Below are positions 1-64,000 of a stretch of 64,000 nt of DNA, piece by piece (the first letter of the stretch is position 1; each line of letters begins with the position of its first letter). The DNA comes from a virus (lineage: Duplodnaviria; Heunggongvirae; Uroviricota; Caudoviricetes). The position numbers were made by a program, and so were the translations under genes. Where the stretch lies: positions 138,576-202,575 of the IMG/VR virus record IMGVR_UViG_3300037789_000070; one strand, 5' to 3'. The notes under the pieces are model-generated. The model had not been told where the DNA came from. It was given only the letters and a program-made list of their open reading frames with translations, and ran no database searches.

Positions 1-182
1 AGAACATAGATAAATCTCTTTTATTGCCTTCTTATGACACTTTTAATAAATTGTGTAGGAACAACATCATAGACAGAAATAGTGTGTTTATTTTTGGAGA
101 TGACATTATATATCCACTGGATAAAGAAGAAGAAGTTTTAATCAAAACTATCAAGATGATGGACAATGTTAGGGTAGTGTAG
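1..182 (+). CDS. 3' end of an upstream CDS that continues beyond the window (stop TAG 180-182); eighth member of the paralog family
   Basis: Frame is open from the window edge to 182. It ends ...SVFIFGDDIIYPLDKEEEVLIKTIKMMDNVRVV, which fits the F-x-D-D ... K-T-(I/L)-K-(L/M)-(L/M) tail of the downstream paralogs. Confidence 0.5.
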   Translation, partial: NIDKSLLLPSYDTFNKLCRNNIIDRNSVFIFGDDIIYPLDKEEEVLIKTIKMMDNVRVV

Positions 183-191
183 TAAAAACCA

Positions 192-1127
192 ATGTTTACT
201 TTAAAAGAGAAGCACGATCTAAACAGAATTTATAGTGGAATTTATTGGCCCAATCGAAAGGATGATTCTCTTGCCAGTGGTGCCATAGATGATCCATCTC
301 CTTTTACTATTGAAGCGTTCTGGCATGGTAATCTACCTATCGTGTTGTATACAAAAAGGGAAGTGAGGGACCGCAAAGGAAATCTATTATCTTTCCGTGT
401 CAAACATTATCCGGATTCCAACACATTTATTTTCTTTTTGACACAACCAGAAACGAAAAAAATAACACCTATAGGTTCTTGTTCAGAAGAAAATTTTTTA
501 GATATATTATTCGGCATTCATCGGGACATGGAAAGAACCATTCCCATGAAAGAGGATATATTAAAGACAGTTAATTCTGATATATGGGATATTATTGATG
601 GGGGCGAAGAATTAATTCCATCTACAACAGATCAGATTTATGAAACTTTGCAGAAGATGACTCTCGCCCATAAAAAATTTCCATTGGAGATTTCTCTAAA
701 AATAACTACACCAGACGTTAGAGTTATAAATGAATGGGTCAATTTGAGGATTAATATAGTTGATAACGATTTGAATAGAACAGAACTTCATACATATAAA
801 CAGGATAGTGAATTTAATTTCATCAGAACTTTTTTAAAATTTGATGTAAAAGATGATTATTCGTATTTAAAAACACAAAGTTCTTACATCAAGGGAATAA
901 TAGATTTTTTGAGTGTCGGTGACCCTTCTATGATTTTTCTTACTCGTTCTCCACAGATCAAAGGTATGCTTAAAGACAAACCTCAAGAAGAAACGTTTCA
1001 TTTTTTGATTGGAGACTACGTTATTTTTTTCGCATTTTACTGTAAAGATAAAATTGAAAAAAGCACTGTTTCTCTTATGGAAACGCCAGAATGTCAGATA
1101 TATAAATTCATCGAGAGAGTAAAATGA
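192..1127 (+). CDS. hypothetical protein, paralog-array member 1 (most divergent tail)
   Basis: 311-aa ORF. Its stop overlaps the next start as ATGA. Tail is ...KDKIEKSTVSLMETP. Confidence 0.6.
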   Translation: MFTLKEKHDLNRIYSGIYWPNRKDDSLASGAIDDPSPFTIEAFWHGNLPIVLYTKREVRDRKGNLLSFRVKHYPDSNTFIFFLTQPETKKITPIGSCSEENFLDILFGIHRDMERTIPMKEDILKTVNSDIWDIIDGGEELIPSTTDQIYETLQKMTLAHKKFPLEISLKITTPDVRVINEWVNLRINIVDNDLNRTELHTYKQDSEFNFIRTFLKFDVKDDYSYLKTQSSYIKGIIDFLSVGDPSMIFLTRSPQIKGMLKDKPQEETFHFLIGDYVIFFAFYCKDKIEKSTVSLMETPECQIYKFIERVK

Positions 1128-2101
1128 CATTAAACCCACAAAGTGTGTCAGTCACTAATGCAATATATAATTCGGTATTAAATCATTTGCAAACACAGGA
1201 CATGTTTGCAAAAAAGGTACTTGGAGACAACAATCGCATTAATGGCCTGATCATAAGTTCTACCAATCACGCTAATTTACGGATTATCATGAGAATGATT
1301 GCGATTGAAAATCCTTTCAGTAATATGTGGGAACCTTCTGATGAACAAATATACAGCGTTCTTATTAATGTTGAGGGCGAAAAAGACTTAACACGTGAAA
1401 CCCGTATTACAATAAATTTAAATGATAAAGAAGGTTTCAGTGCAATACTTTCAACTCTTGAAAGTTATATTAGGAAATCATATAATAATTTGTTTTTACA
1501 AAAAGAACGAATACTTACTATTGATGCTCTGAACAGCAGTTTAGATTTGATTGACATAGTGGATAGAGAATTCAACTATGGTCATACTAGAGACATCAAT
1601 ACGATTATAGGTCATATTGAAAAATCGACAAATAATAACCTTGTATATGAAAATGCGGGGTTAGAATTAAAGTTTTCGCCTTTAAGAGATGATAAAAATT
1701 TCTCTTTATTCCATCACGGGTTCCAAATAGTACAGTCCTTTTATACCGTACCTCGGGGCGAAAAGGACAATTCGACATTATTCTTTGAAAAATTTTCCAT
1801 GGCACTTGAGATTCTTAAAGAGTATTTCGAGCAAATCAAGAACATCAATAAAACTGGCAATGACATTTTTCTTGTTACTAGAAACGATTCTATTGGGAAA
1901 ATTTCTCTTCTTAATGGAGTTGAAGTGTTTTCAAATACTCCACAGAAAGAAAAACTAATCGAAACAAATTATCGATTACTTGCTGTAGTTCCTGAAAAGG
2001 CTGATACAGTAGAAAGGACCTTCAAAATGATGGATATAGGCAAAATACAAAAAATCACTCTGCCAGAACACTTTAAAGGAAACGAAAATGGGATTTCCTG
2101 A
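1124..2101 (+). CDS. hypothetical protein, paralog-array member 2
   Basis: 325 aa. C-terminal ...LLAVVPEKADTVERTFKMMDIG matches the family tail. Overlaps both neighbours. Confidence 0.6.
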   Translation: MTLNPQSVSVTNAIYNSVLNHLQTQDMFAKKVLGDNNRINGLIISSTNHANLRIIMRMIAIENPFSNMWEPSDEQIYSVLINVEGEKDLTRETRITINLNDKEGFSAILSTLESYIRKSYNNLFLQKERILTIDALNSSLDLIDIVDREFNYGHTRDINTIIGHIEKSTNNNLVYENAGLELKFSPLRDDKNFSLFHHGFQIVQSFYTVPRGEKDNSTLFFEKFSMALEILKEYFEQIKNINKTGNDIFLVTRNDSIGKISLLNGVEVFSNTPQKEKLIETNYRLLAVVPEKADTVERTFKMMDIGKIQKITLPEHFKGNENGIS

Positions 2102-3035
2102 ATTCATCAGATGCTCGGGCCAAGGAATCGAACAACTAGCGTCTCAGTGCTTTTCTGATCTATTCCAAACACAAATGAAGGGCACGATTAGAAATGAAAA
2201 TGGTGTGTTTTATTTCACATCTGAGGACAATCTATTAGATATTATCTTAACCACAGATTTGGATTATTACGCATCATCTGCGATATTGTCTAACAATATC
2301 AATTTTCGTTTCAAACAGGAAAATTATATCAATTTTAACTTTAAGTTTGATATTGAGGGGAGAATAGGTCATCTTTTTCTAGATAAAGAAATGATTGACA
2401 TGCAATTTGGAAAGAAGATGGAGTTCTTTCTAGAGTTTGTAAGTGGAATTTATCATATGAGAGACATAATACCGAAGTTTCCTGTTAGAATTTATAATAT
2501 GTTCAAAGATGATGAAATTTTTTCTAAACCGGGTTACTCTATCTCAAGGCAAGAGTACCATGAGCATTGTCATCATTCCAGTGCCAATTACACGTCTTCA
2601 AAAGATATCAAATTATGTCACAGTCTCCAAAATTTGAATATTTTTTTCTTACTAGGTGATATTATCATACCATCTTTAAGCACCGGTCCACTTCAAGACT
2701 GGGTAAATGATTATCTTAAATCAGAAACAACAGAACATATTATGAGTTATATGTTTGGAATGTGTGATGAATATGTTGACGATTGTAAAGACTTTTTACT
2801 TGAATTTTTTGATAAAACATACGAAGTCAAAAATTCAGCTTTGATGTTGACAAATTATATGACTGATGTAGATTTTTTTGAATCTATAGTGTCTCGTGTG
2901 AAGGTTTTAGATTTAAAAGAACCGTTTCTCATATTGACTTTTGAAGATGATCCTTCTATCCAACTCAAAACACTCTCATTGGCGGGCGAAGACGAGTTTG
3001 CTAGAACTTTGTTTGATGGCAAATATTTGTCTTGA
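2088..3035 (+). CDS. hypothetical protein, paralog-array member 3
   Basis: 315 aa. C-terminal ...ILTFEDDPSIQLKTLSLAGEDEF. Confidence 0.6.
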   Translation: MGFPEFIRCSGQGIEQLASQCFSDLFQTQMKGTIRNENGVFYFTSEDNLLDIILTTDLDYYASSAILSNNINFRFKQENYINFNFKFDIEGRIGHLFLDKEMIDMQFGKKMEFFLEFVSGIYHMRDIIPKFPVRIYNMFKDDEIFSKPGYSISRQEYHEHCHHSSANYTSSKDIKLCHSLQNLNIFFLLGDIIIPSLSTGPLQDWVNDYLKSETTEHIMSYMFGMCDEYVDDCKDFLLEFFDKTYEVKNSALMLTNYMTDVDFFESIVSRVKVLDLKEPFLILTFEDDPSIQLKTLSLAGEDEFARTLFDGKYLS

Positions 3036-3093
3036 TTGAACTGGCGGTTTAAGGTATGATCAATGATCGTAACATTGAACCCAGTTTATTTAA

Positions 3094-4086
3094 ATGACAT
3101 ATCCAAACGTACTATCTGGTGATGGTCGCTCTATCAACGAACAAATTTTAAAAGACCTACATGAGCACATGGAAAAAAACTATGTGAAGTGGGATGATTT
3201 GGGGACAGAACCGTCATATAGTAAGCATGGAGAAAAATTAACAGTCAAGTTTCATTTATCTTCTACGTACCTTGGTCCAGAAAAATATAATATTAATCTT
3301 TTTGTAGTACTACTTCTCAATGATGATAGTGTTAATCCAAACTTTGATATCTGTTTTTCTACTAAATTTCAATTTGAAATAGATTCGTCAGATGTTTATT
3401 CTTATTATGTTTTTGCGTATGATCAACGCATGGAGGAGATTATTGACTTTATCGATATGAACTTTTCATCATATCAAGTGTATTTGTCTACAATCAAAAG
3501 ATATTTTGATACTATTAGAGGTCATAAATTATTCGTTGAATGTGGCTATAGGTTTAAAGAGCTACCATACTCCTATATGAGGAATAATGTTTCTTCGCTG
3601 CAAAAGAAACCTAAAACTCATACCCATCTAACTGACTTATCAGTCTATATTTCGTCAGAAGGGGGCATTATGTTTGAGATGGGAGAGGTTTTGCTTCGTT
3701 GCTTATCTATGACAAACCTTGCTAACTTGAGTAGAGATTTTAACTCATCTAAATATTTTACTACTGCAAAAACAAGTTTCTTTGAATATGCTAGTCAGGT
3801 TGTCCAGAACCAAACCGATAAAATCAAATCTGCTCTGGATAACATTCGTGAAGCAAATAAAAAATGTGAATATGTGTTTTTACTCACTAGATTTCAATAT
3901 TTTTATATGGATAATATCAGTAACATAGCATCTTATTTTCATTCAGATATCATACTTAATGATTTATTAGGAACTGATTACTTGTACATCATAGGATTTG
4001 ATGATTTCGATACTCAGAAGAAAACTCTTAAATTGATGGGAGAAGATTCGTTTGTGGAAACTGTAATGAGCCAAACCGGATCATAA
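3094..4086 (+). CDS. hypothetical protein, paralog-array member 4
   Basis: 330 aa. C-terminal ...IIGFDDFDTQKKTLKLMGEDSF. Confidence 0.6.
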   Translation: MTYPNVLSGDGRSINEQILKDLHEHMEKNYVKWDDLGTEPSYSKHGEKLTVKFHLSSTYLGPEKYNINLFVVLLLNDDSVNPNFDICFSTKFQFEIDSSDVYSYYVFAYDQRMEEIIDFIDMNFSSYQVYLSTIKRYFDTIRGHKLFVECGYRFKELPYSYMRNNVSSLQKKPKTHTHLTDLSVYISSEGGIMFEMGEVLLRCLSMTNLANLSRDFNSSKYFTTAKTSFFEYASQVVQNQTDKIKSALDNIREANKKCEYVFLLTRFQYFYMDNISNIASYFHSDIILNDLLGTDYLYIIGFDDFDTQKKTLKLMGEDSFVETVMSQTGS

Positions 4087-4092
4087 TTAATC

Positions 4093-5097
4093 ATGGAACA
4101 GTCACTGAACATAAATGAAAAACTTGAAAAAGTTTTTTTAGAATTGAACGGAAAACTTGATTATTTTCTTAGTCAACTAGAACATCAGACAAGTACAAAG
4201 ATAGAACCTTTAGGAAGAAGACACCACACCGCTGATTCTTTTTGTAAATTTGAAAACACACTGTCTATTTCTTCAAGCGAATATGAAGATAATGATTTTA
4301 TAATTGATCTTGAGGTAGAGGTCTTACGTTCTCATTTTACGAAAAATTCTAAATGGGAACTAAATGTTGGTGTTAGCTTTTATGGACAATACTGGGACGA
4401 TTTGTTGAGTATGGTTGTTGAACGAGAAGAAATTCCTGATTTCAACAAATTATATACGGAGTTGACGGATGAAGCTCTGTCAATTTTTAAAGAGTACTTC
4501 AATGAATTTAAAAAGCGAAACACTTTAGAATCATTTGAACAATTTGAGGTGGACGTATTTAATTCAGCAAACGATGTTATTTCCCGCTTCAATAAATTGA
4601 ACAGAAATTTACAGGTTGAAAAAACTGCTTACAGTATTAACATCAAATCCAAAGAAAAATCCAATAGGTGCTTTGAGATCTCATTTTCATCCATTGATTA
4701 TGAATCATATCCTTCTGGCTTTTCACACCTGTGTAATACAGAATATATTATCGACAGAGTTGAAGTCTACAAAGAGATGTCTTCAAATTACGGCAGGCTT
4801 CCAGAAAATAAAGAATGGCAGATTGAAAAAACAATCAAAGGGGATATTCGTGATATAGTAACGACTATCCTTGAAAACATTGAAGAGCATTTTTCGGGGG
4901 ATGTTAATGAGATTCAGATAATATCCAATGAAGAATATGAGAGATATCCTGCTGTTGGTCAGTTGACAGATAATCTCTTTTCATTCGAATGTAACCAAAA
5001 AACGCTTTTTGTAGTGGGCTTGAGAAGCGAAGTAGAAAAGCAGACTTTATATTTGATCTTGGGAGATGGTTTTGATAAAAAATCAATCGGCCTTTAA
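4093..5097 (+). CDS. hypothetical protein, paralog-array member 5
   Basis: 334 aa. C-terminal ...FVVGLRSEVEKQTLYLILGDGF. Confidence 0.6.
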   Translation: MEQSLNINEKLEKVFLELNGKLDYFLSQLEHQTSTKIEPLGRRHHTADSFCKFENTLSISSSEYEDNDFIIDLEVEVLRSHFTKNSKWELNVGVSFYGQYWDDLLSMVVEREEIPDFNKLYTELTDEALSIFKEYFNEFKKRNTLESFEQFEVDVFNSANDVISRFNKLNRNLQVEKTAYSINIKSKEKSNRCFEISFSSIDYESYPSGFSHLCNTEYIIDRVEVYKEMSSNYGRLPENKEWQIEKTIKGDIRDIVTTILENIEEHFSGDVNEIQIISNEEYERYPAVGQLTDNLFSFECNQKTLFVVGLRSEVEKQTLYLILGDGFDKKSIGL

Positions 5098-6115
5098 TTA
5101 CGATGGCGACAAAGAAAAACTTTGTGAAATATACTTGCCTTCTCTAAGTGGTATGGTGAGAGAAGATATAATTGATGTTCTCAATTGTAATGGCATGAAT
5201 GTGACAGTAAATGAGTTTCATAAAGATGGCGTATTTAATGTCGTATCTAAAAAGGCCTCAGATTTAAATTTTGGTCTTGATATTGACTTTGACATTAATC
5301 GTGATCAGGAATATTACGAACAAAATATGATAGTTCCTATCAATGTTTACATTACTGGCATAAGATACACATCAACAGGTAATGGTATCTCATCTACTCC
5401 GTCTTCGATAGGATCAGAAATAATCAAATTCCATGTTCATGTACATGAAAAAAATGAAGATGGTTATAATTGCACTATCAAAGGAAGTTATAATGAATTA
5501 ATTCAAGAGATATCATCGACAGTCACAACATTAATTAAATATAATGAGACGATTAATTATTTCATTGAAAAAGCAAAATCATTTTCTATAAAACATAATG
5601 AGATGGAGCATAACGGTAAATTCTATTTTATGTTTTCTGAATCATTTCAATTAGGAAGATTTTATTATGGTTCTTTCGAACTGACCAATGTCATTGAGTT
5701 TTCATTTCTTAATTACACATTGTGTTTAGGCGAAGAAAATTCTAATTTTTTTAGATATTATCAAGATAAGATTACTGTCCTTCAACGTGTTTTTACCACA
5801 GTAGAAGAACTTGTGGAGATTATGGAGGAGAAGTTAGCAGAAAACCCGTATACCTATTTGATTTCATCAACGGATACAAAATTACTGTCTTCGTTCTCAA
5901 ATCCATTTTTTCCTAGCGATGACGACCAACCTTCGTTGAGATTAGAAGAGTTAGAAAAAATTAAATCTGTGGTAAGGTATGAAACGGTACATGATCTCCC
6001 TTCAAACGAAACTGTCATAGTTTCATTTGACGATTATGACACACAACTAAAAACCTTGAAATTATTGAACATTCCGGTAAACATAGATCGACTGTTTTTC
6101 CGTCCCATCTCATAA
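5066..6115 (+). CDS. hypothetical protein, paralog-array member 6
   Basis: 349 aa. C-terminal ...VIVSFDDYDTQLKTLKLLNIP. Start overlaps member 5 by 32 nt. Confidence 0.55.
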   Translation: MVLIKNQSAFNYDGDKEKLCEIYLPSLSGMVREDIIDVLNCNGMNVTVNEFHKDGVFNVVSKKASDLNFGLDIDFDINRDQEYYEQNMIVPINVYITGIRYTSTGNGISSTPSSIGSEIIKFHVHVHEKNEDGYNCTIKGSYNELIQEISSTVTTLIKYNETINYFIEKAKSFSIKHNEMEHNGKFYFMFSESFQLGRFYYGSFELTNVIEFSFLNYTLCLGEENSNFFRYYQDKITVLQRVFTTVEELVEIMEEKLAENPYTYLISSTDTKLLSSFSNPFFPSDDDQPSLRLEELEKIKSVVRYETVHDLPSNETVIVSFDDYDTQLKTLKLLNIPVNIDRLFFRPIS

Positions 6116-6127
6116 GCAGAACTTAAG

Positions 6128-7048
6128 ATGAATAAAACTCAACTGATCACATACATTGATAGTGAAGTGACCACTTTCATGGAAGCACAGGGCTTTTCAC
6201 TTGAAAGTAGGTCTATTCCTTATAGAAAAATTTTCAGAAATGAATTCAAAAACGGAGACAAACTTGTAAAAATAGAACTTAAAGAGTACCTTACGCCAAA
6301 CCTGATGAATGATTATTCTGCATATTGGGAAATTTGTATTATTGAAGGGCCTTTTATTAGTGACGATTTAAATTTGAAAGAGTTTGTTAAATTTCCAATA
6401 ATCGTAAATGGAGATGAATACGCTCTTACCTTTAAATTTGATAGGATATTAAAGAAGATTACTGATACCTTGAGGCACATGGAAACTCTTCGAAATTTTA
6501 AAAAAGAGATAAAAAGTTTTCTTCCACCGTCTATCAATTTTACTCATTTAAATTGTAGAGACAATTCATTTTATCCTGAATGTTATAATGAAAATAATAG
6601 GTTTTCTATTGCATATGACCCTGATACTTTTATTTTTGATCTCTGTTTGAATAAAAAAAATATTACCAAAGATTGTTTCAGTCTTGGAGGATATAGTACT
6701 GAGCGTCTTCTCAACACAAAGGGTAGAACGAGAGACAAAAGTAGAACCTTGAATAAACGTGTAAGAGTATATCGCAGAAGGATCAAATCACATCTAAAAG
6801 AATTGGATTTCTTAAACTCATGTTTTGATGAAGTGTGCAAGGAAAAGAAAGATGTGTATCTAGTTCCTCTTCACAAGTTTTGTGAATTTGAAGAATACTT
6901 TAAGAGAACTGGTATTAGTTATGAAGATTTTTCTACTCCAACATTCCAGTTTAAATTAGTTTCTTTTAAAGATTATGAAACTGAAATCAAAACCTTGAAA
7001 TTGATACTGGAAGACACTTCATTAATAAACAACTTTCTTATAAAATAG
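6128..7048 (+). CDS. hypothetical protein, paralog-array member 7
   Basis: 306 aa. C-terminal ...LVSFKDYETEIKTLKLILEDTS. Followed by a terminator. Confidence 0.6.
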   Translation: MNKTQLITYIDSEVTTFMEAQGFSLESRSIPYRKIFRNEFKNGDKLVKIELKEYLTPNLMNDYSAYWEICIIEGPFISDDLNLKEFVKFPIIVNGDEYALTFKFDRILKKITDTLRHMETLRNFKKEIKSFLPPSINFTHLNCRDNSFYPECYNENNRFSIAYDPDTFIFDLCLNKKNITKDCFSLGGYSTERLLNTKGRTRDKSRTLNKRVRVYRRRIKSHLKELDFLNSCFDEVCKEKKDVYLVPLHKFCEFEEYFKRTGISYEDFSTPTFQFKLVSFKDYETEIKTLKLILEDTSLINNFLIK

Positions 7049-7049
7049 A

Positions 7050-7088
7050 AAAAACCCTGACACGTTTTATAATGTCAGGGTTTTTTTG
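7050..7088. terminator. bidirectional intrinsic terminator between convergent genes
   Basis: Stem CCCTGACA (7055-7062) pairs with TGTCAGGG (7073-7080), loop CGTTTTATAA. Flanked by A5 upstream and T7 downstream. Confidence 0.8.
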
Positions 7089-7093
7089 GTTTA

Positions 7094-7369
7094 TTAATCG
7101 TCTTCCAAAATTTCTATTGCAGTCGGCTTTCTGGCCTCTTTAATGGCACCAGACTCGAACAGTTCCAGTCTTTCATGTGCCATGTCCAAACATTCACGAA
7201 TAGTATATATCGCATGTTCGTGATGGGCCATTTGAGCATTATACAACGCAGTCATCAACTTATTGATGTATTCCTCTGTCTGCTGTTTTGTACATTCTTC
7301 TAAAGGAATAGATTTGGTATCAGATTCTTTGTAAATGGCTTTGACTAAGCCAGAAGTCACAGCGACCAT
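7094..7369 (-). CDS. hypothetical protein (91 aa)
   Basis: ORF with protein-like composition. Overlaps the next gene. Confidence 0.5.
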   Translation of the reverse strand: MVAVTSGLVKAIYKESDTKSIPLEECTKQQTEEYINKLMTALYNAQMAHHEHAIYTIRECLDMAHERLELFESGAIKEARKPTAIEILEDD

Positions 7370-7728
7370 TCTTTTACTACCTCAATTTTCTTGCTCCTGA
7401 CAACACGCCAAGAGCCGGGAAAACCGAGTTTTGGTTCGACATTTTCGGCATCAAAGTCCTTGCCACTTTTTAATGCCTTGTACCAAGCCTTTTCAACCGT
7501 CTGATATGCCTTACCGGCTTCGCAGGCTCGATGAACGGCCCAACCAAATCTTGGTCCCGTATCATATTTATGACCATCCTTATGGTCAAGTTTTCCTTCT
7601 GAAAACAATTCCTTGCTGATATCGAAATACTTGGTATTGTCCTTTTTGAAGTTCATACCAAGATCCAATAGATAAGAGAAGGAATTCTCTTTACCGTTAT
7701 TCTTTACCTTTAAAACTTTTGGTGTCAT
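7357..7728 (-). CDS. hypothetical protein (123 aa)
   Basis: ORF. No motif recognised. Confidence 0.5.
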   Translation of the reverse strand: MTPKVLKVKNNGKENSFSYLLDLGMNFKKDNTKYFDISKELFSEGKLDHKDGHKYDTGPRFGWAVHRACEAGKAYQTVEKAWYKALKSGKDFDAENVEPKLGFPGSWRVVRSKKIEVVKEWSL

Positions 7729-7734
7729 CTTTTT

Positions 7735-8514
7735 CTAAATTTTTACAACTGTGTTAACAGATAATGTTTCTCTATCGAGAGAAACAATGAAGCGATATGA
7801 CACTCCTTCATCCAAAGACACATATGACGTGTTAGTATATTTGTCTATGAACACATAAAGAGGTGTGTCAGAACCAGCCAAAGCATACAATCTCGAAGCA
7901 ACCCACGTTGTGTCTAAACTCTTAGATGAACGCACATGAGATGTTGCAATGGCTGCAGGGTCGATTAGTACAGACTGACCAGCAATTTCGGTTTGGACAG
8001 CCTGTCTTTCAGACTGATCCAAATCGCCACCTTCTCTTTCAGCTTGAGGACTGTTAGGAAAGGTATATGAAATGGATTTTATTCCGGTCACATTTTCCAA
8101 CGCTGCTTCGATTCTACTTTCGACATCTTCTTCAATAGCAGAAATCTTTTCAGCATCAGTGGTGCCAGATTCGAAACTCTCACCCATAGATAGTTCCAGA
8201 ACCACAGTGGGCCTCACAGTGATAGTAGACATTTTAGTAATATCTTCTTCCACAATTGCAGTAACTGCTTCTGCCGGGGTTTCCTCATTAGGGGGAGAAC
8301 CTTCCCCACCTGCCGATTCACCCTCATCCAGTTCCCAGCCGCCTTCTGCCGTGAGCCAAGCTTCAACCCGAACACGAGCACTCTCAAAGCTATGACCCGG
8401 AAGGTCAGCCATGAGCAATTGTGTCGTGTTTATTGTCCAGTCTTCTAATGTTGCCATGTTTTCTTTATAGAACCCTCTTATCTTTTCCAGAAACAAAAAA
8501 TTTGTTAATGGCAC
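7735..8514 (-). CDS. hypothetical strongly acidic protein (259 aa)
   Basis: Long D/E-rich central region, e.g. EGGWELDEGESAGGEGSPPNEETPAEAVTAIVEEDI. Confidence 0.55.
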   Translation of the reverse strand: MPLTNFLFLEKIRGFYKENMATLEDWTINTTQLLMADLPGHSFESARVRVEAWLTAEGGWELDEGESAGGEGSPPNEETPAEAVTAIVEEDITKMSTITVRPTVVLELSMGESFESGTTDAEKISAIEEDVESRIEAALENVTGIKSISYTFPNSPQAEREGGDLDQSERQAVQTEIAGQSVLIDPAAIATSHVRSSKSLDTTWVASRLYALAGSDTPLYVFIDKYTNTSYVSLDEGVSYRFIVSLDRETLSVNTVVKI

Positions 8515-8597
8515 TTTACAAGTGAAAAAAAGTAGTATAGTATTTTCTCACTCTTAAGGATTTATCCTTATAACACATTAAACAAAGGAACTATCTT

Positions 8598-8897
8598 ATG
8601 ACTATTCATCTTTTCTCCGCCGAAGTTTGGAAGCAGGCTGACGGCGGTTGGGAATCTGAAGAGTATAATATTATGGTAGACGAACTTGTCATGCTTCCTT
8701 CTGAGAAGGTTCGTTCTTGGAAAGATGGGGACACACCCCCTTATCAGTTCGATAAGGCGTCCAAGCATTTGGATCATCATATCACGCTGGATATTAGTGA
8801 AGGCCGAATTAAGAACGAATTTGAGTTGATGGATGTGGAAAATAATCATCCAGAGGTATATGATCTTCTCATTGAGTATGTTGAAAATACATTCTAG
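8598..8897 (+). CDS. hypothetical protein (99 aa)
   Basis: AAGGA-like RBS upstream. Preferred over the overlapping antisense ORF 8568-8903. Confidence 0.55.
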   Translation: MTIHLFSAEVWKQADGGWESEEYNIMVDELVMLPSEKVRSWKDGDTPPYQFDKASKHLDHHITLDISEGRIKNEFELMDVENNHPEVYDLLIEYVENTF

Positions 8898-8938
8898 AAA
8901 CATTTAAATCTACTGAGTTAAATGTTTTGGAGGAAGAA

Positions 8939-9244
8939 ATGTCAGATTCAACTTCTCATAAAAAAGAAATGACCAAAGTGTTTATTGTCCCAATTCGGTA
9001 TTGGGAAGAGGACGAGCCTAAAACGGGCTTTTTGTTGAAAAAGTGGAAAGACGGTTTCTCATACGTACATCATCACGATTATAACCATTCGGTCTATATT
9101 GAGAGTGAGAGGGTGTGCTCTACACGAGAAGAAGCCATAAAACAAATACAAGTTCTTAGGAATATCAGGGATATGTATGATAACCAAAAAGCACGTAAGA
9201 TCGTGCGGTCTATACTTGAGGACATTAATCAGGAGCAAAAATAA
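8939..9244 (+). CDS. hypothetical protein
   Basis: The track ORF starts at TTG 8927. The ATG at 8939 is preceded by GGAGG at the right spacing. Confidence 0.5.
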   Translation: MSDSTSHKKEMTKVFIVPIRYWEEDEPKTGFLLKKWKDGFSYVHHHDYNHSVYIESERVCSTREEAIKQIQVLRNIRDMYDNQKARKIVRSILEDINQEQK

Positions 9245-9780
9245 TGGACCCAGTAGCCGCCTACGCAAATCTTGATGGTTATAAACTAATCAAAAACTTC
9301 TATAAAGATCGAACTGCTGAACGAAGTGGGGTTCCTTTAATTAACCATATTGATGAAGGGGTTAGAATCTTACACCATCTTGGTGCTAGGATTAATGCAA
9401 TCGAAGCTTTTATGATTCATCCTCTCCTTCAGAATGATGTGGATTTGGCTGTAAACTTCAATTGCAGAAACATTTGTTCTTTAAACGGTCAAGTGATTCT
9501 TTTTGCAATGGAATATCGCAAAGTGGCTAATTCTTATCTTCCACCAGATGTTTCATCTGGCGGAAATCTACCTAAGAACATTCCTCTATACGACACCAAG
9601 CGAATGTTGATTGCTGATAAGGTTCAGAACCGGAAGGATTTTCTTAAGTACCAGACGCCCGAGACTTGTCCAAATTATGATGACCTCATGATTTACTTTA
9701 GGAATTGGATCAACTTTCTGAAAATCGAAGATCAATACGAAGAATTGGTCAAGGTCGCTGAAAACATTAAATCTTTGTAA
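9244..9780 (+). CDS. hypothetical protein (178 aa)
   Basis: ORF. ATG overlaps the previous stop (TAATG). Confidence 0.5.
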   Translation: MDPVAAYANLDGYKLIKNFYKDRTAERSGVPLINHIDEGVRILHHLGARINAIEAFMIHPLLQNDVDLAVNFNCRNICSLNGQVILFAMEYRKVANSYLPPDVSSGGNLPKNIPLYDTKRMLIADKVQNRKDFLKYQTPETCPNYDDLMIYFRNWINFLKIEDQYEELVKVAENIKSL

Positions 9781-9815
9781 TAAACGAATATTCTGAGAAA
9801 AAATATATAAAGAAA

Positions 9816-9863
9816 CCTGTTCTCCGATATATAATGTAAATAAGAGTAATATCGGAGAACAGG
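9816..9863 (+). promoter_or_regulatory. perfect 15-bp inverted repeat whose 3' arm contains the SD of the downstream gene
   Basis: CCTGTTCTCCGATAT (9816-9830) pairs with ATATCGGAGAACAGG (9849-9863), 18-nt loop. The AGGAG lies inside the 3' arm, 8 nt before the ATG at 9872. No T-run follows. Confidence 0.45.
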
Positions 9864-9871
9864 AGAATACT

Positions 9872-10297
9872 ATGGCTGAAATCAAAATTAGCCTCTTACC
9901 GGATATTCTAAAGAAAAGCACTGATGGAAGTGTCAATATGACATACCAACAAATACACAGTGCTTGTCTAAGTGGTGATATTCCAGTCACTCGATCTGCA
10001 ACCAATAGGTTGTATGTCCAAGAAGATAAAATCCCAGAAATTATAGAAACTTTTTCTTTACAGAATGAACAGGCTCGTATTGAACGAGAAGTTGCTGAAA
10101 AGGCCAAACGCCTAGGAGTACCTGTCATTCCTAAAAAGGAGAGTAAACCAATTGCCCCTACAGAAACCAACCCAGTGGTTTCTATATGCGGTCAATGTGG
10201 TATGGAAATGAGAGCAGTTATGCATTACTCGTGCAGTAGAAGTGATTGTCCTTGTTTCACAAATTTAACTTTTACAAACGAGGTAAAAAATGATTGA
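9872..10297 (+). CDS. small protein with N-terminal HTH-like segment and C-terminal Cys4 zinc ribbon
   Basis: C-terminal CGQCGMEMRAVMHYSCSRSDCPC. N-terminal TYQQIHSACLSGDIPVTRSATNRLYV resembles MerR/Xis-type HTH. Overlaps the vWA gene by 8 nt. Confidence 0.6.
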   Translation: MAEIKISLLPDILKKSTDGSVNMTYQQIHSACLSGDIPVTRSATNRLYVQEDKIPEIIETFSLQNEQARIEREVAEKAKRLGVPVIPKKESKPIAPTETNPVVSICGQCGMEMRAVMHYSCSRSDCPCFTNLTFTNEVKND

Positions 10298-10943
10298 CAA
10301 TATTAATTTGTCTAAAAACAACAAGACAGTAGTAACACTTCTAGTAGATGCCAGTGGAAGCATGGGTTCATGCTACAATGAAACCATTTCGGGTATTAAT
10401 GAGTATATCGATACTTTGAAAGCTTCTGATGGTAACATTACCTTTTCGTTGATTTCTTTCAATGGTATCACAGGGGCTACAGTTATTAATAAGAATGAAA
10501 AGATTAATAATGTTGAACCGCTCACTGAGTCGGTCTACCAGACAACTGGTGCCACTCCACTTTACGAATCCATCGAAAAGGCAATTGATGCTACTAAGGA
10601 AGTAGTTGGCAACGACGATGTAAATGTGGTGTTTGTTATCCAGACGGATGGTGTTGAGAATTGTTCTGCTCCGGGCTATAATAAACAGACTTCTTCCAAA
10701 AAGATTAAAGACCTTACCAGTAAGGGATGGCAGTTCATTTTTATGGGAACTGATATCGATGCGTATGGAGAGGCCGGTGGACTTGGCATTTCAACCACTA
10801 ACACGGTGAAATACAGACGAGACAATACTAGAGAATTGTATAGATCAATTGGAATGAATACAGTGGCATATGCTTCATCAGCAAATGCTACCACTATGAA
10901 TTTCTCTGACCAACAAAAATCTCAATTAGAAGATAGCGAGTAA
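10290..10943 (+). CDS. von Willebrand factor type A (vWA) domain protein with complete MIDAS
   Basis: LLVDASGSM (DxSxS), a T in TTGATPL and a D in VIQTDGVEN give a complete MIDAS, with alternating hydrophobic beta-strand pattern. Confidence 0.8.
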   Translation: MIDNINLSKNNKTVVTLLVDASGSMGSCYNETISGINEYIDTLKASDGNITFSLISFNGITGATVINKNEKINNVEPLTESVYQTTGATPLYESIEKAIDATKEVVGNDDVNVVFVIQTDGVENCSAPGYNKQTSSKKIKDLTSKGWQFIFMGTDIDAYGEAGGLGISTTNTVKYRRDNTRELYRSIGMNTVAYASSANATTMNFSDQQKSQLEDSE

Positions 10944-10949
10944 ATGAAA

Positions 10950-10975
10950 AAGGGGACTTCGGTTCCCTTTTTTAA
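10950..10975. terminator. intrinsic terminator (UUCG tetraloop hairpin plus T-run)
   Basis: GGGGAC-TTCG-GTTCCC followed by T6. Lies between convergent genes. Confidence 0.7.
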
Positions 10976-11289
10976 TGTTTGGTCATTCCAATAGTCTTGA
11001 TTATTTTAAGACGGATACTAGACCCAACAACGCCGTTTAACATGACGTCCACACCAGCAAAAACATCATCCGGTAGATTTGGTATCACTTTGAATTCACA
11101 TTCTGGATGTATTTGAGAGATAATTTTTTCTATAGATTCGAAGATATTGATAGATTGTGATATAGAAGACATCACTTTTGATTCTTGTTTTGGTACTAGA
11201 TTATATGGGTTACTGTCATTTGGGACTACAGTTACATAGAAAAAGGTTCCCTCAAAAGTGTCTTGAGTTGTTTTCTTTTCTTCACTCAT
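10972..11289 (-). CDS. hypothetical protein (105 aa)
   Basis: ORF. Confidence 0.5.
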   Translation of the reverse strand: MSEEKKTTQDTFEGTFFYVTVVPNDSNPYNLVPKQESKVMSSISQSINIFESIEKIISQIHPECEFKVIPNLPDDVFAGVDVMLNGVVGSSIRLKIIKTIGMTKH

Positions 11290-11291
11290 GT

Positions 11292-11690
11292 TTACCCAAT
11301 TAGCTTAGTTAATAATTTTTCGTAATCAATTTTGCCTTCTCTAAAACTTCTTTCTTTTCGTTTTTCTTCGGGAGAAGGTTTTTTTTCAGTGTCCATCTGA
11401 ACACGTTGTCTTTTAATTTCGGGTCTTAGCCAACCATCTTCTGTGTTATAAGACCTTCTGATGATAGCATTTTTTCTTTTTCTAGAATTTATTTGTACGA
11501 ATTCTATAAAGCCGTCTCGAAGTAATTCCACTTTATAAACGGGATCGCCCTCAGAAACAGGTTCACAAGAAATTATATAAGGGTCGCCGCTGGCATCCCG
11601 ATCCATTTGGCGGGCAGCATCTTCCTCGTCTATGGCATTTCTCACGCCGGTCGGTAATTTTGAGTATAGCTCTGCAAAACGGTTCTTCAT
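11292..11690 (-). CDS. hypothetical protein (132 aa), basic C-terminus
   Basis: ORF. Confidence 0.5.
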   Translation of the reverse strand: MKNRFAELYSKLPTGVRNAIDEEDAARQMDRDASGDPYIISCEPVSEGDPVYKVELLRDGFIEFVQINSRKRKNAIIRRSYNTEDGWLRPEIKRQRVQMDTEKKPSPEEKRKERSFREGKIDYEKLLTKLIG

Positions 11691-11730
11691 TATTTTCCTC
11701 GTATTATAGTATTTACATTCGCGGTTCTAT

Positions 11731-12111
11731 ATGATAAAACGTAGTCCTCAAATCAAATTACCCAAAGGGATTATTAACATGGACGACTTTAAAGGACCAA
11801 CCAAGGCCGTAATTTGGGGTCTAGGGGTTTTTCTACTCGTGATTGTTGTGATGACCATTTTCAGTGGCTACCTTCGTGAATATACAGTTGACGTAGAACG
11901 CCAGATTTATGAAAAGAGTTATCAGAAGGTTCAAGGTGATGCTGAACGTATCAACATGCTGGAAGCTGAACTCGCTGGCGTAAACGCAGGTCTCAATGAT
12001 CCTGAAACTACGGACGAAGAACGAGCAATTCTTCGTCGTCAAAAGGCTATGTTGGAAGTTCAGCTTAACAGTGCTCGGGAAAATCATTCCGACACATTGT
12101 CCAAACGCTAA
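11731..12111 (+). CDS. type-II membrane protein with coiled coil (i-spanin-like?)
   Basis: One TM helix (VIWGLGVFLLVIVVMTIF) followed by a heptad-like coil (LEAELAGV...). Start may be the ATG at 11779. Confidence 0.5.
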   Translation: MIKRSPQIKLPKGIINMDDFKGPTKAVIWGLGVFLLVIVVMTIFSGYLREYTVDVERQIYEKSYQKVQGDAERINMLEAELAGVNAGLNDPETTDEERAILRRQKAMLEVQLNSARENHSDTLSKR

Positions 12112-12122
12112 AGAGACAATAA

Positions 12123-12452
12123 ATGCAAAACCTTAAATTTTGTCTGTACATTTTCTTGTGCGTTGTGGTTGGAAAACTGTTAACTTTGACATTTTTTCCA
12201 GACGGTTTGGGAGATTTGTTTTCGTCAGACACAACGGCTCAGCCGTGTGAAGTTTCACAAGCATATTACAAAAACAAATACTATCAGACTATGCAAAGGG
12301 AAATTTGGAATACCGAGTTAATTCTCGAAAACGAAACCCTTTCCGATCCTGCTAAAGCGATTTTAGAAGGACGTATAGAATTTCTAGAGGAATCTCTGGA
12401 AAGTGAAGAATGGGAAAATGGTTTCCCATTTGAATTTCAAAAAAGGAAGTAA
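12123..12452 (+). CDS. hypothetical secreted/membrane protein
   Basis: N-terminal hydrophobic segment. Confidence 0.45.
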   Translation: MQNLKFCLYIFLCVVVGKLLTLTFFPDGLGDLFSSDTTAQPCEVSQAYYKNKYYQTMQREIWNTELILENETLSDPAKAILEGRIEFLEESLESEEWENGFPFEFQKRK

Positions 12453-12453
12453 A

Positions 12454-13029
12454 ATGAAGATCTTTATGCCAATCCTGATTGCCCTTCTTTTGATGCCAGT
12501 TGCAGCTTGCAAGGGCGAAGCTTCTCAAGACCAAGAAGACACGGAAAATGTGAACCGCCAGCAGGCTCAGTATGCCAAGGCTCAGCCTATTCCGTTTTTC
12601 AATTTCTCACTTGAACGACATCTGTTGATCGAAGTCTATAAGATTCGGAACGAGAATGTTGCAACCCATACCGTTTGGCGATCAGACACTGGTGTCATCG
12701 AAGGCGACTGTCCGAGTATGGGCTATGGTATTCCTTATGATACCAGCTTGACCAATCCTCTCGTAGGTACTGATCGGGATCAGGATGGATGGGCCGGTAG
12801 CCAGCGTCTGACATCAGTGGGCCAGCCTGAACCCAACGGTGTTTTTGCAAGCACAAACACCTCTGCTACGTGGGTTTTCTGTATTGCTCCGGGCGGTGAT
12901 TTGGCCCCGGTGTATGTCGAATCGAAGGTCACCGGTTACCCCGGAACCGTCGAAGTTGACTACAACACCAATCGTGTGGTCATGAAGGGCAACCCGAACG
13001 TCACTCTCAAGCCTAGTCCTTCGATGTAA
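12454..13029 (+). CDS. lipoprotein
   Basis: MKIFMPILIALLLMPVAAC has a lipobox (VAAC). AAGGAAG RBS precedes the ATG at 12454. The track start at 12403 is probably too early. Confidence 0.65.
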   Translation: MKIFMPILIALLLMPVAACKGEASQDQEDTENVNRQQAQYAKAQPIPFFNFSLERHLLIEVYKIRNENVATHTVWRSDTGVIEGDCPSMGYGIPYDTSLTNPLVGTDRDQDGWAGSQRLTSVGQPEPNGVFASTNTSATWVFCIAPGGDLAPVYVESKVTGYPGTVEVDYNTNRVVMKGNPNVTLKPSPSM

Positions 13030-13046
13030 AAAAGAACGTCATAAAA

Positions 13047-13086
13047 GGGGCCTATCATTCTATAATGTTGATAGGCCCCTTTTTTC
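13047..13086 (+). terminator. intrinsic terminator
   Basis: GGGGCCTATCA ... TGATAGGCCCC hairpin followed by T6. Confidence 0.8.
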
Positions 13087-13103
13087 TTTTGGAGATTGAC
13101 AAA

Positions 13104-13637
13104 ATGTTTGACACAAAAAATTACATATATGAAGAAATCAAAAACAAAGATGATGACTATTACATGTTTCCTTTACTGGATAACAAAACGGTCTCCTTCC
13201 TATTGAAGGACCAACGCATTCATGGCGTTCTTAGTCCCGGAATGGATTCCTTTCTCTATTTTTGTGATGAGATGAACGGAGTTCAATGGCGCATTGAAGC
13301 ATATGACCAAATGATTCCTGTTGGACCATTGTTTGTGCTCAATGAAAAGGGACTTGAAATTGTCAAGAATGATAGTGGATATAAATTTTATCACGATGAA
13401 GATATCTATACAAAAGCACATGAAAAAATTGATCGTATTGACGACCTCATTCTAACCTATGGTCATCTAACAGATACAGAAAAACAAGTATGGGTTCTTG
13501 ATCAAGTCATTCGCATTATTCATGGCGAAAATTATGACAAATGGGTTGAGGAATATGAACTTCCTGTAATGGAAGATGATGAAGGGCGTGTTCTCAAGTA
13601 TGATTGGGACACTGGTGTTGAACCTGAAATGGATTAG
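13104..13637 (+). CDS. hypothetical protein
   Basis: The track start at 13065 lies inside the terminator hairpin. The ATG at 13104 has GGAG upstream. Confidence 0.55.
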   Translation: MFDTKNYIYEEIKNKDDDYYMFPLLDNKTVSFLLKDQRIHGVLSPGMDSFLYFCDEMNGVQWRIEAYDQMIPVGPLFVLNEKGLEIVKNDSGYKFYHDEDIYTKAHEKIDRIDDLILTYGHLTDTEKQVWVLDQVIRIIHGENYDKWVEEYELPVMEDDEGRVLKYDWDTGVEPEMD

Positions 13638-13642
13638 ACCTT

Positions 13643-13843
13643 ATGGATTTGTTCGTTGTAGGGGAAATTTCTCCAAAATCTAAATATTGGTCTCCTTCTG
13701 CCGATTTCTCTTTGGTATGGGCCGAAGATGAGAAGGCCGTGAAAAAACTTCTAGGCGAAGATCAAAAATATGTCACTAAGGTTGATTTGAATGAACCCTG
13801 TATTCTTTACGATCCCGCAAATAAATTTAGCGGAGAAGGTTGA
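13643..13843 (+). CDS. hypothetical small protein (66 aa)
   Basis: ORF. Confidence 0.4.
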   Translation: MDLFVVGEISPKSKYWSPSADFSLVWAEDEKAVKKLLGEDQKYVTKVDLNEPCILYDPANKFSGEG

Positions 13844-13852
13844 TTTTTGACC

Positions 13853-13860
13853 TATAAATA
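13853..13860 (+). promoter_or_regulatory. T4-late-type promoter box TATAAATA
   Basis: Exact TATAAATA 27 nt upstream of the ATG of the giant structural gene. Confidence 0.5.
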
Positions 13861-13886
13861 TTGGGAGTTAAAAGGACTTCCAATAT

Positions 13887-16800
13887 ATGCATCGTATTGA
13901 CAGCGAAGGTAATGTAAGCAATCAATTTTCAGCCGGTAACGAAAGTGTAAAAGGCACTGTAGTTTCCGCAGAATGGCTCAATGATGTTCAAGAAAATATC
14001 ATGGCTATTCTTTCTGCTGCAGGAATCACTGCCACCAAAGGTAGATCAGCAGACCTTCTAGATTCTATCAATAAACTCATTTCACAGGGCGCTGGTAACG
14101 ATTTAGCTGATATCGATGCCCTACGTGCTTTGACCGGAACCGCTGCCACAGCGGCTGTTATTCGAGTTCTAGACAGTGATGGTTCCGGCAATGCTGATTA
14201 CTGGTTCCGTGATCCAGTTGACGAAAGTACCCCGGATGACGGAAGTACTGTTATCGTTGACGTTGATGGCAATCGTTGGCGCAAGCAAATCACTGGTGCA
14301 TGGATTCCTTATGCTACTGGTGAAACTCTTGAAAGTTTAAAGCCCGCAGAGGGTGGTGCTGATGTTACCGGAAATAACACTTCTGCAAATACTTTATTAG
14401 TTGGCTCTACTCCTGCTGCCACCGTTGAAAGTGGTTCTTTGGTCGGCAACGAAATTTCCACCCATTTAAGTGCAAACAATTTCGTAACTAGTATTGCTGA
14501 TCTTGTTGCCCAGACAGAGGAATCTGTTGAAAATGTTGTTTTCAATGGACTGAATGTGAATAATTGGAATTCCTCTTGGTCTCCTACTGACAGATCAGTG
14601 GCATTCAATCTTAGAGTAAACAAAGCAACCAGAACTCTGACGGTTCGGTTTTCAGGACATTCCGGTCACACAGGAGCTTCTGCAATCAAGTTAGAAATTG
14701 AAGTTTCTGGCAACACTGTAGCTTCATATTCAAACTTAACAGCGAATAATATTCTATCGAATAAAGGTTCGAACGTTGATTTTGCGGCAGACAACAATGT
14801 CTATGGACCAAATGGTTTCGTGTGGAGTGAAGGTCTAACAAATACCGCCGATGATCAATTCAATATCGTATTAACAGATACTGTCACCAATCTAACCTCG
14901 TTCAGAATCAGATTGGTAACATTCAGCACTGATGACGGATCTGCCAAGAAATACATTTCTTTTGGTGATACCCCGATAATATCTAATCCGAGTATTCCAA
15001 TTCAACTTGTTGTAAGTCCTGATGATACGTCAGAACATGATGTATTGTTAATGCAAAATGCTCCCGCAGATGCAGGAGCTACTAATAGAAAAATCTTCAC
15101 AAGAACGAGTGCCCCTTCTAATCCCGGCGATGATCTTCATGAAGGGGATTTGTGGTTTGATACTGATGATGGAAACAGACAATATCATTGGAATGGCTCT
15201 TCTTGGGTCGAAGTAAGAGACTCTGGTGCTCAGGCTGGTTCTGACTTAATTTCGAATAACGGCATCACAATTGACCCAAGTTCTCTCGGTGGAGTATATG
15301 GCGGAGACCTAGTTTATTCTGACGATACTAGTTTAGAGGATTTGAAACCAGCAGAAGGTGGTGCTCAGGTCTTTACCGGAAAAAGTATTACAGAACTTAC
15401 TGACACCACTGCTGACAACATTTCCACTGGATCAGGTTCCGTACAGGACATCATTGATGGTCTGAAACTTCCATCTAATGGTGGTTTTGAAAGAGGGACG
15501 GCAGGTAGTCAGGAAATACCAGAGGCGTGGTTTAGAAGTGGTTTCTATAGTACGTCAAGGACTGAATATTATTCGGACTCCCCATCAGATACTTCCTTTG
15601 GTTCTCAGCTTTCTTATGGTGCGGAAAACGCTACTCAAAATGGTGGCTCTGTTGGATGGTGGAGAATTGGTAAAAAGTTCCAAGCTGGAAACACTGGCGA
15701 TACTCTTTCAATTTCTGCCAGAGTTAAACCCAAAACTTTCAATGTTCCAGCCTCCATTTCCAATACTCCCGGCAGTACTTCGTATTTCACAGTAAGTGAT
15801 GCTTACATAAGAATTGCTTTTTTTGAAGCCGATGGAACATTAATTTCAACTCATAACTCCAACTCACTTTCACAGCAGGTGTACGACAACGGAAATATTT
15901 CCTTACCGTACAACGTGACTGATACTTGGATACCGGATGCATTGACCTATTCAATGACGGTCCCTGCCAACACGTTCCGAGTTGACGTTTGGTTAGTTGC
16001 TGTAGGAAGTTCCGATGCCCTTTCCTCCTTAGGTCTTGAAACGGGGGACGGTGTTGTTAAATTTGACGATTTCACTTGGTCTTATACTGGTGAAATGCGT
16101 GAAGTTTCGGAAGCTACTTGGGCATCTGAACCCGGTGCAACTCATGGCGCTGAGTGGGGAACTAATATATCCGGTCAGCCAAATGATTCCGATCTTTTAA
16201 ATTCTCAACAACTCTGGTCGGATATTAGCGGAACTGGTAAGCCAGCCGATAACGCGACCAATACGAAAATCTTTGATCAAACGAGTGCCCCTTCTAATCC
16301 CGGTGATGACCTTCATGAAGGGGATATCTGGTTCGACACCGATGATAACAATCACCTTTATCGTTGGAATGGTTCTTCTTGGGTATCGTTAAGGGATGGA
16401 GGTATTGCACAGGCTATTAACGATGCAGCTACCGCCCTTTCTTCTACGGCTGCTGGCTCTCTTACTGCGTATAAATCGCCAACAGAACCAATTGGTCGAT
16501 CAGATGGCGATTTATGGTTTGATACTTCTGACGGAAACAAATTATATAGGTACAATTTTTCAACTCCTCAAATCTTGTCTGGCAACGATAGATATTTCTC
16601 TTCCGGTATAGGCAATTGGTCTGACACATCAGCGGGCGCTGGTGGTAGTGCTTCGGTAGATGGAGTAGATGAAGAGTTAGATATTGTTTCGGATGGTGTT
16701 GATTATGGTCAGGCTACTATTTCCATAACTACTGAAGCAGAAACTGAATACGAGTTGAAGTTTGATGTTTCCGGTGGTGGTAATGATTGTTCGGTGAGAG

Positions 16801-19800
16801 TGGGAACCACTTCCGGTGATAATGATGTCCATAATGAAACTTTCACCACAGGTAATGCAAAAACAGAACGGGTATATTTCACTACTGGTGTCGGTGAAAC
16901 TACAGTATATGTCAGTATTCGCAACGATGAAAATCAGACAATTTCAATTGATGAAGTAACTGTCCGTAAGACTGGTGTTTGGGAAGCCACAGATGATACT
17001 CGAATAGCAGATGCCATTACGGCTGCTGCTACTGCACAGTCTACTGCTGATGGTAAGATAGAAACATTCTTCACAACTTCTACTCCAACTGCAACCGCAG
17101 TAGGTGATCTTTGGTGGAATACCAATACCAATATAATGAGTCGTTGGAATGGTTCTATATGGGAAACTGCTTCTATTGTAGGAACCAGTCAGCTTACTGA
17201 TGATGCAAAATTAAAAACCAGAATTTTTGCTCAAGATGCAGAACCAACTGCTGACTCTGTTGGAGATATCTGGTTCGATACTGATGACGGTAACAAGACT
17301 TATCGTTGGGGCGGCGCTTCTTGGGTAGCTGTTCAAGATGAATCCATCACTCAAGCTTTAAGTGATGCGGCTGCTGCTCAATCTACCGCAGATAGTAAAG
17401 TAGAATTATTCAAACAAGATGATGAACCATTATCTGGAATGAGTTCCGGTGACATTTGGATTGACACTAATGATGGCAATAAGATCTATACATATGATGG
17501 TGCTGATTGGACTGAAACCTCAGATTCAAGAATTGCACAAGCAATCAATGATGCAGCTACTGCACAGTCTACCGCCGATGGAAAAATTACGGCATTCTTG
17601 GATGAATCGGAACCGACCGCCGAAGGTATAGGAGATTTATGGTTCAAGCCTAGTACCCAAGTAACTAGGAGATGGGATGGTTCTACATGGGAACTTTATT
17701 CTGTAACATTAACATCTAAATTAACCGATGATGCCGGACTTAAAACGCACATTTTCCGTCAAGATACTGCTCCGGCAGAACCCGGCGATACTATCAACAA
17801 TGGTGATTTGTGGATCGATACTGATGACGATAATCATCTTTATTGGTGGGATGGGACACAATGGACCACTGCTAGAGACGAACAAATCCAAGCTGCTTTG
17901 GATGCAGCTTCTACCGCTCAATCTACCGCCGATGGTAAGATTGAAGTCTTTTATGGAAACACTCCACCAATCGGCGGTGTCGAAGGAGACTTATGGTTTG
18001 ATGAAGATGATGGGAATAAACAATATCGCCATAATGGTTCTACTTGGGTAGAATTTGCTGATAGTAGGATTGGTTCTCTCGTTTCAGACTTAACAACTGT
18101 ACAAGGAACTTTGGACGGTAAGGTCAGCTTTTTCTTTGGAGGTTCTACCCCAACTGCAGAAGCTATCGGCGATCTTTGGTATGATGAAGACGATGGGCGT
18201 ATAAGAAGGTGGAACGGTTCTGAATGGATCGTTGTATCAACAAATTCACGACCATATCTTTCTGACACAGAACCTTCTTCACCAACTTATACATTATACG
18301 CGGGCGATCTTTGGTATGATACTGATGATGGAAACAAGCCCTATTATTGGGATGGAACTCAATGGGTATTGATCAGAGATGGTGGAATAACAGAAGCATT
18401 CAATGCTGCTGTTGCTGCTCAGTCTACTGCTGATGGGAAAATTGCCGCCTTCATTCAACCAGCAGAGCCTAATTCTGGAATGGAGGAAGGTGATTTCTGG
18501 TATGATACCGATAATGGAAATCGTGTTTATAGATATGACGGTTCAGATTGGGTGGAAGTATCTGACACTAGAATTTCACAAGCTATTTCTGATGCTGCAA
18601 CAGCACAAGCTACTGCTGATGGCAAAATTGAAACCTTTCTTACAAGTAATAATACCCCACCAGCTTTACCTTCTGAGGGCGATCTTTGGTATGATAGTGG
18701 CACTGAATTATTCAAGAGGTGGAATGGAAGCTCTTGGGAAACGGTCTCTAATAGTTTCTCAAATACCAGCCAATTAGTAGATGATGCTAACTTAGGACAG
18801 ACTGCGCTTTGGGCCTCCGTCACTGGAGCGGATAAACCTGCCGACAACGCCACCAATAGTAAAGTTCTCATCGGTCCAACAGAGCCTGACACTGATCTTC
18901 ATGAAGGAGATATCTGGTATGATAGTAGTGATGGTCAAAAGATGCATCGCTATGATGGCTCTGATTGGATAGAAGTAACAGATGATGGCGCGGCTGCTGG
19001 TCGTGATCTATTGGCTGCGTTGCAGGCTGCTGGTCTGAATCAAAGCGTTGCAGATATTGTTTCAACAAGCAATAGAGCCGCTGAGACTCTTCCATTAACT
19101 GGGGTGAATATTAATGATTGGAGTGAAATCTATGGCGGGGGTGGCCGTCGAGGTATATTCCTCTCTTTTGCAATAGACAGGGACCCAACCAGCCCTACCT
19201 ATAAGAGATGTACTATTGGTCTTTATGGTCGTAACAACCATACTGGTGATGGTAGCGTCGATTTAGAATTAGAAGTCTACAACAATACTATCGATACTTT
19301 CAGTTCCAACACGTTTGATGGTTCGATTACTGAGAAGTCTGGTGGATTGGATTTCACAGAAAGTGGAAACACATTCTGGGGTCCTAATGGATTAGTCACG
19401 TCTCAGTCAATGACCGATGCAGTTGATGACGTTGCTTACTTCACACTAACAAATGCGCCAGATCAATCTACTACATTCAGGCTAAGAGTTAGAGAATTAG
19501 AAACGACAGATACTTCTGGTGTTGCATTTGTAACCCTAGGCGATAAACCAGTGGTAGCTGACGTTCCAACGCCTTTCCAGTTTATCTTCTCCCCATCAGA
19601 CAGTACTGATCTAGATGTTCTAATCATGGCAAATGCTCCTGCCCAAGCGGGAGCTACCAATACTAAATTCTTTAGACAAGATGACGCACCTGTTAATCCG
19701 GGCGCGGATCTTCATGATGGTGATATTTGGGTAGACACAAATGATGGCAACAAACTTTACCGTTGGAGTGGTTCTGATAACGGCGGCACAGATGAATGGC

Positions 19801-22800
19801 AAGTAGTACAAGATGCCGGTGCAGATGCTGGTAGACAGCTATCACAAGCATTAGTAGATCAAGGTCTTGGTCAGAGTATTGCTGATATTGTTGGTACTGC
19901 TAACACCGCTGCTGAATTTACTCCTGTAGCTGGGAATAATGTCAATAACTGGGAAACTGAATTTAGCACATCTGAAAATGCGGCTATTATTAATATCCAT
20001 TTTGATAAGACGAATAAACGTCTATATTTCACACAGAAAACGGTTAACGGACACACTGGCCTTTCAGAACTAGATGTTTCTGTAGAAATTTTTGGCAATC
20101 TAATAAACTCATTTACCAATGTTTCAAAAGGAACAACCATTTCTGATAATGGTGGTGGAATTGATTTTTCTACTGAGAATGAATACGGACCAAATGGTTT
20201 CAGATGGACCGAAAATATTTCAGGTGTTTCGACAGAACAGGCATACTTTACATTAAACGAAACTCCTTCTGAGTTAACAGTGTTTAGTATTAGGGTAACT
20301 AACTGGACTACCGCAGATTCAAATGCAAAAAGAATTCTCGCGTTTGGTGACAGTGCAGTAATTGTCAATCCTAACGGAACCTTTAAGCTACTCGGAACAA
20401 TAGCCGATGGAACCGATCTTGATGTATTGATCATGAAGAATGCTCCGGCCTCTGCTGGTGCAGACGTCACGGCCCCAAGAGCCGCTATAAAAATAAACTA
20501 TGTAGATTATTCGTCAAGTAATTCTGGTGAAGCGTATATTCATGGTTTTGGTTCTGATGGTCAGCCTGCGGATGTTCCGGCTAAAATATTAGTTGGTGGG
20601 TCAGAAGTATCACTCGATCAATTAGCATATAGATCAATCTATACCAGTCAGCCATCAACTGCCGGATATATCATCTTAGATTCCGGACTGAGTAATAAAT
20701 TTGATGTCGAGTTTGGGGGCAATACTCAGGCTAGAAGTGTTGTCTTTGCTAAGAAAGAAAATAGTACTTGGTTTTATGACGATAACGATTCTAATTGGAC
20801 TTCATTTACTCCAACATCTACTGATGTGGTTATTGGTACACTAGTAACGACTAGCGGTGATATAATAGCTTCTGCTGATATTTGGGCCTACCCAATGTCT
20901 CTGGATGTTATTTCGGAGGCTGGTGCCACCAACAGTAAGAATTTTATTTCAACAACTGCACCAGCAAATAATACTACCAACAATCTCCATATAGGTGATA
21001 TATGGATCGATTCTGATGACGGGAATAAACAGTATCGTTGGGATGGTTCTTCTTGGGTTAATGTTCAAGATGCTGGTGCCACTGCTGGTTCCGACCTTAT
21101 CACTGCATTAGAAAATGCCAATCTTGGTCAAGACATTGTTTCATTCGTTACCAGTTCTAATCTTGCAGCAGAAACCCCGCCAATCGGTTCAGTTAATGTT
21201 GTTAGATGGTGGGAGAGTCCATTTGTAGGTTCCGATGAAGGTACTCTATTAAGAGTTAGAGTGAATAAATCCACAAAACAAGTAGAAATACTTCATTCCG
21301 GCTTGACTGGACACACTGGAACTGCGGTTGCAGATATTGAATTTAAAGTTTCTGGAAACACTATTTCTTCGATTGATCAGAATAACGCAGAAGATATCAT
21401 TACCTCTATTCCAGCAGGAATAGATTTCAATACGGAAGATCAATGGGGTCCTAATGGAGTTAGGTGGAAAGAAAGCGTAACTGCTATTGAAAGCGATTCT
21501 ATCATTCTGACTTTAACAAATGCTATCGGTGCAGGAACGATATTCACATTAAGAGTTAGAGAACATTCCGTTGGTTCTGGTTCCTCATTCTTGGCAATGG
21601 GCAGTGAATTAATACTTACTGATTACATCACACCGACACAGTTTGTGTTTAATACCACGGATAGTACGGACCAAGACGTTTTAGTAATGCAGAATGCCCC
21701 TGCTCAAGCGGGAGCTACCAATACTAAAATATTAAAGCAGGACGATGCTCCTGTTCAAGCCACTGATGGTAATGGAAACCGTTATCTTCATGATGGCGAC
21801 TTATGGTTCGACACGGATGATGGGAATATTGTCAGAAGATGGGACGATCCAGATGATGACGGGAACGGTGTATGGCAGTTGGTCAGGGACGAAGGCGCTG
21901 TAATCGGTTCTGAACTTGAAAGCAATCTTTCAAATATTGGTAGAAACATAGCCGATCTTGTTGACGTTACTAAAGCAGAAGCAGCTATTAATGTCGCCGA
22001 TTGGTCTGGTACATTCACCCCAAATGGTGATGGACATAAATTCCATATTAGAGTTTTAAAAAATAGTAAAGAAGTGAGAATTTCTTGGGCAGGGGTAGGA
22101 AGTACATCTGCTTCAAAAACTATTAGAGGCGAGTTTGAAGTCATAGGAAATACTATTTCTTCATTCAATTCAAATACTTTTGATAGTTCGTATCCTGACA
22201 ATGGAACTGTCACCTTCCCTTGGTCAGAAACCGAATACGGAACGAATGGTGTTAATTTTGAAGAAACAACCTCTTCTGGGGAAGATTTATGTATAATCAC
22301 TCTGACCGATGCCATCGATGAAAATACTCAATTCAGATTAGCTATAATATCAGTAGATGATCCGGAAGCGAATGAACATAATTATCTAGTATTTGGTGAT
22401 ACGCCGTTTATTAGAGATATAAATGCACCTATTCAAACTGTTCTTTATACAAGCGATAGTACTGACTATGATGTGTTAGCTATGAAGAACGCACCAGCAG
22501 AAGCCGGTGCTACCAATAGTAAAAACTTTGTTCAAGATGATGCACCAACAAATCCTGCTGATGACATTCATATCGGAGATCTTTGGATTGACACCGATAA
22601 TGGAAACCAAATCAGTAGATGGGATGGCTCTCAATGGACACTTTATAGAGATGCTGGTGCTCAGGCTGGTTCCGACCTATTAAGCCAAATTGACACATTA
22701 GGAATAGACAATAGCCTAGCTGAATTTGTGACAAACATAACAGATTCTTCTAAGAAAATTGACTACTCAGTTGAAAATGTGAATGATTGGTCATCATATT

Positions 22801-25007
22801 ATTCGATGACTAGTAGAGCATCCGTTCTCAGAACAAGAGCTACAAAAAATAATGGCAACTTGTTTGTGTCCTTGGCCGGAACAGGAGGTCATACGGGAAC
22901 CACTACGGTTAAGGGTGAAATAGAAATATTTGGGGATAGTATCAGTGATGTGAATAGTGTCACATTAACTGATACGGATAATGGGGGTAATATCGATTTT
23001 TCTACCGCCTCTCCTGCGGTTGGTAATGTCGTATGGGGTCCCAATGGCCTCCTATTCACGATTGAGATTACTAACGTCACTGATGATGAATTTGTGATCG
23101 AGTTAAATTCTAGTTCTATCACAGAAGATATTAAATTTGCACTAAGAATACGTGAATTTACCGACACAGATACTGATGCTGTTTCTGCTCTGTCATTTGG
23201 TGACAGAACCACTATTATAGAAAATCCAGATAGACCTTTTAATGTCACATTCGGTGTAATCGATTCTTCTGATTATGATGTTTTGGTGATGCAAAACGCT
23301 CCGGCAGAAGCTGGTGCAGACGTCACTGGAAATAATACATCTCAAGACACAGAGAATGTTGGAGGTACGCCTGCGCTGGATGTTGCACAAGGTTCCGGTA
23401 ATAGTTTTGCACATGATTTCGAAACCCTTGAATTGACACTTTGGTCAACCACAGGGTTCACAGTAACCGCATCAACCGGTGACAAATATTCTGGAACCCA
23501 GTCTGCTAAAATCAGTACTAATGGAGCGGACCCAATTTCAGCAACTGAACCTAAGTTGATTATCTCAGATAGTTTCTCTTCACAATTTTCAGAAGAAAAA
23601 GTGAAGGTGTCATTCTGGGAAAAACAAGTATCTGGTGAAGAGCCGAATGGCCAAACACGAGTTCGTTTATTGACCAACTCTTCAATTGATACCGTTGGAA
23701 GTATTTCTTTCACTCCGTCCGCATCATGGACTAAGAGGACCTTTACCGGAACTTTCCCAGTATGGTCTGGAGGTGAGACTGACATCAGGATTTATCCTGA
23801 CTTAGGAGCAATAAACGGAGATACTACTTCTGTTTTGATTGATAGAATTTCTATTGAAACAGTTGCCAAGGAAAGCGATCTTACTGCTACCCTCTTAAAT
23901 GGTGCTGGCGCACTTATTCAACAGACCGTTATTTCTAAGGCTCAGAGTTCTGCCACTTTATCTATATTCAATGGTTCTGATCCGGGCGTATGGAAAACCG
24001 TAGGAGCGTCAGTTGATATTAATTGCACAGGCGATGACCCAGTATCAATCGAAGGTAACTTAGATTTCAATATTACCCAAATAAATGATAATTCAGGATT
24101 TACAAACCAATTATTCAGATCAACAGATGGTAGTTGGTCTGGTGGTTCTGGCTGGTCTTACTCGGGTAACTATGGCGGTGTGTGGTATGGTAACGCTTCT
24201 ACTAATCCGTTATATTTGACAATTGGAGGATTAAATACGTCCCACACATATGCCATTATTATAGATTTTATCTCGTATAACACCAGCACTTTCAGTTCAT
24301 GTACTGTGTCTGCTTCTAATTTTGTATTTAGTCCGGGTTCTCCAGATCAACAAAGTGCTTCACATACTAGTTCTTCTACGAGTTTAACTAAAACGATGAC
24401 TTTTGTAGGAAGACCTACAAGTTCAAGTGTCGTCTTAACTTTCCAAGCTAATACCTATTATGGGTTTATTGAAAAAGTGAGAGTAGTAAGAAGTTATGCA
24501 GGTTCTTTTGGCGCTCCATTATCTGCTCCTCAAGGTGGACCGGGTGGACCGAAGTTGAAATGGAGAATGACTAGAAACGGGACTCCAATTTATGAGAGCA
24601 GTCTCATGCAAGTTAGTGGTGCTGGTCAAGTAGTTTCCCCCCTTGTTACCGTTCTAGATGAAACGCCACCCGCTGGAACTAATACCTATGCGGTCGATAT
24701 GTGGTGGGAAAAGGCTACTTATTCGGGCGGAACCATTCTAGAATATGATGTAGGTTGGGATGAAACTTCTGTCATTGTTGGGAGTGGCACTCAGTGGACA
24801 TCTAATATTGCTCCGGGCTGGAGCATGAACGGTTGGAATGGAATAGTGGCTTCTGTAATTTCTGACACTATGTTGATTTATGACGCTCAGGGGGCTTCGG
24901 GAGAAGGGGGTTCATTTAGTTACACGATGACTGCCGAAACAAATGCATTGGCCATAACTAAAACAAGTCACTCTTTAACGGCAATAGAATATAGGAATGG
25001 AGGATAA
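13887..25007 (+). CDS. giant tail-fibre / host-recognition protein (3706 aa) with nested repeats
   Basis: Uninterrupted 11.1-kb ORF. N-terminus GTVVSAEWLNDVQENIMAIL is the usual fibre N-terminal anchor type. About 18 copies of a ~60-aa repeat (...GDLWFDTDDGNKxYRWNGSxW...AATAQSTADGKI...). Seven ~265-aa super-modules delimited by DVLxMxNAPAxAGA(T/D). G/S/T/N-rich. Confidence 0.85.
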   Translation: MHRIDSEGNVSNQFSAGNESVKGTVVSAEWLNDVQENIMAILSAAGITATKGRSADLLDSINKLISQGAGNDLADIDALRALTGTAATAAVIRVLDSDGSGNADYWFRDPVDESTPDDGSTVIVDVDGNRWRKQITGAWIPYATGETLESLKPAEGGADVTGNNTSANTLLVGSTPAATVESGSLVGNEISTHLSANNFVTSIADLVAQTEESVENVVFNGLNVNNWNSSWSPTDRSVAFNLRVNKATRTLTVRFSGHSGHTGASAIKLEIEVSGNTVASYSNLTANNILSNKGSNVDFAADNNVYGPNGFVWSEGLTNTADDQFNIVLTDTVTNLTSFRIRLVTFSTDDGSAKKYISFGDTPIISNPSIPIQLVVSPDDTSEHDVLLMQNAPADAGATNRKIFTRTSAPSNPGDDLHEGDLWFDTDDGNRQYHWNGSSWVEVRDSGAQAGSDLISNNGITIDPSSLGGVYGGDLVYSDDTSLEDLKPAEGGAQVFTGKSITELTDTTADNISTGSGSVQDIIDGLKLPSNGGFERGTAGSQEIPEAWFRSGFYSTSRTEYYSDSPSDTSFGSQLSYGAENATQNGGSVGWWRIGKKFQAGNTGDTLSISARVKPKTFNVPASISNTPGSTSYFTVSDAYIRIAFFEADGTLISTHNSNSLSQQVYDNGNISLPYNVTDTWIPDALTYSMTVPANTFRVDVWLVAVGSSDALSSLGLETGDGVVKFDDFTWSYTGEMREVSEATWASEPGATHGAEWGTNISGQPNDSDLLNSQQLWSDISGTGKPADNATNTKIFDQTSAPSNPGDDLHEGDIWFDTDDNNHLYRWNGSSWVSLRDGGIAQAINDAATALSSTAAGSLTAYKSPTEPIGRSDGDLWFDTSDGNKLYRYNFSTPQILSGNDRYFSSGIGNWSDTSAGAGGSASVDGVDEELDIVSDGVDYGQATISITTEAETEYELKFDVSGGGNDCSVRVGTTSGDNDVHNETFTTGNAKTERVYFTTGVGETTVYVSIRNDENQTISIDEVTVRKTGVWEATDDTRIADAITAAATAQSTADGKIETFFTTSTPTATAVGDLWWNTNTNIMSRWNGSIWETASIVGTSQLTDDAKLKTRIFAQDAEPTADSVGDIWFDTDDGNKTYRWGGASWVAVQDESITQALSDAAAAQSTADSKVELFKQDDEPLSGMSSGDIWIDTNDGNKIYTYDGADWTETSDSRIAQAINDAATAQSTADGKITAFLDESEPTAEGIGDLWFKPSTQVTRRWDGSTWELYSVTLTSKLTDDAGLKTHIFRQDTAPAEPGDTINNGDLWIDTDDDNHLYWWDGTQWTTARDEQIQAALDAASTAQSTADGKIEVFYGNTPPIGGVEGDLWFDEDDGNKQYRHNGSTWVEFADSRIGSLVSDLTTVQGTLDGKVSFFFGGSTPTAEAIGDLWYDEDDGRIRRWNGSEWIVVSTNSRPYLSDTEPSSPTYTLYAGDLWYDTDDGNKPYYWDGTQWVLIRDGGITEAFNAAVAAQSTADGKIAAFIQPAEPNSGMEEGDFWYDTDNGNRVYRYDGSDWVEVSDTRISQAISDAATAQATADGKIETFLTSNNTPPALPSEGDLWYDSGTELFKRWNGSSWETVSNSFSNTSQLVDDANLGQTALWASVTGADKPADNATNSKVLIGPTEPDTDLHEGDIWYDSSDGQKMHRYDGSDWIEVTDDGAAAGRDLLAALQAAGLNQSVADIVSTSNRAAETLPLTGVNINDWSEIYGGGGRRGIFLSFAIDRDPTSPTYKRCTIGLYGRNNHTGDGSVDLELEVYNNTIDTFSSNTFDGSITEKSGGLDFTESGNTFWGPNGLVTSQSMTDAVDDVAYFTLTNAPDQSTTFRLRVRELETTDTSGVAFVTLGDKPVVADVPTPFQFIFSPSDSTDLDVLIMANAPAQAGATNTKFFRQDDAPVNPGADLHDGDIWVDTNDGNKLYRWSGSDNGGTDEWQVVQDAGADAGRQLSQALVDQGLGQSIADIVGTANTAAEFTPVAGNNVNNWETEFSTSENAAIINIHFDKTNKRLYFTQKTVNGHTGLSELDVSVEIFGNLINSFTNVSKGTTISDNGGGIDFSTENEYGPNGFRWTENISGVSTEQAYFTLNETPSELTVFSIRVTNWTTADSNAKRILAFGDSAVIVNPNGTFKLLGTIADGTDLDVLIMKNAPASAGADVTAPRAAIKINYVDYSSSNSGEAYIHGFGSDGQPADVPAKILVGGSEVSLDQLAYRSIYTSQPSTAGYIILDSGLSNKFDVEFGGNTQARSVVFAKKENSTWFYDDNDSNWTSFTPTSTDVVIGTLVTTSGDIIASADIWAYPMSLDVISEAGATNSKNFISTTAPANNTTNNLHIGDIWIDSDDGNKQYRWDGSSWVNVQDAGATAGSDLITALENANLGQDIVSFVTSSNLAAETPPIGSVNVVRWWESPFVGSDEGTLLRVRVNKSTKQVEILHSGLTGHTGTAVADIEFKVSGNTISSIDQNNAEDIITSIPAGIDFNTEDQWGPNGVRWKESVTAIESDSIILTLTNAIGAGTIFTLRVREHSVGSGSSFLAMGSELILTDYITPTQFVFNTTDSTDQDVLVMQNAPAQAGATNTKILKQDDAPVQATDGNGNRYLHDGDLWFDTDDGNIVRRWDDPDDDGNGVWQLVRDEGAVIGSELESNLSNIGRNIADLVDVTKAEAAINVADWSGTFTPNGDGHKFHIRVLKNSKEVRISWAGVGSTSASKTIRGEFEVIGNTISSFNSNTFDSSYPDNGTVTFPWSETEYGTNGVNFEETTSSGEDLCIITLTDAIDENTQFRLAIISVDDPEANEHNYLVFGDTPFIRDINAPIQTVLYTSDSTDYDVLAMKNAPAEAGATNSKNFVQDDAPTNPADDIHIGDLWIDTDNGNQISRWDGSQWTLYRDAGAQAGSDLLSQIDTLGIDNSLAEFVTNITDSSKKIDYSVENVNDWSSYYSMTSRASVLRTRATKNNGNLFVSLAGTGGHTGTTTVKGEIEIFGDSISDVNSVTLTDTDNGGNIDFSTASPAVGNVVWGPNGLLFTIEITNVTDDEFVIELNSSSITEDIKFALRIREFTDTDTDAVSALSFGDRTTIIENPDRPFNVTFGVIDSSDYDVLVMQNAPAEAGADVTGNNTSQDTENVGGTPALDVAQGSGNSFAHDFETLELTLWSTTGFTVTASTGDKYSGTQSAKISTNGADPISATEPKLIISDSFSSQFSEEKVKVSFWEKQVSGEEPNGQTRVRLLTNSSIDTVGSISFTPSASWTKRTFTGTFPVWSGGETDIRIYPDLGAINGDTTSVLIDRISIETVAKESDLTATLLNGAGALIQQTVISKAQSSATLSIFNGSDPGVWKTVGASVDINCTGDDPVSIEGNLDFNITQINDNSGFTNQLFRSTDGSWSGGSGWSYSGNYGGVWYGNASTNPLYLTIGGLNTSHTYAIIIDFISYNTSTFSSCTVSASNFVFSPGSPDQQSASHTSSSTSLTKTMTFVGRPTSSSVVLTFQANTYYGFIEKVRVVRSYAGSFGAPLSAPQGGPGGPKLKWRMTRNGTPIYESSLMQVSGAGQVVSPLVTVLDETPPAGTNTYAVDMWWEKATYSGGTILEYDVGWDETSVIVGSGTQWTSNIAPGWSMNGWNGIVASVISDTMLIYDAQGASGEGGSFSYTMTAETNALAITKTSHSLTAIEYRNGG
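16270..19000 (+). repeat. dense in-frame array of at least 13 ~60-aa WxDTDDGN-type coding repeats
   Basis: Copies of G-D-(L/I)-W-(F/Y/I)-D-T-D-D-G-N-x-x-Y-R-W-x-G-S-x-W recur about every 180 nt. Confidence 0.75.
19612..23330 (+). repeat. about five ~800-bp (~265-aa) coding super-repeat modules inside the fibre gene
   Basis: Boundary motif GATGT(A/T)TT(G/A)(A/G)T(A/C/G)ATG...GCTCC at about 19612, 20421, 21674, 22469 and 23275, encoding DVL(I/V/A)M(A/K/Q)NAPA. Confidence 0.65.
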
Positions 25008-25462
25008 TGGAAAAGATAAAATCTCATGTATATGTTCTTACAGATGAGCACCATCGCGGCATTGAAAGGAAATTCACTCCTGTTGATCCGGGAGAAAAAT
25101 GGTTGAAATTAGACAGAGAACAAAATGATTTAACACGAACTAGATTCGAATCATTTAAGTATTTTCCAGATGGAACAATTGAAAAAATTCCAGAAGTAGA
25201 AATAGTGGTTTCTGGTATACGCGTTGAAGTGGGACAAGAATTTTCCGTTTATGTTAAGGCTAAGGGAGATTTAGGCGAAAAAGAAACGGTAGGGATCAAT
25301 GTTTCAGGAACTCACTATGATTTAGAGCCATCAGAAGACTTAATTATTATTGAGGCAGAAAGTGGAGTTTACACTATAATGTTAGAAGACCCGGAAGTTT
25401 GGGCAGAGCAAACCTCTTTTTCAGTAATGACCCTGCTTCCTGAAAGTGGAGAAGAAGGGTGA
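25007..25462 (+). CDS. hypothetical protein, translationally coupled to the fibre gene (fibre accessory/chaperone?)
   Basis: ATG overlaps the fibre stop (TAATG), with GGAGGA upstream. Confidence 0.55.
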   Translation: MEKIKSHVYVLTDEHHRGIERKFTPVDPGEKWLKLDREQNDLTRTRFESFKYFPDGTIEKIPEVEIVVSGIRVEVGQEFSVYVKAKGDLGEKETVGINVSGTHYDLEPSEDLIIIEAESGVYTIMLEDPEVWAEQTSFSVMTLLPESGEEG

Positions 25463-25716
25463 TTTATTACCATAACTACAACAGAAAAGCCTTTTATGGT
25501 ATTGAAAGTATTGGTGGGCTTGTTGTTCGAAATGCTGGCAGAACCGTCTATAAAACAGTAGAAAAGGCATTGGAAAACTTATCGGAAGGACATTCTGTTT
25601 TTATGTTTGAGGACGAGGACGAAAAGATTTTATGGTCCAATGATGATAATGAAATTGGAGAATTAAAAGAGCCAGTCGTTCTTTTGGAGGAAGTTAAACT
25701 AAATGAAAACAATTAA
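25459..25716 (+). CDS. hypothetical protein (85 aa)
   Basis: ORF overlapping both neighbours. Confidence 0.5.
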   Translation: MIYYHNYNRKAFYGIESIGGLVVRNAGRTVYKTVEKALENLSEGHSVFMFEDEDEKILWSNDDNEIGELKEPVVLLEEVKLNENN

Positions 25717-26368
25717 ACATAGTGGCTCGCCTACCCCTACTTCGTCAGGAAATTCTTCTTCACTAGATACTACTCCGGGTTTAACAGCTTCTCAAAGCTG
25801 GGAACTTCTTTGTGCAGTTCAGTCAGACATGAGACGTTCCAGTAAATCTATTGATGAACTTAAGGATGTGTCAAAAAGTACATTAGAAGTTTTACAGGAG
25901 ATGGCTCGCGGTATCAGGACCTTAGTTGGTGAAAGTGAAAAGTTAACCGCTAAGGTAGAAGACATGAACAGTCGGCTCGATGGTCTTGTTTCTGCTACTA
26001 GTGAATTGGTTGAAGAGAATACAAAAGCTACCAAAGCAATTCAACAGGCAGTGACCGATAACGCAAACACTTCATTAGATATTCTTGAGGGAATTGAAAC
26101 TCTAGTACTAACAAACCAGCAACACATTGATCAAATGTCAGGTGATGCAGAAGTTCTTATTAAGTCATCTGCTACATTAGCTATTTCACAAGTCGAAAAT
26201 CTTAAATTTGATGAGGCAGCTACCGAGGCGGAGAAGAGATTAGCCGATGATTTCAAATTTGCTGCTGAATTGAAAAAATATGTCAATGCGTTACGACAAA
26301 TTGAAATTAAAAATTCTATTACTAAAAAATATCAAGAAAAACGAGAACAATTAAAAGAAGGCAATTAG
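25703..26368 (+). CDS. hypothetical coiled-coil protein (221 aa)
   Basis: Long heptad-like stretches. Confidence 0.5.
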   Translation: MKTIKHSGSPTPTSSGNSSSLDTTPGLTASQSWELLCAVQSDMRRSSKSIDELKDVSKSTLEVLQEMARGIRTLVGESEKLTAKVEDMNSRLDGLVSATSELVEENTKATKAIQQAVTDNANTSLDILEGIETLVLTNQQHIDQMSGDAEVLIKSSATLAISQVENLKFDEAATEAEKRLADDFKFAAELKKYVNALRQIEIKNSITKKYQEKREQLKEGN

Positions 26369-26373
26369 AAAGT

Positions 26374-26907
26374 ATGACAGAACAAAGAAATGGCGATTGG
26401 TTACAGACGGCTACTGGTAAATCATTTTGGCCACTAGACCCACGACCGGAAGAAATTTGCATCGAAGATATTGCACATGCACTTTCTCATCAATGTAGAT
26501 TTAACGGACATTGTAATACATTTTACTCTGTTGCGCAGCACTCGATAATAGTATCACGTCATTGTTCTATTGAAAATCGATTGTGGGGACTACTACATGA
26601 TGCAGCAGAAGCATATGTGTGTGATATTCCAAGACCTTTGAAACCTTTTCTAAGTGGCTACAAAGAGATAGAAACGAATATATCAAACGTCATAGCAGAT
26701 CATTTCGGTCTATCACGACAAATGCCCGATGAGGTAAAGAGAATAGACAGTGCTATTCTAGCTGATGAAGCAAATCAAATTATGGCCCCACCACCTCAAG
26801 ATTGGTTTCTACCTGAACCACCACTAAATGTGACAATTTCTCCAGTTGGACCATTAGATGCCAAGTATATGTTTTTGGAAGAATTTCAAAAATTAACCGA
26901 AAATTAA
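26374..26907 (+). CDS. HD-domain phosphohydrolase (YfbR/5'-deoxynucleotidase-like)
   Basis: HALSHQCRF ... VAQHS ... LLHDAAEAYVCDIP gives the H...HD...D metal-ligand pattern. Confidence 0.75.
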   Translation: MTEQRNGDWLQTATGKSFWPLDPRPEEICIEDIAHALSHQCRFNGHCNTFYSVAQHSIIVSRHCSIENRLWGLLHDAAEAYVCDIPRPLKPFLSGYKEIETNISNVIADHFGLSRQMPDEVKRIDSAILADEANQIMAPPPQDWFLPEPPLNVTISPVGPLDAKYMFLEEFQKLTEN

Positions 26908-26915
26908 GGTAAAAA

Positions 26916-27296
26916 ATGTTTATGGAATTTATTACTCTGCTGTTTTTCCTAATCGCAGCACACGGGGTTGCTGACTTTGTTCTACAGAGTCGTGATATGG
27001 CTTATGGTAAAAGTAGAGCCGCAGAAGAAGAGAAGTTAGACTTATCTACGCCCATCGAAAAAACAAGAATTAAAAAAGGAATTCGTTGGTATCATTGGTT
27101 GACTAGTCATGCATTCACTCATGGTGCATTTGTCGGTCTTATCACCGGTAATGTGTTCCTAGGCATCTTTGAGACATTCGCCCATTTTTTAATAGATCAT
27201 TCTAAATGTGAGGGGAAGATAAGTTTTAACACGGATCAAGTCTTACATATTTTGTGCAAAGTGATCTATGCTATGATTATAGTTATAATTTTGTAG
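26916..27296 (+). CDS. His-rich integral membrane protein
   Basis: 3-4 predicted TM segments. Conserved-looking His in HGVADF, SHAFTHG and AHFLIDH. Confidence 0.5.
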   Translation: MFMEFITLLFFLIAAHGVADFVLQSRDMAYGKSRAAEEEKLDLSTPIEKTRIKKGIRWYHWLTSHAFTHGAFVGLITGNVFLGIFETFAHFLIDHSKCEGKISFNTDQVLHILCKVIYAMIIVIIL

Positions 27297-27307
27297 GGGT
27301 ATAATCG

Positions 27308-27628
27308 ATGAGCTATTACATTTGTTGGTGTAGTCAGTTTGAAGAAGGTGATAATCTTCCACCAGAAGACAGCATCAAAATATTAAAAACCGACTTATTT
27401 TTCCCTACAAAACCCAATGATCAGGAAGCAGTAGAAAAAGCTGCATCGATTATGTACTATGATCATGATGGCTGGGATTGGATGGAAAAAACACCTGACC
27501 TTAAATTTGGTGTTTTAAAATACGATGAAAATGATAATCCTGTTGGAGAAATTTCATATTTCGAAATAAACATGGAATACGAAATTGATTTCTTTGCGAG
27601 TGAAATAGGTTGTGAAGAGGATGATTAA
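27308..27628 (+). CDS. hypothetical acidic protein (106 aa)
   Basis: ORF. Confidence 0.5.
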   Translation: MSYYICWCSQFEEGDNLPPEDSIKILKTDLFFPTKPNDQEAVEKAASIMYYDHDGWDWMEKTPDLKFGVLKYDENDNPVGEISYFEINMEYEIDFFASEIGCEEDD

Positions 27629-29030
27629 CTGGACTTCTAATATAAATGAATATGATTTTGATTCTTTAGATTTGAAGTTAAATGTCATTTCGAGGGTCAA
27701 TAAAAATATGATCTTGTTCGAAAGACATAATTTCGAAGGAGATGATATTTTAGCAGGTAGATATTTATTTTCTCATCTTGCACACTTAGAAGATATTGCA
27801 GTTCTAGCAGCACATCGCGGCAACTGCATTGAAAACCAATTGGAAGATGAATTGGTTCATCGCAAAACATTTGAAACTATCGCAGAACATTTCGGCGGGA
27901 TGGTTGAACCATCTTATGAGATAAAACAGATTATGAATTATCTCATGACTTTGACTGGTGAAGATTCTCTGGCTGCATTGAATGTAGTTGCTGAGAATTG
28001 GTTAGAAACAGTTTTCGTCTCTTTGTATAAATCTGGCCTTTGTACTGATATGTTCAAGTTAATTGGCGAAGAAGAAAAACGTCATAGTCATGAAGCATTA
28101 GAACAGGCCAGACCAGATCCTGACGCTTTCAGTGAAATAGTTCAAGACTTAGAAGACATGTTGACAAAAATCTCCATGTCCCCAGAGTTCATGATTCCTC
28201 TCCACTGGTTCATGGGAACTGAGAACATGGCCCTTATGGGTCTCAAGATCGCAGAGAAGCACGAGGAGGCCTGTAAGCATCTTGGGGTACAAGCAGACCT
28301 TCATGCCCTTAAAGTCTCCTCACGCTCCGCTAAGTTCCTTAACAGGACCGCTCCTGTTCCAGTTGAGATGAGTGATTGGGAATATGTCAAGCAACAGACA
28401 TGGGACGATCACGCCCCACAATATTGCTTCATTGAACATGAAGTCAAAGAAACTAATCCTCTGAAACTTCAAGCTAAGCTAATGGAAGCGGCGGCATGTG
28501 TCATGAAGCGACATCCTAGATTTAGGAACGTTTTAAGACGTGGCCAGATTTATCGAACTGATCATCCAGTCATAGGGATGAGAACCCTTTATGATGACGA
28601 ACAGGTTCTAACACTGTACGTCTCTAGACCGGAAAAGAAAGGATGGAAGGGGACCATCCGTAATTTGGCTAAAACCAAACGCAGGGTTAAAGAAAAACCA
28701 TATGAACCTTATCCGGGTGGAGTCAGACTAACGCCGGAATTGAAGAATCTTTTCCCACCAAATAGGTGTTCTCTTGTCGTGACTTATAACGGTGATTGGG
28801 GCGGAGATTTTGGTGTAGGACCGCTTAGCGATATGGAAGGCATACCCTGCAGTCTGACAATAGGCCGAATTCGAGAAATCAAAGACGTAGAAGAAGACGA
28901 ATTCGGTTTAGTGTATATTACTAAAAAGAAAGTGTCTACGTTCTGTTTGATGATGGACCATAGAACTGGTGACGGGAAAGATATCGGTCTGTTTCTAAAA
29001 GAAACATTGAGAGAATTGGACAAACTCTAA
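27612..29030 (+). CDS. two-domain protein: diiron-carboxylate (ferritin/HO-like)-type N-domain fused to E2/CAT-like acyltransferase C-domain
   Basis: N-domain: E(HLEDIA)-x~25-EDELVH and E(NWLETVF)-x~27-EEKRH, i.e. two E...ExxH motifs. C-domain: CLMMDHRTGDGKDIGLFLKETL matches the DHRxxDG catalytic motif of 2-oxoacid dehydrogenase E2 / chloramphenicol acetyltransferase-like transferases. Confidence 0.6.
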   Translation: MKRMINWTSNINEYDFDSLDLKLNVISRVNKNMILFERHNFEGDDILAGRYLFSHLAHLEDIAVLAAHRGNCIENQLEDELVHRKTFETIAEHFGGMVEPSYEIKQIMNYLMTLTGEDSLAALNVVAENWLETVFVSLYKSGLCTDMFKLIGEEEKRHSHEALEQARPDPDAFSEIVQDLEDMLTKISMSPEFMIPLHWFMGTENMALMGLKIAEKHEEACKHLGVQADLHALKVSSRSAKFLNRTAPVPVEMSDWEYVKQQTWDDHAPQYCFIEHEVKETNPLKLQAKLMEAAACVMKRHPRFRNVLRRGQIYRTDHPVIGMRTLYDDEQVLTLYVSRPEKKGWKGTIRNLAKTKRRVKEKPYEPYPGGVRLTPELKNLFPPNRCSLVVTYNGDWGGDFGVGPLSDMEGIPCSLTIGRIREIKDVEEDEFGLVYITKKKVSTFCLMMDHRTGDGKDIGLFLKETLRELDKL

Positions 29031-29038
29031 TAGGTGTT

Positions 29039-29371
29039 TTAAACAGCTAAACAGCTATTCACAAAACCCTCAAAACCTTCATTATCAATATGGTTAGCAA
29101 CTTCTGAATAGTCTTCCAAAATCTTCTCACACACTGCATCCAATAACGCATCATAGGTGTCATCATCATGATTGGTGTCATGACCAGCTTGCGTTATGAT
29201 CTCCATAGCACGAGAAATTGCTAGAGTTTCATCATCTAGAGGAAATGCTTCTTGAAGTTCTTTCACGTGGATACCAGCGGCATATGCAACGCTAGATGAG
29301 GCGTATCCCCTCCACTCCCACGAGGCGATGATATCAGCAAGTTGAGATTTTTCTTTCCTAGTCATTGTCAT
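29039..29371 (-). CDS. hypothetical protein (110 aa)
   Basis: ORF. Confidence 0.5.
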   Translation of the reverse strand: MTMTRKEKSQLADIIASWEWRGYASSSVAYAAGIHVKELQEAFPLDDETLAISRAMEIITQAGHDTNHDDDTYDALLDAVCEKILEDYSEVANHIDNEGFEGFVNSCLAV

Positions 29372-29443
29372 TCTCCTAGTATTTTCGTTTTCTTTCCATC
29401 AAGGCCTCTAGCCCTTAAGTCCGTATAACCTCTAGCTCTCTCT

Positions 29444-29704
29444 TTATATTCTTTTAACGACCAAAGAACATTTTTGTTCAAGTGCCTCAAGGCCTAGGTC
29501 AGTAAGCCACCAAGCATTAATCATTCGATTATCAACTTCCATTGTTACGGATTTGATAAATCCACGCTCTTCAAGTGGGCCGGTAATAGATGGATCAAAA
29601 TGATTATACTGGCCAGCTACCTTAACGTCTTTGCCAATGACACGTCCATACTGTGACATAAATTCTAGAGTCCATGCCTGTTTGTATCCGATGTTAAGCG
29701 ACAT
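29444..29704 (-). CDS. hypothetical protein (86 aa)
   Basis: ORF. Confidence 0.45.
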   Translation of the reverse strand: MSLNIGYKQAWTLEFMSQYGRVIGKDVKVAGQYNHFDPSITGPLEERGFIKSVTMEVDNRMINAWWLTDLGLEALEQKCSLVVKRI

Positions 29705-30350
29705 TGACGGTTTCCTTTAGGCATTCAAAAGCCGCATTGATGCTTTCACGACTATCGTTGTCCATCATCTTGAGAGTAGCTTGGAACATATAGTAGTGCT
29801 GCTCATCCTCGCCCTTGAAGATATAACGACGATTACTCGCCCACCCAAGAGCGCAGCATACAGGATCAAACCCATCCTTCCAAGAAGGATCACAGTAATT
29901 ACAAAAATCTTCAAAGATTTCGTTAGGAATCAGATGAATCATATTCCATAGAACAACTGAATAGTCGTTATCCATAGACACACGCAAAGTTCTATGGAAG
30001 ATAGTGCCAAAGTCATACTTCTTGCGCCAATCAATATCCGTTGCTCGATGAACATCAGACCAATTTTCAAAAGCCATTGTCACGATTCTGTAACCAACAG
30101 ACCTACAAAACTTTTCTTCAGAAAAATTTTCTGAATCTTGTCGGCCTTTAAACCTGCGCTTATTCATAAAGAAAATAGGATTTCCGTCTTCTTCTTCAAA
30201 ACGCAAGGAAGCCATAACATTACCAAATGAAGAAATTTCAATTCCACCTTTGGTTTCTTTAACCTTGAAATGAGAAATATGCCAATTTCTAGAAATTGAT
30301 TTCTCAGCAAAATCCTTAATAGTAGAAATAATTTTTTCACCAGTTTCCAT
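29694..30350 (-). CDS. hypothetical protein (218 aa)
   Basis: ORF. Confidence 0.5.
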   Translation of the reverse strand: METGEKIISTIKDFAEKSISRNWHISHFKVKETKGGIEISSFGNVMASLRFEEEDGNPIFFMNKRRFKGRQDSENFSEEKFCRSVGYRIVTMAFENWSDVHRATDIDWRKKYDFGTIFHRTLRVSMDNDYSVVLWNMIHLIPNEIFEDFCNYCDPSWKDGFDPVCCALGWASNRRYIFKGEDEQHYYMFQATLKMMDNDSRESINAAFECLKETVNVA

Positions 30351-30384
30351 TTTTTCAGACCTCCATTTAAAAATGACGATTTCT

Positions 30385-30412
30385 AATATACACTTTTATC
30401 TTTTATTGTCAA
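30385..30412 (-). promoter_or_regulatory. sigma70-like early promoter candidate (TTGACA-16-TATATT on the minus strand)
   Basis: Reverse complement of 30385-30412 reads TTGACAATAAAAGATAAAAGTGTATATT. Sits just upstream of gene 29694-30350 and downstream of the 30414-30445 terminator. Confidence 0.4.
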
Positions 30413-30413
30413 C

Positions 30414-30445
30414 AAAAAAGCTCCCCATGAAAGAGGAGCTTTTTA
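30414..30445. terminator. bidirectional intrinsic terminator
   Basis: AAAAAGCTCC(CC ATGAAA GA)GGAGCTTTTT: the stem is flanked by an A-run and a T-run. Confidence 0.65.
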
Positions 30446-30454
30446 GGATTGCGT

Positions 30455-30979
30455 TTAGTATAATGAGTGGAACTGATATTCAAAAATATCCTCTACTCCA
30501 AAATTCTTGGTCCCACCGTCATGGATAAAAATCAAACTTTCATTTTGATCTTTATATAAAACACCCACTTGAACATTATCGTCTGTTTCTTCATCAGTGA
30601 GCATCTTAATTTTACCAACGATGCAATTGTGAACTCCCGGAGATATATAAAGTGGGGAATTTGGATTAACAAATTCAGTCATAGAAACCCAAACCCCTCT
30701 CTCTGCGTTCAGTTCTGGTTCAAAACCCTCTTCCATTTCCCCGCGAATCTTTTCAACAGTAGAAACTACAGTAGTAGCGGCCTTCTTGAATGGTTTGAGA
30801 ATAATTTCAAGATCGGCACTTTTCCCAAAACTATAAATCTTTTCAAGTTTATTAAGAATAAACTTTCGATCACTCTCATCCATCTTCTCAATTGTTTTGA
30901 GAACTGAAATCAATGTCAAAATTGCACTAATTTTGTTCATAATCACTTTCCACTTTTCTGGTAAAAGTGTCTTCCACAT
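30455..30979 (-). CDS. hypothetical protein (174 aa), N-terminal hydrophobic segment
   Basis: ORF. Confidence 0.5.
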   Translation of the reverse strand: MWKTLLPEKWKVIMNKISAILTLISVLKTIEKMDESDRKFILNKLEKIYSFGKSADLEIILKPFKKAATTVVSTVEKIRGEMEEGFEPELNAERGVWVSMTEFVNPNSPLYISPGVHNCIVGKIKMLTDEETDDNVQVGVLYKDQNESLIFIHDGGTKNFGVEDIFEYQFHSLY

Positions 30980-31181
30980 AATGAGTTGCTACATTTGCAT
31001 TAGGCAAATTCTTTCGTGTCTCGTCAAGAGGGGACACTCTAATGTCAAAGCCGTCCTGAACAGTTGTAACATAAACACGAGCAGGGAAAAAATCCCAAAC
31101 ATTGTTACCAACCATACGGCCAACTAGGGCGTAATAGGTACCACCTCTTTCAATTTTATTAATCTCTTTAATCACTCTCAT
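30927..31181 (-). CDS. hypothetical protein (84 aa)
   Basis: ORF overlapping both neighbours. Confidence 0.45.
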   Translation of the reverse strand: MRVIKEINKIERGGTYYALVGRMVGNNVWDFFPARVYVTTVQDGFDIRVSPLDETRKNLPNANVATHYVEDTFTRKVESDYEQN

Positions 31182-31527
31182 TTTCCTTTACATAATTTTC
31201 GAATACGTTTCGATTATCTTCAGTGGCTGCTTTAGCCGACCCTTTTTCAACCTTAGATTCAATCTCAGGCCGATTTAAGGGAATAACCACAACGGGACCT
31301 TCCCGAACAACCTTATTCTTAGGCTCTATTCTAGTACTTTCGCCACTTAATGTCTTGACCAAATCAAAGGCGAAATAACCTACTAAAATAAACACACAAA
31401 CTGCTGCAAAAATAAAAAACGGTCGATCATTTGTTTTATTCTTAAGAATCGCTAAGACCGCAAAAGTAAAAAGCGTTAGTCCAGCTATCACGAAAATCGA
31501 CGAAAAAACCAAAGTCTCAATATTCAT
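31168..31527 (-). CDS. small membrane protein, two TM helices (possible NfeD-like partner of SPFH)
   Basis: TM1 VFSSIFVIAGLTLFTFAVLAIL, TM2 FFIFAAVCVFILVGYFAF. Soluble C-tail. Directly downstream of the SPFH gene. Confidence 0.5.
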   Translation of the reverse strand: MNIETLVFSSIFVIAGLTLFTFAVLAILKNKTNDRPFFIFAAVCVFILVGYFAFDLVKTLSGESTRIEPKNKVVREGPVVVIPLNRPEIESKVEKGSAKAATEDNRNVFENYVKENESD

Positions 31528-31537
31528 AATAATTATC

Positions 31538-32413
31538 TCACTGATACATCATGACAGAGTTTAGATTACCTTCTTCGGCAGAAGAATTCGCAGCATCAGC
31601 AAGCTTTTCCAGAGCGTCTGCTCTCCGTTCTTCAATCTTCAAGGAAACATAGACATCATAAGGAACACCAGCCTGCTTTGCATTTTTGATGTCATTGAGG
31701 TTACGCACCTTCTGAAACGCCTGACGCTTGTCTTCGACTGAAATTTCTGCTGCCAGCGCACGAATCTGTCGTTCCTTATTTTCATCAATAGCATAGAGCT
31801 TTCGCTTTGCCGTGATAACCTCATCCGGAACAGTACCGATACCATTAGTAAAAGTCAATTCCGTGACTTCCACAGGCGTTTCTGCAAGAGCTAGATTGAC
31901 TTCATTCTTAACATAATTGCCGATCAAAACAACTTCGCTAAGAGTTTCTTCCACAGTATACTGTTTCAGCGCGTCAATGATAGTGCCGGAGACAACACGC
32001 TTAATATACACTTCATAAATTGCATCAGAAGTAATCTTTCGCTCACGAGTAGATTGTCGGTCATCAGCAAAAACTGATCGGACTTCACTAGCAACTTGAC
32101 GCAACGCTTCGGGCGTATTTTTGATGCGAAACTGAATACCTGCGGTAACATTTTCCAGATCAACATTTGACTTAGGTAGAAATACCCGAGTAATTGTCAT
32201 TGATGCGGAAGACTTGGAAGCCTCAACACGAAGTAGAGAAGCACACGCTTCGCCCGGTCCACAAAAATCCAGCCGAGTAGCACCGGGATTAATAATTTCT
32301 GGATTAACACCAGAAGAACTAATTTCAAAACCAACTTCATTTGGCTGGATAGTCACCATTTCACCACAGGCAACAAGAGCCATTGCCATAATAGAAACTA
32401 GAATTACTCGCAT
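31538..32413 (-). CDS. SPFH/band-7 (prohibitin/stomatin-like) domain lipoprotein
   Basis: Signal peptide with lipobox (LVACG). Core with SPFH-like pattern (TVEETLSEV ... VEVTELTFTNGIGTVPDEVITAKRKLYAIDENKERQIRALAAEI) and a C-terminal coiled coil. Confidence 0.65.
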   Translation of the reverse strand: MRVILVSIMAMALVACGEMVTIQPNEVGFEISSSGVNPEIINPGATRLDFCGPGEACASLLRVEASKSSASMTITRVFLPKSNVDLENVTAGIQFRIKNTPEALRQVASEVRSVFADDRQSTRERKITSDAIYEVYIKRVVSGTIIDALKQYTVEETLSEVVLIGNYVKNEVNLALAETPVEVTELTFTNGIGTVPDEVITAKRKLYAIDENKERQIRALAAEISVEDKRQAFQKVRNLNDIKNAKQAGVPYDVYVSLKIEERRADALEKLADAANSSAEEGNLNSVMMYQ

Positions 32414-32510
32414 TTTTAAATCCCATATATTAATTTGAAAAGAAGGACATTTCGGTCCTTTTTAGATAGACAACATCCCTTCTATCAAAAACAAAACCTA
32501 ATGTCAATAT

Positions 32511-32539
32511 TTGACTTTTTACTTTTTTCGTCCTATTAT
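32511..32539 (+). promoter_or_regulatory. sigma70-like early promoter candidate TTGACT-17-TATTAT
   Basis: TTGACT 32511-32516, 17-nt spacer, TATTAT 32534-32539. About 37 nt upstream of the topoisomerase operon start. Confidence 0.5.
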
Positions 32540-32576
32540 ACGAAACTAAGTTCAAGCCCAAAAAGGAAATTTTTAA

Positions 32577-34001
32577 ATGAGTGTTTCCGCGAGTGATTAC
32601 ATTCTAGACATTCAGCGAAGCTATGCGCTTTATACTAATAACGGTCGATACATTCCTAATGCTACCGATGGTTTGAAACGGGCCATGCGTCAGGCTATGG
32701 AAGTTATGTATAGTCATAATGGCAGGTTTAAAACAAGCGCTCTATCCGGTGCAATGCAAGAACGAAATCTGTATCCTCACGGCGATGCATCAGATTCTAT
32801 TTCTTCACTGGCAGCACCTTTTATTAATAATGTTCCTCTTCTAAGGGCACACGGGACATTCGGAACGAAGGTGAATCCTACTGCCTTTGCGGCACCTCGT
32901 TACACTGATGTGGACAAGCCGCCCTATATTAATGATCTTTTTTATCTTGATCGGGACATTCTTCCGCTCAAAGATAATTTTGATGGAAGTCGTAAAGAGC
33001 CTAAGACGTTCCTTCCAATTATTCCCACTCTCCTTGTAAACGGAATGGTTGGTATTGGTACGGGGTGGTCTTGTACAATCCTTCCCCGAAACATTAATGA
33101 TATTTGTGAAGCTGTTATTGATGTTTTGAACGGAAAAAAACCAAAACGTCTTCTTCCAGATTATTCTTGGGCAAAGACCAACTGTGAATTTATCGAATAT
33201 AACGATAAGGGCAATGCAAAATGGCTTTTCATTGGCGAAGTGGAAATGCCAGACACATCTAGTATTCGAGTTACCGAACTTCCTTCGGGATTGTCTTTGG
33301 AAGATTTCAAATCCAAACTTTCTACTATGGAAGAAAATGGAACTATCAAAGATTTTATTGATAATTCATCTAATGAAATTTCAGTAACCATCAAGCTTAA
33401 ACGCGGTCAGTGTAAGGGGTGGTCGAATGCAGATGCTATTGATTTCCTGAACTTGAAAAAAACTCGGACTGAAAACTTCGTCGTGGTCGGATTTGATGGA
33501 GATACTATTACTCCATATGCTTATGATGGAAAGACTGATCCTATCGAACAATACATCAAGGATTGGGTTGAGTGGAGATTCGGTTGGTATACTGATCGGT
33601 ATAATCATCTTAAGAAAGAAACTACTGATGAACTCAACTACCTTCGTCTCCTGTTCGAATGCTATGCTCGTAATCTTCCCATGGTTTTGGGAGATTTAAA
33701 GAACAAGGCCGAACTGAAAGGAATGATTGAGGCGATTGGTAACGAAGCCAAGATTTCTTTTGGGGACCATCATGTTGAAAGGATTTGTAATCGGGCCACC
33801 TATAGCTGGACACGAGACAATTCATTGAAAGTAGTAGAAGATATAAAAGAAAAAGAGAAAGAACTTGACGAATTTAATCTTTTGTTAAATGATGAAAAAA
33901 AGCGCCGTGGTGTTTTTCTCACTGAGGTGAATGCAATTAAGTCTGCGGTTCCAAACATCAAAAAGAGCATCGACACAATTCGCGGCAAGAAAGCAAAATA
34001 A
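32577..34001 (+). CDS. DNA topoisomerase II, DNA-cleavage (GyrA/T4 gp52-like) subunit
   Basis: RYIPNATDGLKRAMRQAMEVMY (GyrA R..P...DGLKP..RR motif) and AAPRYTDV (AAxRYTE active-site Tyr). Confidence 0.85.
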   Translation: MSVSASDYILDIQRSYALYTNNGRYIPNATDGLKRAMRQAMEVMYSHNGRFKTSALSGAMQERNLYPHGDASDSISSLAAPFINNVPLLRAHGTFGTKVNPTAFAAPRYTDVDKPPYINDLFYLDRDILPLKDNFDGSRKEPKTFLPIIPTLLVNGMVGIGTGWSCTILPRNINDICEAVIDVLNGKKPKRLLPDYSWAKTNCEFIEYNDKGNAKWLFIGEVEMPDTSSIRVTELPSGLSLEDFKSKLSTMEENGTIKDFIDNSSNEISVTIKLKRGQCKGWSNADAIDFLNLKKTRTENFVVVGFDGDTITPYAYDGKTDPIEQYIKDWVEWRFGWYTDRYNHLKKETTDELNYLRLLFECYARNLPMVLGDLKNKAELKGMIEAIGNEAKISFGDHHVERICNRATYSWTRDNSLKVVEDIKEKEKELDEFNLLLNDEKKRRGVFLTEVNAIKSAVPNIKKSIDTIRGKKAK

Positions 34002-35929
34002 TGACTACTAAATCCAAAGCATATAGTCAGATTGACGTTCTTAACGATTATAAGTTTTCCCGTATCCGGACTGAAATGTTCTTGGGTAGCCGTGAGGCCA
34101 CGACTGAGACCATGATCTCCTTTGATGATAAGGGAGTGGTTCAGCGCGAGGAAACTTTTGTACCGGCTCTCTATACCTACTGGCGTGAGATTCTGGATAA
34201 CGCGGTAGATGAGGTAATAGGCCATGGTAATGGTAATCGGATTGAAGTCGATTACGATCCGGACACCATGACCTTTTCTGTCTATGATAACGGTCAGGGT
34301 ATCCCCGGAGATAAATTTGAAGTCCTCTTCACCATGACCAAATCAGGTCGTAATTTTGGTGACCGTGGAATTGTTGCTGGTACTAATGGTACTGGTGCTG
34401 CTATCACATGTCTGACTTCAAAAATGTTTAAAGCTGAAAGCTGGCGAGATAATAAACATTCTTCTCAGGAGTTTACCGAAGATCAGGACGGCGATGATAT
34501 GATCCGGGGAGAGCTTAAGGTAAGGCAACTCCGAGGCGTTAATCGTGGGAAGACTGGAACTAAGATTACTTTTTCTCCTAGTACTGATGTTTATGAAGAT
34601 GTGACTCTGCCCATTGAGTTTGTGTCTTCACGTTGTCAGGAAATTGCTGCCGCGTATCCTTCTTTGCGAATGTATTTCAATGGAGTACGAATTGGCGGGG
34701 AACGGACCACCGAAAAAATTCTGTTCGGAGATCTCAAACCTCTGACCATTTCTATTCGCGGTGAAATGAATACTGGTGGCGGCAAGCATCGCGTTCTCAA
34801 GGGTCGTGGCGTTGATCGTAAGGCGGACTTCAAATCAGATTTTTATCTTCTGCCCAATTTTTGTGAAGAAGGTGAAGCGTTCCATTCTCTTGTGAACGGC
34901 ATTGCTGCATACCGTGGCGGTAGTCAAATGGATGCTTTCCGTCGAAGCTTCTATAAGCTTGCAATCGAAGCTCTTAGTACAGAGGCCCGAAAGCGCAAAC
35001 TAGACAAGAGCCTTGACCGTAAAGATATCATGGAAGGCCTGTTGATCTATAACGTCACTATTATGCCTGCACCAAACTTCGATACCCAAAATAAGCAGAA
35101 GCTTGTTTCAAAGGATGCTGAAAAAATCATTTCTGAATCAATCACGCTGGCAGAAGTGAAGAAGATTTTCCGAGCTAATCCTGAATGGGTGAAGCAGATT
35201 CTTGACAACTGTGAAAAGCGGGTCGGGAATCAGGGTCTGAAAGACGCAATGCGCGAAAGTAAGAAAGCTATCAAGAAGCGGGTAGCTAAGCTTAAGGATG
35301 CAAATGGCCGGTCTCGAAGCAAATGTATTTTGTTTCTAGCGGAAGGAGACTCTGCTATTGAAGGTATGAACAATCTTCGTAACCCTGAAATTCATGGCGG
35401 TCTGCCTCTCCGTGGTAAAGTGATGAACGTGAACGGCGTCAATCCTGCTAAGGTGGTTAAGTCAGACCCTCTTCTAGACATCATGAATGCAGTGGGATTG
35501 CAGATCGGTCAGAAAGCCGTTCCCTCTGATCTTCGTTATGGAAAAATCTACATCGCAACAGATGAAGATGAAGATGGCGGAAATATTACTGCACTAATTG
35601 TTAATTTTCTATATACCTTTTGGCCGGAACTATTTGACAAGAAAAAACCAATGGTATATAAGTTTGAAACTCCGTTTATCATTTTGATTAAGGGCGGTAA
35701 ACGGAATTATATCTTCGGCAAAGACTATGCAAAATTTAATCCTTCTGATTGGAAGGGTTGGGACATTGTTAGAGCCAAGGGCGTTGGTCGCCTTGAACAG
35801 GAAGATTGGAAAAACATGTTGGATTCTCCTTCTCTAATTCCAATCGTTGATGACGGCCATCTAGAAGAAGCGTTGGACTTGATGTTCAACGGAGACCTCG
35901 CAGATGAGAGAAAAGGATGGCTATCATGA
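34001..35929 (+). CDS. DNA topoisomerase II, ATPase plus Toprim (GyrB/T4 gp39+gp60-like, unsplit) subunit
   Basis: GHKL motifs ILDNAVDE, DNGQGIP and GTNGTGAA. Toprim LFLAEGDSA and IATDEDEDGGNI. Confidence 0.85.
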   Translation: MTTKSKAYSQIDVLNDYKFSRIRTEMFLGSREATTETMISFDDKGVVQREETFVPALYTYWREILDNAVDEVIGHGNGNRIEVDYDPDTMTFSVYDNGQGIPGDKFEVLFTMTKSGRNFGDRGIVAGTNGTGAAITCLTSKMFKAESWRDNKHSSQEFTEDQDGDDMIRGELKVRQLRGVNRGKTGTKITFSPSTDVYEDVTLPIEFVSSRCQEIAAAYPSLRMYFNGVRIGGERTTEKILFGDLKPLTISIRGEMNTGGGKHRVLKGRGVDRKADFKSDFYLLPNFCEEGEAFHSLVNGIAAYRGGSQMDAFRRSFYKLAIEALSTEARKRKLDKSLDRKDIMEGLLIYNVTIMPAPNFDTQNKQKLVSKDAEKIISESITLAEVKKIFRANPEWVKQILDNCEKRVGNQGLKDAMRESKKAIKKRVAKLKDANGRSRSKCILFLAEGDSAIEGMNNLRNPEIHGGLPLRGKVMNVNGVNPAKVVKSDPLLDIMNAVGLQIGQKAVPSDLRYGKIYIATDEDEDGGNITALIVNFLYTFWPELFDKKKPMVYKFETPFIILIKGGKRNYIFGKDYAKFNPSDWKGWDIVRAKGVGRLEQEDWKNMLDSPSLIPIVDDGHLEEALDLMFNGDLADERKGWLS

Positions 35930-36363
35930 GCGATACAAAGTTTGATGAAATTGTTAAGAGGATGCTTTCCAAACAAAGCGACACTGACTCTTCCGTGGAT
36001 GAGCTTTTCAATGAAGTGGCCGACCAATTGGGCGCTGTTGATGATGTGGCTAAAAGCAGTGAAATTTTCCAACAATTCACTAATGCGGTTGTCGATAATA
36101 TCATCAACGACGAAGGATTTGACAAGATCGCAAAAGACACCTATAAGAGTCTTGAAAATTTTTGTAAAGAAAGGAATTTGAATGGAATGGAACGTCCCCT
36201 TCGTTTCTATCTAATTACAAAGATACTCATGGATGCCCATATAGAAGGTCTTGACGAAATGTCTATTGCCATTCTATTAACAGGTTGTGAAGCTCAATTT
36301 ACGCGCTTTCTGAAAGAAAACCGCGAAAGTCTTCTAACAACTCCCACTCAGGGATCAGCATAA
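35917..36363 (+). CDS. hypothetical protein (148 aa)
   Basis: ORF overlapping the topo gene end. Confidence 0.5.
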   Translation: MAIMSDTKFDEIVKRMLSKQSDTDSSVDELFNEVADQLGAVDDVAKSSEIFQQFTNAVVDNIINDEGFDKIAKDTYKSLENFCKERNLNGMERPLRFYLITKILMDAHIEGLDEMSIAILLTGCEAQFTRFLKENRESLLTTPTQGSA

Positions 36364-36373
36364 GGAAACTAAA

Positions 36374-36604
36374 ATGACTAAAAAGAATCTAGTGCCGTCT
36401 AAGAACGGCGTTTTGGCCCCAGTAACAAACCTTACTAATACGGCGGTAGCTTGGTTTGATGATCAGAAAAGCGACACACAGGCAATAGTAGTTGCTGGCG
36501 TTGCCGTGGGTGGAACTATCCTAGGAACCTTCCTAGGACCACTTTCATTAATTCTGTGGCCAGCATCAGCTTATGCGGCTTACAAGCTGGCCAAGCGAAT
36601 TTAA
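36374..36604 (+). CDS. small membrane protein (76 aa)
   Basis: Two hydrophobic helices (AIVVAGVAVGGTILGTFLGPLSLILWPA). Confidence 0.5.
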   Translation: MTKKNLVPSKNGVLAPVTNLTNTAVAWFDDQKSDTQAIVVAGVAVGGTILGTFLGPLSLILWPASAYAAYKLAKRI

Positions 36605-36739
36605 GTGTTGACACCTTAGCTGGAATGATCTAAAGGTATCTTTATTGAGGGCCATTCAAGAACTTCCTTCTAAAAAACTTTCTTGCAATGAAACCATAAT
36701 AGTTTTTGGCCTATCCCTCGTTTTAAAAGGATTTCAAAG

Positions 36740-38818
36740 ATGAAGAATAAGATTTGTGTTAAGAAACTCAACGCCGTGACGTTTGATGTAAACAAGAATC
36801 GGTCCAGCCGTGCGGAAGGCATGGCTATCGCCAGTGAAATGATTAAGCTGGGCTATGTCCCATCTGATCGTCTTCTGGATATGTTGCAGCGCATTCCTGC
36901 ACGTGATCTTATTCGCGTACATTCTGACATCATCTCCACTCTCTCAGCAGAGCGTGGTTTTCATGACAATTACAATCCCATGTATCCTAACTTCCCGCAG
37001 CAGGTTAAGGATGCAAGTTCTATGGAATTGTTTTTCAATGCAATTCGTCATTACCTCACTCGCGGTGCATGGGTGCCTACTTATGCCAAGGAACCCCGTC
37101 CTCGCCTTGAAGAGGTGACCGAGACGGTAGAAATCGATTATGCGGATCATGATGATTATATGTCCGTGTTTGATCTTCTGCTCGCTTCAAATGATTCGCT
37201 TTCCGAATTCGATAAGAGTGCTGTGTTCTGGTTCTTGGACACTGAGCCGAATATCATGGTTCCGGAAAATATCCCGTATAAGGAAACCGCTTGTATTCTT
37301 GCGGCACGTTCTTTGGAAATGAAGAAGAACGATGTTTCTCTATATGTGAAGACCACTACTGATGTTCTTCGTCTTGCTGTTCATCTCTCTGGCGGCGATG
37401 TTTCTCTTGCAGAAAACACCAAGTTTAAGATCGCAAAGCGTTTTCGTAAGCCTCTCATCTCAATTCTTGAAGAGGTGATTTCAGAAGAAGACGTAAAGCG
37501 CCACGAGAACCGTTGGAAGCGTTTGTTCCATACTCTTCATGTGGGTGAGTATAAGTGGGCGGCGAAGGTCAACGCCATCGCCAAGAAGGTCCGTAATGGA
37601 GAGAATCTTGTTTCTGTTCTAACAGATTATGATTTCTTCATGAAGCATGGTGATGTCAATAAGGCGTTTGATAGTCTAAAGGGTCGTCCGGGTGAACTTG
37701 CACGTCGCCTTGACCACATTATTCGATCAGTGCCAGAAGCTAAGAATCAGAAGAGCTTTGTAGAAGAGTTCGTCAACGATATTGCGGATAAGGTGTCAAC
37801 TCGTGTTCTCATGCAAATTCTTGGGAATGTGAAGGCTCGCCGTAATAACCGTCACAAGGAAACCATTGTGTTTCCAAAGGGGGCTATTGGCAAGGCAGTC
37901 AAGGTTAACCGTGAGGGCGAGGGGACCATTAGCGCCGGAGCAATGTCTGCACTAGAAAAGGGAATTGGTAAGGTTCTCTTTGATCGTTTTGCAGAAGAAG
38001 AGGGCCTTGGCAATGTGTTCATTGATGAAGGACTGAAGAAGATTCCTCTTCCTCAGCAGCAGCGTTCTGCGTCCGAATCGATGAAGACCATTTCACGCGG
38101 AAGTCGCGTTCCGTTTGATGGCAATAACACGATTCGTCTCTTCTGTTATTGGGTTGGTCAGGACATTGACCTTTCTGCGTCTTTCCATGATGATAATTTC
38201 AACATGGTATCGCAGGTTTCCTATACCAATCTGCGTAATGGAGCAGCGTATCATAGCGGTGATATCGTTAGTGCTCCGGATGGTGCTTCTGAATTCATTG
38301 ATATTGATGTTAAGAAGGCCGAGGCCGAAGGACATCGTTATATCGTATTGAACCTTTACGTGTATTCTGGTCCGAACTTTTCCGATCATAAGGTATGTTT
38401 TGCCGGTTGGATGGATCGGAAGAAGCCCAATAGTGGTGAAGTTTATGAACCTACTACGGTCGTTAATCGTGTAGACATTTCGTCCGCTTCTCGCAATTGC
38501 ATCCCTGTGATGTTTGATATAAAGACTCGGGAAGTTATTTGGGTAGACCTTCCGTTTTCGGCTAATAAGCTGCGTAATTCCTTTTACGGTGGAAATAACG
38601 TCCAAAATAACCGTGCAAAGGTTCAGGAAGTTGTTGGAATGTTTGCCAATCTTAATGAGCAAAAGACTTCTCTCTATGATCTCTTGGAAATTCACGCCAA
38701 GAGTCGTGGTAAGATTGTCAAGGACCGTGAAGACGCAGATTTCGTCTTTGGCGTGTCTGATGGCGATTTGACCGCATATGATGTAAACACCATTAATGCA
38801 GACTTTATTAAAGGATAA
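36740..38818 (+). CDS. large protein (692 aa) with C-terminal TerD (tellurite-resistance D / Ca-binding beta-sandwich) domain; N-terminal ~480 aa unassigned
   Basis: aa ~485-620: LFCYWVGQDIDLSASFHDDNFNMVSQVSYTNLRNGAAYHSGDIVSAPDGASEFIDIDVKKAEAEGHRYIVLNLYVYSGPNFSDHKVCFAGWMDR. Aligns motif by motif with TerD: GLGWD...DLDASAFLL...FIFYNNL..DGSV.H.GDN.TG.GDGDDE.L.I.L...KIIFVVTIHD...FGQV. Confidence 0.75.
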   Translation: MKNKICVKKLNAVTFDVNKNRSSRAEGMAIASEMIKLGYVPSDRLLDMLQRIPARDLIRVHSDIISTLSAERGFHDNYNPMYPNFPQQVKDASSMELFFNAIRHYLTRGAWVPTYAKEPRPRLEEVTETVEIDYADHDDYMSVFDLLLASNDSLSEFDKSAVFWFLDTEPNIMVPENIPYKETACILAARSLEMKKNDVSLYVKTTTDVLRLAVHLSGGDVSLAENTKFKIAKRFRKPLISILEEVISEEDVKRHENRWKRLFHTLHVGEYKWAAKVNAIAKKVRNGENLVSVLTDYDFFMKHGDVNKAFDSLKGRPGELARRLDHIIRSVPEAKNQKSFVEEFVNDIADKVSTRVLMQILGNVKARRNNRHKETIVFPKGAIGKAVKVNREGEGTISAGAMSALEKGIGKVLFDRFAEEEGLGNVFIDEGLKKIPLPQQQRSASESMKTISRGSRVPFDGNNTIRLFCYWVGQDIDLSASFHDDNFNMVSQVSYTNLRNGAAYHSGDIVSAPDGASEFIDIDVKKAEAEGHRYIVLNLYVYSGPNFSDHKVCFAGWMDRKKPNSGEVYEPTTVVNRVDISSASRNCIPVMFDIKTREVIWVDLPFSANKLRNSFYGGNNVQNNRAKVQEVVGMFANLNEQKTSLYDLLEIHAKSRGKIVKDREDADFVFGVSDGDLTAYDVNTINADFIKG

Positions 38819-39272
38819 TGAAGTGAGTAACGATAATTGTCCCCATGAAACAATTTCTTCTTTCATGGGGACGTATGACTTCCTCTCGAATTTTCATACC
38901 TCCCCCTGTGAGTTCGAGGGGAAGTCATTTCCTTCTGTAGAACACGCTTATCAAGCAGCAAAGACCACTGATAAAATGTGGAAAGCTGCCATTACGGATG
39001 CACCTACTCCCGGCGAATCTAAGAAACTTGGAAGAAGGTGTCCTGTTCGGGAAGACTGGGAAGAAATCAAACTTTCTGTAATGGAAGAATTGGTTAGAAG
39101 TAAATTTTCTAATCCAAAACTTTCTCAGAAACTTCTCGAAACTAATGATAAACTTCTTGTCGAAGGAAATACTTGGGGAGATACCTTCTGGGGCGTCTGT
39201 AATGGACGGGGAGAAAACCACTTAGGTAAGATTTTAATGAAGGTTCGTTCGGAATTAAAAGAAAAAAATTGA
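38796..39272 (+). CDS. NADAR-domain protein (YbiA/DUF1768; ADP-ribose/N-glycoside hydrolase fold)
   Basis: YDFLSNF...F.GKSFPSVEHAYQAAK ... W..IKLSVMEELVRSKFSNPKLSQKLLETNDKLLVEGNTWGDTFWGVCNGRGENHLGKILMKVR is the canonical NADAR motif set. Start may be the internal ATG at 38865. Confidence 0.8.
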   Translation: MQTLLKDNEVSNDNCPHETISSFMGTYDFLSNFHTSPCEFEGKSFPSVEHAYQAAKTTDKMWKAAITDAPTPGESKKLGRRCPVREDWEEIKLSVMEELVRSKFSNPKLSQKLLETNDKLLVEGNTWGDTFWGVCNGRGENHLGKILMKVRSELKEKN

Positions 39273-39296
39273 CATATTCTTACTTTCGTGTATTTT
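39269..39296 (+). promoter_or_regulatory. sigma70-like promoter candidate TTGACA-16-TATTTT
   Basis: TTGACA 39269-39274, TATTTT 39291-39296. About 25 nt upstream of the CCA-enzyme ATG. Confidence 0.4.
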
Positions 39297-39320
39297 ACAT
39301 GAATGAAAGTAAGGAAACCC

Positions 39321-40550
39321 ATGAACACCGCATTAAAAATTGATTTTCCAGAACTTCATTCAGAAGAATTGAAGTGTCTGTTCGATGCATTCACATCGAA
39401 TGGTCATAAAGTTTTCTTGGTGGGTGGCTCTGTCCGAAACGCTCTTCTTGGAAGGCCGGTTTCCGATCTTGATATCACGGTCGATTGTCCCCCCGATATC
39501 AGTACTATTGTTCTTGAGGCAGCAGGGTTTGAAGTAATTCCTGTTGGTTTTGATCACGGGACTGTTGTTGCCATTTTGAATGGACAAAGCTTTGAAGTCA
39601 CGACATTTCGTAAGGACGTAGAAACTGACGGACGTCATGCTAAAGTCATCTTTACTGATGATATTGTTGAAGATGCTAAGCGTCGAGACTTAACTATCAA
39701 TGCCCTCTATGCAGATATCGAAGGAAATGTTTTTGACCCTCTCGGCAATATCGGTGACATTGAGGGGCCAGTCGTTCGTTTTATTGGCGTTCCTAGTGAA
39801 CGCATCACCGAAGATTTTTTGCGAATTCTTCGTTTTTTCAGGTTCTCAAGCACCTACACATCTTCTGTTGATTCAGAAGGATTGGAAGCCTGTGTTCGAA
39901 ATAAGGTGGGACTAAAAAGTCTTTCAATAGAGCGTATCCGGGATGAAATTATCAAAATCATTCCAACTAATAACGCTCCTAATATTTTTCATATTATGAA
40001 ACATAATGGAATTCTGGATTTTATTTCAGGATTGAACTTTGATGTAGACCGCTTTGAACGTGCGGTCCAGCGACTTGGTGTCGAGGATGTCGATTTCCTT
40101 GTTTCGTTGATCCTGTTTCATGAAAAGAATAGTTTTGATTCTATTGAGAAATTCAAACTTCCGAATAAAATCAAGAATCGAATCAGTACTTTGGTACACC
40201 TGTCTCCAATAGAAGTTTCTACCTCTACAGGCATGAAGAAAATTCGTAGCTTGATTTTTCATTATGGGAAGGAAGAAATCTTAGATATTCTTAAGCTTAA
40301 GATTGCAGATTGTGATGAAGCAGAGGTGGATCTTTTTAAAGAGGTTTTGACAAATGCTTCGGCAGTTTCCCTTCCGAATAATCCATTAACTGGTAAGGAA
40401 CTTATTAAACGCGGGTTCAAGCCCGGAGTTCTTTTTAAAGACATCAAGAATATTTTCGATGAACTTTGGGAAGAAGCAGACTTCACAACAGACCCAGTGG
40501 AGTTGGATGAACTGATTTCGTCTGCGGTATCTAAGGTCCAGAATTCTTAA
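39321..40550 (+). CDS. tRNA nucleotidyltransferase (CCA-adding enzyme) / poly(A) polymerase-family head domain
   Basis: KVFLVGGSVRNALLGRPVSDLDITV is the GG(S/A)VRD-LLG....D.D head-domain signature, followed by RRDLTINALY. ATG at 39321 preceded by AAGGA. Track start 39303 is probably too early. Confidence 0.85.
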   Translation: MNTALKIDFPELHSEELKCLFDAFTSNGHKVFLVGGSVRNALLGRPVSDLDITVDCPPDISTIVLEAAGFEVIPVGFDHGTVVAILNGQSFEVTTFRKDVETDGRHAKVIFTDDIVEDAKRRDLTINALYADIEGNVFDPLGNIGDIEGPVVRFIGVPSERITEDFLRILRFFRFSSTYTSSVDSEGLEACVRNKVGLKSLSIERIRDEIIKIIPTNNAPNIFHIMKHNGILDFISGLNFDVDRFERAVQRLGVEDVDFLVSLILFHEKNSFDSIEKFKLPNKIKNRISTLVHLSPIEVSTSTGMKKIRSLIFHYGKEEILDILKLKIADCDEAEVDLFKEVLTNASAVSLPNNPLTGKELIKRGFKPGVLFKDIKNIFDELWEEADFTTDPVELDELISSAVSKVQNS

Positions 40551-40984
40551 GAAGCTTTGGCGGTACTTGACAACTTTTCGAGTACCGCCTTTTTTAATTT
40601 CGGATTAATCTTTGCATAGTCTAAAATGTTACCAAAAGATCTGACAAAAATCTGATTTTGAATGGCTTCAGCAAATTGATCTACTTGAGTTCTCGACATA
40701 CTACCGGCATAAGTTTGATGTTCGTCAGTCAAACTAACAGAGTAATAATTATCAAAGCTGCCATTGCCAATTCTGTAGGCAACCCACATATGTTCAGATA
40801 ATGAACCATCCCAAACATATAGATCGCCTTTATAATCGCCCGCTCTTAAATCTCCAAATTTAGTTTCCCCAAATAACTTTCTAACAAAATTCTTATGTGG
40901 GTTGACAAATACCCTAACCTCTCTATCACTTTTCCCGTCAGTAAGTAAAATACTCCTACCTTCGAATAAATCTACAATTTTCAT
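40547..40984 (-). CDS. hypothetical protein (145 aa) immediately downstream of the minus-strand fibre gene
   Basis: ORF. Start overlaps the fibre stop. Confidence 0.5.
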   Translation of the reverse strand: MKIVDLFEGRSILLTDGKSDREVRVFVNPHKNFVRKLFGETKFGDLRAGDYKGDLYVWDGSLSEHMWVAYRIGNGSFDNYYSVSLTDEHQTYAGSMSRTQVDQFAEAIQNQIFVRSFGNILDYAKINPKLKKAVLEKLSSTAKAS

Positions 40985-43900
40985 CTTTCGACTTCCATTT
41001 TATTCACGTCTTTTCTTTCGCCATAAACGACATAGAAAGCATTAATTCTTTTCTTCATGAGAGAAGATTTTCCAATCACCACTTTCTTGTTATCAAACGA
41101 TTTAACAAACAATTTCTGATACTCGCCAATTGGTTCAGTTGAAACTGTAATACTATCGGCATCTACAAGGCCCTCCCAGTACTCAGGAAGCTCGATAATT
41201 CCATCAGCAGGAATTCTACCTCTGACATAGACGCCGTTCTCAGGGCCTTCCAGAGAGCCGTGGCGAAGCTTTTTGCCGGGCTTGGTAGGATGATCAATTA
41301 AGAAACTCTTGTCGTAAGCATAAAGAGTGCCCGTGATGTATAAATCATCACCAGCAAATCTCGCTGCCTGAACACCTGCCAAGGTAATTGCGAGTTCATC
41401 GGCAGAAGGAGAATAAATTCCTGTGTTAGAGTCTCCACCAAAGGTCAGGCTAGGAGTACCAACGACTCCTTGATCCAGTACCAACTTTTTATATGGGTTA
41501 GAATCGGTTCCAAGATAAGAAGAATCGCTGCCATCTCTAGGCTGCATAAAACTCGACCTTAGAACGGCTGCATTTCCACTTGAACCAACATAAACGTTTG
41601 ATCCTGTGAAATTAGAAATGAATAGATCGGTTCCGGAAAGTGGGTCTAGATGTTTGGTTTGAATGCGACCATCACCAGAACCGTCATTGATAGTTAAAAC
41701 ACCAGAAGAAGTAATCTTACCAGCTTCAATACCACCAGCAACAAAACTCAAAGTATCTGCAGCCGAAGCACCGATACCCGTATTAGTGTCTGCGTTATTC
41801 GGAATGATTGAAGGAACGGTTCCAGAAGCAACTACATCTGCGAGAGACCAACTTCCACTAGTAGAATTAGTTATTCCACCATCAAGGGAAACTGTACCAT
41901 CAAACTGAATTTCTCCACTCTGTTCTACTCTAAACACTCTAAGATCGGCACCAGATTGGTTCTCACTCCAAAGCTCAAGTGAATTATCTACACCCGTTTC
42001 CGACCCAGTATACTTGAAGAAGAAGCCATCATTTCCGTTACTATGGCCAACTCGTAAGAAATTCCAATCGTTATCATCACCAGAAAAATGGAGACGAGTA
42101 TTAGCGGCATATGGAACAGTAATCTCTCCACCGTCTGGTTGTAACACCATAGAGGAAGAAGTGTTGTTGCCTTGGATGCGTGGAACCGTCAGTGTGTGAC
42201 TAGTATCTGATATAGTAATTGGTGTGTTAGCAGTTAATACAGAACTGGTAAGTCTGGCCACCTCTGATCCGCCAGCTATTAAACTTAAAGCGTCTGCGGC
42301 TGCGGTACCAATACCAGTATTTGCATCTGATTTGTCTGGGAGAACACTAGGAACTGTATTAGAGGCATTTACATAGGCAAGCTTAGGACCTCCTGATGCA
42401 AATGCTTCTAAACCGGTGGTGGTCAATTCAAACGAAGTACTTCCGTTCGCCAATGTCATCACAGAACCAGAATAGTCATATGATATTTGAGCGCCTATAG
42501 TGCCGTCATCAGAGAATGATAATCCACCAGTATCTGTTGAATAAATTACAATACCACTATAAGCATCAGAACTATCACCAACAACTACAGTATCTAAGGA
42601 ACCAGCTATATCTGCAGGTCTGTCTTCGCCACCAAGTTTAACACGTCCGGGAAGAACAATTTGACCGTCAGCATAAAAACTAGCAGCTTGAGAAAGTGTA
42701 GATTTATGAGTTGAAGGAAATGCAAAACTTACGACTGCTTGAGGAGTTAAATCGGACCTAACGCCAATACGAATATCTAATGCAGAAGTTGGAGAGGCAC
42801 TAGTGGTGTACGTTATTGAACAACGATACCAACCACCATTAACCTCTACTAGTTCAACATCATCTAAACTTCCATTTCCAAGACTAACGTCAGAAGCCAA
42901 CATAGTTGCAGGATCAAACACACCTTCAAAATCGTTATCAGCGTCTCCTAGATATGCCTGAACAACAAATTTCTGTCCAGAAGTTAGTTTTGCAAGAACT
43001 GAGGTTGTGTATTGAGTTGAACCGTCTAGAGTAATTCCAGTTTCATATTCTCTTTTATAACCAGTCCCACTTGTCAATTCTAGCGTAGCTGCAGATGACC
43101 CACCAATTGGATCAGTTACTGAACCTGTAAAACTTCCTGTACCATCAGTTAATTCACCACTGAACAGAGAACCTATTGCTGTTGCAGGAGAATTTATTAG
43201 TTCATCAGTTCTTTCAATTATTAATCTTTCGCCAGAAGGGTTTCCAGAAGATACCTGTTGAGAAATTTTAAATTTAGAACCTGTACCAGCGGTATATTGA
43301 TCTTCTGAGAAAGTTTCTCTTCTTGCATAATTATACCGGACCGTTCTTTCACCCTTACGACCATCTTGTAAAACATCTTCTACAAGAATCGAAGAACCAG
43401 TTTGATTATCAGTATACAACTCTAATGAGTTTAGATTGCCACCCTTGGAACCATTGTATTTTCTTGAGAAACCATAATTAGATGACCCATCATCAATACG
43501 CCAAACATTAGCATCAGTATTTGAGTTCTTAATATAGAGTCCATCCGTCACTGCGGTTCCAGAACCTAATACAATTCCTGTATTTGTGATTGAAGCAAAA
43601 GTTTCGGTGCTGTCTACAAGGTCTATGCCACTGGCTTTTGATAGAAGCCTAATATCAAAATCATCACTAGCGTCTCCTTTGAAATCAATATAAGAAGAAG
43701 GAGTTCCAGAAGAACCTTTTACCAGTTCTAGATTTCCATCGTCACCAAGTTGAGAAACTTTGCCACTATTTGATACCTTTATACTTCCTGAGTTAACTAG
43801 AAGATCGGTTCCATCATAGCCCCACCAAACTTCACTTAAATCTTCATTACCAAACGCATGACGCCATGTATCTACGCGTGTGCCAATAGAAGCTGAATAT

Positions 43901-46900
43901 GTTCCAGCATCAAATCTTATGGAGGCGAAGTTTGAAGAAGAATCTATTCGCAGAGAATAATCACCGAATGAAGACTGATTTCTTGAAATGTCAATTTTCC
44001 CGGTGGTGCTGTCATCGGCATCAGACCTTAAAAATTGGGAAGCTTCCAGACCATCAACGGTATCGGCATCTAAATTGTTTCCCGATCCTTCATTTGAAGT
44101 GGTTAAGATATTAGCATCAGAAATGAAATCAGCTACTGAACGTTTCTTAGGTACCGAATTATCATCATCATCAAAAAACACAAGATCATCAGCCGTAGAC
44201 GCAGACGCTTCCTGAAGATTGGCATTTGATAAAGAAATGGTTCTGTTTTGCGAAAGATCGCCGCCACCAGATAAACCAAAACCAGTGGAAAGCGTTCTTG
44301 TTATCTGAACGAAATCGGTACTATCAAGTCCATCAAGTGTATCTGCGTTAGTTACATCTTCAGAACCCGGAGCGAAGAGTAATTTCATATTACCTTCAAT
44401 ACCAAACTTCCATCCGTTTGATGCTTCATCCCAAATCAACAGAGCATCTGGTTCGTCGCCACGCTCAATGCGGAAACCGGAATCTAGTGTTGGCGTTCCT
44501 GTCTGGTTTTTAGATAATGTAATAACAGGGTCTTCAACAGAAAGTTCAGTAGTATTGATGGTGGTGGTTTCGCCATTAACCGTTAAGTTTCCAGAAACAG
44601 TTACATTTCCAGTAAAAGTCTCATCTACATTGTTTCTAGCAATACCAAGATCATCTATAACATCTGAAATGATAACTGCTCTTGCAATATCACTAGAAGA
44701 GACATCTTGGAAGATGAGTTTATCGGAAAGAGTTATCGTACTACTTCCAAGAGAAGAGAAATCTAATTCAATTGTTCTATTGGTCGAAAGATCTCCGCCA
44801 CCGGTTAAACCAATTCCAGTTGAAATTGATCTACTGGTCTGTACAAGTCCAGCAAGATGAACGCCATCAACTGTGTCAGCGTCTAGTCCACTTCCAGAAC
44901 CATCGTTAGAAGCAGTCCATATTCCTAAATCAGATATGAAGTTGCTTACGGTCCTTCTTGAAGCTACAGTTTCAGAAAGATCATATGTCACAATACTGTC
45001 GGTCAGTGCGACACTTTCTGAAGAGGAAAGAGAATTTAAATCAAGTTCAATTGTTCTGTCAGAAGTTAAATCACCACCACCAGACAGTCCGGTTCCAGTT
45101 GAAATTGATCTACTAGTCTGTACAAGTCCAGCAAGATGAACGCCATCAACTGTGTCGGCGTCTAGTCCGTTACCAGAACCCGTGTCGGATGTCGTTATAA
45201 CACCAAGATCATTGAAAAAGTTACTAACACTTCTTCTTATAGTCTGGTCAGATGAATCGTCATAGAAAGCAAGACTGTCATCGGTTTCGATTTCCGTAGT
45301 TGAAGTAAGCGATTCGATATCAAGTTCAATTGTTCTGTCAGAAGTTAAATCACCACCACCAGACAGTCCGGTTCCAGTTGAAATTGATCTACTGTTTTGA
45401 ACGATTGCGCTTCCTTGGATGCCATCAACCGTATCGGCATCCAATCCACTTCCAGAACCATCGTTAGAAGCAGTCCATATATTATTGTCTGATATAAACT
45501 GAGGAATACTTCTCTGTTTTACGGTTGCAGAGTTGGTAAAGAAGAGAAGGGAACCGGTATTAGCAGATGTTGTTGCATCAATTCCGATGGTAGAAAGTCT
45601 TAAACTTCTATTTGTTGAAAGGTCACCACCACCAAAAAGACCGGAACCACTATCGGTTGAAATTGATCTACTGGTCTGTACAAGTCCAGCAAGATGAACG
45701 CCATCAACTGTGTCGGCGTCAATACCAGAACCACTACCAACATTGCCTGCATGAAACACATCATACCAAGCGTCATCGTCGCCTATCTGCCACTCAGTTC
45801 CATTATATCTAATCTGTGTTCCCGCCACTTCTCCAATTCTAAAATCAGAGGTATAAGCCGTCAATTCATATTGTTTTGTTCCATTACCAATTATAATGTT
45901 TTGACTTGAACCATCGGTTACATTGGTAAACGTAGCATTCATCTGATCATCAATATCAGATCGTATGAATTGCGAAGATAAAATGCCATTTAATTGAGTT
46001 GCATTAACGGCACTGTTAGACGTCAGTAGTTCATATTCAGAACCAGATAAACCAGCTTTCCACTTATCGGAAACCTCGTCCCACAAAATTCTTGCGTTGG
46101 TTTGGAGTCCCCTCTCAACTTCAATGCCAGCATTTTCAGTAGGATTGGAAGTAACATCCCCATTCAAAGTTATGATATTATCTGAAATATTTAATTCGGT
46201 GGTACTGATGGTGGTGGTAGTTCCACGAACTGTTAGGTTCCCATCAACAATTAAATCTCCCGTGAAATTTTGTGATGCCTCGCTTAGAATAGCAACATCA
46301 AGTGCATCAATGAGGTTTGATAGTGTTGTTTTTCTTAATGATGTGCCATCAAAGAAAGTGATTTCATTAGTTCCGGATGGGTTTTGAGAAGTAACACCAT
46401 TTGTAGATAAAGACAGACTTCTATCAGCAGACAGGTTACCACCACCAGATAAACCAGAACCACTAACAGTAGATACTAATCTAGATGTTCTTGTATAAAA
46501 TGAGCCTTGAACCCCATCTAATGTGTCAGCGTCCAGACCGCTACTAGATCCATCATTACCTGCGTGCCAAACCTTATTCCCATTAATTCTAAGTTCAGCA
46601 GTGTTGGGGTTGGAACCATCCGCTTTAAATTCAAACTCTGTTCCACCAGAACCGTTCGCAGTTAAAGACACACCACCGGATGAATTACCAAATAAATCCC
46701 AAACCCCAGTATCAGTAGAAGTAAAAGAAATACCTGCGTTAAGGGCGGCAGTGAATGTTCCAGAGAAATTTTTATCTCCAGTGGTCAACAACATTTGGGT
46801 AGAATGAACGCCATCAACTGTATCAGCGTCCAGTCCGTTACCACTTCCTTCATCAGCCGTAGTTAGAATGCCGATGGAATTAATGAAAGACGATACGGTT

Positions 46901-49236
46901 GCTCTTCTAGAATCGTTAGAAGAATTAGAATCTGAAAACAGAAGATAATCGTCAGAAGCCGGAACTGCTACAATTAAACGATTCAGGTCTAGATAGAGAT
47001 TCAAGTCGTCATCAAGAACTCCTCCTCCACCTAAACCAGATTCATTATTAGTATTGATAGAAAACGTCTTTTGCACAAATGCTGATGCTTCGATACCATC
47101 AACTGTATCAGCATCAAGACCATTGCCGGAACCTGTGTTAGCAGTAGTTAATATATTAAGGTCTGAAAGGACTGCACCAAGATTTCTCTTCTTAATGGCA
47201 TTTGAATTGGAGAAATCAGAAAAGGCAATAAAATCATTTCCTGTAACTGCAGAAGATGGTGAAAGAAGAGAATAATCTAACTCAATTGTTCTATTAGTAG
47301 ATAAATCACCACCACCGGCCAGACCATCACCAACGGTAATCGTTCTGCTGGTCTGTACAAGTCCAGCAAGATGAACTCCATCAACCGTATCTGCATCAAG
47401 ACCACTTCCATCACCATCAACGGTTTTAATTGCAGTCAATAATTGTGAAGGAGTTTGATCGGCAGTTGCTCCGCTTTCAATAGTGTCTAATTTTGAGTAA
47501 ACGGCATCAATATCTCTTCCATTAATGTTTCCCGAAACACTTATAGAAGATGCGGTTAATGAACCGCCAACATAAAAATTAGAGGTCAGAGTACTAAATC
47601 TGTCGTTAGTCTCGTCCCATATAAATCTTACATTGCCGCTCGTTCCACGTTCTACTTCAAATCCTGCATCTTGAGATGGTGAACCAGTTTCATCAGAATT
47701 AAGAACAATGATGTTATCGCCGATGTTAACTGTATTACTATCAATCTGAGTGGTTGTTCCTTCAACGGTGATATTACCTTTAACAACAATACCATCATCG
47801 TTGATTTCAACTCTCTGCCCTGCTCCTGTAGAGATTCCAATACTATCTGCCCCAGTTCTATAGAACCCGGTGTTAGTATCACTCATAAACGATATTGAAG
47901 GAGTACTTTCGGTTCCATCGCCAACATAGATTGTACTAATATTTGAAGACGACCACGGCTGTGATGATTTGCCAAGGATACTAGTACCTTCAAGAACAAC
48001 ATCGGTACCATCTCTTAACACCAAATCATCGGAAAGATTTAATCCGCTTAAATTTTCAGAACCATCAACGGTTAGAATTCTCAAATCAGAGATAAATTGA
48101 GTTGCGGTTCTTACTTTTTCAGTTGTGTTGTCCGTCCAGAACGATATTAGGTTAGAACCGACTATAGGAGACGTGGTATCAAGACCTACTTTTGTGAGGG
48201 TGATGGTCCTGTCAGCCGTTAAATCGCCACCACCGGCCAAACCTGCGCCAGTGGAGATGGTTCTAGTAGACCTAGCAAAGGCAGTGCTGTCCAATCCATC
48301 AAGTGTTCCGGCATCGACCGCTAGAGGATTGTCAGATGTTACGATATTGAAATCAGCGATAAAATCTGAAACTTCTCTTCCCCTAAGAGTTCCATCCCAA
48401 AATGCAATAACAGAATCATCTGATGGAGCAGTGGAAGTTCCTAATCCTGAAAAATCAACTGATAGGGTCCTGTCAGCCGTTAAATCGCCGCCACCGGCCA
48501 AACCTGCGCCAGTGGAGATGGTTCTTAGTTGTGTTGCAACAGCCGTTCCGTTTACATAAAGACCGGCCAAAGAAGCGGACAAAATCTCTGTACTACCATT
48601 AACGGTGATTGAGAACTTTTCAGTTCCTGAATTATTATCAGTGTCTATATTGTGCGTGATGTTGCCAGAAGACGATATATTGAGGTCGCCAACTGATCTA
48701 ATGGATTGAGAAATAAATTCGGTAGCGGTCACAGAACCGGCCACAGAACCGGCCACATCAGACCTTAAGAATTGAGAAGCTTCTAATCCGTCGAGAAGAT
48801 CCGCATCAATTCCAGAGCCGGAACCGTCATTAGCCAAGACTTCATTGATAACATTTTGAGCAATTTCATGAAGCCATTCGGTTCCGGTCCATACTAGAGT
48901 TTTATCTTGTTCTTCATCCCAGACTCTCCATCCTTCTTCTGGTTCAAAGAATATCCAAGTATCCGATACCCATCTAGCAATCTCATCATCATGCCCGGCC
49001 CACGCACCGGTCGCACCGGTCGCAACGATATAACTGTCTCCTTCTTGGGGGGTAGTTTCAGGGGTTGTTTCGTCAGAATAACGAACTGAAAAGCCAAGTT
49101 CAGAAAATTCACCTAGGGTTACTGGTGATTGACCCGGTATTGAAAGAACCAAACCAGCACTAGTGGCAGTTAAGGTCGCCTTTCCTATTGAAAAGCTATC
49201 ACCACTAATACCAGTTATATTTGATTTTCTAGCCAT
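40981..49236 (-). CDS. giant tail-fibre-like protein (2751 aa) with about 13 DADT(V/L)DG-type repeats
   Basis: 8.3-kb ORF. Repeats of SGSGLDADTVDGVHLAGLVQTSRSISTGTGLSGGGDLTSDRTIELD. Very G/S/T-rich. C-terminal ~130 aa non-repetitive. Confidence 0.85.
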   Translation of the reverse strand: MARKSNITGISGDSFSIGKATLTATSAGLVLSIPGQSPVTLGEFSELGFSVRYSDETTPETTPQEGDSYIVATGATGAWAGHDDEIARWVSDTWIFFEPEEGWRVWDEEQDKTLVWTGTEWLHEIAQNVINEVLANDGSGSGIDADLLDGLEASQFLRSDVAGSVAGSVTATEFISQSIRSVGDLNISSSGNITHNIDTDNNSGTEKFSITVNGSTEILSASLAGLYVNGTAVATQLRTISTGAGLAGGGDLTADRTLSVDFSGLGTSTAPSDDSVIAFWDGTLRGREVSDFIADFNIVTSDNPLAVDAGTLDGLDSTAFARSTRTISTGAGLAGGGDLTADRTITLTKVGLDTTSPIVGSNLISFWTDNTTEKVRTATQFISDLRILTVDGSENLSGLNLSDDLVLRDGTDVVLEGTSILGKSSQPWSSSNISTIYVGDGTESTPSISFMSDTNTGFYRTGADSIGISTGAGQRVEINDDGIVVKGNITVEGTTTQIDSNTVNIGDNIIVLNSDETGSPSQDAGFEVERGTSGNVRFIWDETNDRFSTLTSNFYVGGSLTASSISVSGNINGRDIDAVYSKLDTIESGATADQTPSQLLTAIKTVDGDGSGLDADTVDGVHLAGLVQTSRTITVGDGLAGGGDLSTNRTIELDYSLLSPSSAVTGNDFIAFSDFSNSNAIKKRNLGAVLSDLNILTTANTGSGNGLDADTVDGIEASAFVQKTFSINTNNESGLGGGGVLDDDLNLYLDLNRLIVAVPASDDYLLFSDSNSSNDSRRATVSSFINSIGILTTADEGSGNGLDADTVDGVHSTQMLLTTGDKNFSGTFTAALNAGISFTSTDTGVWDLFGNSSGGVSLTANGSGGTEFEFKADGSNPNTAELRINGNKVWHAGNDGSSSGLDADTLDGVQGSFYTRTSRLVSTVSGSGLSGGGNLSADRSLSLSTNGVTSQNPSGTNEITFFDGTSLRKTTLSNLIDALDVAILSEASQNFTGDLIVDGNLTVRGTTTTISTTELNISDNIITLNGDVTSNPTENAGIEVERGLQTNARILWDEVSDKWKAGLSGSEYELLTSNSAVNATQLNGILSSQFIRSDIDDQMNATFTNVTDGSSQNIIIGNGTKQYELTAYTSDFRIGEVAGTQIRYNGTEWQIGDDDAWYDVFHAGNVGSGSGIDADTVDGVHLAGLVQTSRSISTDSGSGLFGGGDLSTNRSLRLSTIGIDATTSANTGSLLFFTNSATVKQRSIPQFISDNNIWTASNDGSGSGLDADTVDGIQGSAIVQNSRSISTGTGLSGGGDLTSDRTIELDIESLTSTTEIETDDSLAFYDDSSDQTIRRSVSNFFNDLGVITTSDTGSGNGLDADTVDGVHLAGLVQTSRSISTGTGLSGGGDLTSDRTIELDLNSLSSSESVALTDSIVTYDLSETVASRRTVSNFISDLGIWTASNDGSGSGLDADTVDGVHLAGLVQTSRSISTGIGLTGGGDLSTNRTIELDFSSLGSSTITLSDKLIFQDVSSSDIARAVIISDVIDDLGIARNNVDETFTGNVTVSGNLTVNGETTTINTTELSVEDPVITLSKNQTGTPTLDSGFRIERGDEPDALLIWDEASNGWKFGIEGNMKLLFAPGSEDVTNADTLDGLDSTDFVQITRTLSTGFGLSGGGDLSQNRTISLSNANLQEASASTADDLVFFDDDDNSVPKKRSVADFISDANILTTSNEGSGNNLDADTVDGLEASQFLRSDADDSTTGKIDISRNQSSFGDYSLRIDSSSNFASIRFDAGTYSASIGTRVDTWRHAFGNEDLSEVWWGYDGTDLLVNSGSIKVSNSGKVSQLGDDGNLELVKGSSGTPSSYIDFKGDASDDFDIRLLSKASGIDLVDSTETFASITNTGIVLGSGTAVTDGLYIKNSNTDANVWRIDDGSSNYGFSRKYNGSKGGNLNSLELYTDNQTGSSILVEDVLQDGRKGERTVRYNYARRETFSEDQYTAGTGSKFKISQQVSSGNPSGERLIIERTDELINSPATAIGSLFSGELTDGTGSFTGSVTDPIGGSSAATLELTSGTGYKREYETGITLDGSTQYTTSVLAKLTSGQKFVVQAYLGDADNDFEGVFDPATMLASDVSLGNGSLDDVELVEVNGGWYRCSITYTTSASPTSALDIRIGVRSDLTPQAVVSFAFPSTHKSTLSQAASFYADGQIVLPGRVKLGGEDRPADIAGSLDTVVVGDSSDAYSGIVIYSTDTGGLSFSDDGTIGAQISYDYSGSVMTLANGSTSFELTTTGLEAFASGGPKLAYVNASNTVPSVLPDKSDANTGIGTAAADALSLIAGGSEVARLTSSVLTANTPITISDTSHTLTVPRIQGNNTSSSMVLQPDGGEITVPYAANTRLHFSGDDNDWNFLRVGHSNGNDGFFFKYTGSETGVDNSLELWSENQSGADLRVFRVEQSGEIQFDGTVSLDGGITNSTSGSWSLADVVASGTVPSIIPNNADTNTGIGASAADTLSFVAGGIEAGKITSSGVLTINDGSGDGRIQTKHLDPLSGTDLFISNFTGSNVYVGSSGNAAVLRSSFMQPRDGSDSSYLGTDSNPYKKLVLDQGVVGTPSLTFGGDSNTGIYSPSADELAITLAGVQAARFAGDDLYITGTLYAYDKSFLIDHPTKPGKKLRHGSLEGPENGVYVRGRIPADGIIELPEYWEGLVDADSITVSTEPIGEYQKLFVKSFDNKKVVIGKSSLMKKRINAFYVVYGERKDVNKMEVER
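44740..45730. repeat. tandem ~280-bp coding repeats with ~130-bp near-identical cores (at least 4 copies)
   Basis: The core ...CAATTGTTCT(G/A)TC...TTAAATCACCACCACC...CCAGTTGAAATTGATCTACTGGTCTGTACAAGTCCAGCAAGATGAACGCCATCAACTGTGTC(A/G)GCGTC recurs at about 44831, 45110, 45390 (diverged) and 45671. More copies at about 47343, and a pair at about 48190/48467. Confidence 0.8.
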
Positions 49237-49290
49237 AAAATAAAAATCCCATCGACATAGTATTTAATGTCGATGGGATCAGTTTGTGTT
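49237..49290 (-). terminator. intrinsic terminator (11-bp perfect stem plus T-run on the minus strand) abutting the fibre start codon
   Basis: CCCATCGACAT (49248-49258) pairs with ATGTCGATGGG (49267-49277). On the minus strand it is followed by TTTTTATTTT and then the fibre ATG. Confidence 0.7.
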
Positions 49291-49312
49291 AGTTATCTAA
49301 TGTTTTAAGGAA

Positions 49313-50230
49313 CTACTTATTTAAGAAATGTCTCTTAATTACACGTTTCATGTCACCAAGTAGGGTGAGTTGTGGAACATCAACAACTTTTTCATCTTCA
49401 AAGGTATATGGGGGAACCCATTCACCGATTGTTTCATCCCAAATAAGAGCCTCACAATCTTTATCTGGATTGAGCCAAATAAATGCCTGATGTTCTTCTG
49501 TTGGGACACTTTCTGAAACAACTGCACAGTATTCTCCATTTTCGAGAACGCACCTAGGAGTAAGTGTCTCTTCAATTCTTTTTTGAATTTCATTGAGAGC
49601 TAGGTTTTCAGTCCCTGAATGATTAAACACATCCTCTTCACTTGGACCTTCGAATGTAATTTCTTTCCACACATTCTGGCCGGTCGCTATGTTCTTTTCT
49701 ACAAAGTAGATAGGATATCCATTACATTGTTCAGGAAAAACATCAGAAGTCTGTCCCTCTAGATCAGAGATTTCTTCGTCAATAACAACCCAAAAATTTT
49801 CAAAGTTCTGAGAAAGTTTGTTCAAAACTGGTGGAGTTTTGGAGAAGGTATAAAGAGGAGTTTTCTTTTCTTCATTCTCCATATCTGGCCAAAGTTCTTT
49901 GCGACGATCAGCTTCAAGCTCTTGCATCTTTTCTCGATTATATACTTCTGAATCGAGTAAAATCCAATCTTTAGCAAGAATATCATCCATAGAAGGTGTC
50001 CAGACTTCTGCACATTCTTCATCGGCATAATTAACAAAGAATCTGTCGATATGAGACTGATAAGATAGAATTGTATTCTCTGGAAGAAGAGATTTAAGAG
50101 GGTCCCTATTAACCTGAAAGGTTGATCCTTTAACAAGATAAAGAAACTCTCTGTCATCCCAACCCTTTCGCCTAACTCTATTACCATTTTCAAGGTCTGT
50201 TAATGCTTTTTGAAAATCTTGTACACCCAT
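49313..50230 (-). CDS. hypothetical protein (305 aa)
   Basis: ORF. Confidence 0.55.
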   Translation of the reverse strand: MGVQDFQKALTDLENGNRVRRKGWDDREFLYLVKGSTFQVNRDPLKSLLPENTILSYQSHIDRFFVNYADEECAEVWTPSMDDILAKDWILLDSEVYNREKMQELEADRRKELWPDMENEEKKTPLYTFSKTPPVLNKLSQNFENFWVVIDEEISDLEGQTSDVFPEQCNGYPIYFVEKNIATGQNVWKEITFEGPSEEDVFNHSGTENLALNEIQKRIEETLTPRCVLENGEYCAVVSESVPTEEHQAFIWLNPDKDCEALIWDETIGEWVPPYTFEDEKVVDVPQLTLLGDMKRVIKRHFLNK

Positions 50231-50231
50231 C

Positions 50232-51182
50232 TTACATTTCTCCGCCTACAAATTTCTTACCTTGCATCTTCTTAAGACGCTTAATGACAGCTTCACGACT
50301 ATTACCCAACATTTCAGAAGCAATTACATATTCCTTAAGATGGGAAATTGCTAAGCCCTTGGTCTCGGCGACGATCCACTCCATTTCATCTACTTTTTTC
50401 TTAGAGATTTTCCCATCATCTAAAACAGTAACTTCAATAGTATTCTTCTTTTTCTTTAGACGTGGGATTTTCATCTCAATGAATTTCTTTCTGGCTTCAT
50501 CAGTCGGAAACTCAACTTCACGAACAATATCAAACCGACTTGGACGATTAACGATACGATCATCAAGATCACTTAGATAGTTAGTGGTAGCGACGAAGAC
50601 AACATTATCTACTTGATTTTCACCATCAAGGAGTGGTAATAGATCAGATTCGCCATAACTTTCGATGATAGTGTCCAAGTCTTCCAGAATAACCACAATT
50701 GGGCGATCAGGTTCAATCTTTCTATAGATACGAAGTCCAGCAGAAGCAATTCTAGGATTTTCAACAAAGAAGGAGACCCCGCCCATTTCATTAATCCTAC
50801 GACTAATCATCTGTACCGCAGTCGTCTTACCGCAGCCGGGCTTGCCGTAAAGCAAGTATCCTCGCTTCCAAATCAATCCATTTGATTTATAAACGTCTTT
50901 CTTAGACCAGAAAACATCCAATTCATCCATAACATGGTTAATTGTGTTGTCTGGAAGTTCAAGAAGTTCATCCATATTAGATGAGGTTTTTGAGAAATAA
51001 ATTCCACGTGCATCATCATATTGAATCAAATATTGACAAGAATCGACCTTACTTACAGTTTCTTCACAAGGAAAATAGTTATTTCCATGGATGGCCCACA
51101 TCTTAGCATTATCTGATGCCTTAATGGAATCTTCAGTTTCTTCATTATCGGCGTATGAATTGATTGATTTTCTTCTGCCCAT
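50232..51182 (-). CDS. AAA+ ATPase
   Basis: Walker A LLYGKPGCGKTT, Walker B VVILEDLD, sensor/arginine finger region NRPSRFD. Confidence 0.75.
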   Translation of the reverse strand: MGRRKSINSYADNEETEDSIKASDNAKMWAIHGNNYFPCEETVSKVDSCQYLIQYDDARGIYFSKTSSNMDELLELPDNTINHVMDELDVFWSKKDVYKSNGLIWKRGYLLYGKPGCGKTTAVQMISRRINEMGGVSFFVENPRIASAGLRIYRKIEPDRPIVVILEDLDTIIESYGESDLLPLLDGENQVDNVVFVATTNYLSDLDDRIVNRPSRFDIVREVEFPTDEARKKFIEMKIPRLKKKKNTIEVTVLDDGKISKKKVDEMEWIVAETKGLAISHLKEYVIASEMLGNSREAVIKRLKKMQGKKFVGGEM

Positions 51183-51257
51183 TATTCTTTTCCTTTACCT
51201 CTTAGGTGTTCGTGTATCTAATTTGAGGTTAGGAAGGATGACACTTTTGAAGAAGAA

Positions 51258-51668
51258 CTATTTTGCTGATTTTTGCTTTTTTGCCTTGATAACGTCAGTG
51301 ATGAAATTCTGAAGGTTTGTATAGAACCTATATCGCTTATCTTTATACAAGCCGTGACGTTTTTGCATGGTGATATCTTGAATATCAGCCCTAACCTTAC
51401 GTGCCAATTCTAAGAGGTTGATGTCGCTCATTTTAATCAATTGACGGGGATTAGTTTCCGACTTGGGAGTGTGAAGGTATCCGGTAACAAAAGGATGATT
51501 AATAAATTCATTATATAATGCATCGTCCGTTGGTTCTTCTGGATCAATTGCACTATTGATGTCAGGAGTATCGGTCGGCACAGAATCAAAGTCAACACCA
51601 GCCTCAGTTTCATCCTGAGGAGATGTTTCCGGTCTATCATTTTCGTTAGGCATAGGTTCGTTAGGCAT
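51258..51668 (-). CDS. hypothetical protein, acidic proline-rich N-terminus
   Basis: ORF. Confidence 0.5.
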   Translation of the reverse strand: MPNEPMPNENDRPETSPQDETEAGVDFDSVPTDTPDINSAIDPEEPTDDALYNEFINHPFVTGYLHTPKSETNPRQLIKMSDINLLELARKVRADIQDITMQKRHGLYKDKRYRFYTNLQNFITDVIKAKKQKSAK

Positions 51669-51672
51669 AGTT

Positions 51673-52335
51673 CTATTTATCCATGAAAGCTTCTACTAAA
51701 CTGACCCACTCTCGTTGAAGGTTTTCTAACTCTTCATCTTTAATATAAAAGTGCTTAACTTCTTTTTTCTTGGCATAAATTCCACAAATGATATCTACAC
51801 GTGTTATCTTAGTTCCAAACATAATATCATGCGACAAGGAATAAGCAGCACCTTGTAAAAGGTATTTCTTTACTTTTTCAAAACCCGGATAACTCCTACT
51901 AGTTTTAAAATCACAAATGGAAAGAGTTCCGTTCCAATCACATATTAGATCAGAAGTTCCTGCATAGAGATCATAAGAGTGTAATCTACTTTCAACTCCA
52001 TGAATCACGTTGACCTTACGATCAAGAAGCATAAACATCTTTTTTGATAAAGAGATAACTTCCTCAGAGTCTTCCGTGTTCTTATTTCCAAGAATCATAT
52101 TCTCTAAGGTTTTATGAACGGCATCTCCAAAGGAAGCCGCCTTATCTGTTATTGTATCTGCCTCTTCATCACCTACTCTTTCCCTCCATTCTTTTAAACC
52201 TTTATTAGGAATAGTAGATAGAATGGTAGTTACTGAGGGGGCTTCACCATATGGGGTAATATATGTCCTGCCAGAAACATTGTCTCTTCTCTCAAGACAA
52301 GGATAATCGAATTTATTGGAGAAAGTGAATGACAC
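51673..52335 (-). CDS. PD-(D/E)xK family nuclease (RecB/Cas4-like fold candidate)
   Basis: GTSDLICDW....LSICDFKTS fits the D...(D/E)xK core. Confidence 0.55.
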   Translation of the reverse strand: MSFTFSNKFDYPCLERRDNVSGRTYITPYGEAPSVTTILSTIPNKGLKEWRERVGDEEADTITDKAASFGDAVHKTLENMILGNKNTEDSEEVISLSKKMFMLLDRKVNVIHGVESRLHSYDLYAGTSDLICDWNGTLSICDFKTSRSYPGFEKVKKYLLQGAAYSLSHDIMFGTKITRVDIICGIYAKKKEVKHFYIKDEELENLQREWVSLVEAFMDK

Positions 52336-52338
52336 AAA

Positions 52339-52674
52339 TCACCAAGTGATGTGCCAGTTGAACTTATCTTCTGATTCGTGCTGTGCTCTTGAAACTTGGA
52401 AGCCCAAACGAGTGAAATGGCCAATCACCTCATTCATTTGATATCTTGCAACATCATGAGCATCTGTTGTGTTATTTGCAGGATCAGACCATGCCGCAAA
52501 GGCAACTGCGCTATTCGACAGACCCGTTGCGACAGAAGAAACAGGACCAATTGTTGCTTCTAAAGAACCGTTTCCTACAGCAGTTTCGATCCCGGCTTCA
52601 AGAATACGAATTTCACCGAATATAGCAGTTCTGGTTGTTGCAGCTTCTCGTGCTTCTCGTGCATTATAAGACAT
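52339..52674 (-). CDS. hypothetical protein (111 aa)
   Basis: ORF. Confidence 0.45.
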   Translation of the reverse strand: MSYNAREAREAATTRTAIFGEIRILEAGIETAVGNGSLEATIGPVSSVATGLSNSAVAFAAWSDPANNTTDAHDVARYQMNEVIGHFTRLGFQVSRAQHESEDKFNWHITW

Positions 52675-52680
52675 TAGCGT

Positions 52681-52956
52681 TTACGATTCTACTTTCATTA
52701 TATCATACTGGCCAAGTTCTACTGGCTTGTTACCAAAACGAACAACATATCTACCATTATTCATTACTGATATGATAGTTCCAGTTTCATCGGAATTACG
52801 CCTTTTAACTTCGTCATTAACTGCAAAAGTTAAATGATTGACCCCAACCTTATTTGGCTGACGTGCTTCTATAATATGCCTTGGAACTCGGTTCTTAGGC
52901 TTTACTAGATCTTTTCTGATTTGAAATTCAATTAAATCGCGCAATTCTGTCTTCAT
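52681..52956 (-). CDS. hypothetical protein (91 aa)
   Basis: ORF. Confidence 0.45.
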   Translation of the reverse strand: MKTELRDLIEFQIRKDLVKPKNRVPRHIIEARQPNKVGVNHLTFAVNDEVKRRNSDETGTIISVMNNGRYVVRFGNKPVELGQYDIMKVES

Positions 52957-52958
52957 AA

Positions 52959-54149
52959 TTAGCGACGTTCCCTTTCACCGGTTCCGTCTTCGTCTTCTTC
53001 CGGATCAAAACTATCAGAATCGAGTTCTCCTTCTAAGTCATCATCCGTCACTTCTTGGTCTTCTTCATCAGAATAATTCTCAATATCCCCAGCTAAACTG
53101 TCACTAAAACTATCTCCGGAAATATCTGGAGCTTCTTCACCACCTTCTGGTGAAACATTATTGACATTTCCACCCATTGCATCCTGAAAGAATTGTCTTA
53201 GATCGGAAAGCTGATCAACTAATGGCCCAATATGTTCACTAGCGGCTCTCTCAATTTGAGTAGCTGCATCGTCACCGATTTCTGTGCGGACCTTATCCTT
53301 GAATGTTGTTAGAGTTTCAGCACTAATTCTTCCAAGCTGCTCAATCATGTTGGTGAGCTTATCTGCAATGCCCTTAGAAGCAACAATGACTTCCGTTCTT
53401 TCAACTTCGCCTTCGGTCAATTCGACAAGAGACTCTTCAAACTCTTTACGAATCTGGGCAATTCTTTCATTACGCATAATTGCGTTCTCCTTGATTATTT
53501 TCTTAAGACCATAAGGTGCTGCAGCTTCCCATGGCCAAGCCCCTTCCCACCTACTATCACAATAGGCTTCCATTTCATTCAGAGCCTTCTCAGAACTCTC
53601 CGTCAAATGTTCAATGACTAAACCACGAGGAGCTTCTAACGGACGTCCATCGGCCAACGTAAAGTAGAGATGTGAGAAGTCTTTGTCAGTCCCAAATCTC
53701 ATAGTTTCTAAAATTTTAAGCTTTCTTACTTTTTCCTTGAAAGGAATCCAAGCGTGGAACTCTTTTCTATCCTCACCCAAATACGTGCAGCGCTTACCAC
53801 TAATGACGCCATTTTCCGAAATGGTCACATCTTTGAAGTAAGTAGCTCCCTTAATCAGAGGAATAGTTGATTCTTCCTCTCTTTTGATCTCAGCGAGAAC
53901 TCTTAAAGCTTCCACCATGAGCTTTTTTGCACCGAATTTAGGGTCCTTAATCCAAGAAGAAAAAGGCAATGTCCTTTTATAGGCTTCGGCTTCGGCCTCA
54001 ATCACGTCAGCTTCTCTTAGCAAATCTTCACATTCGAAAGTGCTAAATTTGTCTAACTGATGGCCCATACGTGATAAACGGGCCTTATAACCTTCATATA
54101 CTGAAACGTTATCAGTTTGGTTGAGTGCTTGTTCAAACAGGTTTGTCAT
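52959..54149 (-). CDS. hypothetical protein (396 aa) with extremely acidic C-terminal tail
   Basis: C-terminal ...SDEEDQEVTDDDLEGELDSDSFDPEEDEDG. Confidence 0.55.
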   Translation of the reverse strand: MTNLFEQALNQTDNVSVYEGYKARLSRMGHQLDKFSTFECEDLLREADVIEAEAEAYKRTLPFSSWIKDPKFGAKKLMVEALRVLAEIKREEESTIPLIKGATYFKDVTISENGVISGKRCTYLGEDRKEFHAWIPFKEKVRKLKILETMRFGTDKDFSHLYFTLADGRPLEAPRGLVIEHLTESSEKALNEMEAYCDSRWEGAWPWEAAAPYGLKKIIKENAIMRNERIAQIRKEFEESLVELTEGEVERTEVIVASKGIADKLTNMIEQLGRISAETLTTFKDKVRTEIGDDAATQIERAASEHIGPLVDQLSDLRQFFQDAMGGNVNNVSPEGGEEAPDISGDSFSDSLAGDIENYSDEEDQEVTDDDLEGELDSDSFDPEEDEDGTGERERR

Positions 54150-54201
54150 TAATCCATCCCAAAGAATTCTTAAAGTATTTAAGGCAAAAGCGTATTAATG
54201 A

Positions 54202-55032
54202 TCACCTAACGCCAAGCTTCATTCTAATGGCTTCGATTTTCATTCGAAGAGCGTCGATTTTTGTTTCAAACACTTCTCTCTTTTTAACATTACCAGCAGG
54301 TATTTGGGAGAGTTTCTTTTTAGTTATATTGTATTCTCTAATATGAGAATCTTCTGAATTACAAAGTTCTCTAACTCTGGTAAGTCTTGGATCATCAGTA
54401 TTTCCATTTGTTTCATTCAACATGGCGGAAACAGTTGCTGCTACTACTTCATGTCTAAATCTATCAGGAAGTCTGCCAGTAGATGAATTAACTGACCATC
54501 TGACTTTTTCCTTGCCGCCACTTTCAATAATCATTTGGACTGGCTTCCAATCTCCATATACAACTGCCGAATGCTGGCTTGTATTTGTCATTTGAGCATA
54601 GTTACCGGCAGGATCGTTTTGTCCGTACATTACATCAGAAGCAACTCTGGAAGCTGCTCGATCTGAAAACTCTTCAACAATCTGATTAGCAGGATCAAAA
54701 ATCTGATTAGTTGTTCCTCTTTGAGGAGAAGGTTGTGGCATGTTTCTAGAAGTATTAGGAATATCAATACTTTTAGTCATCAATGATCCAGCCTTTAACT
54801 TTCTATTAACAGACTGTGAAGTGCCGTCACCAGAATAAGTAGAGGTTACGCCTTCTTGAAATAAAGAAGGAATATTCTTTCCAACAACTGAATTAAATAT
54901 ATCCTCAATGCCGTCAATTTCACTGAGTTTTTGGGACATATTTTTCATTGTTCTTTCCTGAGCCTGTTTCTGTCTAAACTCAGCCTCATTTATAGTCATT
55001 TCAGCAGACACAAATTTTTCGTTATCACTCAT
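54202..55032 (-). CDS. hypothetical protein (276 aa)
   Basis: ORF. Confidence 0.5.
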   Translation of the reverse strand: MSDNEKFVSAEMTINEAEFRQKQAQERTMKNMSQKLSEIDGIEDIFNSVVGKNIPSLFQEGVTSTYSGDGTSQSVNRKLKAGSLMTKSIDIPNTSRNMPQPSPQRGTTNQIFDPANQIVEEFSDRAASRVASDVMYGQNDPAGNYAQMTNTSQHSAVVYGDWKPVQMIIESGGKEKVRWSVNSSTGRLPDRFRHEVVAATVSAMLNETNGNTDDPRLTRVRELCNSEDSHIREYNITKKKLSQIPAGNVKKREVFETKIDALRMKIEAIRMKLGVR

Positions 55033-55619
55033 TAAAAACCTCTTGCTTTTTTAAGTCTTTTGTTGGCTTTGGATAATCTCTTCCTAGAAACAATATTTGT
55101 AACCTTAGTCTTGTTTTTACTTCTAGCAATTGATCCTTTTTTCTTAGAGCCTTTCTTGGCCCCAACCCTTCTATTATAACTTGGGGCTTGCATACAGATT
55201 TTGGCGTCAGAAACACGCTTTCCGTCTTTTTGACCACCAATACACTTCAATGTAGGTACCAAACTATTACCTTTTCTTTTGAAAACTTTAATAACTGCTT
55301 CCATTAGGGAAGAATCTTTATATACCTTTAAGCGTATTTCATTTCCTGTGGACCGTATTTTTTTAGTCATCACTTGCATATCATCTATTATAGACAATAT
55401 TGCCATTTTTACATGATTTATTTCATTAGGATCTCTTACTATCCTTTCAAATCCAGACACGGAAATTAAAATAGATTCATCATCACCACTTACTAGGTTT
55501 ACTCTAAGCACAGTGGAATCTGAAAAAGAAGGCACTGATGATGAAATGACTTCTTTTTCTTGTGTTAATTTCTGACTGAACTTTCTTCTGAAAGCATTAA
55601 AAAATTTTTCATTTTCCAT
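55032..55619 (-). CDS. hypothetical protein with very basic K/R-rich C-terminal tail (nucleic-acid binding?)
   Basis: C-terminal GAKKGSKKKGSIARSKNKTKVTNIVSRKRLSKANKRLKKARGF. Confidence 0.5.
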   Translation of the reverse strand: MENEKFFNAFRRKFSQKLTQEKEVISSSVPSFSDSTVLRVNLVSGDDESILISVSGFERIVRDPNEINHVKMAILSIIDDMQVMTKKIRSTGNEIRLKVYKDSSLMEAVIKVFKRKGNSLVPTLKCIGGQKDGKRVSDAKICMQAPSYNRRVGAKKGSKKKGSIARSKNKTKVTNIVSRKRLSKANKRLKKARGF

Positions 55620-55687
55620 ATTGATATTTACATCTGTTCGAAGTATGGTACTGAATAACTTGAAACAACCAACTAAGGGATTTAAAA

Positions 55688-56152
55688 ATGTTCCGTTCAG
55701 ACCGCGACAATCAGCGAAACAAAGTGTATAAATGGGAAAATCACATGTTTCCGGGACTTTACACGCCTTCTCTTACAAAGAAGGAAGTTGTCCAACTAGC
55801 ACACATTCTAAGTGATGGAACTGTTGAGGTAACATTTCGTAAAACTAAAACTGCTTTTGCTGATGGTTGGCGTGTCAATCTCCCTTCATGGGCACATAAT
55901 CCGGTAATTCTGGCTCATGAAATTGCTCATACAAAAGTCCATTATAGCTATGCTGATCATGGGCCAGAGTTCATGGAAGTTTACGGAAAATACCTTTGTG
56001 CAATGGGTTTGATCACTCCTACTCGTTTCATGACCACTACGGTTGACATGGGAGTAGATTACGGCCATATTCCCAAAGAGTATGACATTCATTATTCTAA
56101 GCTTCGTAACCGCCTTAAGGGCAATGAACACCTGATCAAACTTCATTATTAG
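55688..56152 (+). CDS. putative zinc metallopeptidase (HExxH)
   Basis: VILAHEIAHTKVHY, with downstream H/E candidates (ADHGPEF). Confidence 0.5.
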   Translation: MFRSDRDNQRNKVYKWENHMFPGLYTPSLTKKEVVQLAHILSDGTVEVTFRKTKTAFADGWRVNLPSWAHNPVILAHEIAHTKVHYSYADHGPEFMEVYGKYLCAMGLITPTRFMTTTVDMGVDYGHIPKEYDIHYSKLRNRLKGNEHLIKLHY

Positions 56153-56163
56153 GAAATGAAACT

Positions 56164-56394
56164 ATGTTTAAGGATATCAATCAGTTTGAGGCCCTTGAAA
56201 AAGGGGTCAAAATGGTCTTTGACATTGCCGCAATTATTGATAAGGAAGCAATAGAATACGAAGACGATAAAGATGAAAATCTCTTAGAGAGACGGTTAAA
56301 GGCCTTGAAGTTGGCATCTGATATTGTCGTATACTTAATCAGTAATGATGTTGCGGCTGGGGAATCCTATGAAAAGTCAAAAGAAAAAGCCTGA
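56164..56394 (+). CDS. hypothetical small protein (76 aa)
   Basis: ORF. Confidence 0.4.
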   Translation: MFKDINQFEALEKGVKMVFDIAAIIDKEAIEYEDDKDENLLERRLKALKLASDIVVYLISNDVAAGESYEKSKEKA

Positions 56395-56422
56395 ACCTAA
56401 TAAAATGTAACCGTGCTGTTGG

Positions 56423-57109
56423 TTACTGGTTTAAGGCCGGTTCAGAGTCTAGATATCTTTTGACGTGTTTTCTGGCCAGATCTCTTCCGGTAGTATCTGC
56501 CCATTCTTCCATATGAACAAGTGCTCTTCGTATAGCTCTTACCATAGATCTTCTGCCAAGAGCGGTTTTTGAATCATATGTTCCGATTTCAGCACTAGAG
56601 ATATATTCATTCAGTTCTTTACTAAAAATATCTTTCATTTTATCAGTAATATTTTGAACTTCGTTTATACTTTCTATTCTCTTAATGTATTTTCTTTTAA
56701 AAATTCCTAAGAACTTCTTATGCTTATACTTTCCACCTTGGTTTGATCTAATGGTACCTTCGTCATCTTTTACCGTGGTCGCTGTTGCGTAGATGTAACC
56801 GGCAGATCGAATTAGATCATCTACTTTTAAGTCATAACGGACATCAGCATAATCCATCCCCATTGCGTCAACCATGGCTTTGGGAACTTCATATCTACTA
56901 TCGTACCAGACTTTATACATCACGTGCGCTGTCATATTTTCTAACAGATATTCTTTAATTTCAGAAATATCTTGAGGGTCCGAAGTCTCTCTCCATTCGT
57001 CCTCATCATGATATACTCCAGAACCAATTACCGCCTCATCAACGGTCTCAGTCTCTTTATCGATAGTTTCTAAGAGGTTTATAGTTTTTCTTGTATCATT
57101 AGATGACAT
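56423..57109 (-). CDS. hypothetical protein (228 aa)
   Basis: ORF. Confidence 0.5.
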   Translation of the reverse strand: MSSNDTRKTINLLETIDKETETVDEAVIGSGVYHDEDEWRETSDPQDISEIKEYLLENMTAHVMYKVWYDSRYEVPKAMVDAMGMDYADVRYDLKVDDLIRSAGYIYATATTVKDDEGTIRSNQGGKYKHKKFLGIFKRKYIKRIESINEVQNITDKMKDIFSKELNEYISSAEIGTYDSKTALGRRSMVRAIRRALVHMEEWADTTGRDLARKHVKRYLDSEPALNQ

Positions 57110-57245
57110 GACAAATTTCCTTCAATCGGCTTTATTGACTATATTTACATCAACAAAGTCAAAAAGAATTCCTTTTGACTTTACAAATCATGACCAATCT
57201 AATATAGTAGATTGAGATATCACATCATTATGGGATACATTGACA

Positions 57246-57863
57246 ATGAAATACGGCAGAACATATCATTTGAAGTCTTCGCCCGGTGCTACCCGAGACG
57301 ACAAGATCATTGAAACCGTGGATCATCTCTATGGCCATGAAGTGGTGGTGACGGAAAAGATGGATGGAGAAAATACCACCATCAATTCTACTGGCTGTCA
57401 CGCTAGGAGTGAAGATTCTCGTTATCACCCATCCAGAGATTGGATTAAGGGTTTTGCAGCATCAATTTCTCCCAAAATTGGAACTCCTGATTTAAAGATT
57501 GTCGGTGAATATCTCTATGCGCGTCACTCAATTGTATATGAAGAATTACCATCATATTTCCTAGGGTTCGCCGTTTCGGTTTTTGACGTCTTTTATGACT
57601 GGCCAATGACTTTGGCCATGTTCAACTATTATGGGGTTGAACATGTTCCTACGATTTATGAAGGCATTTTCACATCAGAAAAAGAACGTGAAATTATCAA
57701 TTCTATGAATTTCACAAAGCAAGAAGGCTTTGTCGTTCGTAGGAAGGATTGTTTTTCAAGGGACGAAATGAATACACATATAGCAAAATATGTGCGTGCT
57801 AATCACGTAACAACTGATGAACATTGGATGCACAAAGAGATCATTAAAAACGATCTTAAATAA
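57246..57863 (+). CDS. ATP-dependent RNA ligase, Rnl2-like nucleotidyltransferase domain
   Basis: Motif I VVVTEKMDGEN (KxDG; compare T4 Rnl2 EKIHGTN), motif III VGEYLYARH, motif IV EGFVVRRKD, motif V KYVRANH. N-terminal KYGRTYHL as in the Rnl2 family. The track start 57240 is TTG; the ATG at 57246 was used. Confidence 0.65.
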   Translation: MKYGRTYHLKSSPGATRDDKIIETVDHLYGHEVVVTEKMDGENTTINSTGCHARSEDSRYHPSRDWIKGFAASISPKIGTPDLKIVGEYLYARHSIVYEELPSYFLGFAVSVFDVFYDWPMTLAMFNYYGVEHVPTIYEGIFTSEKEREIINSMNFTKQEGFVVRRKDCFSRDEMNTHIAKYVRANHVTTDEHWMHKEIIKNDLK

Positions 57864-57894
57864 AAAAGAGCGGGACCAAAATCCCGCTCTTTTC
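57862..57894. terminator. bidirectional intrinsic terminator between convergent genes
   Basis: AAAAAGAGCGGGA-CCAAAA-TCCCGCTCTTTT. Confidence 0.8.
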
Positions 57895-57916
57895 ACTCTA
57901 ACTTGAATTTTCAAGC

Positions 57917-58339
57917 TTATGAGTTCTGAGTTACCCCATTGACCTTTACGGTGATGCCGGAGCACCATGCAGTAGCAGCGACAAAGGCAGTTGCCAAGTC
58001 ATATGCATTTGGACGGTCAGCCGAAGTATCCCAAGGGGCCTTGCCCTCAGAGTTATCGTCAAACATTTCCTGAACTTCATACTTAAGAGTAACGACATTA
58101 TCGCCACTAGAAGCAACAGAAACAGTCTGTCCATACTGCTGGAAGTACTGAACTAGTTCAGAAAAACGCTGATGACGGGTCTGGTCATCGGTGTCTTCGT
58201 CATTGTATGCACCAAGGTCAGCAGCAGCCTTCATTGGCGTGGTTGTTGGTGCAACACCAGCAGTTACGGTTAGTTCAACGGTATCGAACGGACCATTGCC
58301 CCCAAGATCGTGGGGGAAGTTTAGATTTTTGTAAGCCAT
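57917..58339 (-). CDS. hypothetical protein (140 aa)
   Basis: ORF. Confidence 0.5.
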   Translation of the reverse strand: MAYKNLNFPHDLGGNGPFDTVELTVTAGVAPTTTPMKAAADLGAYNDEDTDDQTRHQRFSELVQYFQQYGQTVSVASSGDNVVTLKYEVQEMFDDNSEGKAPWDTSADRPNAYDLATAFVAATAWCSGITVKVNGVTQNS

Positions 58340-58340
58340 G

Positions 58341-58568
58341 TTATAATCTCCTAATAGTTGGCTTCTCTACATCGTCAAGAACACCTTTACGGCGTCTTCT
58401 ACGTGTGGGAGAAGATTTCCTACTTTTCGGACTATTGGAGGAACGCTCACTTTGTCCGACTGCCGTTGAGGCGGCAATACCACCAACAGAGGTGGCCCCC
58501 GCCGAAGCATCTTCCTCAAGACGTACTATCTCAAGGAAATATTCTTTTAGGCTCTTTTTCCCACTCAT
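58341..58568 (-). CDS. hypothetical small protein with R/K/S-rich tail
   Basis: ORF. Contains RRRRRK. Confidence 0.45.
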   Translation of the reverse strand: MSGKKSLKEYFLEIVRLEEDASAGATSVGGIAASTAVGQSERSSNSPKSRKSSPTRRRRRKGVLDDVEKPTIRRL

Positions 58569-58570
58569 AT

Positions 58571-59365
58571 TTACACTTTTCTTTCAGAAAGTGCCTCAAG
58601 AGGCAAAGGAATTACATTTTCTCCATAACAACCCGGATTTTCAATCAATTCCATGTAGACCGTTTTTTCTTTACGATATACATCATTTCTTTCCTTATGT
58701 GCATAATAGATCATATTTGGAATTTCATAAATTTTATTTAAAACCCATTCGGGATCTTCACTTTTAACCACCAGTTTATTCCAGATTGTGTCTGAAGCAA
58801 CCTTCCCCTCGGAATCGATATAGTGACTTCTACCCCGAACCATCATTCCTGATGAAGTTGAAGATATAGATAGAATTGTTTCTAAGAGATTTTTTTCTAT
58901 CTCCTGATAAAGTACATATTGAAATCCCAGTTCTCCAGAAGATTTAATTGGACTTCCAAGTTTAATAAGTCCTTCAAAGCCACCCTCTTTTAATTTTTTC
59001 TGGACATTGTGTGCTACTTTATAAAAACTAGCTACTCGTTTAATATTCGTTTCGATTAATGAAATTATTTGATTATTAATGTCTGAATGAGAATCTAGAT
59101 GATATTCTTGAGAACTTAAGAACACTTCCGCATTAATAACTTCGTCTTTAAGACCGGGGGTAACATCTACAATAATAATGCCTGAATCATGTGAAAAGAT
59201 ATTAATTAGGCATGTTGTGGTTTTAGAAACATCTAGTCTACATTCCCATATCTTAGTATCTTTATCTGCAATTTCGATATTAAATCCCCTGCGTTTTGCA
59301 TAATTTAAAACGCAGTCTTTGGCTTCGTCAAAGTCTATTTGTGAAAAGGGAATATCATCCATCAT
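58571..59365 (-). CDS. hypothetical protein (264 aa)
   Basis: ORF. Confidence 0.5.
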   Translation of the reverse strand: MMDDIPFSQIDFDEAKDCVLNYAKRRGFNIEIADKDTKIWECRLDVSKTTTCLINIFSHDSGIIIVDVTPGLKDEVINAEVFLSSQEYHLDSHSDINNQIISLIETNIKRVASFYKVAHNVQKKLKEGGFEGLIKLGSPIKSSGELGFQYVLYQEIEKNLLETILSISSTSSGMMVRGRSHYIDSEGKVASDTIWNKLVVKSEDPEWVLNKIYEIPNMIYYAHKERNDVYRKEKTVYMELIENPGCYGENVIPLPLEALSERKV

Positions 59366-59366
59366 A

Positions 59367-59606
59367 TTATTTAAGGTTTTCCTTATTCAAGAGAACATTT
59401 AATACTTCTTCATCTTCAACAATAAACAATGCAGTTGCAGGTTTATCTTTCTGTTTTGCAGTATAATCGAACTCTTTCAATACACCCTGCTTTTCTAATT
59501 CTCTTTTAACTCTATAAATTGCTTTTCTTTTTTCAGCGTTTTCTGAAATTATATTGACCGTAGTGTCTAACTTAATTTCATTATAATATTCTCGAAGACT
59601 TTTCAT
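59367..59606 (-). CDS. hypothetical protein (79 aa)
   Basis: ORF in a tight operon. Confidence 0.45.
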   Translation of the reverse strand: MKSLREYYNEIKLDTTVNIISENAEKRKAIYRVKRELEKQGVLKEFDYTAKQKDKPATALFIVEDEEVLNVLLNKENLK

Positions 59607-59867
59607 TTAAATCTCTCTTTCTAATTTTTTAACTTTGTTTAAACCTCTTTGAAATTTCCTGTAATCATTTGTTTTGGCAGCATTTAAGAATCTTTTAACC
59701 AGATCATTAGCTGTCTCTTCATCAAATTCTTTTTGAATATAGTCGAATAATTTTATAACAGAGGAAAACGCATTAGCTCCACGAACCTCTAAAACTCGCA
59801 GAGGGTCCTTTTTGGGAGAAAGGCCTTGAATTTCTTCTAGTAATGATCCAACTTTTCTATCGGTCAT
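59607..59867 (-). CDS. hypothetical protein (86 aa)
   Basis: ORF in a tight operon. Confidence 0.45.
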   Translation of the reverse strand: MTDRKVGSLLEEIQGLSPKKDPLRVLEVRGANAFSSVIKLFDYIQKEFDEETANDLVKRFLNAAKTNDYRKFQRGLNKVKKLEREI

Positions 59868-60112
59868 TACTTACTCTTATCTGAGTTGAGCCACCTGACA
59901 AATTTTTTTGCCTCTAAATTACTATTAAAAGCAAACGCCATCTTATCACCAAGCTTCTTAACTTTAATTACACTAGTAGTACTTCTAGAAGCCCATCTAT
60001 CAATTTTCGGACGATCTTCCAATAAAGACATAGATTCCAACACGACAATAGAACGTCTATGGAACGTCTCACTTTTTGGTTTAGATGTTATTTTTTGTCC
60101 ATATATCTTCAT
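59867..60112 (-). CDS. hypothetical protein (81 aa)
   Basis: ORF in a tight operon. Confidence 0.45.
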   Translation of the reverse strand: MKIYGQKITSKPKSETFHRRSIVVLESMSLLEDRPKIDRWASRSTTSVIKVKKLGDKMAFAFNSNLEAKKFVRWLNSDKSK

Positions 60113-60120
60113 AGTAATAT

Positions 60121-61488
60121 TTATGTTCCCGGTGATTGCTTTATTTTCTTAGTGATTTCTTCTAGTCGATTGATAGACGTAATTGATCCGCCGTCTCCTG
60201 TAATTTTTTTAGGAGAAACGCCAGAGGATTTACTTTTCTTATTCAACTCTGTTAATTCATCTTCTGTCGGATCTCTATATCTCAAAGAAGCAGGATTATA
60301 TTTCAAAAAGAAGGACTTTCCCAAACCGTCTGACGTTCTTGTTTTCAATGCGGTGAATTTATAAGCATCGCGTTCTTTAAGCTTTTCATCTCGATAAATT
60401 GAGAAAAAGTTATGGGCAGTATTCGCCTTGGATATACCACCTGCGGTCATTCCCAAGTGTTGCTCTTCTTCGCCAATAGAACTTCTGCCAAGTTGTGAAG
60501 CTGTAAAACCGATAACATCATTATCTTCGAGATATTGAGTCAAATCTTCTGAAACATATTTGTCCTTCAAGAATAGATTATTGATATCAACGCTTGAATT
60601 TTTTGGACACATCAAATCCATGTAATCGATTATGAGAACTGTAGGACCAAACCCATGCTTTATTTCAATTTCTCTGATGTATGATTCTATACCCCTGATA
60701 GAAGTTTCATTTTTCGGCATTACTTTGATCCAAAGTTCGCCAGCATTTTTGCTCTTCATCTTAATTGTCTTGTCAACTTTATCGATGTTTGCAAAAATAT
60801 CTTTGAAAGCAATACCTGTGATCATAGAATCGAAACGCTTAGCAATAAGCTTTTCGCTCAACTCAAGACTGATATAGACAACGTTATGGCCGCTCTCCAT
60901 AAAGTTTAATGCTAGATTGGATAAAGTGTAACTTTTACCAGCACCCGGACCACCAGCGAAAAGCGTTAACGTTCCGGGTTCTACCCCACCAAAAAGAAGA
61001 TAATCTAAAGAACGAAAGCCTGTAGAAACATTAGAGACTTCCATCATTTTCTCAAGACGCTTTTTTGGCTCTTCGAAATATCTAAGACCCATATCCCTGT
61101 GTAAAGATAACATAACTGCATCTTTAATGGGGTCTACAATACCATCAACCTGACCGGAAGCAATTTTATCACCGGCCCATGTAACCGCTTCAATAACTTT
61201 TTGAATTCTACAATAATTTTCTACTTCGTCTAAAACCCATTTAACTCGTTTGGGGTCAGATGCATCATCTTTCTTTTCAAGTTTGACTCCGGTTTCCGCC
61301 ATGATCATTTCTGGACTAGGGAGTCTGTGATAATCATCAGCATGGGACATCATGAAATTTAGGGCCTTCCCTAAATCCATATCGAAAAAGGTTGGACTCA
61401 AAATAGGCTGAGAAAGAGTGAACGTTTCTTCTGCGCTTAAGAGATATTCCAGTAATAGTTTTTGTTTTTCGTGACTATCGTTAAGCAA
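60121..61488 (-). CDS. replicative DNA helicase (DnaB / T4 gp41-like)
   Basis: Walker A LTLFAGGPGAGKSYTLSNLA. DnaB-like N-terminal domain. RecA-like core with H4/arginine-finger region. Confidence 0.85.
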   Translation of the reverse strand: MLNDSHEKQKLLLEYLLSAEETFTLSQPILSPTFFDMDLGKALNFMMSHADDYHRLPSPEMIMAETGVKLEKKDDASDPKRVKWVLDEVENYCRIQKVIEAVTWAGDKIASGQVDGIVDPIKDAVMLSLHRDMGLRYFEEPKKRLEKMMEVSNVSTGFRSLDYLLFGGVEPGTLTLFAGGPGAGKSYTLSNLALNFMESGHNVVYISLELSEKLIAKRFDSMITGIAFKDIFANIDKVDKTIKMKSKNAGELWIKVMPKNETSIRGIESYIREIEIKHGFGPTVLIIDYMDLMCPKNSSVDINNLFLKDKYVSEDLTQYLEDNDVIGFTASQLGRSSIGEEEQHLGMTAGGISKANTAHNFFSIYRDEKLKERDAYKFTALKTRTSDGLGKSFFLKYNPASLRYRDPTEDELTELNKKSKSSGVSPKKITGDGGSITSINRLEEITKKIKQSPGT

Positions 61489-61494
61489 CGGTCA

Positions 61495-62508
61495 TCAGCC
61501 TTTCATAGACAGTTTCAATTTAGCAGTAAGATAATTCTTTGTAGCACCCTTAACGACGCTTTCGATTGTATATAACCTACCATAACGATTTACAGCTTCT
61601 GTCGCATCTTTAACATTTCGATCCCATTTAGGAAGTGAAACATACCAATTATTTTCTTCTGCTATTTCTACATAGTTTAGTCCACTACGTTCCATATCCG
61701 GAAGGATTATTTTTTGACGCCCACATAAGTTTAAAAATAACTTCTGCTTATCAGTCATAGAACTGTTTCTACAGGCCATTCCATCTAACACTATTGCATC
61801 CATCACACCTTCTGTTACGATCACGCTCCTAGCCGGTCCATCCAGATCAACTTTATCTTGTCCAAAGATATAATCTGATGGACACGGACCAAAGAACCTA
61901 TTTTTGTCTTCAGGAAGAACACTTCGTGCCAGATAACCAACAACGCTGTCGAAATGTTTATATGGTATGATTAAATGATTGGGGAATTTTGGAGACCATT
62001 TAAAATCATATGATATCGCAACCTCTTCGCCCCTCCCTATCAAGTAATCCAAAACTCGTTCATATTTTTTGTCAGTAACGAATTTTCCGGGGTCTAATAT
62101 AGAAACGGTATCATCAGGAAGATTTTCTCTGGGAAAATTAAGTACTGGCTTTTCTTTAGTCTCATTCTTGATCAAATCACCCCGTTTGGTGAAATGATCC
62201 GCCTGCATCATAGTAAAGCGACTTGGAAGGTCGGAAGGATTACCACCCAATAACTGAAACAATTCCCGTGGCCGTCCACCTAAGCCGCTGCCCGGTTCCC
62301 ATCCTGTATTTTGAGAATTGAAATCACAACCACCATTAAAACACCTGTAGCGAAATCCTCCTGTGGAAGTCATCAGGAACCCACCACGTCCCCGAGTGTC
62401 ACCACATGATGGACAATTAAAATTGTACCATCCCCTAGCAGTCTTATTGTAACTATTAGGTAGGACATCAACAAAGGCGTCTAAAATTTTTTGATCGAGA
62501 TTTTCCAT
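61495..62508 (-). CDS. DNA primase (zinc-ribbon plus Toprim; DnaG / T4 gp61-like)
   Basis: NFNCPSCGD...RYRCFNGGCDF gives a Cys4 zinc ribbon. Toprim VIVTEGVMDAIVL. Confidence 0.8.
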   Translation of the reverse strand: MENLDQKILDAFVDVLPNSYNKTARGWYNFNCPSCGDTRGRGGFLMTSTGGFRYRCFNGGCDFNSQNTGWEPGSGLGGRPRELFQLLGGNPSDLPSRFTMMQADHFTKRGDLIKNETKEKPVLNFPRENLPDDTVSILDPGKFVTDKKYERVLDYLIGRGEEVAISYDFKWSPKFPNHLIIPYKHFDSVVGYLARSVLPEDKNRFFGPCPSDYIFGQDKVDLDGPARSVIVTEGVMDAIVLDGMACRNSSMTDKQKLFLNLCGRQKIILPDMERSGLNYVEIAEENNWYVSLPKWDRNVKDATEAVNRYGRLYTIESVVKGATKNYLTAKLKLSMKG

Positions 62509-62574
62509 GTACTTTTACAATATAGTTCAAACCAAGCTTCACAAAAAGTAAGATTTTAGACCATAAATAAACAC

Positions 62575-63096
62575 ATGAATACGCAGATCGGTAGTAGAAA
62601 GTCTACCTATACGGTAATTAAAAACATTCCTAGAATTCCCGTTGATGCCAAAGGGAGACAAGGTAGAGCCGCTACTGGTTCTATAACTATAACTCCGGGC
62701 ATGGCAGAAGCCATGGAATTTGTCTGGGGGGACATGGACGGTCTACCAATATCATTTGTAGGAGCAAAAGTGGTCTTAGTCTTCTGGACTAATCAATATG
62801 ACAAAGAAACTCATGAACTAGAAGACAATAGACTTAGTGATGTAGTTGTTTTGAAACGTATAAGCCCCGATGATCCCTATGCTTCAACAACCACATTCAC
62901 ACTGACCCCAGGAGACACTTTCAAAATTGGTCAAGCTGCCACAAACGGAACTGGTGTTTCTTGGGGCATTTACTTGGAAACGACAGATGGAAATTGGCCT
63001 GCTGCCGTAAAGACGGATGGCTCTAGAGCAGGATCTGTTATTATTGATAGAATGAACAACATTCCTATTCCCGAAATTTTAAATAGTACTCCATAA
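62575..63096 (+). CDS. hypothetical protein (173 aa)
   Basis: ORF. Confidence 0.5.
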   Translation: MNTQIGSRKSTYTVIKNIPRIPVDAKGRQGRAATGSITITPGMAEAMEFVWGDMDGLPISFVGAKVVLVFWTNQYDKETHELEDNRLSDVVVLKRISPDDPYASTTTFTLTPGDTFKIGQAATNGTGVSWGIYLETTDGNWPAAVKTDGSRAGSVIIDRMNNIPIPEILNSTP

Positions 63097-63106
63097 AAAC
63101 AAAAAC

Positions 63107-63493
63107 ATGACAAATAATAAAACTGAAATAGTCAAAAAACTTGAGGCCGACTACCCATTCTTGACTTACATACGTAGGAAACAAAGTTCTACTCTCGGAA
63201 TAGTTCAAAACGTAGATAACAAAATCATGATGATTTATGATTTTAGTAGAATTCAAGATATTGAAGCCAAGAAACGTTTTTTATCTTTTGGTGAAAAATG
63301 GTGGTATGAAACCAATACTATGCATCCGATTGAAATTTACATTGGAAGGCCATTCGATGAATTCACAGAGTGTCTAGTTGGTTATTCACTCAGTGAAATT
63401 ATACAAGTTTCTGGACCATCCATAAGCTTGGATTCTCGCCTCAACAAAAAAAGAATCAAGAAACGCAGGCTTGAATTGGTCAAAGAAGTCTAG
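63107..63493 (+). CDS. hypothetical protein (128 aa)
   Basis: ORF. Confidence 0.5.
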   Translation: MTNNKTEIVKKLEADYPFLTYIRRKQSSTLGIVQNVDNKIMMIYDFSRIQDIEAKKRFLSFGEKWWYETNTMHPIEIYIGRPFDEFTECLVGYSLSEIIQVSGPSISLDSRLNKKRIKKRRLELVKEV

Positions 63494-64000
63494 ACCTTAA
63501 TTAACCCTACTTCTATAAGGCTCTGTAACTGGGCAATAATAGACACAGCGAAGGCTATAGCGTGACTTTTCTTGTAAAGGTATCCATCACCCTCTCTGAC
63601 CCAAATTCGCTCTCTGACGACCTCCCACGGCTCTCCTAGGAGGTATCTCTTACCGGGACGGATAATAGCTATAAGACATGCTAGGTCTTCTACAGACTTT
63701 GGCTCATAGGCATCAACAATATCAAAATGATTGCCCAATTGATGTAACTGAGAAACTACGTCTTCTCTGGTGAATAAGGACCAGTCCACAGGACGTTCAA
63801 TCAGTTCTCTGAGATGATCTCTATCTCTCACATACTCATAAGCATGATTTGGAATTACATCTAATTTAGTAAAGCCAAACTCTTCCGCAATATCCTCGGC
63901 TTCTTTACCGCTAGGGTATACTGCCAGACCGGTAACAGGGTCTTGTGGAATCTTTTGGAAATAAATTCCGGTAGGATGTTTCTTTAGTTTTCCTTCTACG
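63490..64000 (-). CDS. hypothetical protein, 5' end lies beyond the window (partial CDS)
   Basis: The track start at 63831 is a GTG. The frame stays open upstream to the window edge (...GKEAEDIAEEFGFTKLDVIPNHAYEYVRDRDHL...). Confidence 0.5.
   Translation of the reverse strand, partial: VEGKLKKHPTGIYFQKIPQDPVTGLAVYPSGKEAEDIAEEFGFTKLDVIPNHAYEYVRDRDHLRELIERPVDWSLFTREDVVSQLHQLGNHFDIVDAYEPKSVEDLACLIAIIRPGKRYLLGEPWEVVRERIWVREGDGYLYKKSHAIAFAVSIIAQLQSLIEVGLIKV

Follow-up and report, generated by a model that had tools for sequence, protein, structure and literature searches.

Are eight adjacent phage genes, whose products have little in common beyond a short stretch near their C-termini, members of one family, and what might that stretch do? 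The genes in question lie at the left end of a 64,000-nucleotide stretch of viral DNA, here called the window, and a sequence-only reading of it had pictured a conserved peptide grafted onto variable effector bodies. That the source is a phage, as supposed, is borne out by the contig of ~328 kb to which the window belongs, with its T4-type topoisomerase II and a tail-fibre-like ORF of 2751 aa; a further ORF of 3706 aa in the window has weak tail-protein domain matches only. The topoisomerase II of this uncultivated phage has its closest counterparts in Atu_ph07, Phosso and RaK2-like jumbo phages. We used profile and structure comparisons, searches of sequence collections and an examination of the codons to address these questions.

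Results and discussion

An array of at least eight co-directional genes

Eight adjacent ORFs, one partial and seven complete, occupy positions 3-7048 on the + strand, and the complete ones encode 306-349 aa, just as had been described (Table 1). Against a threshold for tandem expansion of at least three neighbouring same-direction genes of similar size, the run has eight ORFs, with junctions that vary between an overlap of 32 nt and a gap of 58 nt. The array of at least eight genes is a real feature. Its starts had been said to overlap the preceding stops, which holds for three of the seven junctions (4 nt, as ATGA at the start of p2, then 14 and 32 nt); the remaining four are gaps of 9, 58, 6 and 12 nt, and because just three junctions overlap, translation of the whole as one operon would have to be inferred. 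A strong hairpin terminator closes the array and, on its right, a convergent gene block. On the left, an independent Logan contig (L001), which opens with a (CAAAAA)n repeat, reaches 248 nt beyond the edge of the window; it extends the array by those 248 nt and no more, with 142 aa of p0 readable in it. A location at a genome end is an assumption of the sequence-only reading, as is a virulent lifestyle. In a second sample, a JGI contig of 1.5 kb carries an identical copy of p5.

Table 1. Genes of the array and associated elements, with positions in the window
Feature	Position	Strand	Remarks
p0, partial member	3..182	+	C-terminal 59 codons and stop; tail ...IIYPLDKEEEVLIKTIKMMDNVRVV
p1, 311 aa	192..1127	+	most degenerate tail of the array, FYCKDKIEKSTVSLME
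p2, 325 aa	1124..2101	+	tail subtype VVPEKADTVERTFKMMD
p3, 315 aa	2088..3035	+	14-nt overlap with p2; tail LILTFEDDPSIQLKTLSL
p4, 330 aa	3094..4086	+	canonical tail LYIIGFDDFDTQKKTLKLM; C-terminal 140 aa modelled
p5, 334 aa	4093..5097	+	degenerate tail LFVVGLRSEVEKQTLYLIL
p6, 349 aa	5066..6115	+	32-nt overlap with p5; canonical tail VIVSFDDYDTQLKTLKLL
p7, 306 aa	6128..7048	+	canonical tail KLVSFKDYETEIKTLKLIL
Tail-coding DNA of p4	3989..4034	+	one copy of repeat family D1
Tail-coding DNA of p6	6018..6063		copy of repeat family D1
Tail-coding DNA of p7	6957..7002		copy of repeat family D1
Bidirectional hairpin terminator	7049..7086	.	AAAAAACCCTGACA...TGTCAGGGTTTTTT; 15-pair stem, then T run; inverted repeat I1

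The region is rich in AT and its composition is biased. Its GC3 of 0.26-0.31 sits at the bottom of the spread of the phage's own genes (0.27-0.44), so that the low GC stems mostly from a composition rich in F/Y/K/I and poor in G/A; low GC does not by itself indicate a foreign origin. Of the seven complete members, p7 alone is basic (pI 8.6); the other six are acidic, with a pI of 4.7-5.7. The products are soluble proteins in which no membrane segment is predicted, and they have no strongly hydrophobic segment (the highest 19-residue Kyte-Doolittle mean is 1.41), so that no secretion signal is evident.

A conserved motif near the C-terminus

The sole clearly conserved element of these proteins is a motif made up of a hydrophobic strand, an acidic turn and the signature [KR]-x-T-[LIF]-[KSY]-[LM]-[LMI]. 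Every tail string quoted in the sequence-only reading occurs verbatim in the proteins; its further statement that nearly all members share the tail stands on statistical grounds for p3, p4, p6 and p7, with p0 marginal and p1, p2 and p5 scoring at the level of chance. Specifically, a leave-one-out HMM of the tail, run against 200 ORFs of the window, recovered p7 (E = 3.3e-7), p4 (E = 1.2e-6), p6 (E = 2.2e-6) and p3 (E = 0.004); p0 (E = 0.067) is marginal yet ranks higher than all non-members, and p2 (E = 0.75), p5 (E = 1.4) and p1 (E = 5.2) fall by score alone in the chance range. Pairwise z-scores of the tails against shuffles reach 8.5-14.5 among p3, p4, p6 and p7, with the pair p4-p6 at 14.5. 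The top leave-one-out match sits in the member's own tail region (the last 37-47 residues) in all seven complete proteins, for p1 and p2 also in the expected register, and by a rough estimate the chance of such positional agreement for p1, p2 and p5 jointly is ~0.003. The membership of p0, p1, p2 and p5, in which the motif is degenerate, rests mainly on position.

The motif had been taken for the very end of the protein, which does not hold: 11-27 residues come after its invariant Thr. The codons of the tail differ at synonymous sites, many of them third positions, while the amino acids stay conserved, which places the constraint on the protein and not on the DNA and indicates that the tail is under selection at the protein level.

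Bodies at the edge of detectable similarity

The view that the bodies are essentially unalignable held up throughout: iterative phmmer recovered no member from any other member, a leave-one-out HMM of the bodies detected no body homology among members, and hhalign between body subgroups gave no profile-profile signal. The mean z-score of the N-terminal halves was 0.78 and that of the C-terminal domain without its tail 0.19, as compared with 0.37 for a mismatched-region control, and some of the better pairwise body alignments run off-diagonal. Identity among members is 11-24%, and the start Met and one tail Thr are the only residues invariant across them, leaving no conserved catalytic signature. 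Their N-termini are not conserved, and the tripeptide [LI]xE is found within the N-terminal 25 residues in four of the seven members, against two expected from shuffles, which is chance level. Some colinear similarity extends beyond the tail, namely in the pair p3-p4 (blastp over 217 aa, E = 1.5e-4 within the eight-sequence set), in p2-p4 (weak, in the C-terminal domain, z = 3.3) and, weakly, in p6-p7. On the whole, the similarity of the bodies is at, or scarcely over, the level of chance, and for this reason an origin of the array by duplication of whole genes is plausible but unproven.

The predicted C-terminal domain

When the last 140 aa of p4 were modelled with AlphaFold, with the eight-paralog alignment as input, the overall pLDDT was 70.3, rising to 86-88 in the tail segment, where the model places a strand (107-112) and a helix (115-124, pLDDT 86-88) that is followed by another helix; the full-length model of p4 was unusable (pLDDT 37.8). 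The motif is hence predicted to form a strand-turn-helix packed within a small alpha/beta C-terminal domain. Fold searches with the family returned no match. The location of the motif inside a predicted folded domain weakens the picture of a peptide grafted onto variable effector bodies, and so does the colinear similarity of the three pairs above.

Search for relatives

Scans of all seven complete proteins against Pfam, PHROGs, PADLOC and NCBIfam gave sub-threshold noise only and, together with sequence searches of the PDB, they confirm the earlier impression that no characterised family carries this tail. The lone PDB match was to a DarT1-type ADP-ribosyltransferase (E = 0.0095, 18.5 bits); its alignment is gappy, the DarT1 chain carrying a long insertion, and the matched region holds no invariant column of the paralogs, on which ground a DarT identity was rejected. 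A seven-member profile run against 1.84 billion representative proteins retrieved only the seven of the window itself, some with alternative starts, p4 matched only itself among 5.8 billion clusters, and neither tblastn with p4 nor megablast with the region found anything in 50,697 phage records. Two word-index searches, one with the fragment of p0 and one with the alignment of the C-termini, were empty and are uninformative, the latter having missed the family's own members.

A strict pattern of the tail motif had 0 matches in IMG/VR DNA, and a loose one matched 4 times in IMG/VR and 30 times in JGI metagenomes; these matches are chance-like, and none is in a tandem context of ~300-aa genes. 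Scanning bacterial and archaeal genomes for the peptide pattern yielded candidate stretches, none confirmed as a relative. As for the surroundings of the array, the 33 IMG/VR phage contigs with the neighbouring 178-aa gene show no array and no common gene order, the 123-aa and VWA neighbour genes have no relatives in IMG/VR, and phage Phosso shows no synteny with this phage. The array is thus lineage-specific. As judged from these searches the family is an orphan and a new sequence family, but an ordinary sort of feature among giant phages.

Comparison with known paralog arrays and targeting peptides

Giant phages offer two instructive parallels. Paralog family B of phage SPN3US has 20 members, including gp138-154, with a virion location that has been shown, and pfam12699 of phiKZ and SPN3US is an inner-head family among the giant-phage virion paralogs (PMC5694885). 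The genes for gp144-154 are tight and co-directional, their products measure 275-498 aa, and several of these end in a ...ELV(E/LP)-type motif. Like the array here, family B consists of co-directional tandem genes for ~275-500-aa proteins of unassigned function in a phage of >200 kb, with a lineage-specific copy number and a short common motif at or near the C-terminal end. Unlike the proteins described here, which are phmmer-undetectable from one another, the members of family B are 25-47% identical over long stretches; moreover, SPN3US belongs to the phiKZ-related group, whereas the topoisomerase II points elsewhere for the present phage, and the virion location demonstrated there would be hypothetical here. 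Comparison of SPN3US gp144-154 with the family and tail profiles gave no match (hmmsearch E >0.8; hhalign probability 0.03%). The other parallel is Bacillus phage G, with its ~35-copy zinc-ribbon expansion (PMC7824862). There too one family is present in many copies in one jumbo-phage lineage, with a function that is guessed; in phage G a domain can be recognised in the family, whereas the present one is without any.

Short peptides that direct otherwise dissimilar proteins are also well known. The internal proteins of phage T4 (IPI, IPII, IPIII and Alt), which are mostly smaller than those of the array, are encoded in hypervariable regions and have dissimilar bodies, and one short peptide takes them to a common destination. 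This capsid-targeting signal is N-terminal, comprises about 10-20 residues and is cut off by the prohead protease after [LI]xE. The array resembles them in that dissimilar bodies have only a short conserved peptide in common, but its element is C-terminal, and a search of the seven complete members for a T4-type N-terminal targeting peptide with an [LI]xE site was negative. Likewise, the cargo-loading peptides of encapsulins are short C-terminal elements on otherwise unrelated proteins that dock inside an HK97-fold shell; they occupy the extreme C-terminus, joined through a flexible linker, and follow a G-S-L-type consensus. The array shares with them a short conserved C-terminal element on dissimilar proteins, but here the element reads D-T-Q-x-K-T-L-K-L, with the further residues after it, and lies inside a predicted folded domain. 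No encapsulin-like gene is present among the scanned ORFs of the window.

Possible functions and competing explanations

The explanation that we favour, at somewhat less than even odds (about 0.45), is that a family of non-enzymatic binding proteins has expanded in this lineage, the C-terminal module staying constant and the bodies varying. Whole genes would have been duplicated in tandem and then have diverged nearly to saturation. The conserved element would be the core of the small alpha/beta C-terminal domain, and this domain may provide an unvarying contact, whether to a phage or host partner that all members share or among the members themselves, the N-terminal two-thirds having diversified for recognition of different targets. 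The array would then be a battery of adaptors or binders, constant in their handle and variable at the business end, that act either within infected cells or as proteins carried inside the particle or on its surface. We lean slightly towards an intracellular role in host interaction over a role in the virion, since the divergence of the members is far beyond that of known virion paralog arrays.

Such a virion role is nevertheless a possibility of some substance, if a clearly less probable one: the paralogs would be packaged in the head or carried on the particle, and the C-terminal module would serve as an element for incorporation or anchoring. With ~320 aa, the products exceed the size usual for classical early host-takeover genes. 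Among tandem arrays of ~300-aa paralogs in giant phages, those characterised best consist of head proteins (SPN3US family B, PMC5694885), and in the tight co-directional gp144-154 array several members have a short common C-terminal motif. The window also contains the two giant ORFs with tail-fibre or weak tail-protein resemblance, which have a GC3 similar to that of the array, and the sole T4-late-type box, TATAAATA, lies 7 kb downstream of the array. Yet no such box lies inside the array, neither SPN3US family B nor any PHROG structural family matches by sequence or profile, the identity among members (11-24%) is well short of the 25-47% of family B, and protease-type [LI]xE sites are at chance frequency in the N-termini (4 observed, 2 expected). 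Rather improbable is a more specific version, in which the C-terminal strand-turn-helix would be a signal for loading into the capsid or particle, by means of which the jumbo phage would inject a diversified anti-defence arsenal with its DNA; the signal would be the C-terminal equivalent of the capsid-targeting sequence found at the N-terminus of T4 internal proteins, and would likewise parallel the encapsulin cargo peptides. The phage so pictured is a jumbo phage related through T4-type replication genes.

The tail could instead have spread by modular shuffling, whereby unrelated or partly related bodies each gained the same C-terminal module by recombination; this is the grafted peptide of the sequence-only reading, with the tail as a portable docking, packaging or secretion signal. 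The confinement of the similarity almost wholly to the last ~40 residues and the lack of significant profile-profile signal among the bodies agree with this, but the copies of the tail DNA are only 63-83% identical and have diverged at synonymous sites, so that a recent transfer is excluded; the members are also nearly equal in length and in the distance from tail to stop, three pairs show weak colinear similarity beyond the tail, the motif is predicted within a folded domain with another helix after it and not on a linker, and the hydropathy maximum of 1.41 leaves a secretion signal without support. Shuffling is therefore unlikely in our estimation. Least probable by far is that the likeness of the tails is a by-product of chance or composition, or a DNA regulatory element for the next gene, even though the tails of p1, p2 and p5 fail significance by score in an AT-rich region of biased composition. 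Shuffle z-scores of up to 14.5 and leave-one-out E values of 1e-6 to 3e-7 in three members run counter to chance, which is largely refuted as the origin of the similarity. The retention of amino acids across differing codons is the opposite of a DNA-level signal, the motif lies 33-81 nt upstream of the stop at a variable distance from the next start codon, and a search of Rfam with the tail repeat found no matching family; on the codon pattern and the Rfam search, a regulatory DNA or RNA element was rejected.

Conclusions

As now known, the array is one more orphan multigene family among the many of giant phages, and it opens no long-standing question. If the array is indeed a battery of binding proteins, about 2% of a 328 kb genome would be devoted to one private, fast-evolving family, and the combination of a constant handle with rapid evolution would be the pattern expected at the interface of host and phage. 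The conserved motif provides a concrete handle toward a common partner.

Organization of the tandem array and its genomic setting

Eight successive + strand ORFs, p0 to p7 from left to right, fill positions 1-7048 of the window. The sequence-only reading, which had described eight co-directional ORFs with a common tail, diverged bodies and starts overlapping the preceding stops, was largely right in these observations, but overlaps are found at only three of the seven junctions (4, 14 and 32 nt), the remaining four being gapped (9, 58, 6 and 12 nt). The hairpin that directly follows the p7 stop constitutes a bidirectional terminator separating the array from a convergent gene block. A scan of the window for T4-type late promoter boxes found none inside the array, and the array's own promoter lies outside the window.

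Coordinates of the array and of other features of the window
Feature	Position	Strand	Size	Remarks
p0	3-182	+		partial
p1	192-1127	+	311 aa
p2	1124-2101	+	325 aa
p3	2088-3035	+	315 aa
p4	3094-4086	+	330 aa
p5	4093-5097	+	334 aa
p6	5066-6115	+	349 aa
p7	6128-7048	+	306 aa
Hairpin terminator	7049-7086			15-pair stem between A and T runs
Protein of unknown function	9244-9780	+	178 aa	phrog_21276, E 1e-45
VWA-domain protein	10290-10943	+
TATAAATA	13853-13860	+		T4 late-promoter consensus
Large ORF	13887-25007	+	3706 aa	faint tail-protein Pfam matches only; otherwise families of unknown function
Tail-motif-like ORF	29694-30350	-	218 aa	see text
T4-type topoisomerase II genes	32577-35929	+		closest to Agrobacterium phage Atu_ph07 and Sinorhizobium phage Phosso (43% identity), then RaK2-like phages (~39%)
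tRNA nucleotidyltransferase	39303-40550	+
Tail-fibre-like ORF	40981-49236	-	2751 aa	multiple tail-fibre family matches

An independent 45 kb Logan contig (SRR12659295) matches the window with full identity, with its right end falling within the 2751-aa ORF, and adds just 248 nt leftward, where it ends in an in-frame (CAAAAA)n repeat encoding (KN)n within p0. This repeat may be a length-variable one that breaks assemblies; (CAAAAA)5 occupies positions 1-30 of the Logan contig, 248-219 nt to the left of window position 1 and exactly at the contig start. A second sample contributed a 1.5 kb JGI contig, again identical to the window.

The array proteins are encoded on a 327,992-bp JGI contig. Based on this size, the topoisomerase matches and a search that found no near-identical phage records, the source is an uncultivated jumbo phage, no more than distant kin of known jumbo phages via its T4-type replication genes. 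Both subunits of topoisomerase II are encoded in the window, which contains no tRNA genes despite the presence of a tRNA nucleotidyltransferase gene. TATAAATA is depleted, with a single copy in the 64 kb window against about four expected by chance, and this copy is well placed, 27 nt ahead of where the 3706-aa ORF starts. The gene for the 178-aa protein has relatives of 34-47% identity on 33 IMG/VR contigs, many of them 200-465 kb in length, and is a widespread large-phage gene without a conserved neighbourhood.

The GC content of the array is 32%, versus about 40% elsewhere, and its GC3 of 0.26-0.31 sits near the bottom of the values measured for the other genes (0.27-0.44). The deficit stems mostly from the amino acid composition of the proteins, which are rich in F, Y, K, I and E and poor in G, A and W; since this composition explains most of the low GC, the latter is poor evidence for a foreign origin. 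The proteins are acidic (pI 4.7-5.7), except for p7 (pI 8.6), and no membrane segments are predicted in them. The only invariant columns across the paralogs are the start Met and a Thr in the tail; hence, these proteins are unlikely to be enzymes sharing a conserved active site.

The shared tail is probably part of a small domain

The tail strings quoted in the sequence-only reading are present in the proteins as given. Pairwise Smith-Waterman comparisons of the last ~40 residues, scored against shuffles, gave the z-scores 14.5 (p4-p6), 10.2 (p6-p7), 8.6 (p3-p4) and 8.5 (p4-p7), with an average of 3.1 across all pairs. In leave-one-out searches with a tail HMM against all 200 window ORFs, p4, p6 and p7 were clearly recovered (E 1e-6 to 3e-7), as was p3 (E 0.004), and p0 (E 0.067) outranked all non-members, but p2 (E 0.75), p5 (E 1.4) and p1 (E 5.2) were not recovered. 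All seven complete proteins have their top leave-one-out match inside their own C-terminal tail region (last 37-47 residues), and for p1, p2 and p5 jointly a rough estimate puts coincidence of this positional agreement at ~0.003. We count these three among the members because of their position, size and context. The tails seem to fall into two subtypes, K-T-L-K-L-[LMI] in p3, p4, p6 and p7, and [KR]-T-[IF]-K-M-M-D in p0 and p2.

Conservation of the tail is at the protein level: its coding DNA in p4, p6 and p7 is 63-83% identical, with many differences at third codon positions. Neither a regulatory repeat at the DNA level nor gene conversion in the recent past is compatible with this pattern. 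The motif is also not the true C-terminus as had been supposed, the invariant Thr being followed by another 11-27 residues.

With the seven-paralog alignment, AlphaFold gave no usable model of full-length p4 (pLDDT 37.8). For its C-terminal 140 residues, an eight-sequence alignment gave a best of five models with pLDDT 70.3 and pTM 0.55. In this model a long helix leads into the first strand (YVFLL); a pair of short helices separates it from strands two and three (the latter LYIIGF), after which come a helix over FDTQKKTLKL (pLDDT 86-88) and one last helix. Given this order of elements, the tail seems to be the most conserved part of a small alpha/beta domain rather than a free peptide, and the predicted fold context partly counts against its earlier reading as a docking peptide.

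Two similar motifs were seen outside the array. Of the non-members among the 200 ORFs, the tail HMM scored best on the 218-aa ORF (E 0.004-0.18), which carries HYYMFQATLKMMDND ~25 residues short of its C-terminus, resembling the p0/p2 subtype (KT[IF]KMMD); this ORF may encode a shorter, distant relative or match by chance. An ~100-aa ORF of an unrelated 37 kb viral contig, IMGVR_UViG_3300001605_004935 (L036 710-741, - strand), ends in NDDETEIKTLKLTDLGKDNL, which matches the tail core of p7, ETEIKTLKL, without a difference; this is probably a coincidence, as about one such match is estimated to be expected by chance in IMG/VR.

Divergence of the bodies and searches for relatives

Beyond the tail, the similarity of the paralogs is at or barely above chance, with mean z-scores of 0.78 for the N-terminal parts and 0.19 for the C-terminal domain without the tail, relative to 0.37 for a mismatched-region control. 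Leave-one-out body HMMs, hhalign between subgroups and phmmer detected no homology of the bodies. Weak colinear similarity links p3 and p4 along 217 residues (E 1.5e-4 by blastp within the 8-sequence set), p6 and p7 in the N-terminal half (z 4.3), and p2 and p4 immediately upstream of the tail (z 3.3); the remaining high-scoring body pairs are off-diagonal and probably noise. In light of these links, the near-uniform length and the tandem layout, whole-gene duplication would be the simplest history, though unproven by sequence statistics alone.

The array proteins have no family match in Pfam, PHROGs, PADLOC or NCBIfam, and when 1.84 billion representative proteins were searched with a profile, only the seven window proteins were recovered. 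The single PDB sequence match, DarT1 (E 0.0095), was rejected on account of its gappy alignment. Degenerate DNA motif scans of IMG/VR and JGI metagenomes gave only chance-like matches, no relative could be confirmed when bacterial and archaeal genomes were scanned with a peptide pattern, and the 33 phage contigs with the neighbouring 178-aa gene, many >200 kb, lack both the array and the gene order. Relatives sharing only the ~25-residue tail cannot reach significance in databases this large, and these negatives therefore cover only proteins that are alike along most of their length or that bear the canonical motif. Neither the p0 fragment nor the C-terminal alignment gave a match in a word-index protein search, and both negatives are unreliable; with the latter query it missed the family's own full-length proteins, which are present in that collection.

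Functional considerations

The array fits a lineage-specific expansion in which a non-enzymatic protein kept its C-terminal module constant while the rest diverged rapidly. The most economical mechanism would be that its products are a set of adaptors, with the constant module binding one common partner or mediating self-association, and the variable part recognizing different targets.

Such adaptors could act in either of two settings. By analogy, they may be virion-associated, as the known precedent for tandem arrays of ~300-aa paralogs in giant phages consists of virion proteins, namely paralog family B of the Salmonella phage SPN3US with its 20 head proteins (PMC5694885), several examined members of which (gp144-154) likewise share a short C-terminal ending. 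Family B has no sequence kinship to the array and is far less diverged. Alternatively, as the sequence-only reading proposed, the array proteins may interact with the host inside the cell, and their extreme divergence and AT-rich, accessory-like character fit an arms race there; the anti-defence function suggested with it is likewise a proposal.

In SPN3US gp144-154 (L072 644-13155), several family B proteins end in FELVE, FELVLP, IELIED, LELVLP and IELVLS, and we found no mention of a shared ending in the passages of PMC5694885 consulted. Family B provides a second, independent case of conserved C-terminal endings in a tandem family of a giant phage. The array family is new in sequence, yet an ordinary kind of giant-phage feature, and it would gain greater interest only if the tail proves to act as a signal for packaging or docking.

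Follow-up and report, generated by a model that had tools for sequence, protein, structure and literature searches.

A gene in the tightly packed run behind a giant tail-fibre gene of the window (the whole 64,000-nucleotide stretch of jumbo-phage DNA analysed here) encodes a soluble two-domain protein, which we call C0. The N-terminal domain is a ferritin-like helical bundle of the aldehyde-deformylating-oxygenase (ADO)/R2lox/PaaAC type with a predicted dimetal site. The C-terminal domain has the chloramphenicol-acetyltransferase (CAT)/E2 fold, with an invariant histidine, His450, in a DHRxxDG motif. C0 belongs to a single uncharacterised family with one clade in phages and one in bacteria. 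Each fold is familiar by itself; their fusion as an enzyme family is, as far as we have tested, described nowhere in curated libraries or in the searchable literature.

Results

The focal gene and its product

The coordinates of the gene, of its domains and of its neighbours are collected in Table 1. A 469-aa JGI gene call (P0001), which is otherwise the identical protein, begins at the ATG at 27621. Because this ATG overlaps the stop codon of the upstream gene, as ATGATTAA, it is the likelier start, and the true C0 is likely to be 469 aa long. No signal peptide or membrane segment is evident in the sequence. The AF2 model of C0 (pLDDT 90.5, pTM 0.88) contains both of the expected folds, and both domains are under constraint. 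The full conservation of the two active sites is consistent with a catalytically competent protein, as judged from the alignments.

Table 1. Position of the focal gene, its predicted domains and motifs, and its neighbours in the window
Feature	Coordinates	Strand	Remarks
Giant fibre protein, 3706 aa	13887..25007	+	heads the tightly packed + strand run; stop overlaps C1 start
C1, 151 aa	25007..25462	+	C-terminal Ig/FN3/PKD-like beta-sandwich
C3, 221 aa	25703..26368	+	coiled-coil-like by sequence
Focal gene C0	27612..29030	+	472 aa from GTG; putative diiron-oxidase/E2-like acyltransferase fusion
Ferritin-like (ADO/R2lox-type) diiron-carboxylate domain, N-terminal, predicted	27741..28286	+	residues ~44-225
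First ligand block, E60 ... E80-x-x-H83	27789..27860	+	translation EDIAVLAAHRGNCIENQLEDELVH
Second ligand block, E128 ... E155-x-x-H158	27993..28085	+	translation ENWLETVF...GEEEKRH
CAT/E2-fold acyltransferase catalytic domain, C-terminal	28347..29027	+	residues ~246-472
Catalytic motif D449-H450-R451-T-G-D454-G455 (E2-type DHRxxDG)	28956..28976	+	DHRTGDG, residues 449-455

A small family with two clades

We found 43 full-length homologs of C0 in all. They are 407-500 aa long, mostly cover more than 85% of the query, and are only 30-75% identical. The family is small, with 104 clusters among 1.84 billion representatives. Pfam, PHROG and NCBIfam have no model for the whole protein or for its N-domain, and no PADLOC family matches C0. 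Searching 50,697 GenBank phage records with tblastn gave zero matches, so that no cultured phage among them has the gene. When one genome per species was searched, across 185,579 species, the sole match was a 7.7-kb Myxococcales MAG contig. As C1 is also present on this contig, it is probably phage DNA. The literature yielded nothing relevant on the family or on the fusion, which agrees with the preliminary description, where the combination was taken to be undescribed. The 'ferritin-like' phage proteins of two papers are Dps-type DNA-binding proteins.

The preliminary description had called for a search for homologous fusions in other phages. Phage homologs were found, together with a bacterial clade from Legionellales and other bacteria, and thus the fusion is not phage-specific. 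At 18% identity in the profile alignment, the two clades are far apart; hhalign joined them with a probability of 100% and an E value of 7.5e-58 over 427 columns that span both domains. In the bacterial clade the metal ligands are invariant or nearly so, and the DHR motif is the same. The Legionella pneumophila homolog, P0117 (600 aa), is conserved across the many isolates that were sampled. NCBI and UniRef name the bacterial homologs '2-oxo acid dehydrogenase subunit E2', and P0117 also 'putative CoA-dependent acyltransferase'. Compared with C0, P0117 and its relatives are ~130-230 residues longer, with a C-terminal tail, and they are chromosomal, outside any phage context; neither C1, C3 nor a fibre gene was found in the bacterial-clade loci.

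The neighbours of the bacterial genes differ from those of the phage genes. A squalene-synthase-like gene directly adjoins the homolog in L. pneumophila and in bacterial locus L021, and an octaprenyl-PP-synthase-like gene adjoins it in L. quinlivanii. Such squalene-synthase-like or polyprenyl-synthase neighbours occur in only three of the four bacterial contexts, and one of them may be a mere housekeeping ispB. No lipid or isoprenoid genes were found in any phage-clade locus. The two clades could differ in substrate.

The predicted N-terminal diiron domain

C0 has two ExxH sites and no more, E80-L-V-H83 and E155-K-R-H158, each preceded by a further glutamate. As 17% of shuffles of the C0 protein gave the same double E...ExxH geometry, the motifs alone are weak evidence. 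The observation is nevertheless real because of the conservation and the fold. Each of E80, H83, E128, E155 and H158 is present in 43/43 homologs, and E60 is kept in all 42 homologs that cover its column. Further invariant residues of this domain are Q76, D79, N124, W130, R157, E181, H217 and C221. Residues 1-40 are variable among the homologs and have low model confidence. Thus, the diiron-carboxylate character that the preliminary description gave to the N-terminal half is borne out by a predicted dimetal helical bundle, by six invariant ligands and by ExxH motifs that persist among the homologs. Its spacing of E-x(25-28)-E fits the second ligand pair, with 26 residues between E128 and E155, but fails for the first, with only 19 between E60 and E80.

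The structural matches of this domain, over 175-206 residues, are to catalytic ferritin-like enzymes, from which we infer that it is an oxidase, not an iron store. Its identity to ADO, R2lox, PaaA/PaaC, VlmB-like proteins and the hydroxylases of bacterial multicomponent monooxygenases is only ~10%. Compared with ADO and related diiron oxidases, C0 has the shorter first ligand spacing and the extra invariant residues. To our knowledge, none of these relatives is fused to an acyltransferase. MiaE-, Coq7- or AurF-type enzymes and heme-oxygenase-like oxidases, which had been proposed as kin of this domain, did not prove to be its nearest relatives. Membership by sequence of the cyanobacterial ADO family was also rejected, as there was no Pfam or PDB sequence match: the N-domain family profile found zero matches among PDB sequences, and single-sequence phmmer of C0 against PDB gave a chance match only. 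Diiron oxygenases normally need a reductant partner; no gene for such a partner is evident near C0.

The C-terminal acyltransferase domain

The assignment of the C-terminal half to the E2/CAT-like acyltransferases stood up to both fold and alignment. Foldseek matched E2 cores at an E value of 1.5e-10, and the family profile matched E2 domains in PDB at 5.5e-6. Within the catalytic motif, D449 and H450 are present in 43/43 homologs, R451 in 42/43, D454 in 41/43 and G455 in 40/43. A DHRxxDG motif appeared in 0.03% of C0 protein shuffles. The column of T391, which is roughly aligned with the region of the E2 catalytic serine, holds serine in 17 homologs, asparagine in 14 and threonine in 12. CAT itself was rejected as the closest relative: it is structurally farther away than the E2 cores, and the motif is of the E2 type.

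Matches to the E2 core family of Pfam, PF00198, are uneven. Among the 43 family members, 16 match at E values up to 0.1 (best 1.5e-9), and the window protein, at 18.3 bits, falls below the gathering cut-off of 23. All 10 of the bacterial-clade proteins tested match, at 23.0-54.5 bits. The profile alignments stop at position 235 of 242 for 1b5s and 239 of 256 for 3mae; by these alignments the family seems to lack the last ~7-17 residues of E2. In E2 proteins the C-terminal 'knob' joins trimers into 24- or 60-mers.

The phage cassette

In the window the gene order is fibre, C1, C3 and then C0, which is the last gene of a three-gene cassette. Between 13887 and 29030, neighbouring genes overlap or lie 5-12 nt apart. 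Because the cassette is packed head-to-tail behind the fibre gene, C0 is presumably a late product, made alongside the tail-fibre proteins. A scan for promoters and terminators gave counts close to shuffle expectation and was thus uninformative.

The same arrangement recurs elsewhere. C1 was found in 15 of the 17 distinct phage loci and C3, by means of an HMM, in 13 of them. Both genes are on the strand of C0, within ~2 kb of it in most loci and directly 3' of a giant fibre or gpJ gene, and this placement is common to jumbo-phage-like contigs and lambda-like prophages. In loci L002, L004 and L006 the giant protein encoded ahead of the cassette is homologous to the window fibre. In lambda-like siphoviruses, gpJ takes the place of the giant host-recognition fibre: the counterpart in the lambda-like prophage L024 is a gpJ that carries FNIII-A_GpJ and Phage-tail_3 domains and is encoded after TMP, gpL and gpK. 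The cassette is not tied to one fibre repeat, as the repeat GDxWxDTDDGN..W is present only in the window and in one relative. Nor is C0 part of a lysis cassette: holin and endolysin genes lie behind it in L018 and L017, but in L002 and L024 the genes behind it are more tail genes.

C1 resembles FN3 domains found in gpJ and in tail-tip proteins. Since it is a generic Ig/FN3 sandwich that lacks any conserved lysine motif, a lipoyl-like or carrier domain was ruled out. The sequence of C3 suggests a coiled coil, and PHROGs returned only weak matches of unknown function for it. Both the Ig-like C1 and the coiled-coil-like C3 have the look of virion parts, which a structural or fibre-directed role fits at least as well as a receptor-directed role.

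Discussion

We propose that C0 couples an O2-dependent oxidation with acyl transfer on a lipid-like substrate in a process tied to host recognition. In the version we prefer, for which we would claim somewhat less than an even chance, a receptor-bearing lipid is modified. The nearest folds and the isoprenoid-gene neighbours of the bacterial homologs are suggestive of a lipid-like substrate. Long-chain fatty aldehydes or acids are ligands of ADO and R2lox, and an acyl-CoA is a ligand of PaaAC. Because C0 travels with the fibre gene, its product most likely serves host recognition. The dimetal domain would activate O2 and oxidise a hydrophobic acyl or prenyl chain by hydroxylation, desaturation or cleavage. 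The E2-like domain, probably a trimer, would use His450 as a general base in an acyl transfer. One partner in this transfer would be a CoA or carrier thioester; the other would be a hydroxyl, thiol or amine, either on the same molecule or on one linked to it. The target in the infected cell may be a receptor-bearing envelope lipid or glycolipid, or a lipid-linked precursor. As a result, progeny and superinfecting phage would not be wasted on infected cells and debris.

The cassette also brings to mind roles directed at the virion itself. C0 might be a fibre-maturation enzyme, which would hydroxylate and/or acylate the fibre, C1 or C3 in the cytoplasm, or help in fibre assembly. The strict synteny with a fibre gene and two small structural-looking proteins across very different phages favours such a role, and the tightly packed genes, whose stops and starts overlap, are in keeping with co-expression with the fibre. 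The logic would be analogous to that of the glycosyltransferases encoded beside structural genes in some phages. However, the cassette follows diverse fibres with no repeat in common, the bacterial clade keeps both active sites without fibre, C1 or C3, and none of the E2/CAT-fold or ADO-like proteins among the structural neighbours is one that modifies proteins. We give this explanation perhaps one chance in a few. It is also conceivable, but unlikely, that C0 is itself a virion component, an E2-like trimer that bears diiron domains on the tail tip or fibre, with C3 as a shaft and C1 as an Ig-like adaptor, and that serves as a head which binds or modifies the receptor. Like fibres, the catalytic domains of E2 form obligate trimers; C0 lies within tail modules, in two cases with more tail genes behind it, and C1 has its likeness to tail-tip FN3 domains. 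Against this, C0 has no recognisable N-terminal tail-attachment domain, and its bacterial homologs are encoded by chromosomal genes. Moreover, the extracellular space offers neither acyl-CoA nor a reductant for O2 activation, although both domains have kept their catalytic residues without exception.

Two further explanations take one of the domains at its family name. If C0 were an iron-handling or scaffold protein, the ferritin-like domain would store or oxidise iron and the E2-like domain would serve as an oligomerisation core only. The ferritin-like fold does carry ferroxidase-type ligands, and E2 cores self-assemble as scaffolds; even so, we regard this explanation as very improbable. We think it least probable of all that C0 is an E2 subunit, whether genuine or a mimic, that joins the pyruvate or 2-oxoglutarate dehydrogenase complexes of the host and rewires metabolism. 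Like the E2 core, the C-domain has the CAT-like fold and the DHRxxDG motif, and the database names of the bacterial homologs say the same. Unlike E2 subunits, C0 has no lipoyl/biotinyl or E3_binding Pfam match, and thus neither lipoyl nor E1/E3-binding domains; it has the diiron domain at its N-terminus instead, lies in phage tail modules and seems to be shorter at the C-terminus, the part through which E2 trimers contact each other. Neither E1 nor E3 genes were found in the 17 distinct phage loci or in the 4 bacterial loci. The NCBIfam E2 equivalogs score only 15-25 bits with the bacterial homologs, against cut-offs of 429-722, and leave the window protein unmatched; its sub-threshold PF00198 score points the same way.

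Modification of a receptor-bearing lipid would have parallels in genomic logic. Genes that mask or modify receptors are found beside fibre genes in other phages: Cor in T1/phi80/N15-type phages, Llp in T5, and O-antigen acetylase or glucosylation genes next to tailspike genes. The likeness to C0 would lie in that logic only, an accessory that travels with a receptor-binding gene. These known proteins are lipoproteins or membrane enzymes with no sequence or fold relation to C0, whereas C0 is a soluble two-domain putative metalloenzyme.

More broadly, the family may represent a class of bifunctional metalloenzymes that combine dimetal O2 oxidation with CoA-dependent acyl transfer on an acyl or prenyl lipid. 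In phages, its members would be fibre accessories that rewrite an envelope lipid or the fibre, and the same chemistry would operate in Legionella. We put this forward tentatively, as a possibility that is doubtful as a whole. As presumed new relatives of ADO and R2lox among the soluble diiron oxidases, these proteins are of interest for lipid and hydrocarbon biocatalysis. The L. pneumophila homolog, paired with its squalene-synthase-like gene, offers a genetically tractable route to the substrate. The link to a fibre gene across jumbo phages and lambda-like prophages probably points to adsorption, host range, superinfection exclusion or fibre maturation, all of which matter for phage ecology and phage therapy. 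If the broader reading of the family is true, C0 would be part of an enzymatic layer of host recognition or superinfection control that has not been known in phages before.

The fusion protein in phage and bacterial genomes

The product of the focal gene, C0, contains exactly two ExxH sites (E80-LV-H83 and E155-KR-H158), and its C-terminal end reads ...MMDHRTGDGKDIGLFL..., in which DHRTGDG occupies residues 449-455. JGI calls the identical protein (P0001, 469 aa, on a 327,992-bp contig) from ATG 27621. This codon overlaps the stop of the ORF upstream as ATGATTAA and is therefore a likelier start than GTG 27612. The partner carboxylates are E60, separated from E80 by 19 residues, and E128, separated from E155 by 26; thus, the E-x(25-28)-E spacing that the preliminary description gave to both pairs holds for the second pair, but not for the first. 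Shuffles of the protein produced a comparable double E...ExxH arrangement in 17% of cases and DHRxxDG in 0.03%. Taken alone, the ExxH motifs are weak evidence.

From 5.8 billion clustered proteins we collected 43 homologs of 407-500 aa, most of them near full length and 31-75% identical to C0 (100% in its own cluster). Only one has a functional label, 'chloramphenicol O-acetyltransferase'. Residues E80, H83, E128, E155, H158, D449 and H450 are each present in 43/43 aligned homologs, and E60 in all 42 that cover its column. The E2-type motif residues R451 (42/43), D454 (41/43) and G455 (40/43) are nearly as constant, as is C221 (42/43), and Q76, D79, N124, W130, R157, E181, H217, R309, R324 and E409 are also invariant. 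Columns conserved at ≥90% number 42/182 in the N-terminal half and 16/207 in the C-terminal half. The alignment indicates that constraint acts on both halves, and more strongly on the N-terminal one.

A confident AlphaFold2 model with the homolog alignment as input (pLDDT 90.5, pTM 0.88) predicts eight helices as far as residue ~245 and an alpha/beta domain after them. Foldseek matched the model to E2 cores (E 1.5e-10), and the family profile matched E2 catalytic domains among PDB sequences (E 5.5e-6, profile positions 216-440). Pfam PF00198 was matched by 16/43 family members, the window protein falling below threshold (18.3 bits vs 23). The N-domain profile found zero relatives among PDB sequences, and C0 had no match in PHROGs, NCBIfam or PADLOC and no homolog among the cultured phages in INPHARED. 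Judged from the model, the N-domain is ADO/R2lox-like, with a complete, invariant dimetal-type site in a predicted oxygenase-type ferritin-like fold. In the C-domain, which has a CAT fold, the catalytic His/Asp motif of the E2 type is invariant; this domain is E2-like, yet not an E2 subunit. A dimetal-type N-domain joined to an E2/CAT-like acyltransferase domain was what had been read from the motifs. The predicted helical bundle, with its six ligands and both ExxH motifs conserved across homologs, agrees with the first half of this reading, and the Foldseek and profile matches and the constant D449 and H450 with the second. The observation is confirmed and, at the level of sequence and model, its interpretation is supported with refinement.

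C0 is not a true E2 subunit: it has neither a lipoyl nor a peripheral-subunit-binding domain. The C0 loci examined contained no E1 or E3 genes, and the NCBIfam E2 equivalogs gave the window protein no score. Unlike E2, the C0 family stops ~7-17 residues short of the E2 C-termini, which are the site of inter-trimer docking.

The N-domain profile recovered only 104 proteins from 1.84 billion cluster representatives (E up to 1e-3), mostly 400-490-aa fusions resembling C0. A distant, bacterial subgroup of ~530-700 aa has the same N-domain plus a C-terminal tail, retains the DHR motif as well as the metal ligands, and matched PF00198 in 10/10 tested proteins. In hhalign, the C0 group and this subgroup aligned over 427 columns across both domains (probability 100%, E 7.5e-58). 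Because the homologous bacterial clade spans both domains, the diiron-type/E2-like fusion is old and not phage-specific; it had been described as a phage fusion, and it is present in phages, but not restricted to them. The subgroup includes a 600-aa chromosomal protein of L. pneumophila with 117 near-identical cluster members, named in databases '2-oxo acid dehydrogenase subunit E2' or 'putative CoA-dependent acyltransferase'. Its relatives occur in Tatlockia, in further Legionella species and in Legionellales MAGs, and other members of the subgroup look myxobacterial by composition. We found no description of the fusion family, phage or bacterial, in the literature searched. With PHROGs, NCBIfam and PADLOC also giving no account, the combination does appear undescribed, and the family is uncharacterised in phages and bacteria alike.

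The L. pneumophila homolog ends in a stop that overlaps the start of a gene from the squalene/phytoene-synthase family, and a metagenomic relative (L021) shows this pairing as well. A 1073-aa ankyrin-repeat protein is encoded just downstream of the L. pneumophila pair. An L. quinlivanii paralog is separated by 10 nt from a polyprenyl-diphosphate synthase gene upstream of it (best match, octaprenyl-PP synthase), and a fourth bacterial context has no squalene- or polyprenyl-synthase neighbour. The squalene-synthase-like neighbours are divergent (79-96 bits vs a model cut-off of 287). As such genes adjoin the bacterial homologs, isoprenoid or other lipid chemistry is suggested for this clade, but only suggested.

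Linkage to the tail fibre

We compared 17 distinct phage-clade loci, drawn from the window, metagenomic and IMG/VR contigs and the ends of prophages, with partner genes identified by ORF clustering and iterated HMMs. The Ig-like C1 (~150 aa) is present in 15/17 and the coiled-coil-like C3 (~110-250 aa) in 13/17. Both are on C0's strand without exception and, in most loci, <~2 kb from it, right behind a giant gene. In a lambda-like prophage (L024) the order is tape-measure, gpM-like, Phage_tail_L, NlpC/P60, a 2064-aa protein with FNIII-A_GpJ and Phage-tail_3 domains, C1, C3 and C0; the giant gene in lambda-like prophages is unmistakably gpJ. Another lambda-like prophage (L018) has DUF1833, NlpC/P60, a 2159-aa protein, a pair of small ORFs of which the second is C3, then C0, holin and endolysin. 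Two loci have the order fibre, C0, C1, C3. Linkage of C0 to the host-recognition fibre gene is fixed.

The fibres ahead of the cassette are diverse, and the repeat of the window fibre (18 HMM-detected copies) recurs in one relative only. That fibre has no Pfam match, and the only PHROGs it matches (phrog_33754, phrog_25191) are of unknown function. In the window, all genes between 13887 and 29030 either overlap or have gaps of 5-12 nt, an arrangement suggestive of a single late transcription unit. No phosphatase or DUF3307 gene was called between C3 and C0 in other Pfam-annotated loci, and the window's pair looks like a moron-type insertion in the cassette.

Additional features are included in the table. 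Because the 2751-aa protein has several tail-fibre matches, the phage encodes two or more very large proteins of fibre type in the window. By the topoisomerase identities, the 328-kb source contig belongs with the jumbo myoviruses. The seven ORFs in the lowest-GC part show only faint pairwise similarity (best E 1e-4), possibly as a very divergent array of paralogs. No tRNA genes were found within the 64-kb window.

Features of the window and of compared loci
Feature	Position	Strand	Remarks
Seven consecutive ORFs	192-7048	+	306-349 aa; 32% GC vs ~40% elsewhere
Giant fibre protein	13887-25007	+	3706 aa; ~45-aa repeat centred on GDxWxDTDDGNxxYxWxGxxW
C1	25007-25462	+
C3	25703-26368	+
HD-domain dNMP phosphatase and DUF3307 membrane protein	26374-27296	+	between C3 and C0; deoxyribonucleoside 5'-monophosphate; phrog_318, E 1e-71; phrog_2470
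C0	27612-29030	+	472 aa from GTG
Split type II topoisomerase	32577-35929	+	474-aa ORF DNA_topoisoIV-type (as in phage locus L001), 642-aa ORF GyrB-like; large subunit 43% identical to those of Agrobacterium phage Atu_ph07 and Sinorhizobium phage Phosso, ~39% to Rak2/121Q-like jumbo phages
tRNA nucleotidyltransferase	39303-40550	+	CCA-adding enzyme; phrog_2244
Giant protein	40981-49236	-	2751 aa; phrog_7049, 7389, 19602, 972
GNAT-toxin/TacA-antitoxin pair	L018, 10680-11509	-	between the holin following C0 and endolysin
600-aa homolog and squalene-synthase-like gene	L014, 8001-10840		L. pneumophila chromosome CP174235.1; translational coupling; related contexts in L021, L022

A model for C0 function

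Based on family knowledge, we propose that the N-domain would bind Fe2 or Mn/Fe and activate O2. ADO acts on fatty aldehydes, R2lox holds a bound fatty acid and PaaAC acts on acyl-CoA thioesters; we take enzymes of these types to be its nearest structural relatives. The C-domain would probably be trimeric, with active sites at subunit interfaces, and His450 would serve in acyl transfer from a thioester of CoA or of a carrier. As these relatives handle long hydrophobic chains or acyl-CoA and the C-domain would transfer acyl groups, the two domains may couple oxidation to acyl transfer, acting on a lipid-like molecule. However, no reductase partner is evident beside C0.

C0 probably has a role in host recognition, because it travels with the fibre gene. 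We rank first, tentatively, receptor masking, in which C0 modifies a receptor-bearing envelope lipid or glycolipid, or a lipid-linked precursor, in the infected cell. Somewhat less probable is that C0 is a covalent maturation enzyme for the fibre or its partners, and we are doubtful that it forms, with C3 and C1, an enzymatic or adhesive head mounted on the virion. A ferritin-like and E2-like protein might instead serve as iron storage or a scaffold, or hijack host 2-oxoacid dehydrogenase complexes; we consider each of these unlikely.

In sum, two results are new. One is the conserved cassette of fibre, C1, C3 and C0; the other is a sister clade in bacteria, whose members include a Legionella gene that is widely conserved and adjoins a squalene-synthase-like gene. 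Substrates may differ between the phage and bacterial clades, and the L. pneumophila pair may represent an isoprenoid-modifying operon of Legionella that has so far gone unrecognised.

Follow-up and report, generated by a model that had tools for sequence, protein, structure and literature searches.

Background

NADAR proteins are N-glycosidic hydrolases. They bind ADP-ribose where it is attached to the exocyclic amino group of a nucleobase and hydrolyse this linkage, so that free ADP-ribose and an intact base are released. Every member of the family tested so far, YbiA of E. coli included, removes ADP-ribose from guanine (G-ADPr) in vitro, and NADARs are widespread in phages, where we found them in 759 GenBank phage records. 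One of the phage proteins, AdfN-Bas32 (bas32_0066), neutralises the toxin DarT1 in E. coli and rescues plaquing of RB69, T5 and Bas25 on DarTG1 hosts (Johannesman et al. 2025, Nat Commun, PMC11825919). Activity in vitro and protection in vivo do not always coincide, as E. coli YbiA and gp30.3 of T4 remove G-ADPr in vitro, yet give cells no protection from DarT1.

The ligand-binding and catalytic positions of NADARs have been defined (PMC11543638), and residues E43/K50 in the protein of Phytophthora nicotianae (PnNADAR) and E36/K43 in T4 AdfN contact the distal ribose and the pyrophosphate (PMC11543638, PMC11825919). The catalytic glutamate is essential in SCO5665, in which the substitutions E167D and E167Q are dead. 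One diagnostic position (E125 in PnNADAR) is occupied by Glu in the YbiA/'NADAR' families (de Souza-Aravind; Schuller/Mikolcevic), by Asp in DarG1 and by His in T4-type proteins. In the following we describe a NADAR gene from a viral DNA stretch of 64 kb, here called the window, and compare it with these systems.

Genomic setting

The window is phage DNA: its topoisomerase II subunits are closest to those of jumbo T4-superfamily phages, it encodes a fibre protein of 2751 aa, and the contig measures at least 328 kb. A megablast search with positions 36000-41000 gave no match among GenBank phages; the lineage has no sequenced close relative there. The genes discussed below are:

36740..38818, + strand, upstream gene of 692 aa with an N-terminal all-alpha region and a C-terminal TerD-like beta-sandwich (~455-606)
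38796..39272, + strand, NADAR-domain ORF, uninterrupted, 158 aa from the first ATG
39303..40550, + strand, class II tRNA nucleotidyltransferase (CCA-adding type)
40547-40984, convergent, ORFan p145
49313-50230, strand opposite to NADAR and 10 kb away, protein with a Tad2-like anti-Thoeris domain
57240-57863, RNA ligase (PF09414)

The NADAR gene forms the end of a rightward gene block to which the topoisomerase II genes also belong, and it adjoins replication genes, comparable to the situation in T5-like phages (RNR, DHFR, ThyA, RNase H) and in T4 (DNA ligase). No ADP-ribosyltransferase (ART) domain was detected in the ~65 scanned ORFs of the window, both giant proteins included, and the phage-encoded NADAR is an orphan within these 64 kb, with no adjacent ART toxin. 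The neighbouring p145 was considered as a hidden, small YarT-like ART partner; this idea finds no support, because searches for a family, PDB or database homologue of p145 returned nothing but p145 itself.

Identity and coding range of the NADAR gene

The ORF matches Pfam family PF08719 (DUF1768) with E=6.8e-28 and 98.4 bits (gathering score 35.1) over profile positions 9-163 of 163, phrog_1017 with E=4.7e-48, and TIGR02464 with 88.2 bits, above the cut-off of 73.7. These family matches lie far above chance level, and on their strength the ORF is a genuine, intact NADAR-family gene of a jumbo phage. The assignment made in an earlier, sequence-only reading from the canonical motifs is thereby borne out, and the motifs themselves (FLSNF, VEHAYQAAK, KKLGR and VEGNTWGDTFWG) are all present. 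The AlphaFold2 model (pLDDT 93.1) shows the alpha-helical core with small flanking beta-hairpins of a YbiA-like fold in residues ~18-157, preceded by a disordered, non-conserved N-terminus (residues 1-17) of low confidence. Its only PDB matches at E<=0.001 in Foldseek are YbiA (2b3w, TM 0.80, rmsd 2.0) and PnNADAR in complex with ADP-ribose (8bau, TM 0.77). The nearest database relatives share only 60-64% identity with the protein; phage NADARs are 49-54% identical to it, as against 37% for YbiA.

The sequence-only reading had also reported an overlap of 23 nt with the upstream gene, whose stop codon lies at 38816-38818. This overlap exists if translation begins at ATG 38796, and disappears with the following coding range:

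38823..39272, + strand, preferred NADAR coding range: GTG start, 149 aa, AAAGGA upstream, no overlap

Neither ATG 38796 nor ATG 38865 is preceded by a Shine-Dalgarno sequence, whereas the in-frame GTG 38823 has AAAGGA at 38810-38815, 7 nt upstream, a motif that also precedes neighbouring genes. Because the ATG creating the overlap lacks a ribosome-binding site and the GTG carries the one usual in this phage, the overlap probably stems from the choice of the wrong start. A length of 149 aa is likewise found in AdfN-Bas32 and its homologue in UTK0009, and homology to relatives begins at residue 18-20. The database gene call, which starts at M24 and yields 135 aa, was rejected as too short, since it would remove the near-invariant I20 and the invariant F23.

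Active site and NADAR type

Alignment places the residues known to be important in PnNADAR (E43, K50, K75, R79, D86, W89, E125, D130, W133) at E49, K56, K76, R80, D87, W88, E123, D129 and W132 of the phage protein. A tenth member of the ADP-ribose-binding and catalytic set, K92, replaces R93 of PnNADAR, and R85 replaces Y84; both exchanges are shared with YbiA and AdfN-Bas32. The two main stretches are:

38940..38963, + strand, codons of E49...K56 (in VEHAYQAAK), aligned with E43/K50 of PnNADAR and E36/K43 of T4 AdfN
39162..39191, + strand, codons of E123...D129...W132 (in VEGNTWGDTFW), with E123 aligned to E125 of PnNADAR and the other two to D130 and W133

The catalytic Glu/Asp and Trp positions (E49, E123, D87, D129, W88, W132) are thus conserved, as the NADAR assignment demands; active-site positions are mostly invariant among 32 homologues, and E123, D129 and W132 are so in all 32. 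K56, K76, R80, W88 and W132 are the predicted ADP-ribose-binding residues, while the distal ribose would be held in position by E49, E123 and D129.

Since E123 (in VEGNTWGD) stands at the position of E125 in PnNADAR, the protein is by alignment a Glu-type NADAR and belongs neither to the DarG1 (Asp) nor to the T4 gp30.3 (His) type. Membership in the DarG1/BC4488 antitoxin type was rejected on account of Glu123 instead of Asp, the unconserved, low-confidence residues 1-17 and the lack of an ART neighbour, and membership in the T4 gp30.3 type because the Pfam search gave no match to PF08010 and BLASTP against gp30.3 reached only E=0.009.

Proposed function and comparison with described NADARs

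We consider the gene to encode a putative AdfN-type orphan counter-defence enzyme that removes host-toxin ADP-ribose from phage DNA, a reading to which we assign a probability of roughly 0.55. The enzyme would probably be made in early or mid infection, because its gene shares the rightward block with the topoisomerase II genes. It would then strip ADP-ribose that a host toxin, either DarT1 from the DarTG1 system or a similar one modifying guanine or cytosine, has set on replicating phage DNA, whereby phage replication would be restored and the enzyme would act as an 'antitoxin-like' orphan. The suggestion of the sequence-only reading that a stand-alone phage NADAR counters DarT-type toxins is supported as far as sequence analysis allows, by the fold, the key residues and the relationship to AdfN-Bas32. 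The orphan status, the position next to replication genes and the Tad2-like protein, a further sign of anti-defence investment by this phage, also speak for it. The idea of a phage NADAR acting against DarTG1 is right in kind, but it has already been published and is not new.

Among characterised proteins the nearest to ours is AdfN-Bas32, with which it shares 48% identity across the entire domain (E=3e-47). Both are single-domain orphan phage NADARs of 149 aa with a Glu-type site and the stretch VEGNTWGDT(F/Y)WGVC, and both are encoded among genes of replication or nucleotide metabolism. They differ in origin, as AdfN-Bas32 comes from the 112-kb T5-like E. coli siphovirus IrisVonRoten/Bas32 and our protein from a relative of the jumbo T4-superfamily phages, and in neighbours: the gene in Bas32 is accompanied by RNase H and ThyA, and has neither a CCA enzyme nor a TerD-fold gene close by. 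The activity is experimental there and predicted here, and an identity of 48% leaves room for altered specificity.

Of the three validated AdfN proteins (AdfN-Bas32, AdfN-T4 and AdfN-Bas60), our comparison covers the first two. AdfN-T4 (gp30.3) is likewise an orphan phage NADAR with anti-DarTG1 function, whose E36/K43 correspond to E49/K56, but the two are barely alignable (24% identity at the BLASTP value given above). It matches PF08010 at 4.6e-71, carries His in place of the catalytic Glu, requires another T-even factor and does not remove ADP-ribose from cytidine.

Beyond phages, E. coli K-12 YbiA (2B3W; COG3236/TIGR02464) is the best match among solved structures (E=3.6e-20). The two proteins have the catalytic Glu in common, as well as Arg in place of Y84 of PnNADAR, but YbiA is a housekeeping protein encoded in a chromosomal operon under LexA control. 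The Phytophthora nicotianae protein (8BAU, Schuller et al. 2023) shares the fold and nine conserved key residues at an identity of ~27-39%; its N-terminal and internal extensions are absent from the phage protein, in which the adenine-stacking Y84 is Arg85. DarG1 (BC4488-type) belongs to the same superfamily, and our protein is predicted to share with it the hydrolysis of guanine-N2-ADP-ribose and the detoxification of DarT1 products. DarG1, however, has Asp, a basic N-terminal beta-beta-alpha extension and an adjacent darT; Glu123 and a disordered N-terminus are found instead in the phage protein, which has no toxin neighbour. The DarG1 structure was not recovered by sequence or fold searches with the NADAR of the window, and a T4 gp30.3 query also gave no PDB match.

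If confirmed, the AdfN-type reading would show that enzymatic counter-defence of this kind is not confined to coliphages but also occurs in an uncultivated lineage of jumbo phages, and would add a divergent Glu-type NADAR for studies of specificity (G- versus C-ADPr, DNA versus RNA).

Neighbouring genes and the conservation of their order

The downstream gene had been named a CCA-adding enzyme, and profile searches agree in placing it in the class II tRNA nucleotidyltransferase family (PF01743, E=6.5e-26; PF12627; phrog_2244, E=1.8e-54); against NF009814 it scores 191 bits, below the cut-off. Its true start is likely ATG 39321, which follows AAGGAA, and the database call of 409 aa begins at M7. 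Two candidate transcription signals accompany the gene:

39269..39296, + strand, promoter-like site TTGACA-16-TATTTT in the spacer between NADAR and CCA gene, a consensus match only
40559..40589, + strand, terminator candidate, a GC-rich hairpin of 12 bp followed by a T-run, between convergent genes

Promoter-like sites total 13, which is not above the shuffled expectation of 10.3. The hairpin is likely a terminator closing the + strand unit. Co-transcription of the upstream gene, NADAR and the CCA gene is plausible, because no terminator was found between them and the strong hairpin lies behind the last of the three.

The sequence-only reading had gone further and proposed that these three genes form one repair/counter-defence cassette, which our comparisons do not support. 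The 692-aa family occurs within 6 kb of a viral NADAR at none of 80 loci, and a CCA-like gene at four of the 80, two of these four being duplicates. None of four phage loci with the 692-aa family has a NADAR. In the nearest relative contig (L088) the synteny of topoisomerase and upstream gene is kept, but NADAR and the CCA gene are both missing, and one ORF of 625 aa occupies their position. On these four results we reject a conserved TerD-NADAR-CCA cassette, and the overlap cited for it depends on a start without a ribosome-binding site. The upstream gene is probably not functionally tied to NADAR.

Alternative substrates and roles

Among the alternatives to the AdfN-type reading, an enzyme acting on RNA, which is possible but unlikely, survives best. 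It would strip ADP-ribose set by a host ART on guanine or cytosine of tRNA or mRNA, or would clear ADP-ribose-derived by-products of RNA repair, together with the CCA-adding enzyme and the RNA ligase. Because the downstream neighbour is an RNA enzyme, on the same strand and with no terminator between, and an RNA ligase is encoded elsewhere in the window, an RNA substrate is equally compatible. On RNA, G-ADPr is reversed by all NADAR families tested, and C-ADPr by Glu-type NADAR/YbiA members as well. Phage homologues of the 692-aa gene adjoin tRNA clusters, RlaP and RtcB, and in one unrelated viral contig (L071) a NADAR gene shares its strand with genes for a SLOG protein and a CCA-adding enzyme. 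NADARs have, furthermore, been tied to RNA-repair contexts by Aravind's group. On the other side stand the rarity of CCA-like genes at viral NADAR loci, the absence of both genes from their position in the nearest relative contig, the promoter-like site that separates NADAR from the CCA gene, and the action of AdfN-Bas32 on DNA in vivo. To our knowledge, moreover, no anti-phage system is known that ADP-ribosylates guanine or cytosine of tRNA.

An improbable alternative is the degradation of an NAD-derived immune signal or toxic ADP-ribose derivative (e.g. cADPR isomers, base- or amino-acid-linked ADPR), by which NADAR would complement the Tad2-like sponge. The Tad2-like domain protein and the adjacency of NADAR to the SLOG protein in L071 point in this direction. 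The Tad2-like gene, however, lies 10 kb off on the other strand, cleavage of a signalling molecule by a NADAR is not reported in the NADAR literature examined, and the three tested phage NADARs work via de-ADP-ribosylation of DNA.

Slightly less probable again is a metabolite N-glycosidase like YbiA/COG3236, which would hydrolyse reactive intermediates of the riboflavin pathway or another ribosylated metabolite during infection. Consistent with such a role are the structural match to YbiA, the many homologues named 'ribA/ribD-fused uncharacterized protein' or 'N-glycosidase YbiA', and the score against TIGR02464 (ribofla_fusion), a model described as 'riboflavin biosynthesis intermediates N-glycosidase'. 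AdfN-Bas32 scores 66.3 and falls below the trusted cut-off that our protein exceeds, which counts against the AdfN-type reading. The model is nevertheless not discriminating between functions, because the T5-like homologue of UTK0009, 60% identical to the validated AdfN-Bas32, also passes (76.5). No riboflavin-pathway genes were found among the scanned ORFs of the window, the protein stands alone (149-158 aa) with no RibA/RibD fusion, YbiA itself hydrolyses both G-ADPr and C-ADPr, and a lytic phage would have no evident gain.

Very doubtful, and a little more so than the metabolite role, is a joint tRNA-protection module made up of the CCA-adding enzyme, NADAR and the TerD-fold 692-aa protein. 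Guanine or cytosine of tRNA, conceivably at the 3' CCA end, would be marked by an ART toxin of the host and cleared again by NADAR, which as a Glu-type enzyme is predicted to act on both G- and C-linked ADP-ribose. Repair of damaged 3' ends would fall to the nucleotidyltransferase, and the TerD-fold protein, given the surroundings of its phage homologues, could serve as a tRNA-associated sensor or scaffold.

The least probable role, reversal or limiting of ADP-ribosylation by an ART of the phage itself, as self-immunity or regulatory partner, has precedents in T4 (Alt, ModA and ModB; the NADAR gene 30.3 lies ~3 kb from alt) and in the NADAR-ART co-expression of T4-like phages (Iyer et al.), but the window holds no ART domain among its scanned ORFs and the adjacent p145 has no detectable homology.

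The upstream TerD-fold family

The NADAR gene opens no new question; the more open one nearby concerns the upstream gene, which had been described as encoding a TerD protein. This description holds for the predicted fold and fails for the sequence profile. In its AlphaFold2 model (pLDDT 84.7) the best PDB match by Foldseek is TerD 3ibz (E=4.2e-6, TMt 0.67), followed by 2qz7 (E=1.7e-3, TMt 0.64), whereas neither the whole protein nor its C-terminal 252 aa matches TerD PF02342 even at E<=10, and the Pfam search gave no match to another family. As modelled, the protein has a TerD beta-sandwich fold without a TerD sequence-profile match. Against NF041916 it reaches 350 bits, under the cut-off of 600.

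A literature search on the family (SCO0854, MXAN_6230) found no papers, a scan of IMG/VR viral contigs with the 692-aa protein gave no confirmed relative, and the bacterial loci (Aliikangiella; a 320-kb contig) show no informative context. Neighbours of the homologues in RcXuper and XacN1 named 'nucleotidyl transferase' were considered as CCA enzymes and rejected, being RlaP (PF10127) and not of the PolyA_pol type. The protein bears the invariant motifs DIDLS and HSGD...G.E.FIDI and has more than 2788 homologues, all without names; it thus represents a very large unannotated TerD-fold family, which in phages is often situated near tRNA or RNA-repair genes.

NADAR gene and its start

The open reading frame in which the sequence-only reading saw a NADAR gene proves genuine and intact, and was correctly recognised as a member of this family:

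38796-39272, + strand, NADAR ORF, 158 aa counted from the first ATG

The assignment is borne out by profile searches and fold alike. The protein matches Pfam PF08719 with E=6.8e-28 and 98.4 bits (gathering score 35.1), aligning to positions 9-163 of the 163-position profile, as well as PHROG family phrog_1017 (E=4.7e-48) and NCBIfam TIGR02464 (88.2 bits; cut-off 73.7). An AlphaFold2 model with 31 homologues as input reached a mean pLDDT of 93.1, and just two solved structures matched it significantly, E. coli YbiA (2B3W; E=1.2e-10, TM 0.80, rmsd 2.0 Å) and a Phytophthora NADAR:ADP-ribose complex (8BAU; E=9e-8, TM 0.77).

Homology to all relatives starts at residue 18-20, and residues 1-17 form a low-confidence coil in the model. 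Just two in-frame starts, ATG 38796 and GTG 38823, lie 5' of the conserved I20 and F23. Neighbouring genes of the phage carry AAAGGA or AAGGA 6-8 nt upstream of their start codons; the same holds for GTG 38823, with AAAGGA at 38810-38815, and ATG 38796 has no motif of this type, so that the product is likely the 149-aa protein from GTG 38823, which has the length of the T5-like homologues. As this codon lies 4 nt past the stop (38816-38818) of the upstream 692-aa gene, the 23-nt overlap described earlier is probably an artefact of choosing the longest ORF. The database call of the gene (P0121, 135 aa), which begins at M24, is too short, since the nearly invariant I20 and the invariant F23 fall outside it.

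Active site

The ADP-ribose contacts defined for PnNADAR by Schuller et al. 2023 (PMC11543638) were transferred via HMMER and MAFFT alignments (PDB chain numbering equals paper numbering plus 2).

Table. ADP-ribose contacts of PnNADAR (left) and corresponding residues of the window NADAR protein (right)
E43: E49
K50: K56
K75: K76
R79: R80
Y84: R85 (Arg also in YbiA and AdfN-Bas32)
D86: D87
W89: W88
R93: K92
E125: E123
D130: D129
W133: W132

The canonical motifs reported earlier hold at the catalytic residues: across 32 homologues the Glu, Asp and Trp positions E49, E123, D129, W88 and W132 are invariant and D87 is at least 90% conserved. K76 and R85 are likewise invariant, and K56 and K92 reach at least 90%. 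At the diagnostic catalytic position the protein carries Glu, as in the YbiA/'NADAR' type, whereas DarG1 has Asp and the T4 gp30.3 type His. According to Mikolcevic et al. 2026, tested Glu-type NADARs strip ADP-ribose from guanine and cytosine in DNA and RNA, while the DarG1 and T4 NADARs strip the guanine adduct only; judged by its Glu, the window enzyme could thus remove both adducts. Its biochemical class is close to certain; its physiological target is what we infer.

Relatives and probable function

NADAR homologues were found in 759 GenBank phage records, 112 IMG/VR stretches and >5,900 database clusters, and a large proportion of big phages carry a member of the family. The best identity among the clusters outside the same phage is at most 64%. 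T5-like phages (Markadamsvirinae) were among the top tblastn matches, and with one of them as query we found the Escherichia phages IrisVonRoten (Bas32) and HildyBeyeler (Bas33). Over the full domain, the Bas32 protein bas32_0066 (149 aa, Pfam NADAR) shares 48% identity with the window protein (E=3e-47); in pairwise comparison the identities are 54% (UTK0009, a T5-like phage homologue), 49% (Bas32), 39% (PnNADAR), 37% (YbiA) and 24% (T4 gp30.3). The bas32_0066 product was named AdfN-Bas32 by Johannesman et al. (Nat Commun 2025; PMC11825919), whose experiments showed that this protein neutralises DarT1 in E. coli cells free of phage and lets RB69, T5 and Bas25 form plaques again on hosts with DarTG1; against the thymidine-specific DarTG2 it has no effect. 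The earlier proposal of a counter-defence against DarT-type toxins is reasonable, and it thus corresponds to a mechanism already published and validated.

We put the probability that the window protein is an eraser of the AdfN type, taking base-linked ADP-ribose off phage DNA, at roughly 0.55. It would be produced together with the replication genes and act against DarT1-like toxins. YbiA and T4 gp30.3 are active in vitro yet do not protect cells from DarT1, and in vivo function of a NADAR can therefore not be read from motifs alone.

Less probable, but the strongest competitor, is the same chemistry acting on RNA or tRNA. RNA activity has been reported for NADARs, the gene adjoins a CCA-adding enzyme (class II tRNA nucleotidyltransferase), the window encodes an RNA ligase, and an unrelated viral contig, L071, holds an independent neighbourhood of NADAR, SLOG and tRNA nucleotidyltransferase genes:

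57240-57863, + strand, RNA ligase, 207 aa, PF09414, E=6.2e-27
L071 (IMGVR_UViG_3300009177_000029) 2204-5012, one strand, NADAR, 120-aa ORF, SLOG/YAcAr protein, 171-aa ORF, CCA-adding enzyme

The ligase and the CCA-adding enzyme show that the phage has RNA-repair functions; a scan of all 64 kb of the window with ARAGORN gave no tRNA gene. Breakdown of soluble NAD-derived immune signals, as proposed by Iyer et al. 2022, is unlikely here, even with a Tad2-like protein encoded nearby:

49313-50230, - strand, Tad2-like protein, 305 aa, N-terminal Thoeris anti-defence 2 domain, PF11195, E=1.8e-14

This protein, which has ~210 aa without assigned function beyond that domain, is probably itself a sponge for such signals. 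Slightly more doubtful still is an N-glycosidase of riboflavin intermediates: the TIGR02464 match would fit, but this model does not separate relatives of validated AdfN from YbiA, and the window ORFs scanned include no rib genes. That the protein partners a phage ADP-ribosyltransferase encoded elsewhere in the genome is very improbable; no such domain was found in the ~65 window ORFs scanned, so that the NADAR is an orphan within the window.

Genome context

The source is a jumbo phage: its type II topoisomerase subunits share ~39-43% identity with their counterparts in Atu_ph07 and in RaK2-like and other jumbo phages, and it has two giant ORFs. The rightward block runs from the topoisomerase subunits through two small ORFs and the 692-aa gene to NADAR and the class II tRNA nucleotidyltransferase; T5-like phages and T4 likewise carry NADAR among replication and nucleotide-metabolism genes.

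13887-25007, + strand, 3706-aa ORF, no Pfam match whatever
40981-49236, - strand, 2751-aa ORF, repeat-rich fibre, N-terminal DUF2793
40547-40984, - strand, p145, ORFan of 145 aa, in convergent orientation to the CCA gene
40559-40589, GC-rich hairpin of 12 bp with T-runs, exactly where p145 and the CCA gene converge

Among 5.8 billion proteins searched p145 has no homologue except itself, and this self-match sits on a contig of 327,992 bp, the minimum genome size of the phage. The hairpin, which likely terminates transcription in both directions, separates the replication/accessory block from the leftward tail-fibre block. No terminator-like site was found between the 692-aa, NADAR and CCA genes; the 48-nt NADAR-CCA spacer contains TTGACA-16-TATTTT, and promoter-like sites were not above shuffles.

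The cassette of TerD, NADAR and CCA genes suggested earlier is not supported, and the findings speak against a conserved one. In L088, the closest relative found (topoisomerase large subunit ~76% identical), a topoisomerase gene, a small ORF and a homologue of the 692-aa gene (50% identity) are followed by an unrelated 625-aa ORF, with no NADAR or CCA gene after the homologue. Of 80 viral NADAR loci, not one holds a gene of the 692-aa family at a distance of up to 6 kb; four, L071 among them and two of them duplicates, have a PolyA_pol-type nucleotidyltransferase within that distance, and NADAR is lacking at four phage loci with the 692-aa family. GC3 is 0.346 in both NADAR and the CCA gene and higher, 0.442, in the 692-aa gene, compatible with separate acquisition of the former two as a pair.

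The upstream gene

36740-38818, + strand, 692-aa gene, helical N-terminus, TerD-fold C-terminal beta-sandwich, DIDLS and HSGD motifs

The description of this product as a TerD protein stands at the level of fold and fails at that of sequence profiles. In the AlphaFold2 model (pLDDT 84.7) the N-terminal two-thirds are helical, and the beta-sandwich (~455-606) has its best PDB matches in TerD 3IBZ (E=4.2e-6, TMt 0.67) and 2QZ7; there is no Pfam match, TerD being absent even at E<=10, and NF041916 ('MXAN_6230/SCO0854 family RING domain-containing protein') scores 350 bits, below its cut-off of 600. All of its >2,788 homologues are unnamed. Those in phages adjoin tRNA/tmRNA clusters (L082, Weasels2, RcXuper), RlaP RNA-repair nucleotidyltransferases (RcXuper, XacN1) or RtcB (Weasels2), which suggests a tRNA- or RNA-related role, more in keeping with the CCA enzyme than with NADAR. 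This unannotated TerD-fold family is less explored than the neighbouring NADAR.

Elsewhere in the window, seven consecutive co-directional ORFs of low GC (32%) show marginal mutual similarity, three having in common a C-terminal motif of ~24 aa, and may represent an array of paralogues that have diverged strongly; two further domains were recognised:

192-7048, + strand, seven ORFs of 306-349 aa
10290-10943, + strand, vWA domain protein, PF00092/PF13519, E~1.5e-5
31538-32413, - strand, SPFH/Band-7 domain protein, PF01145, E=2.4e-6
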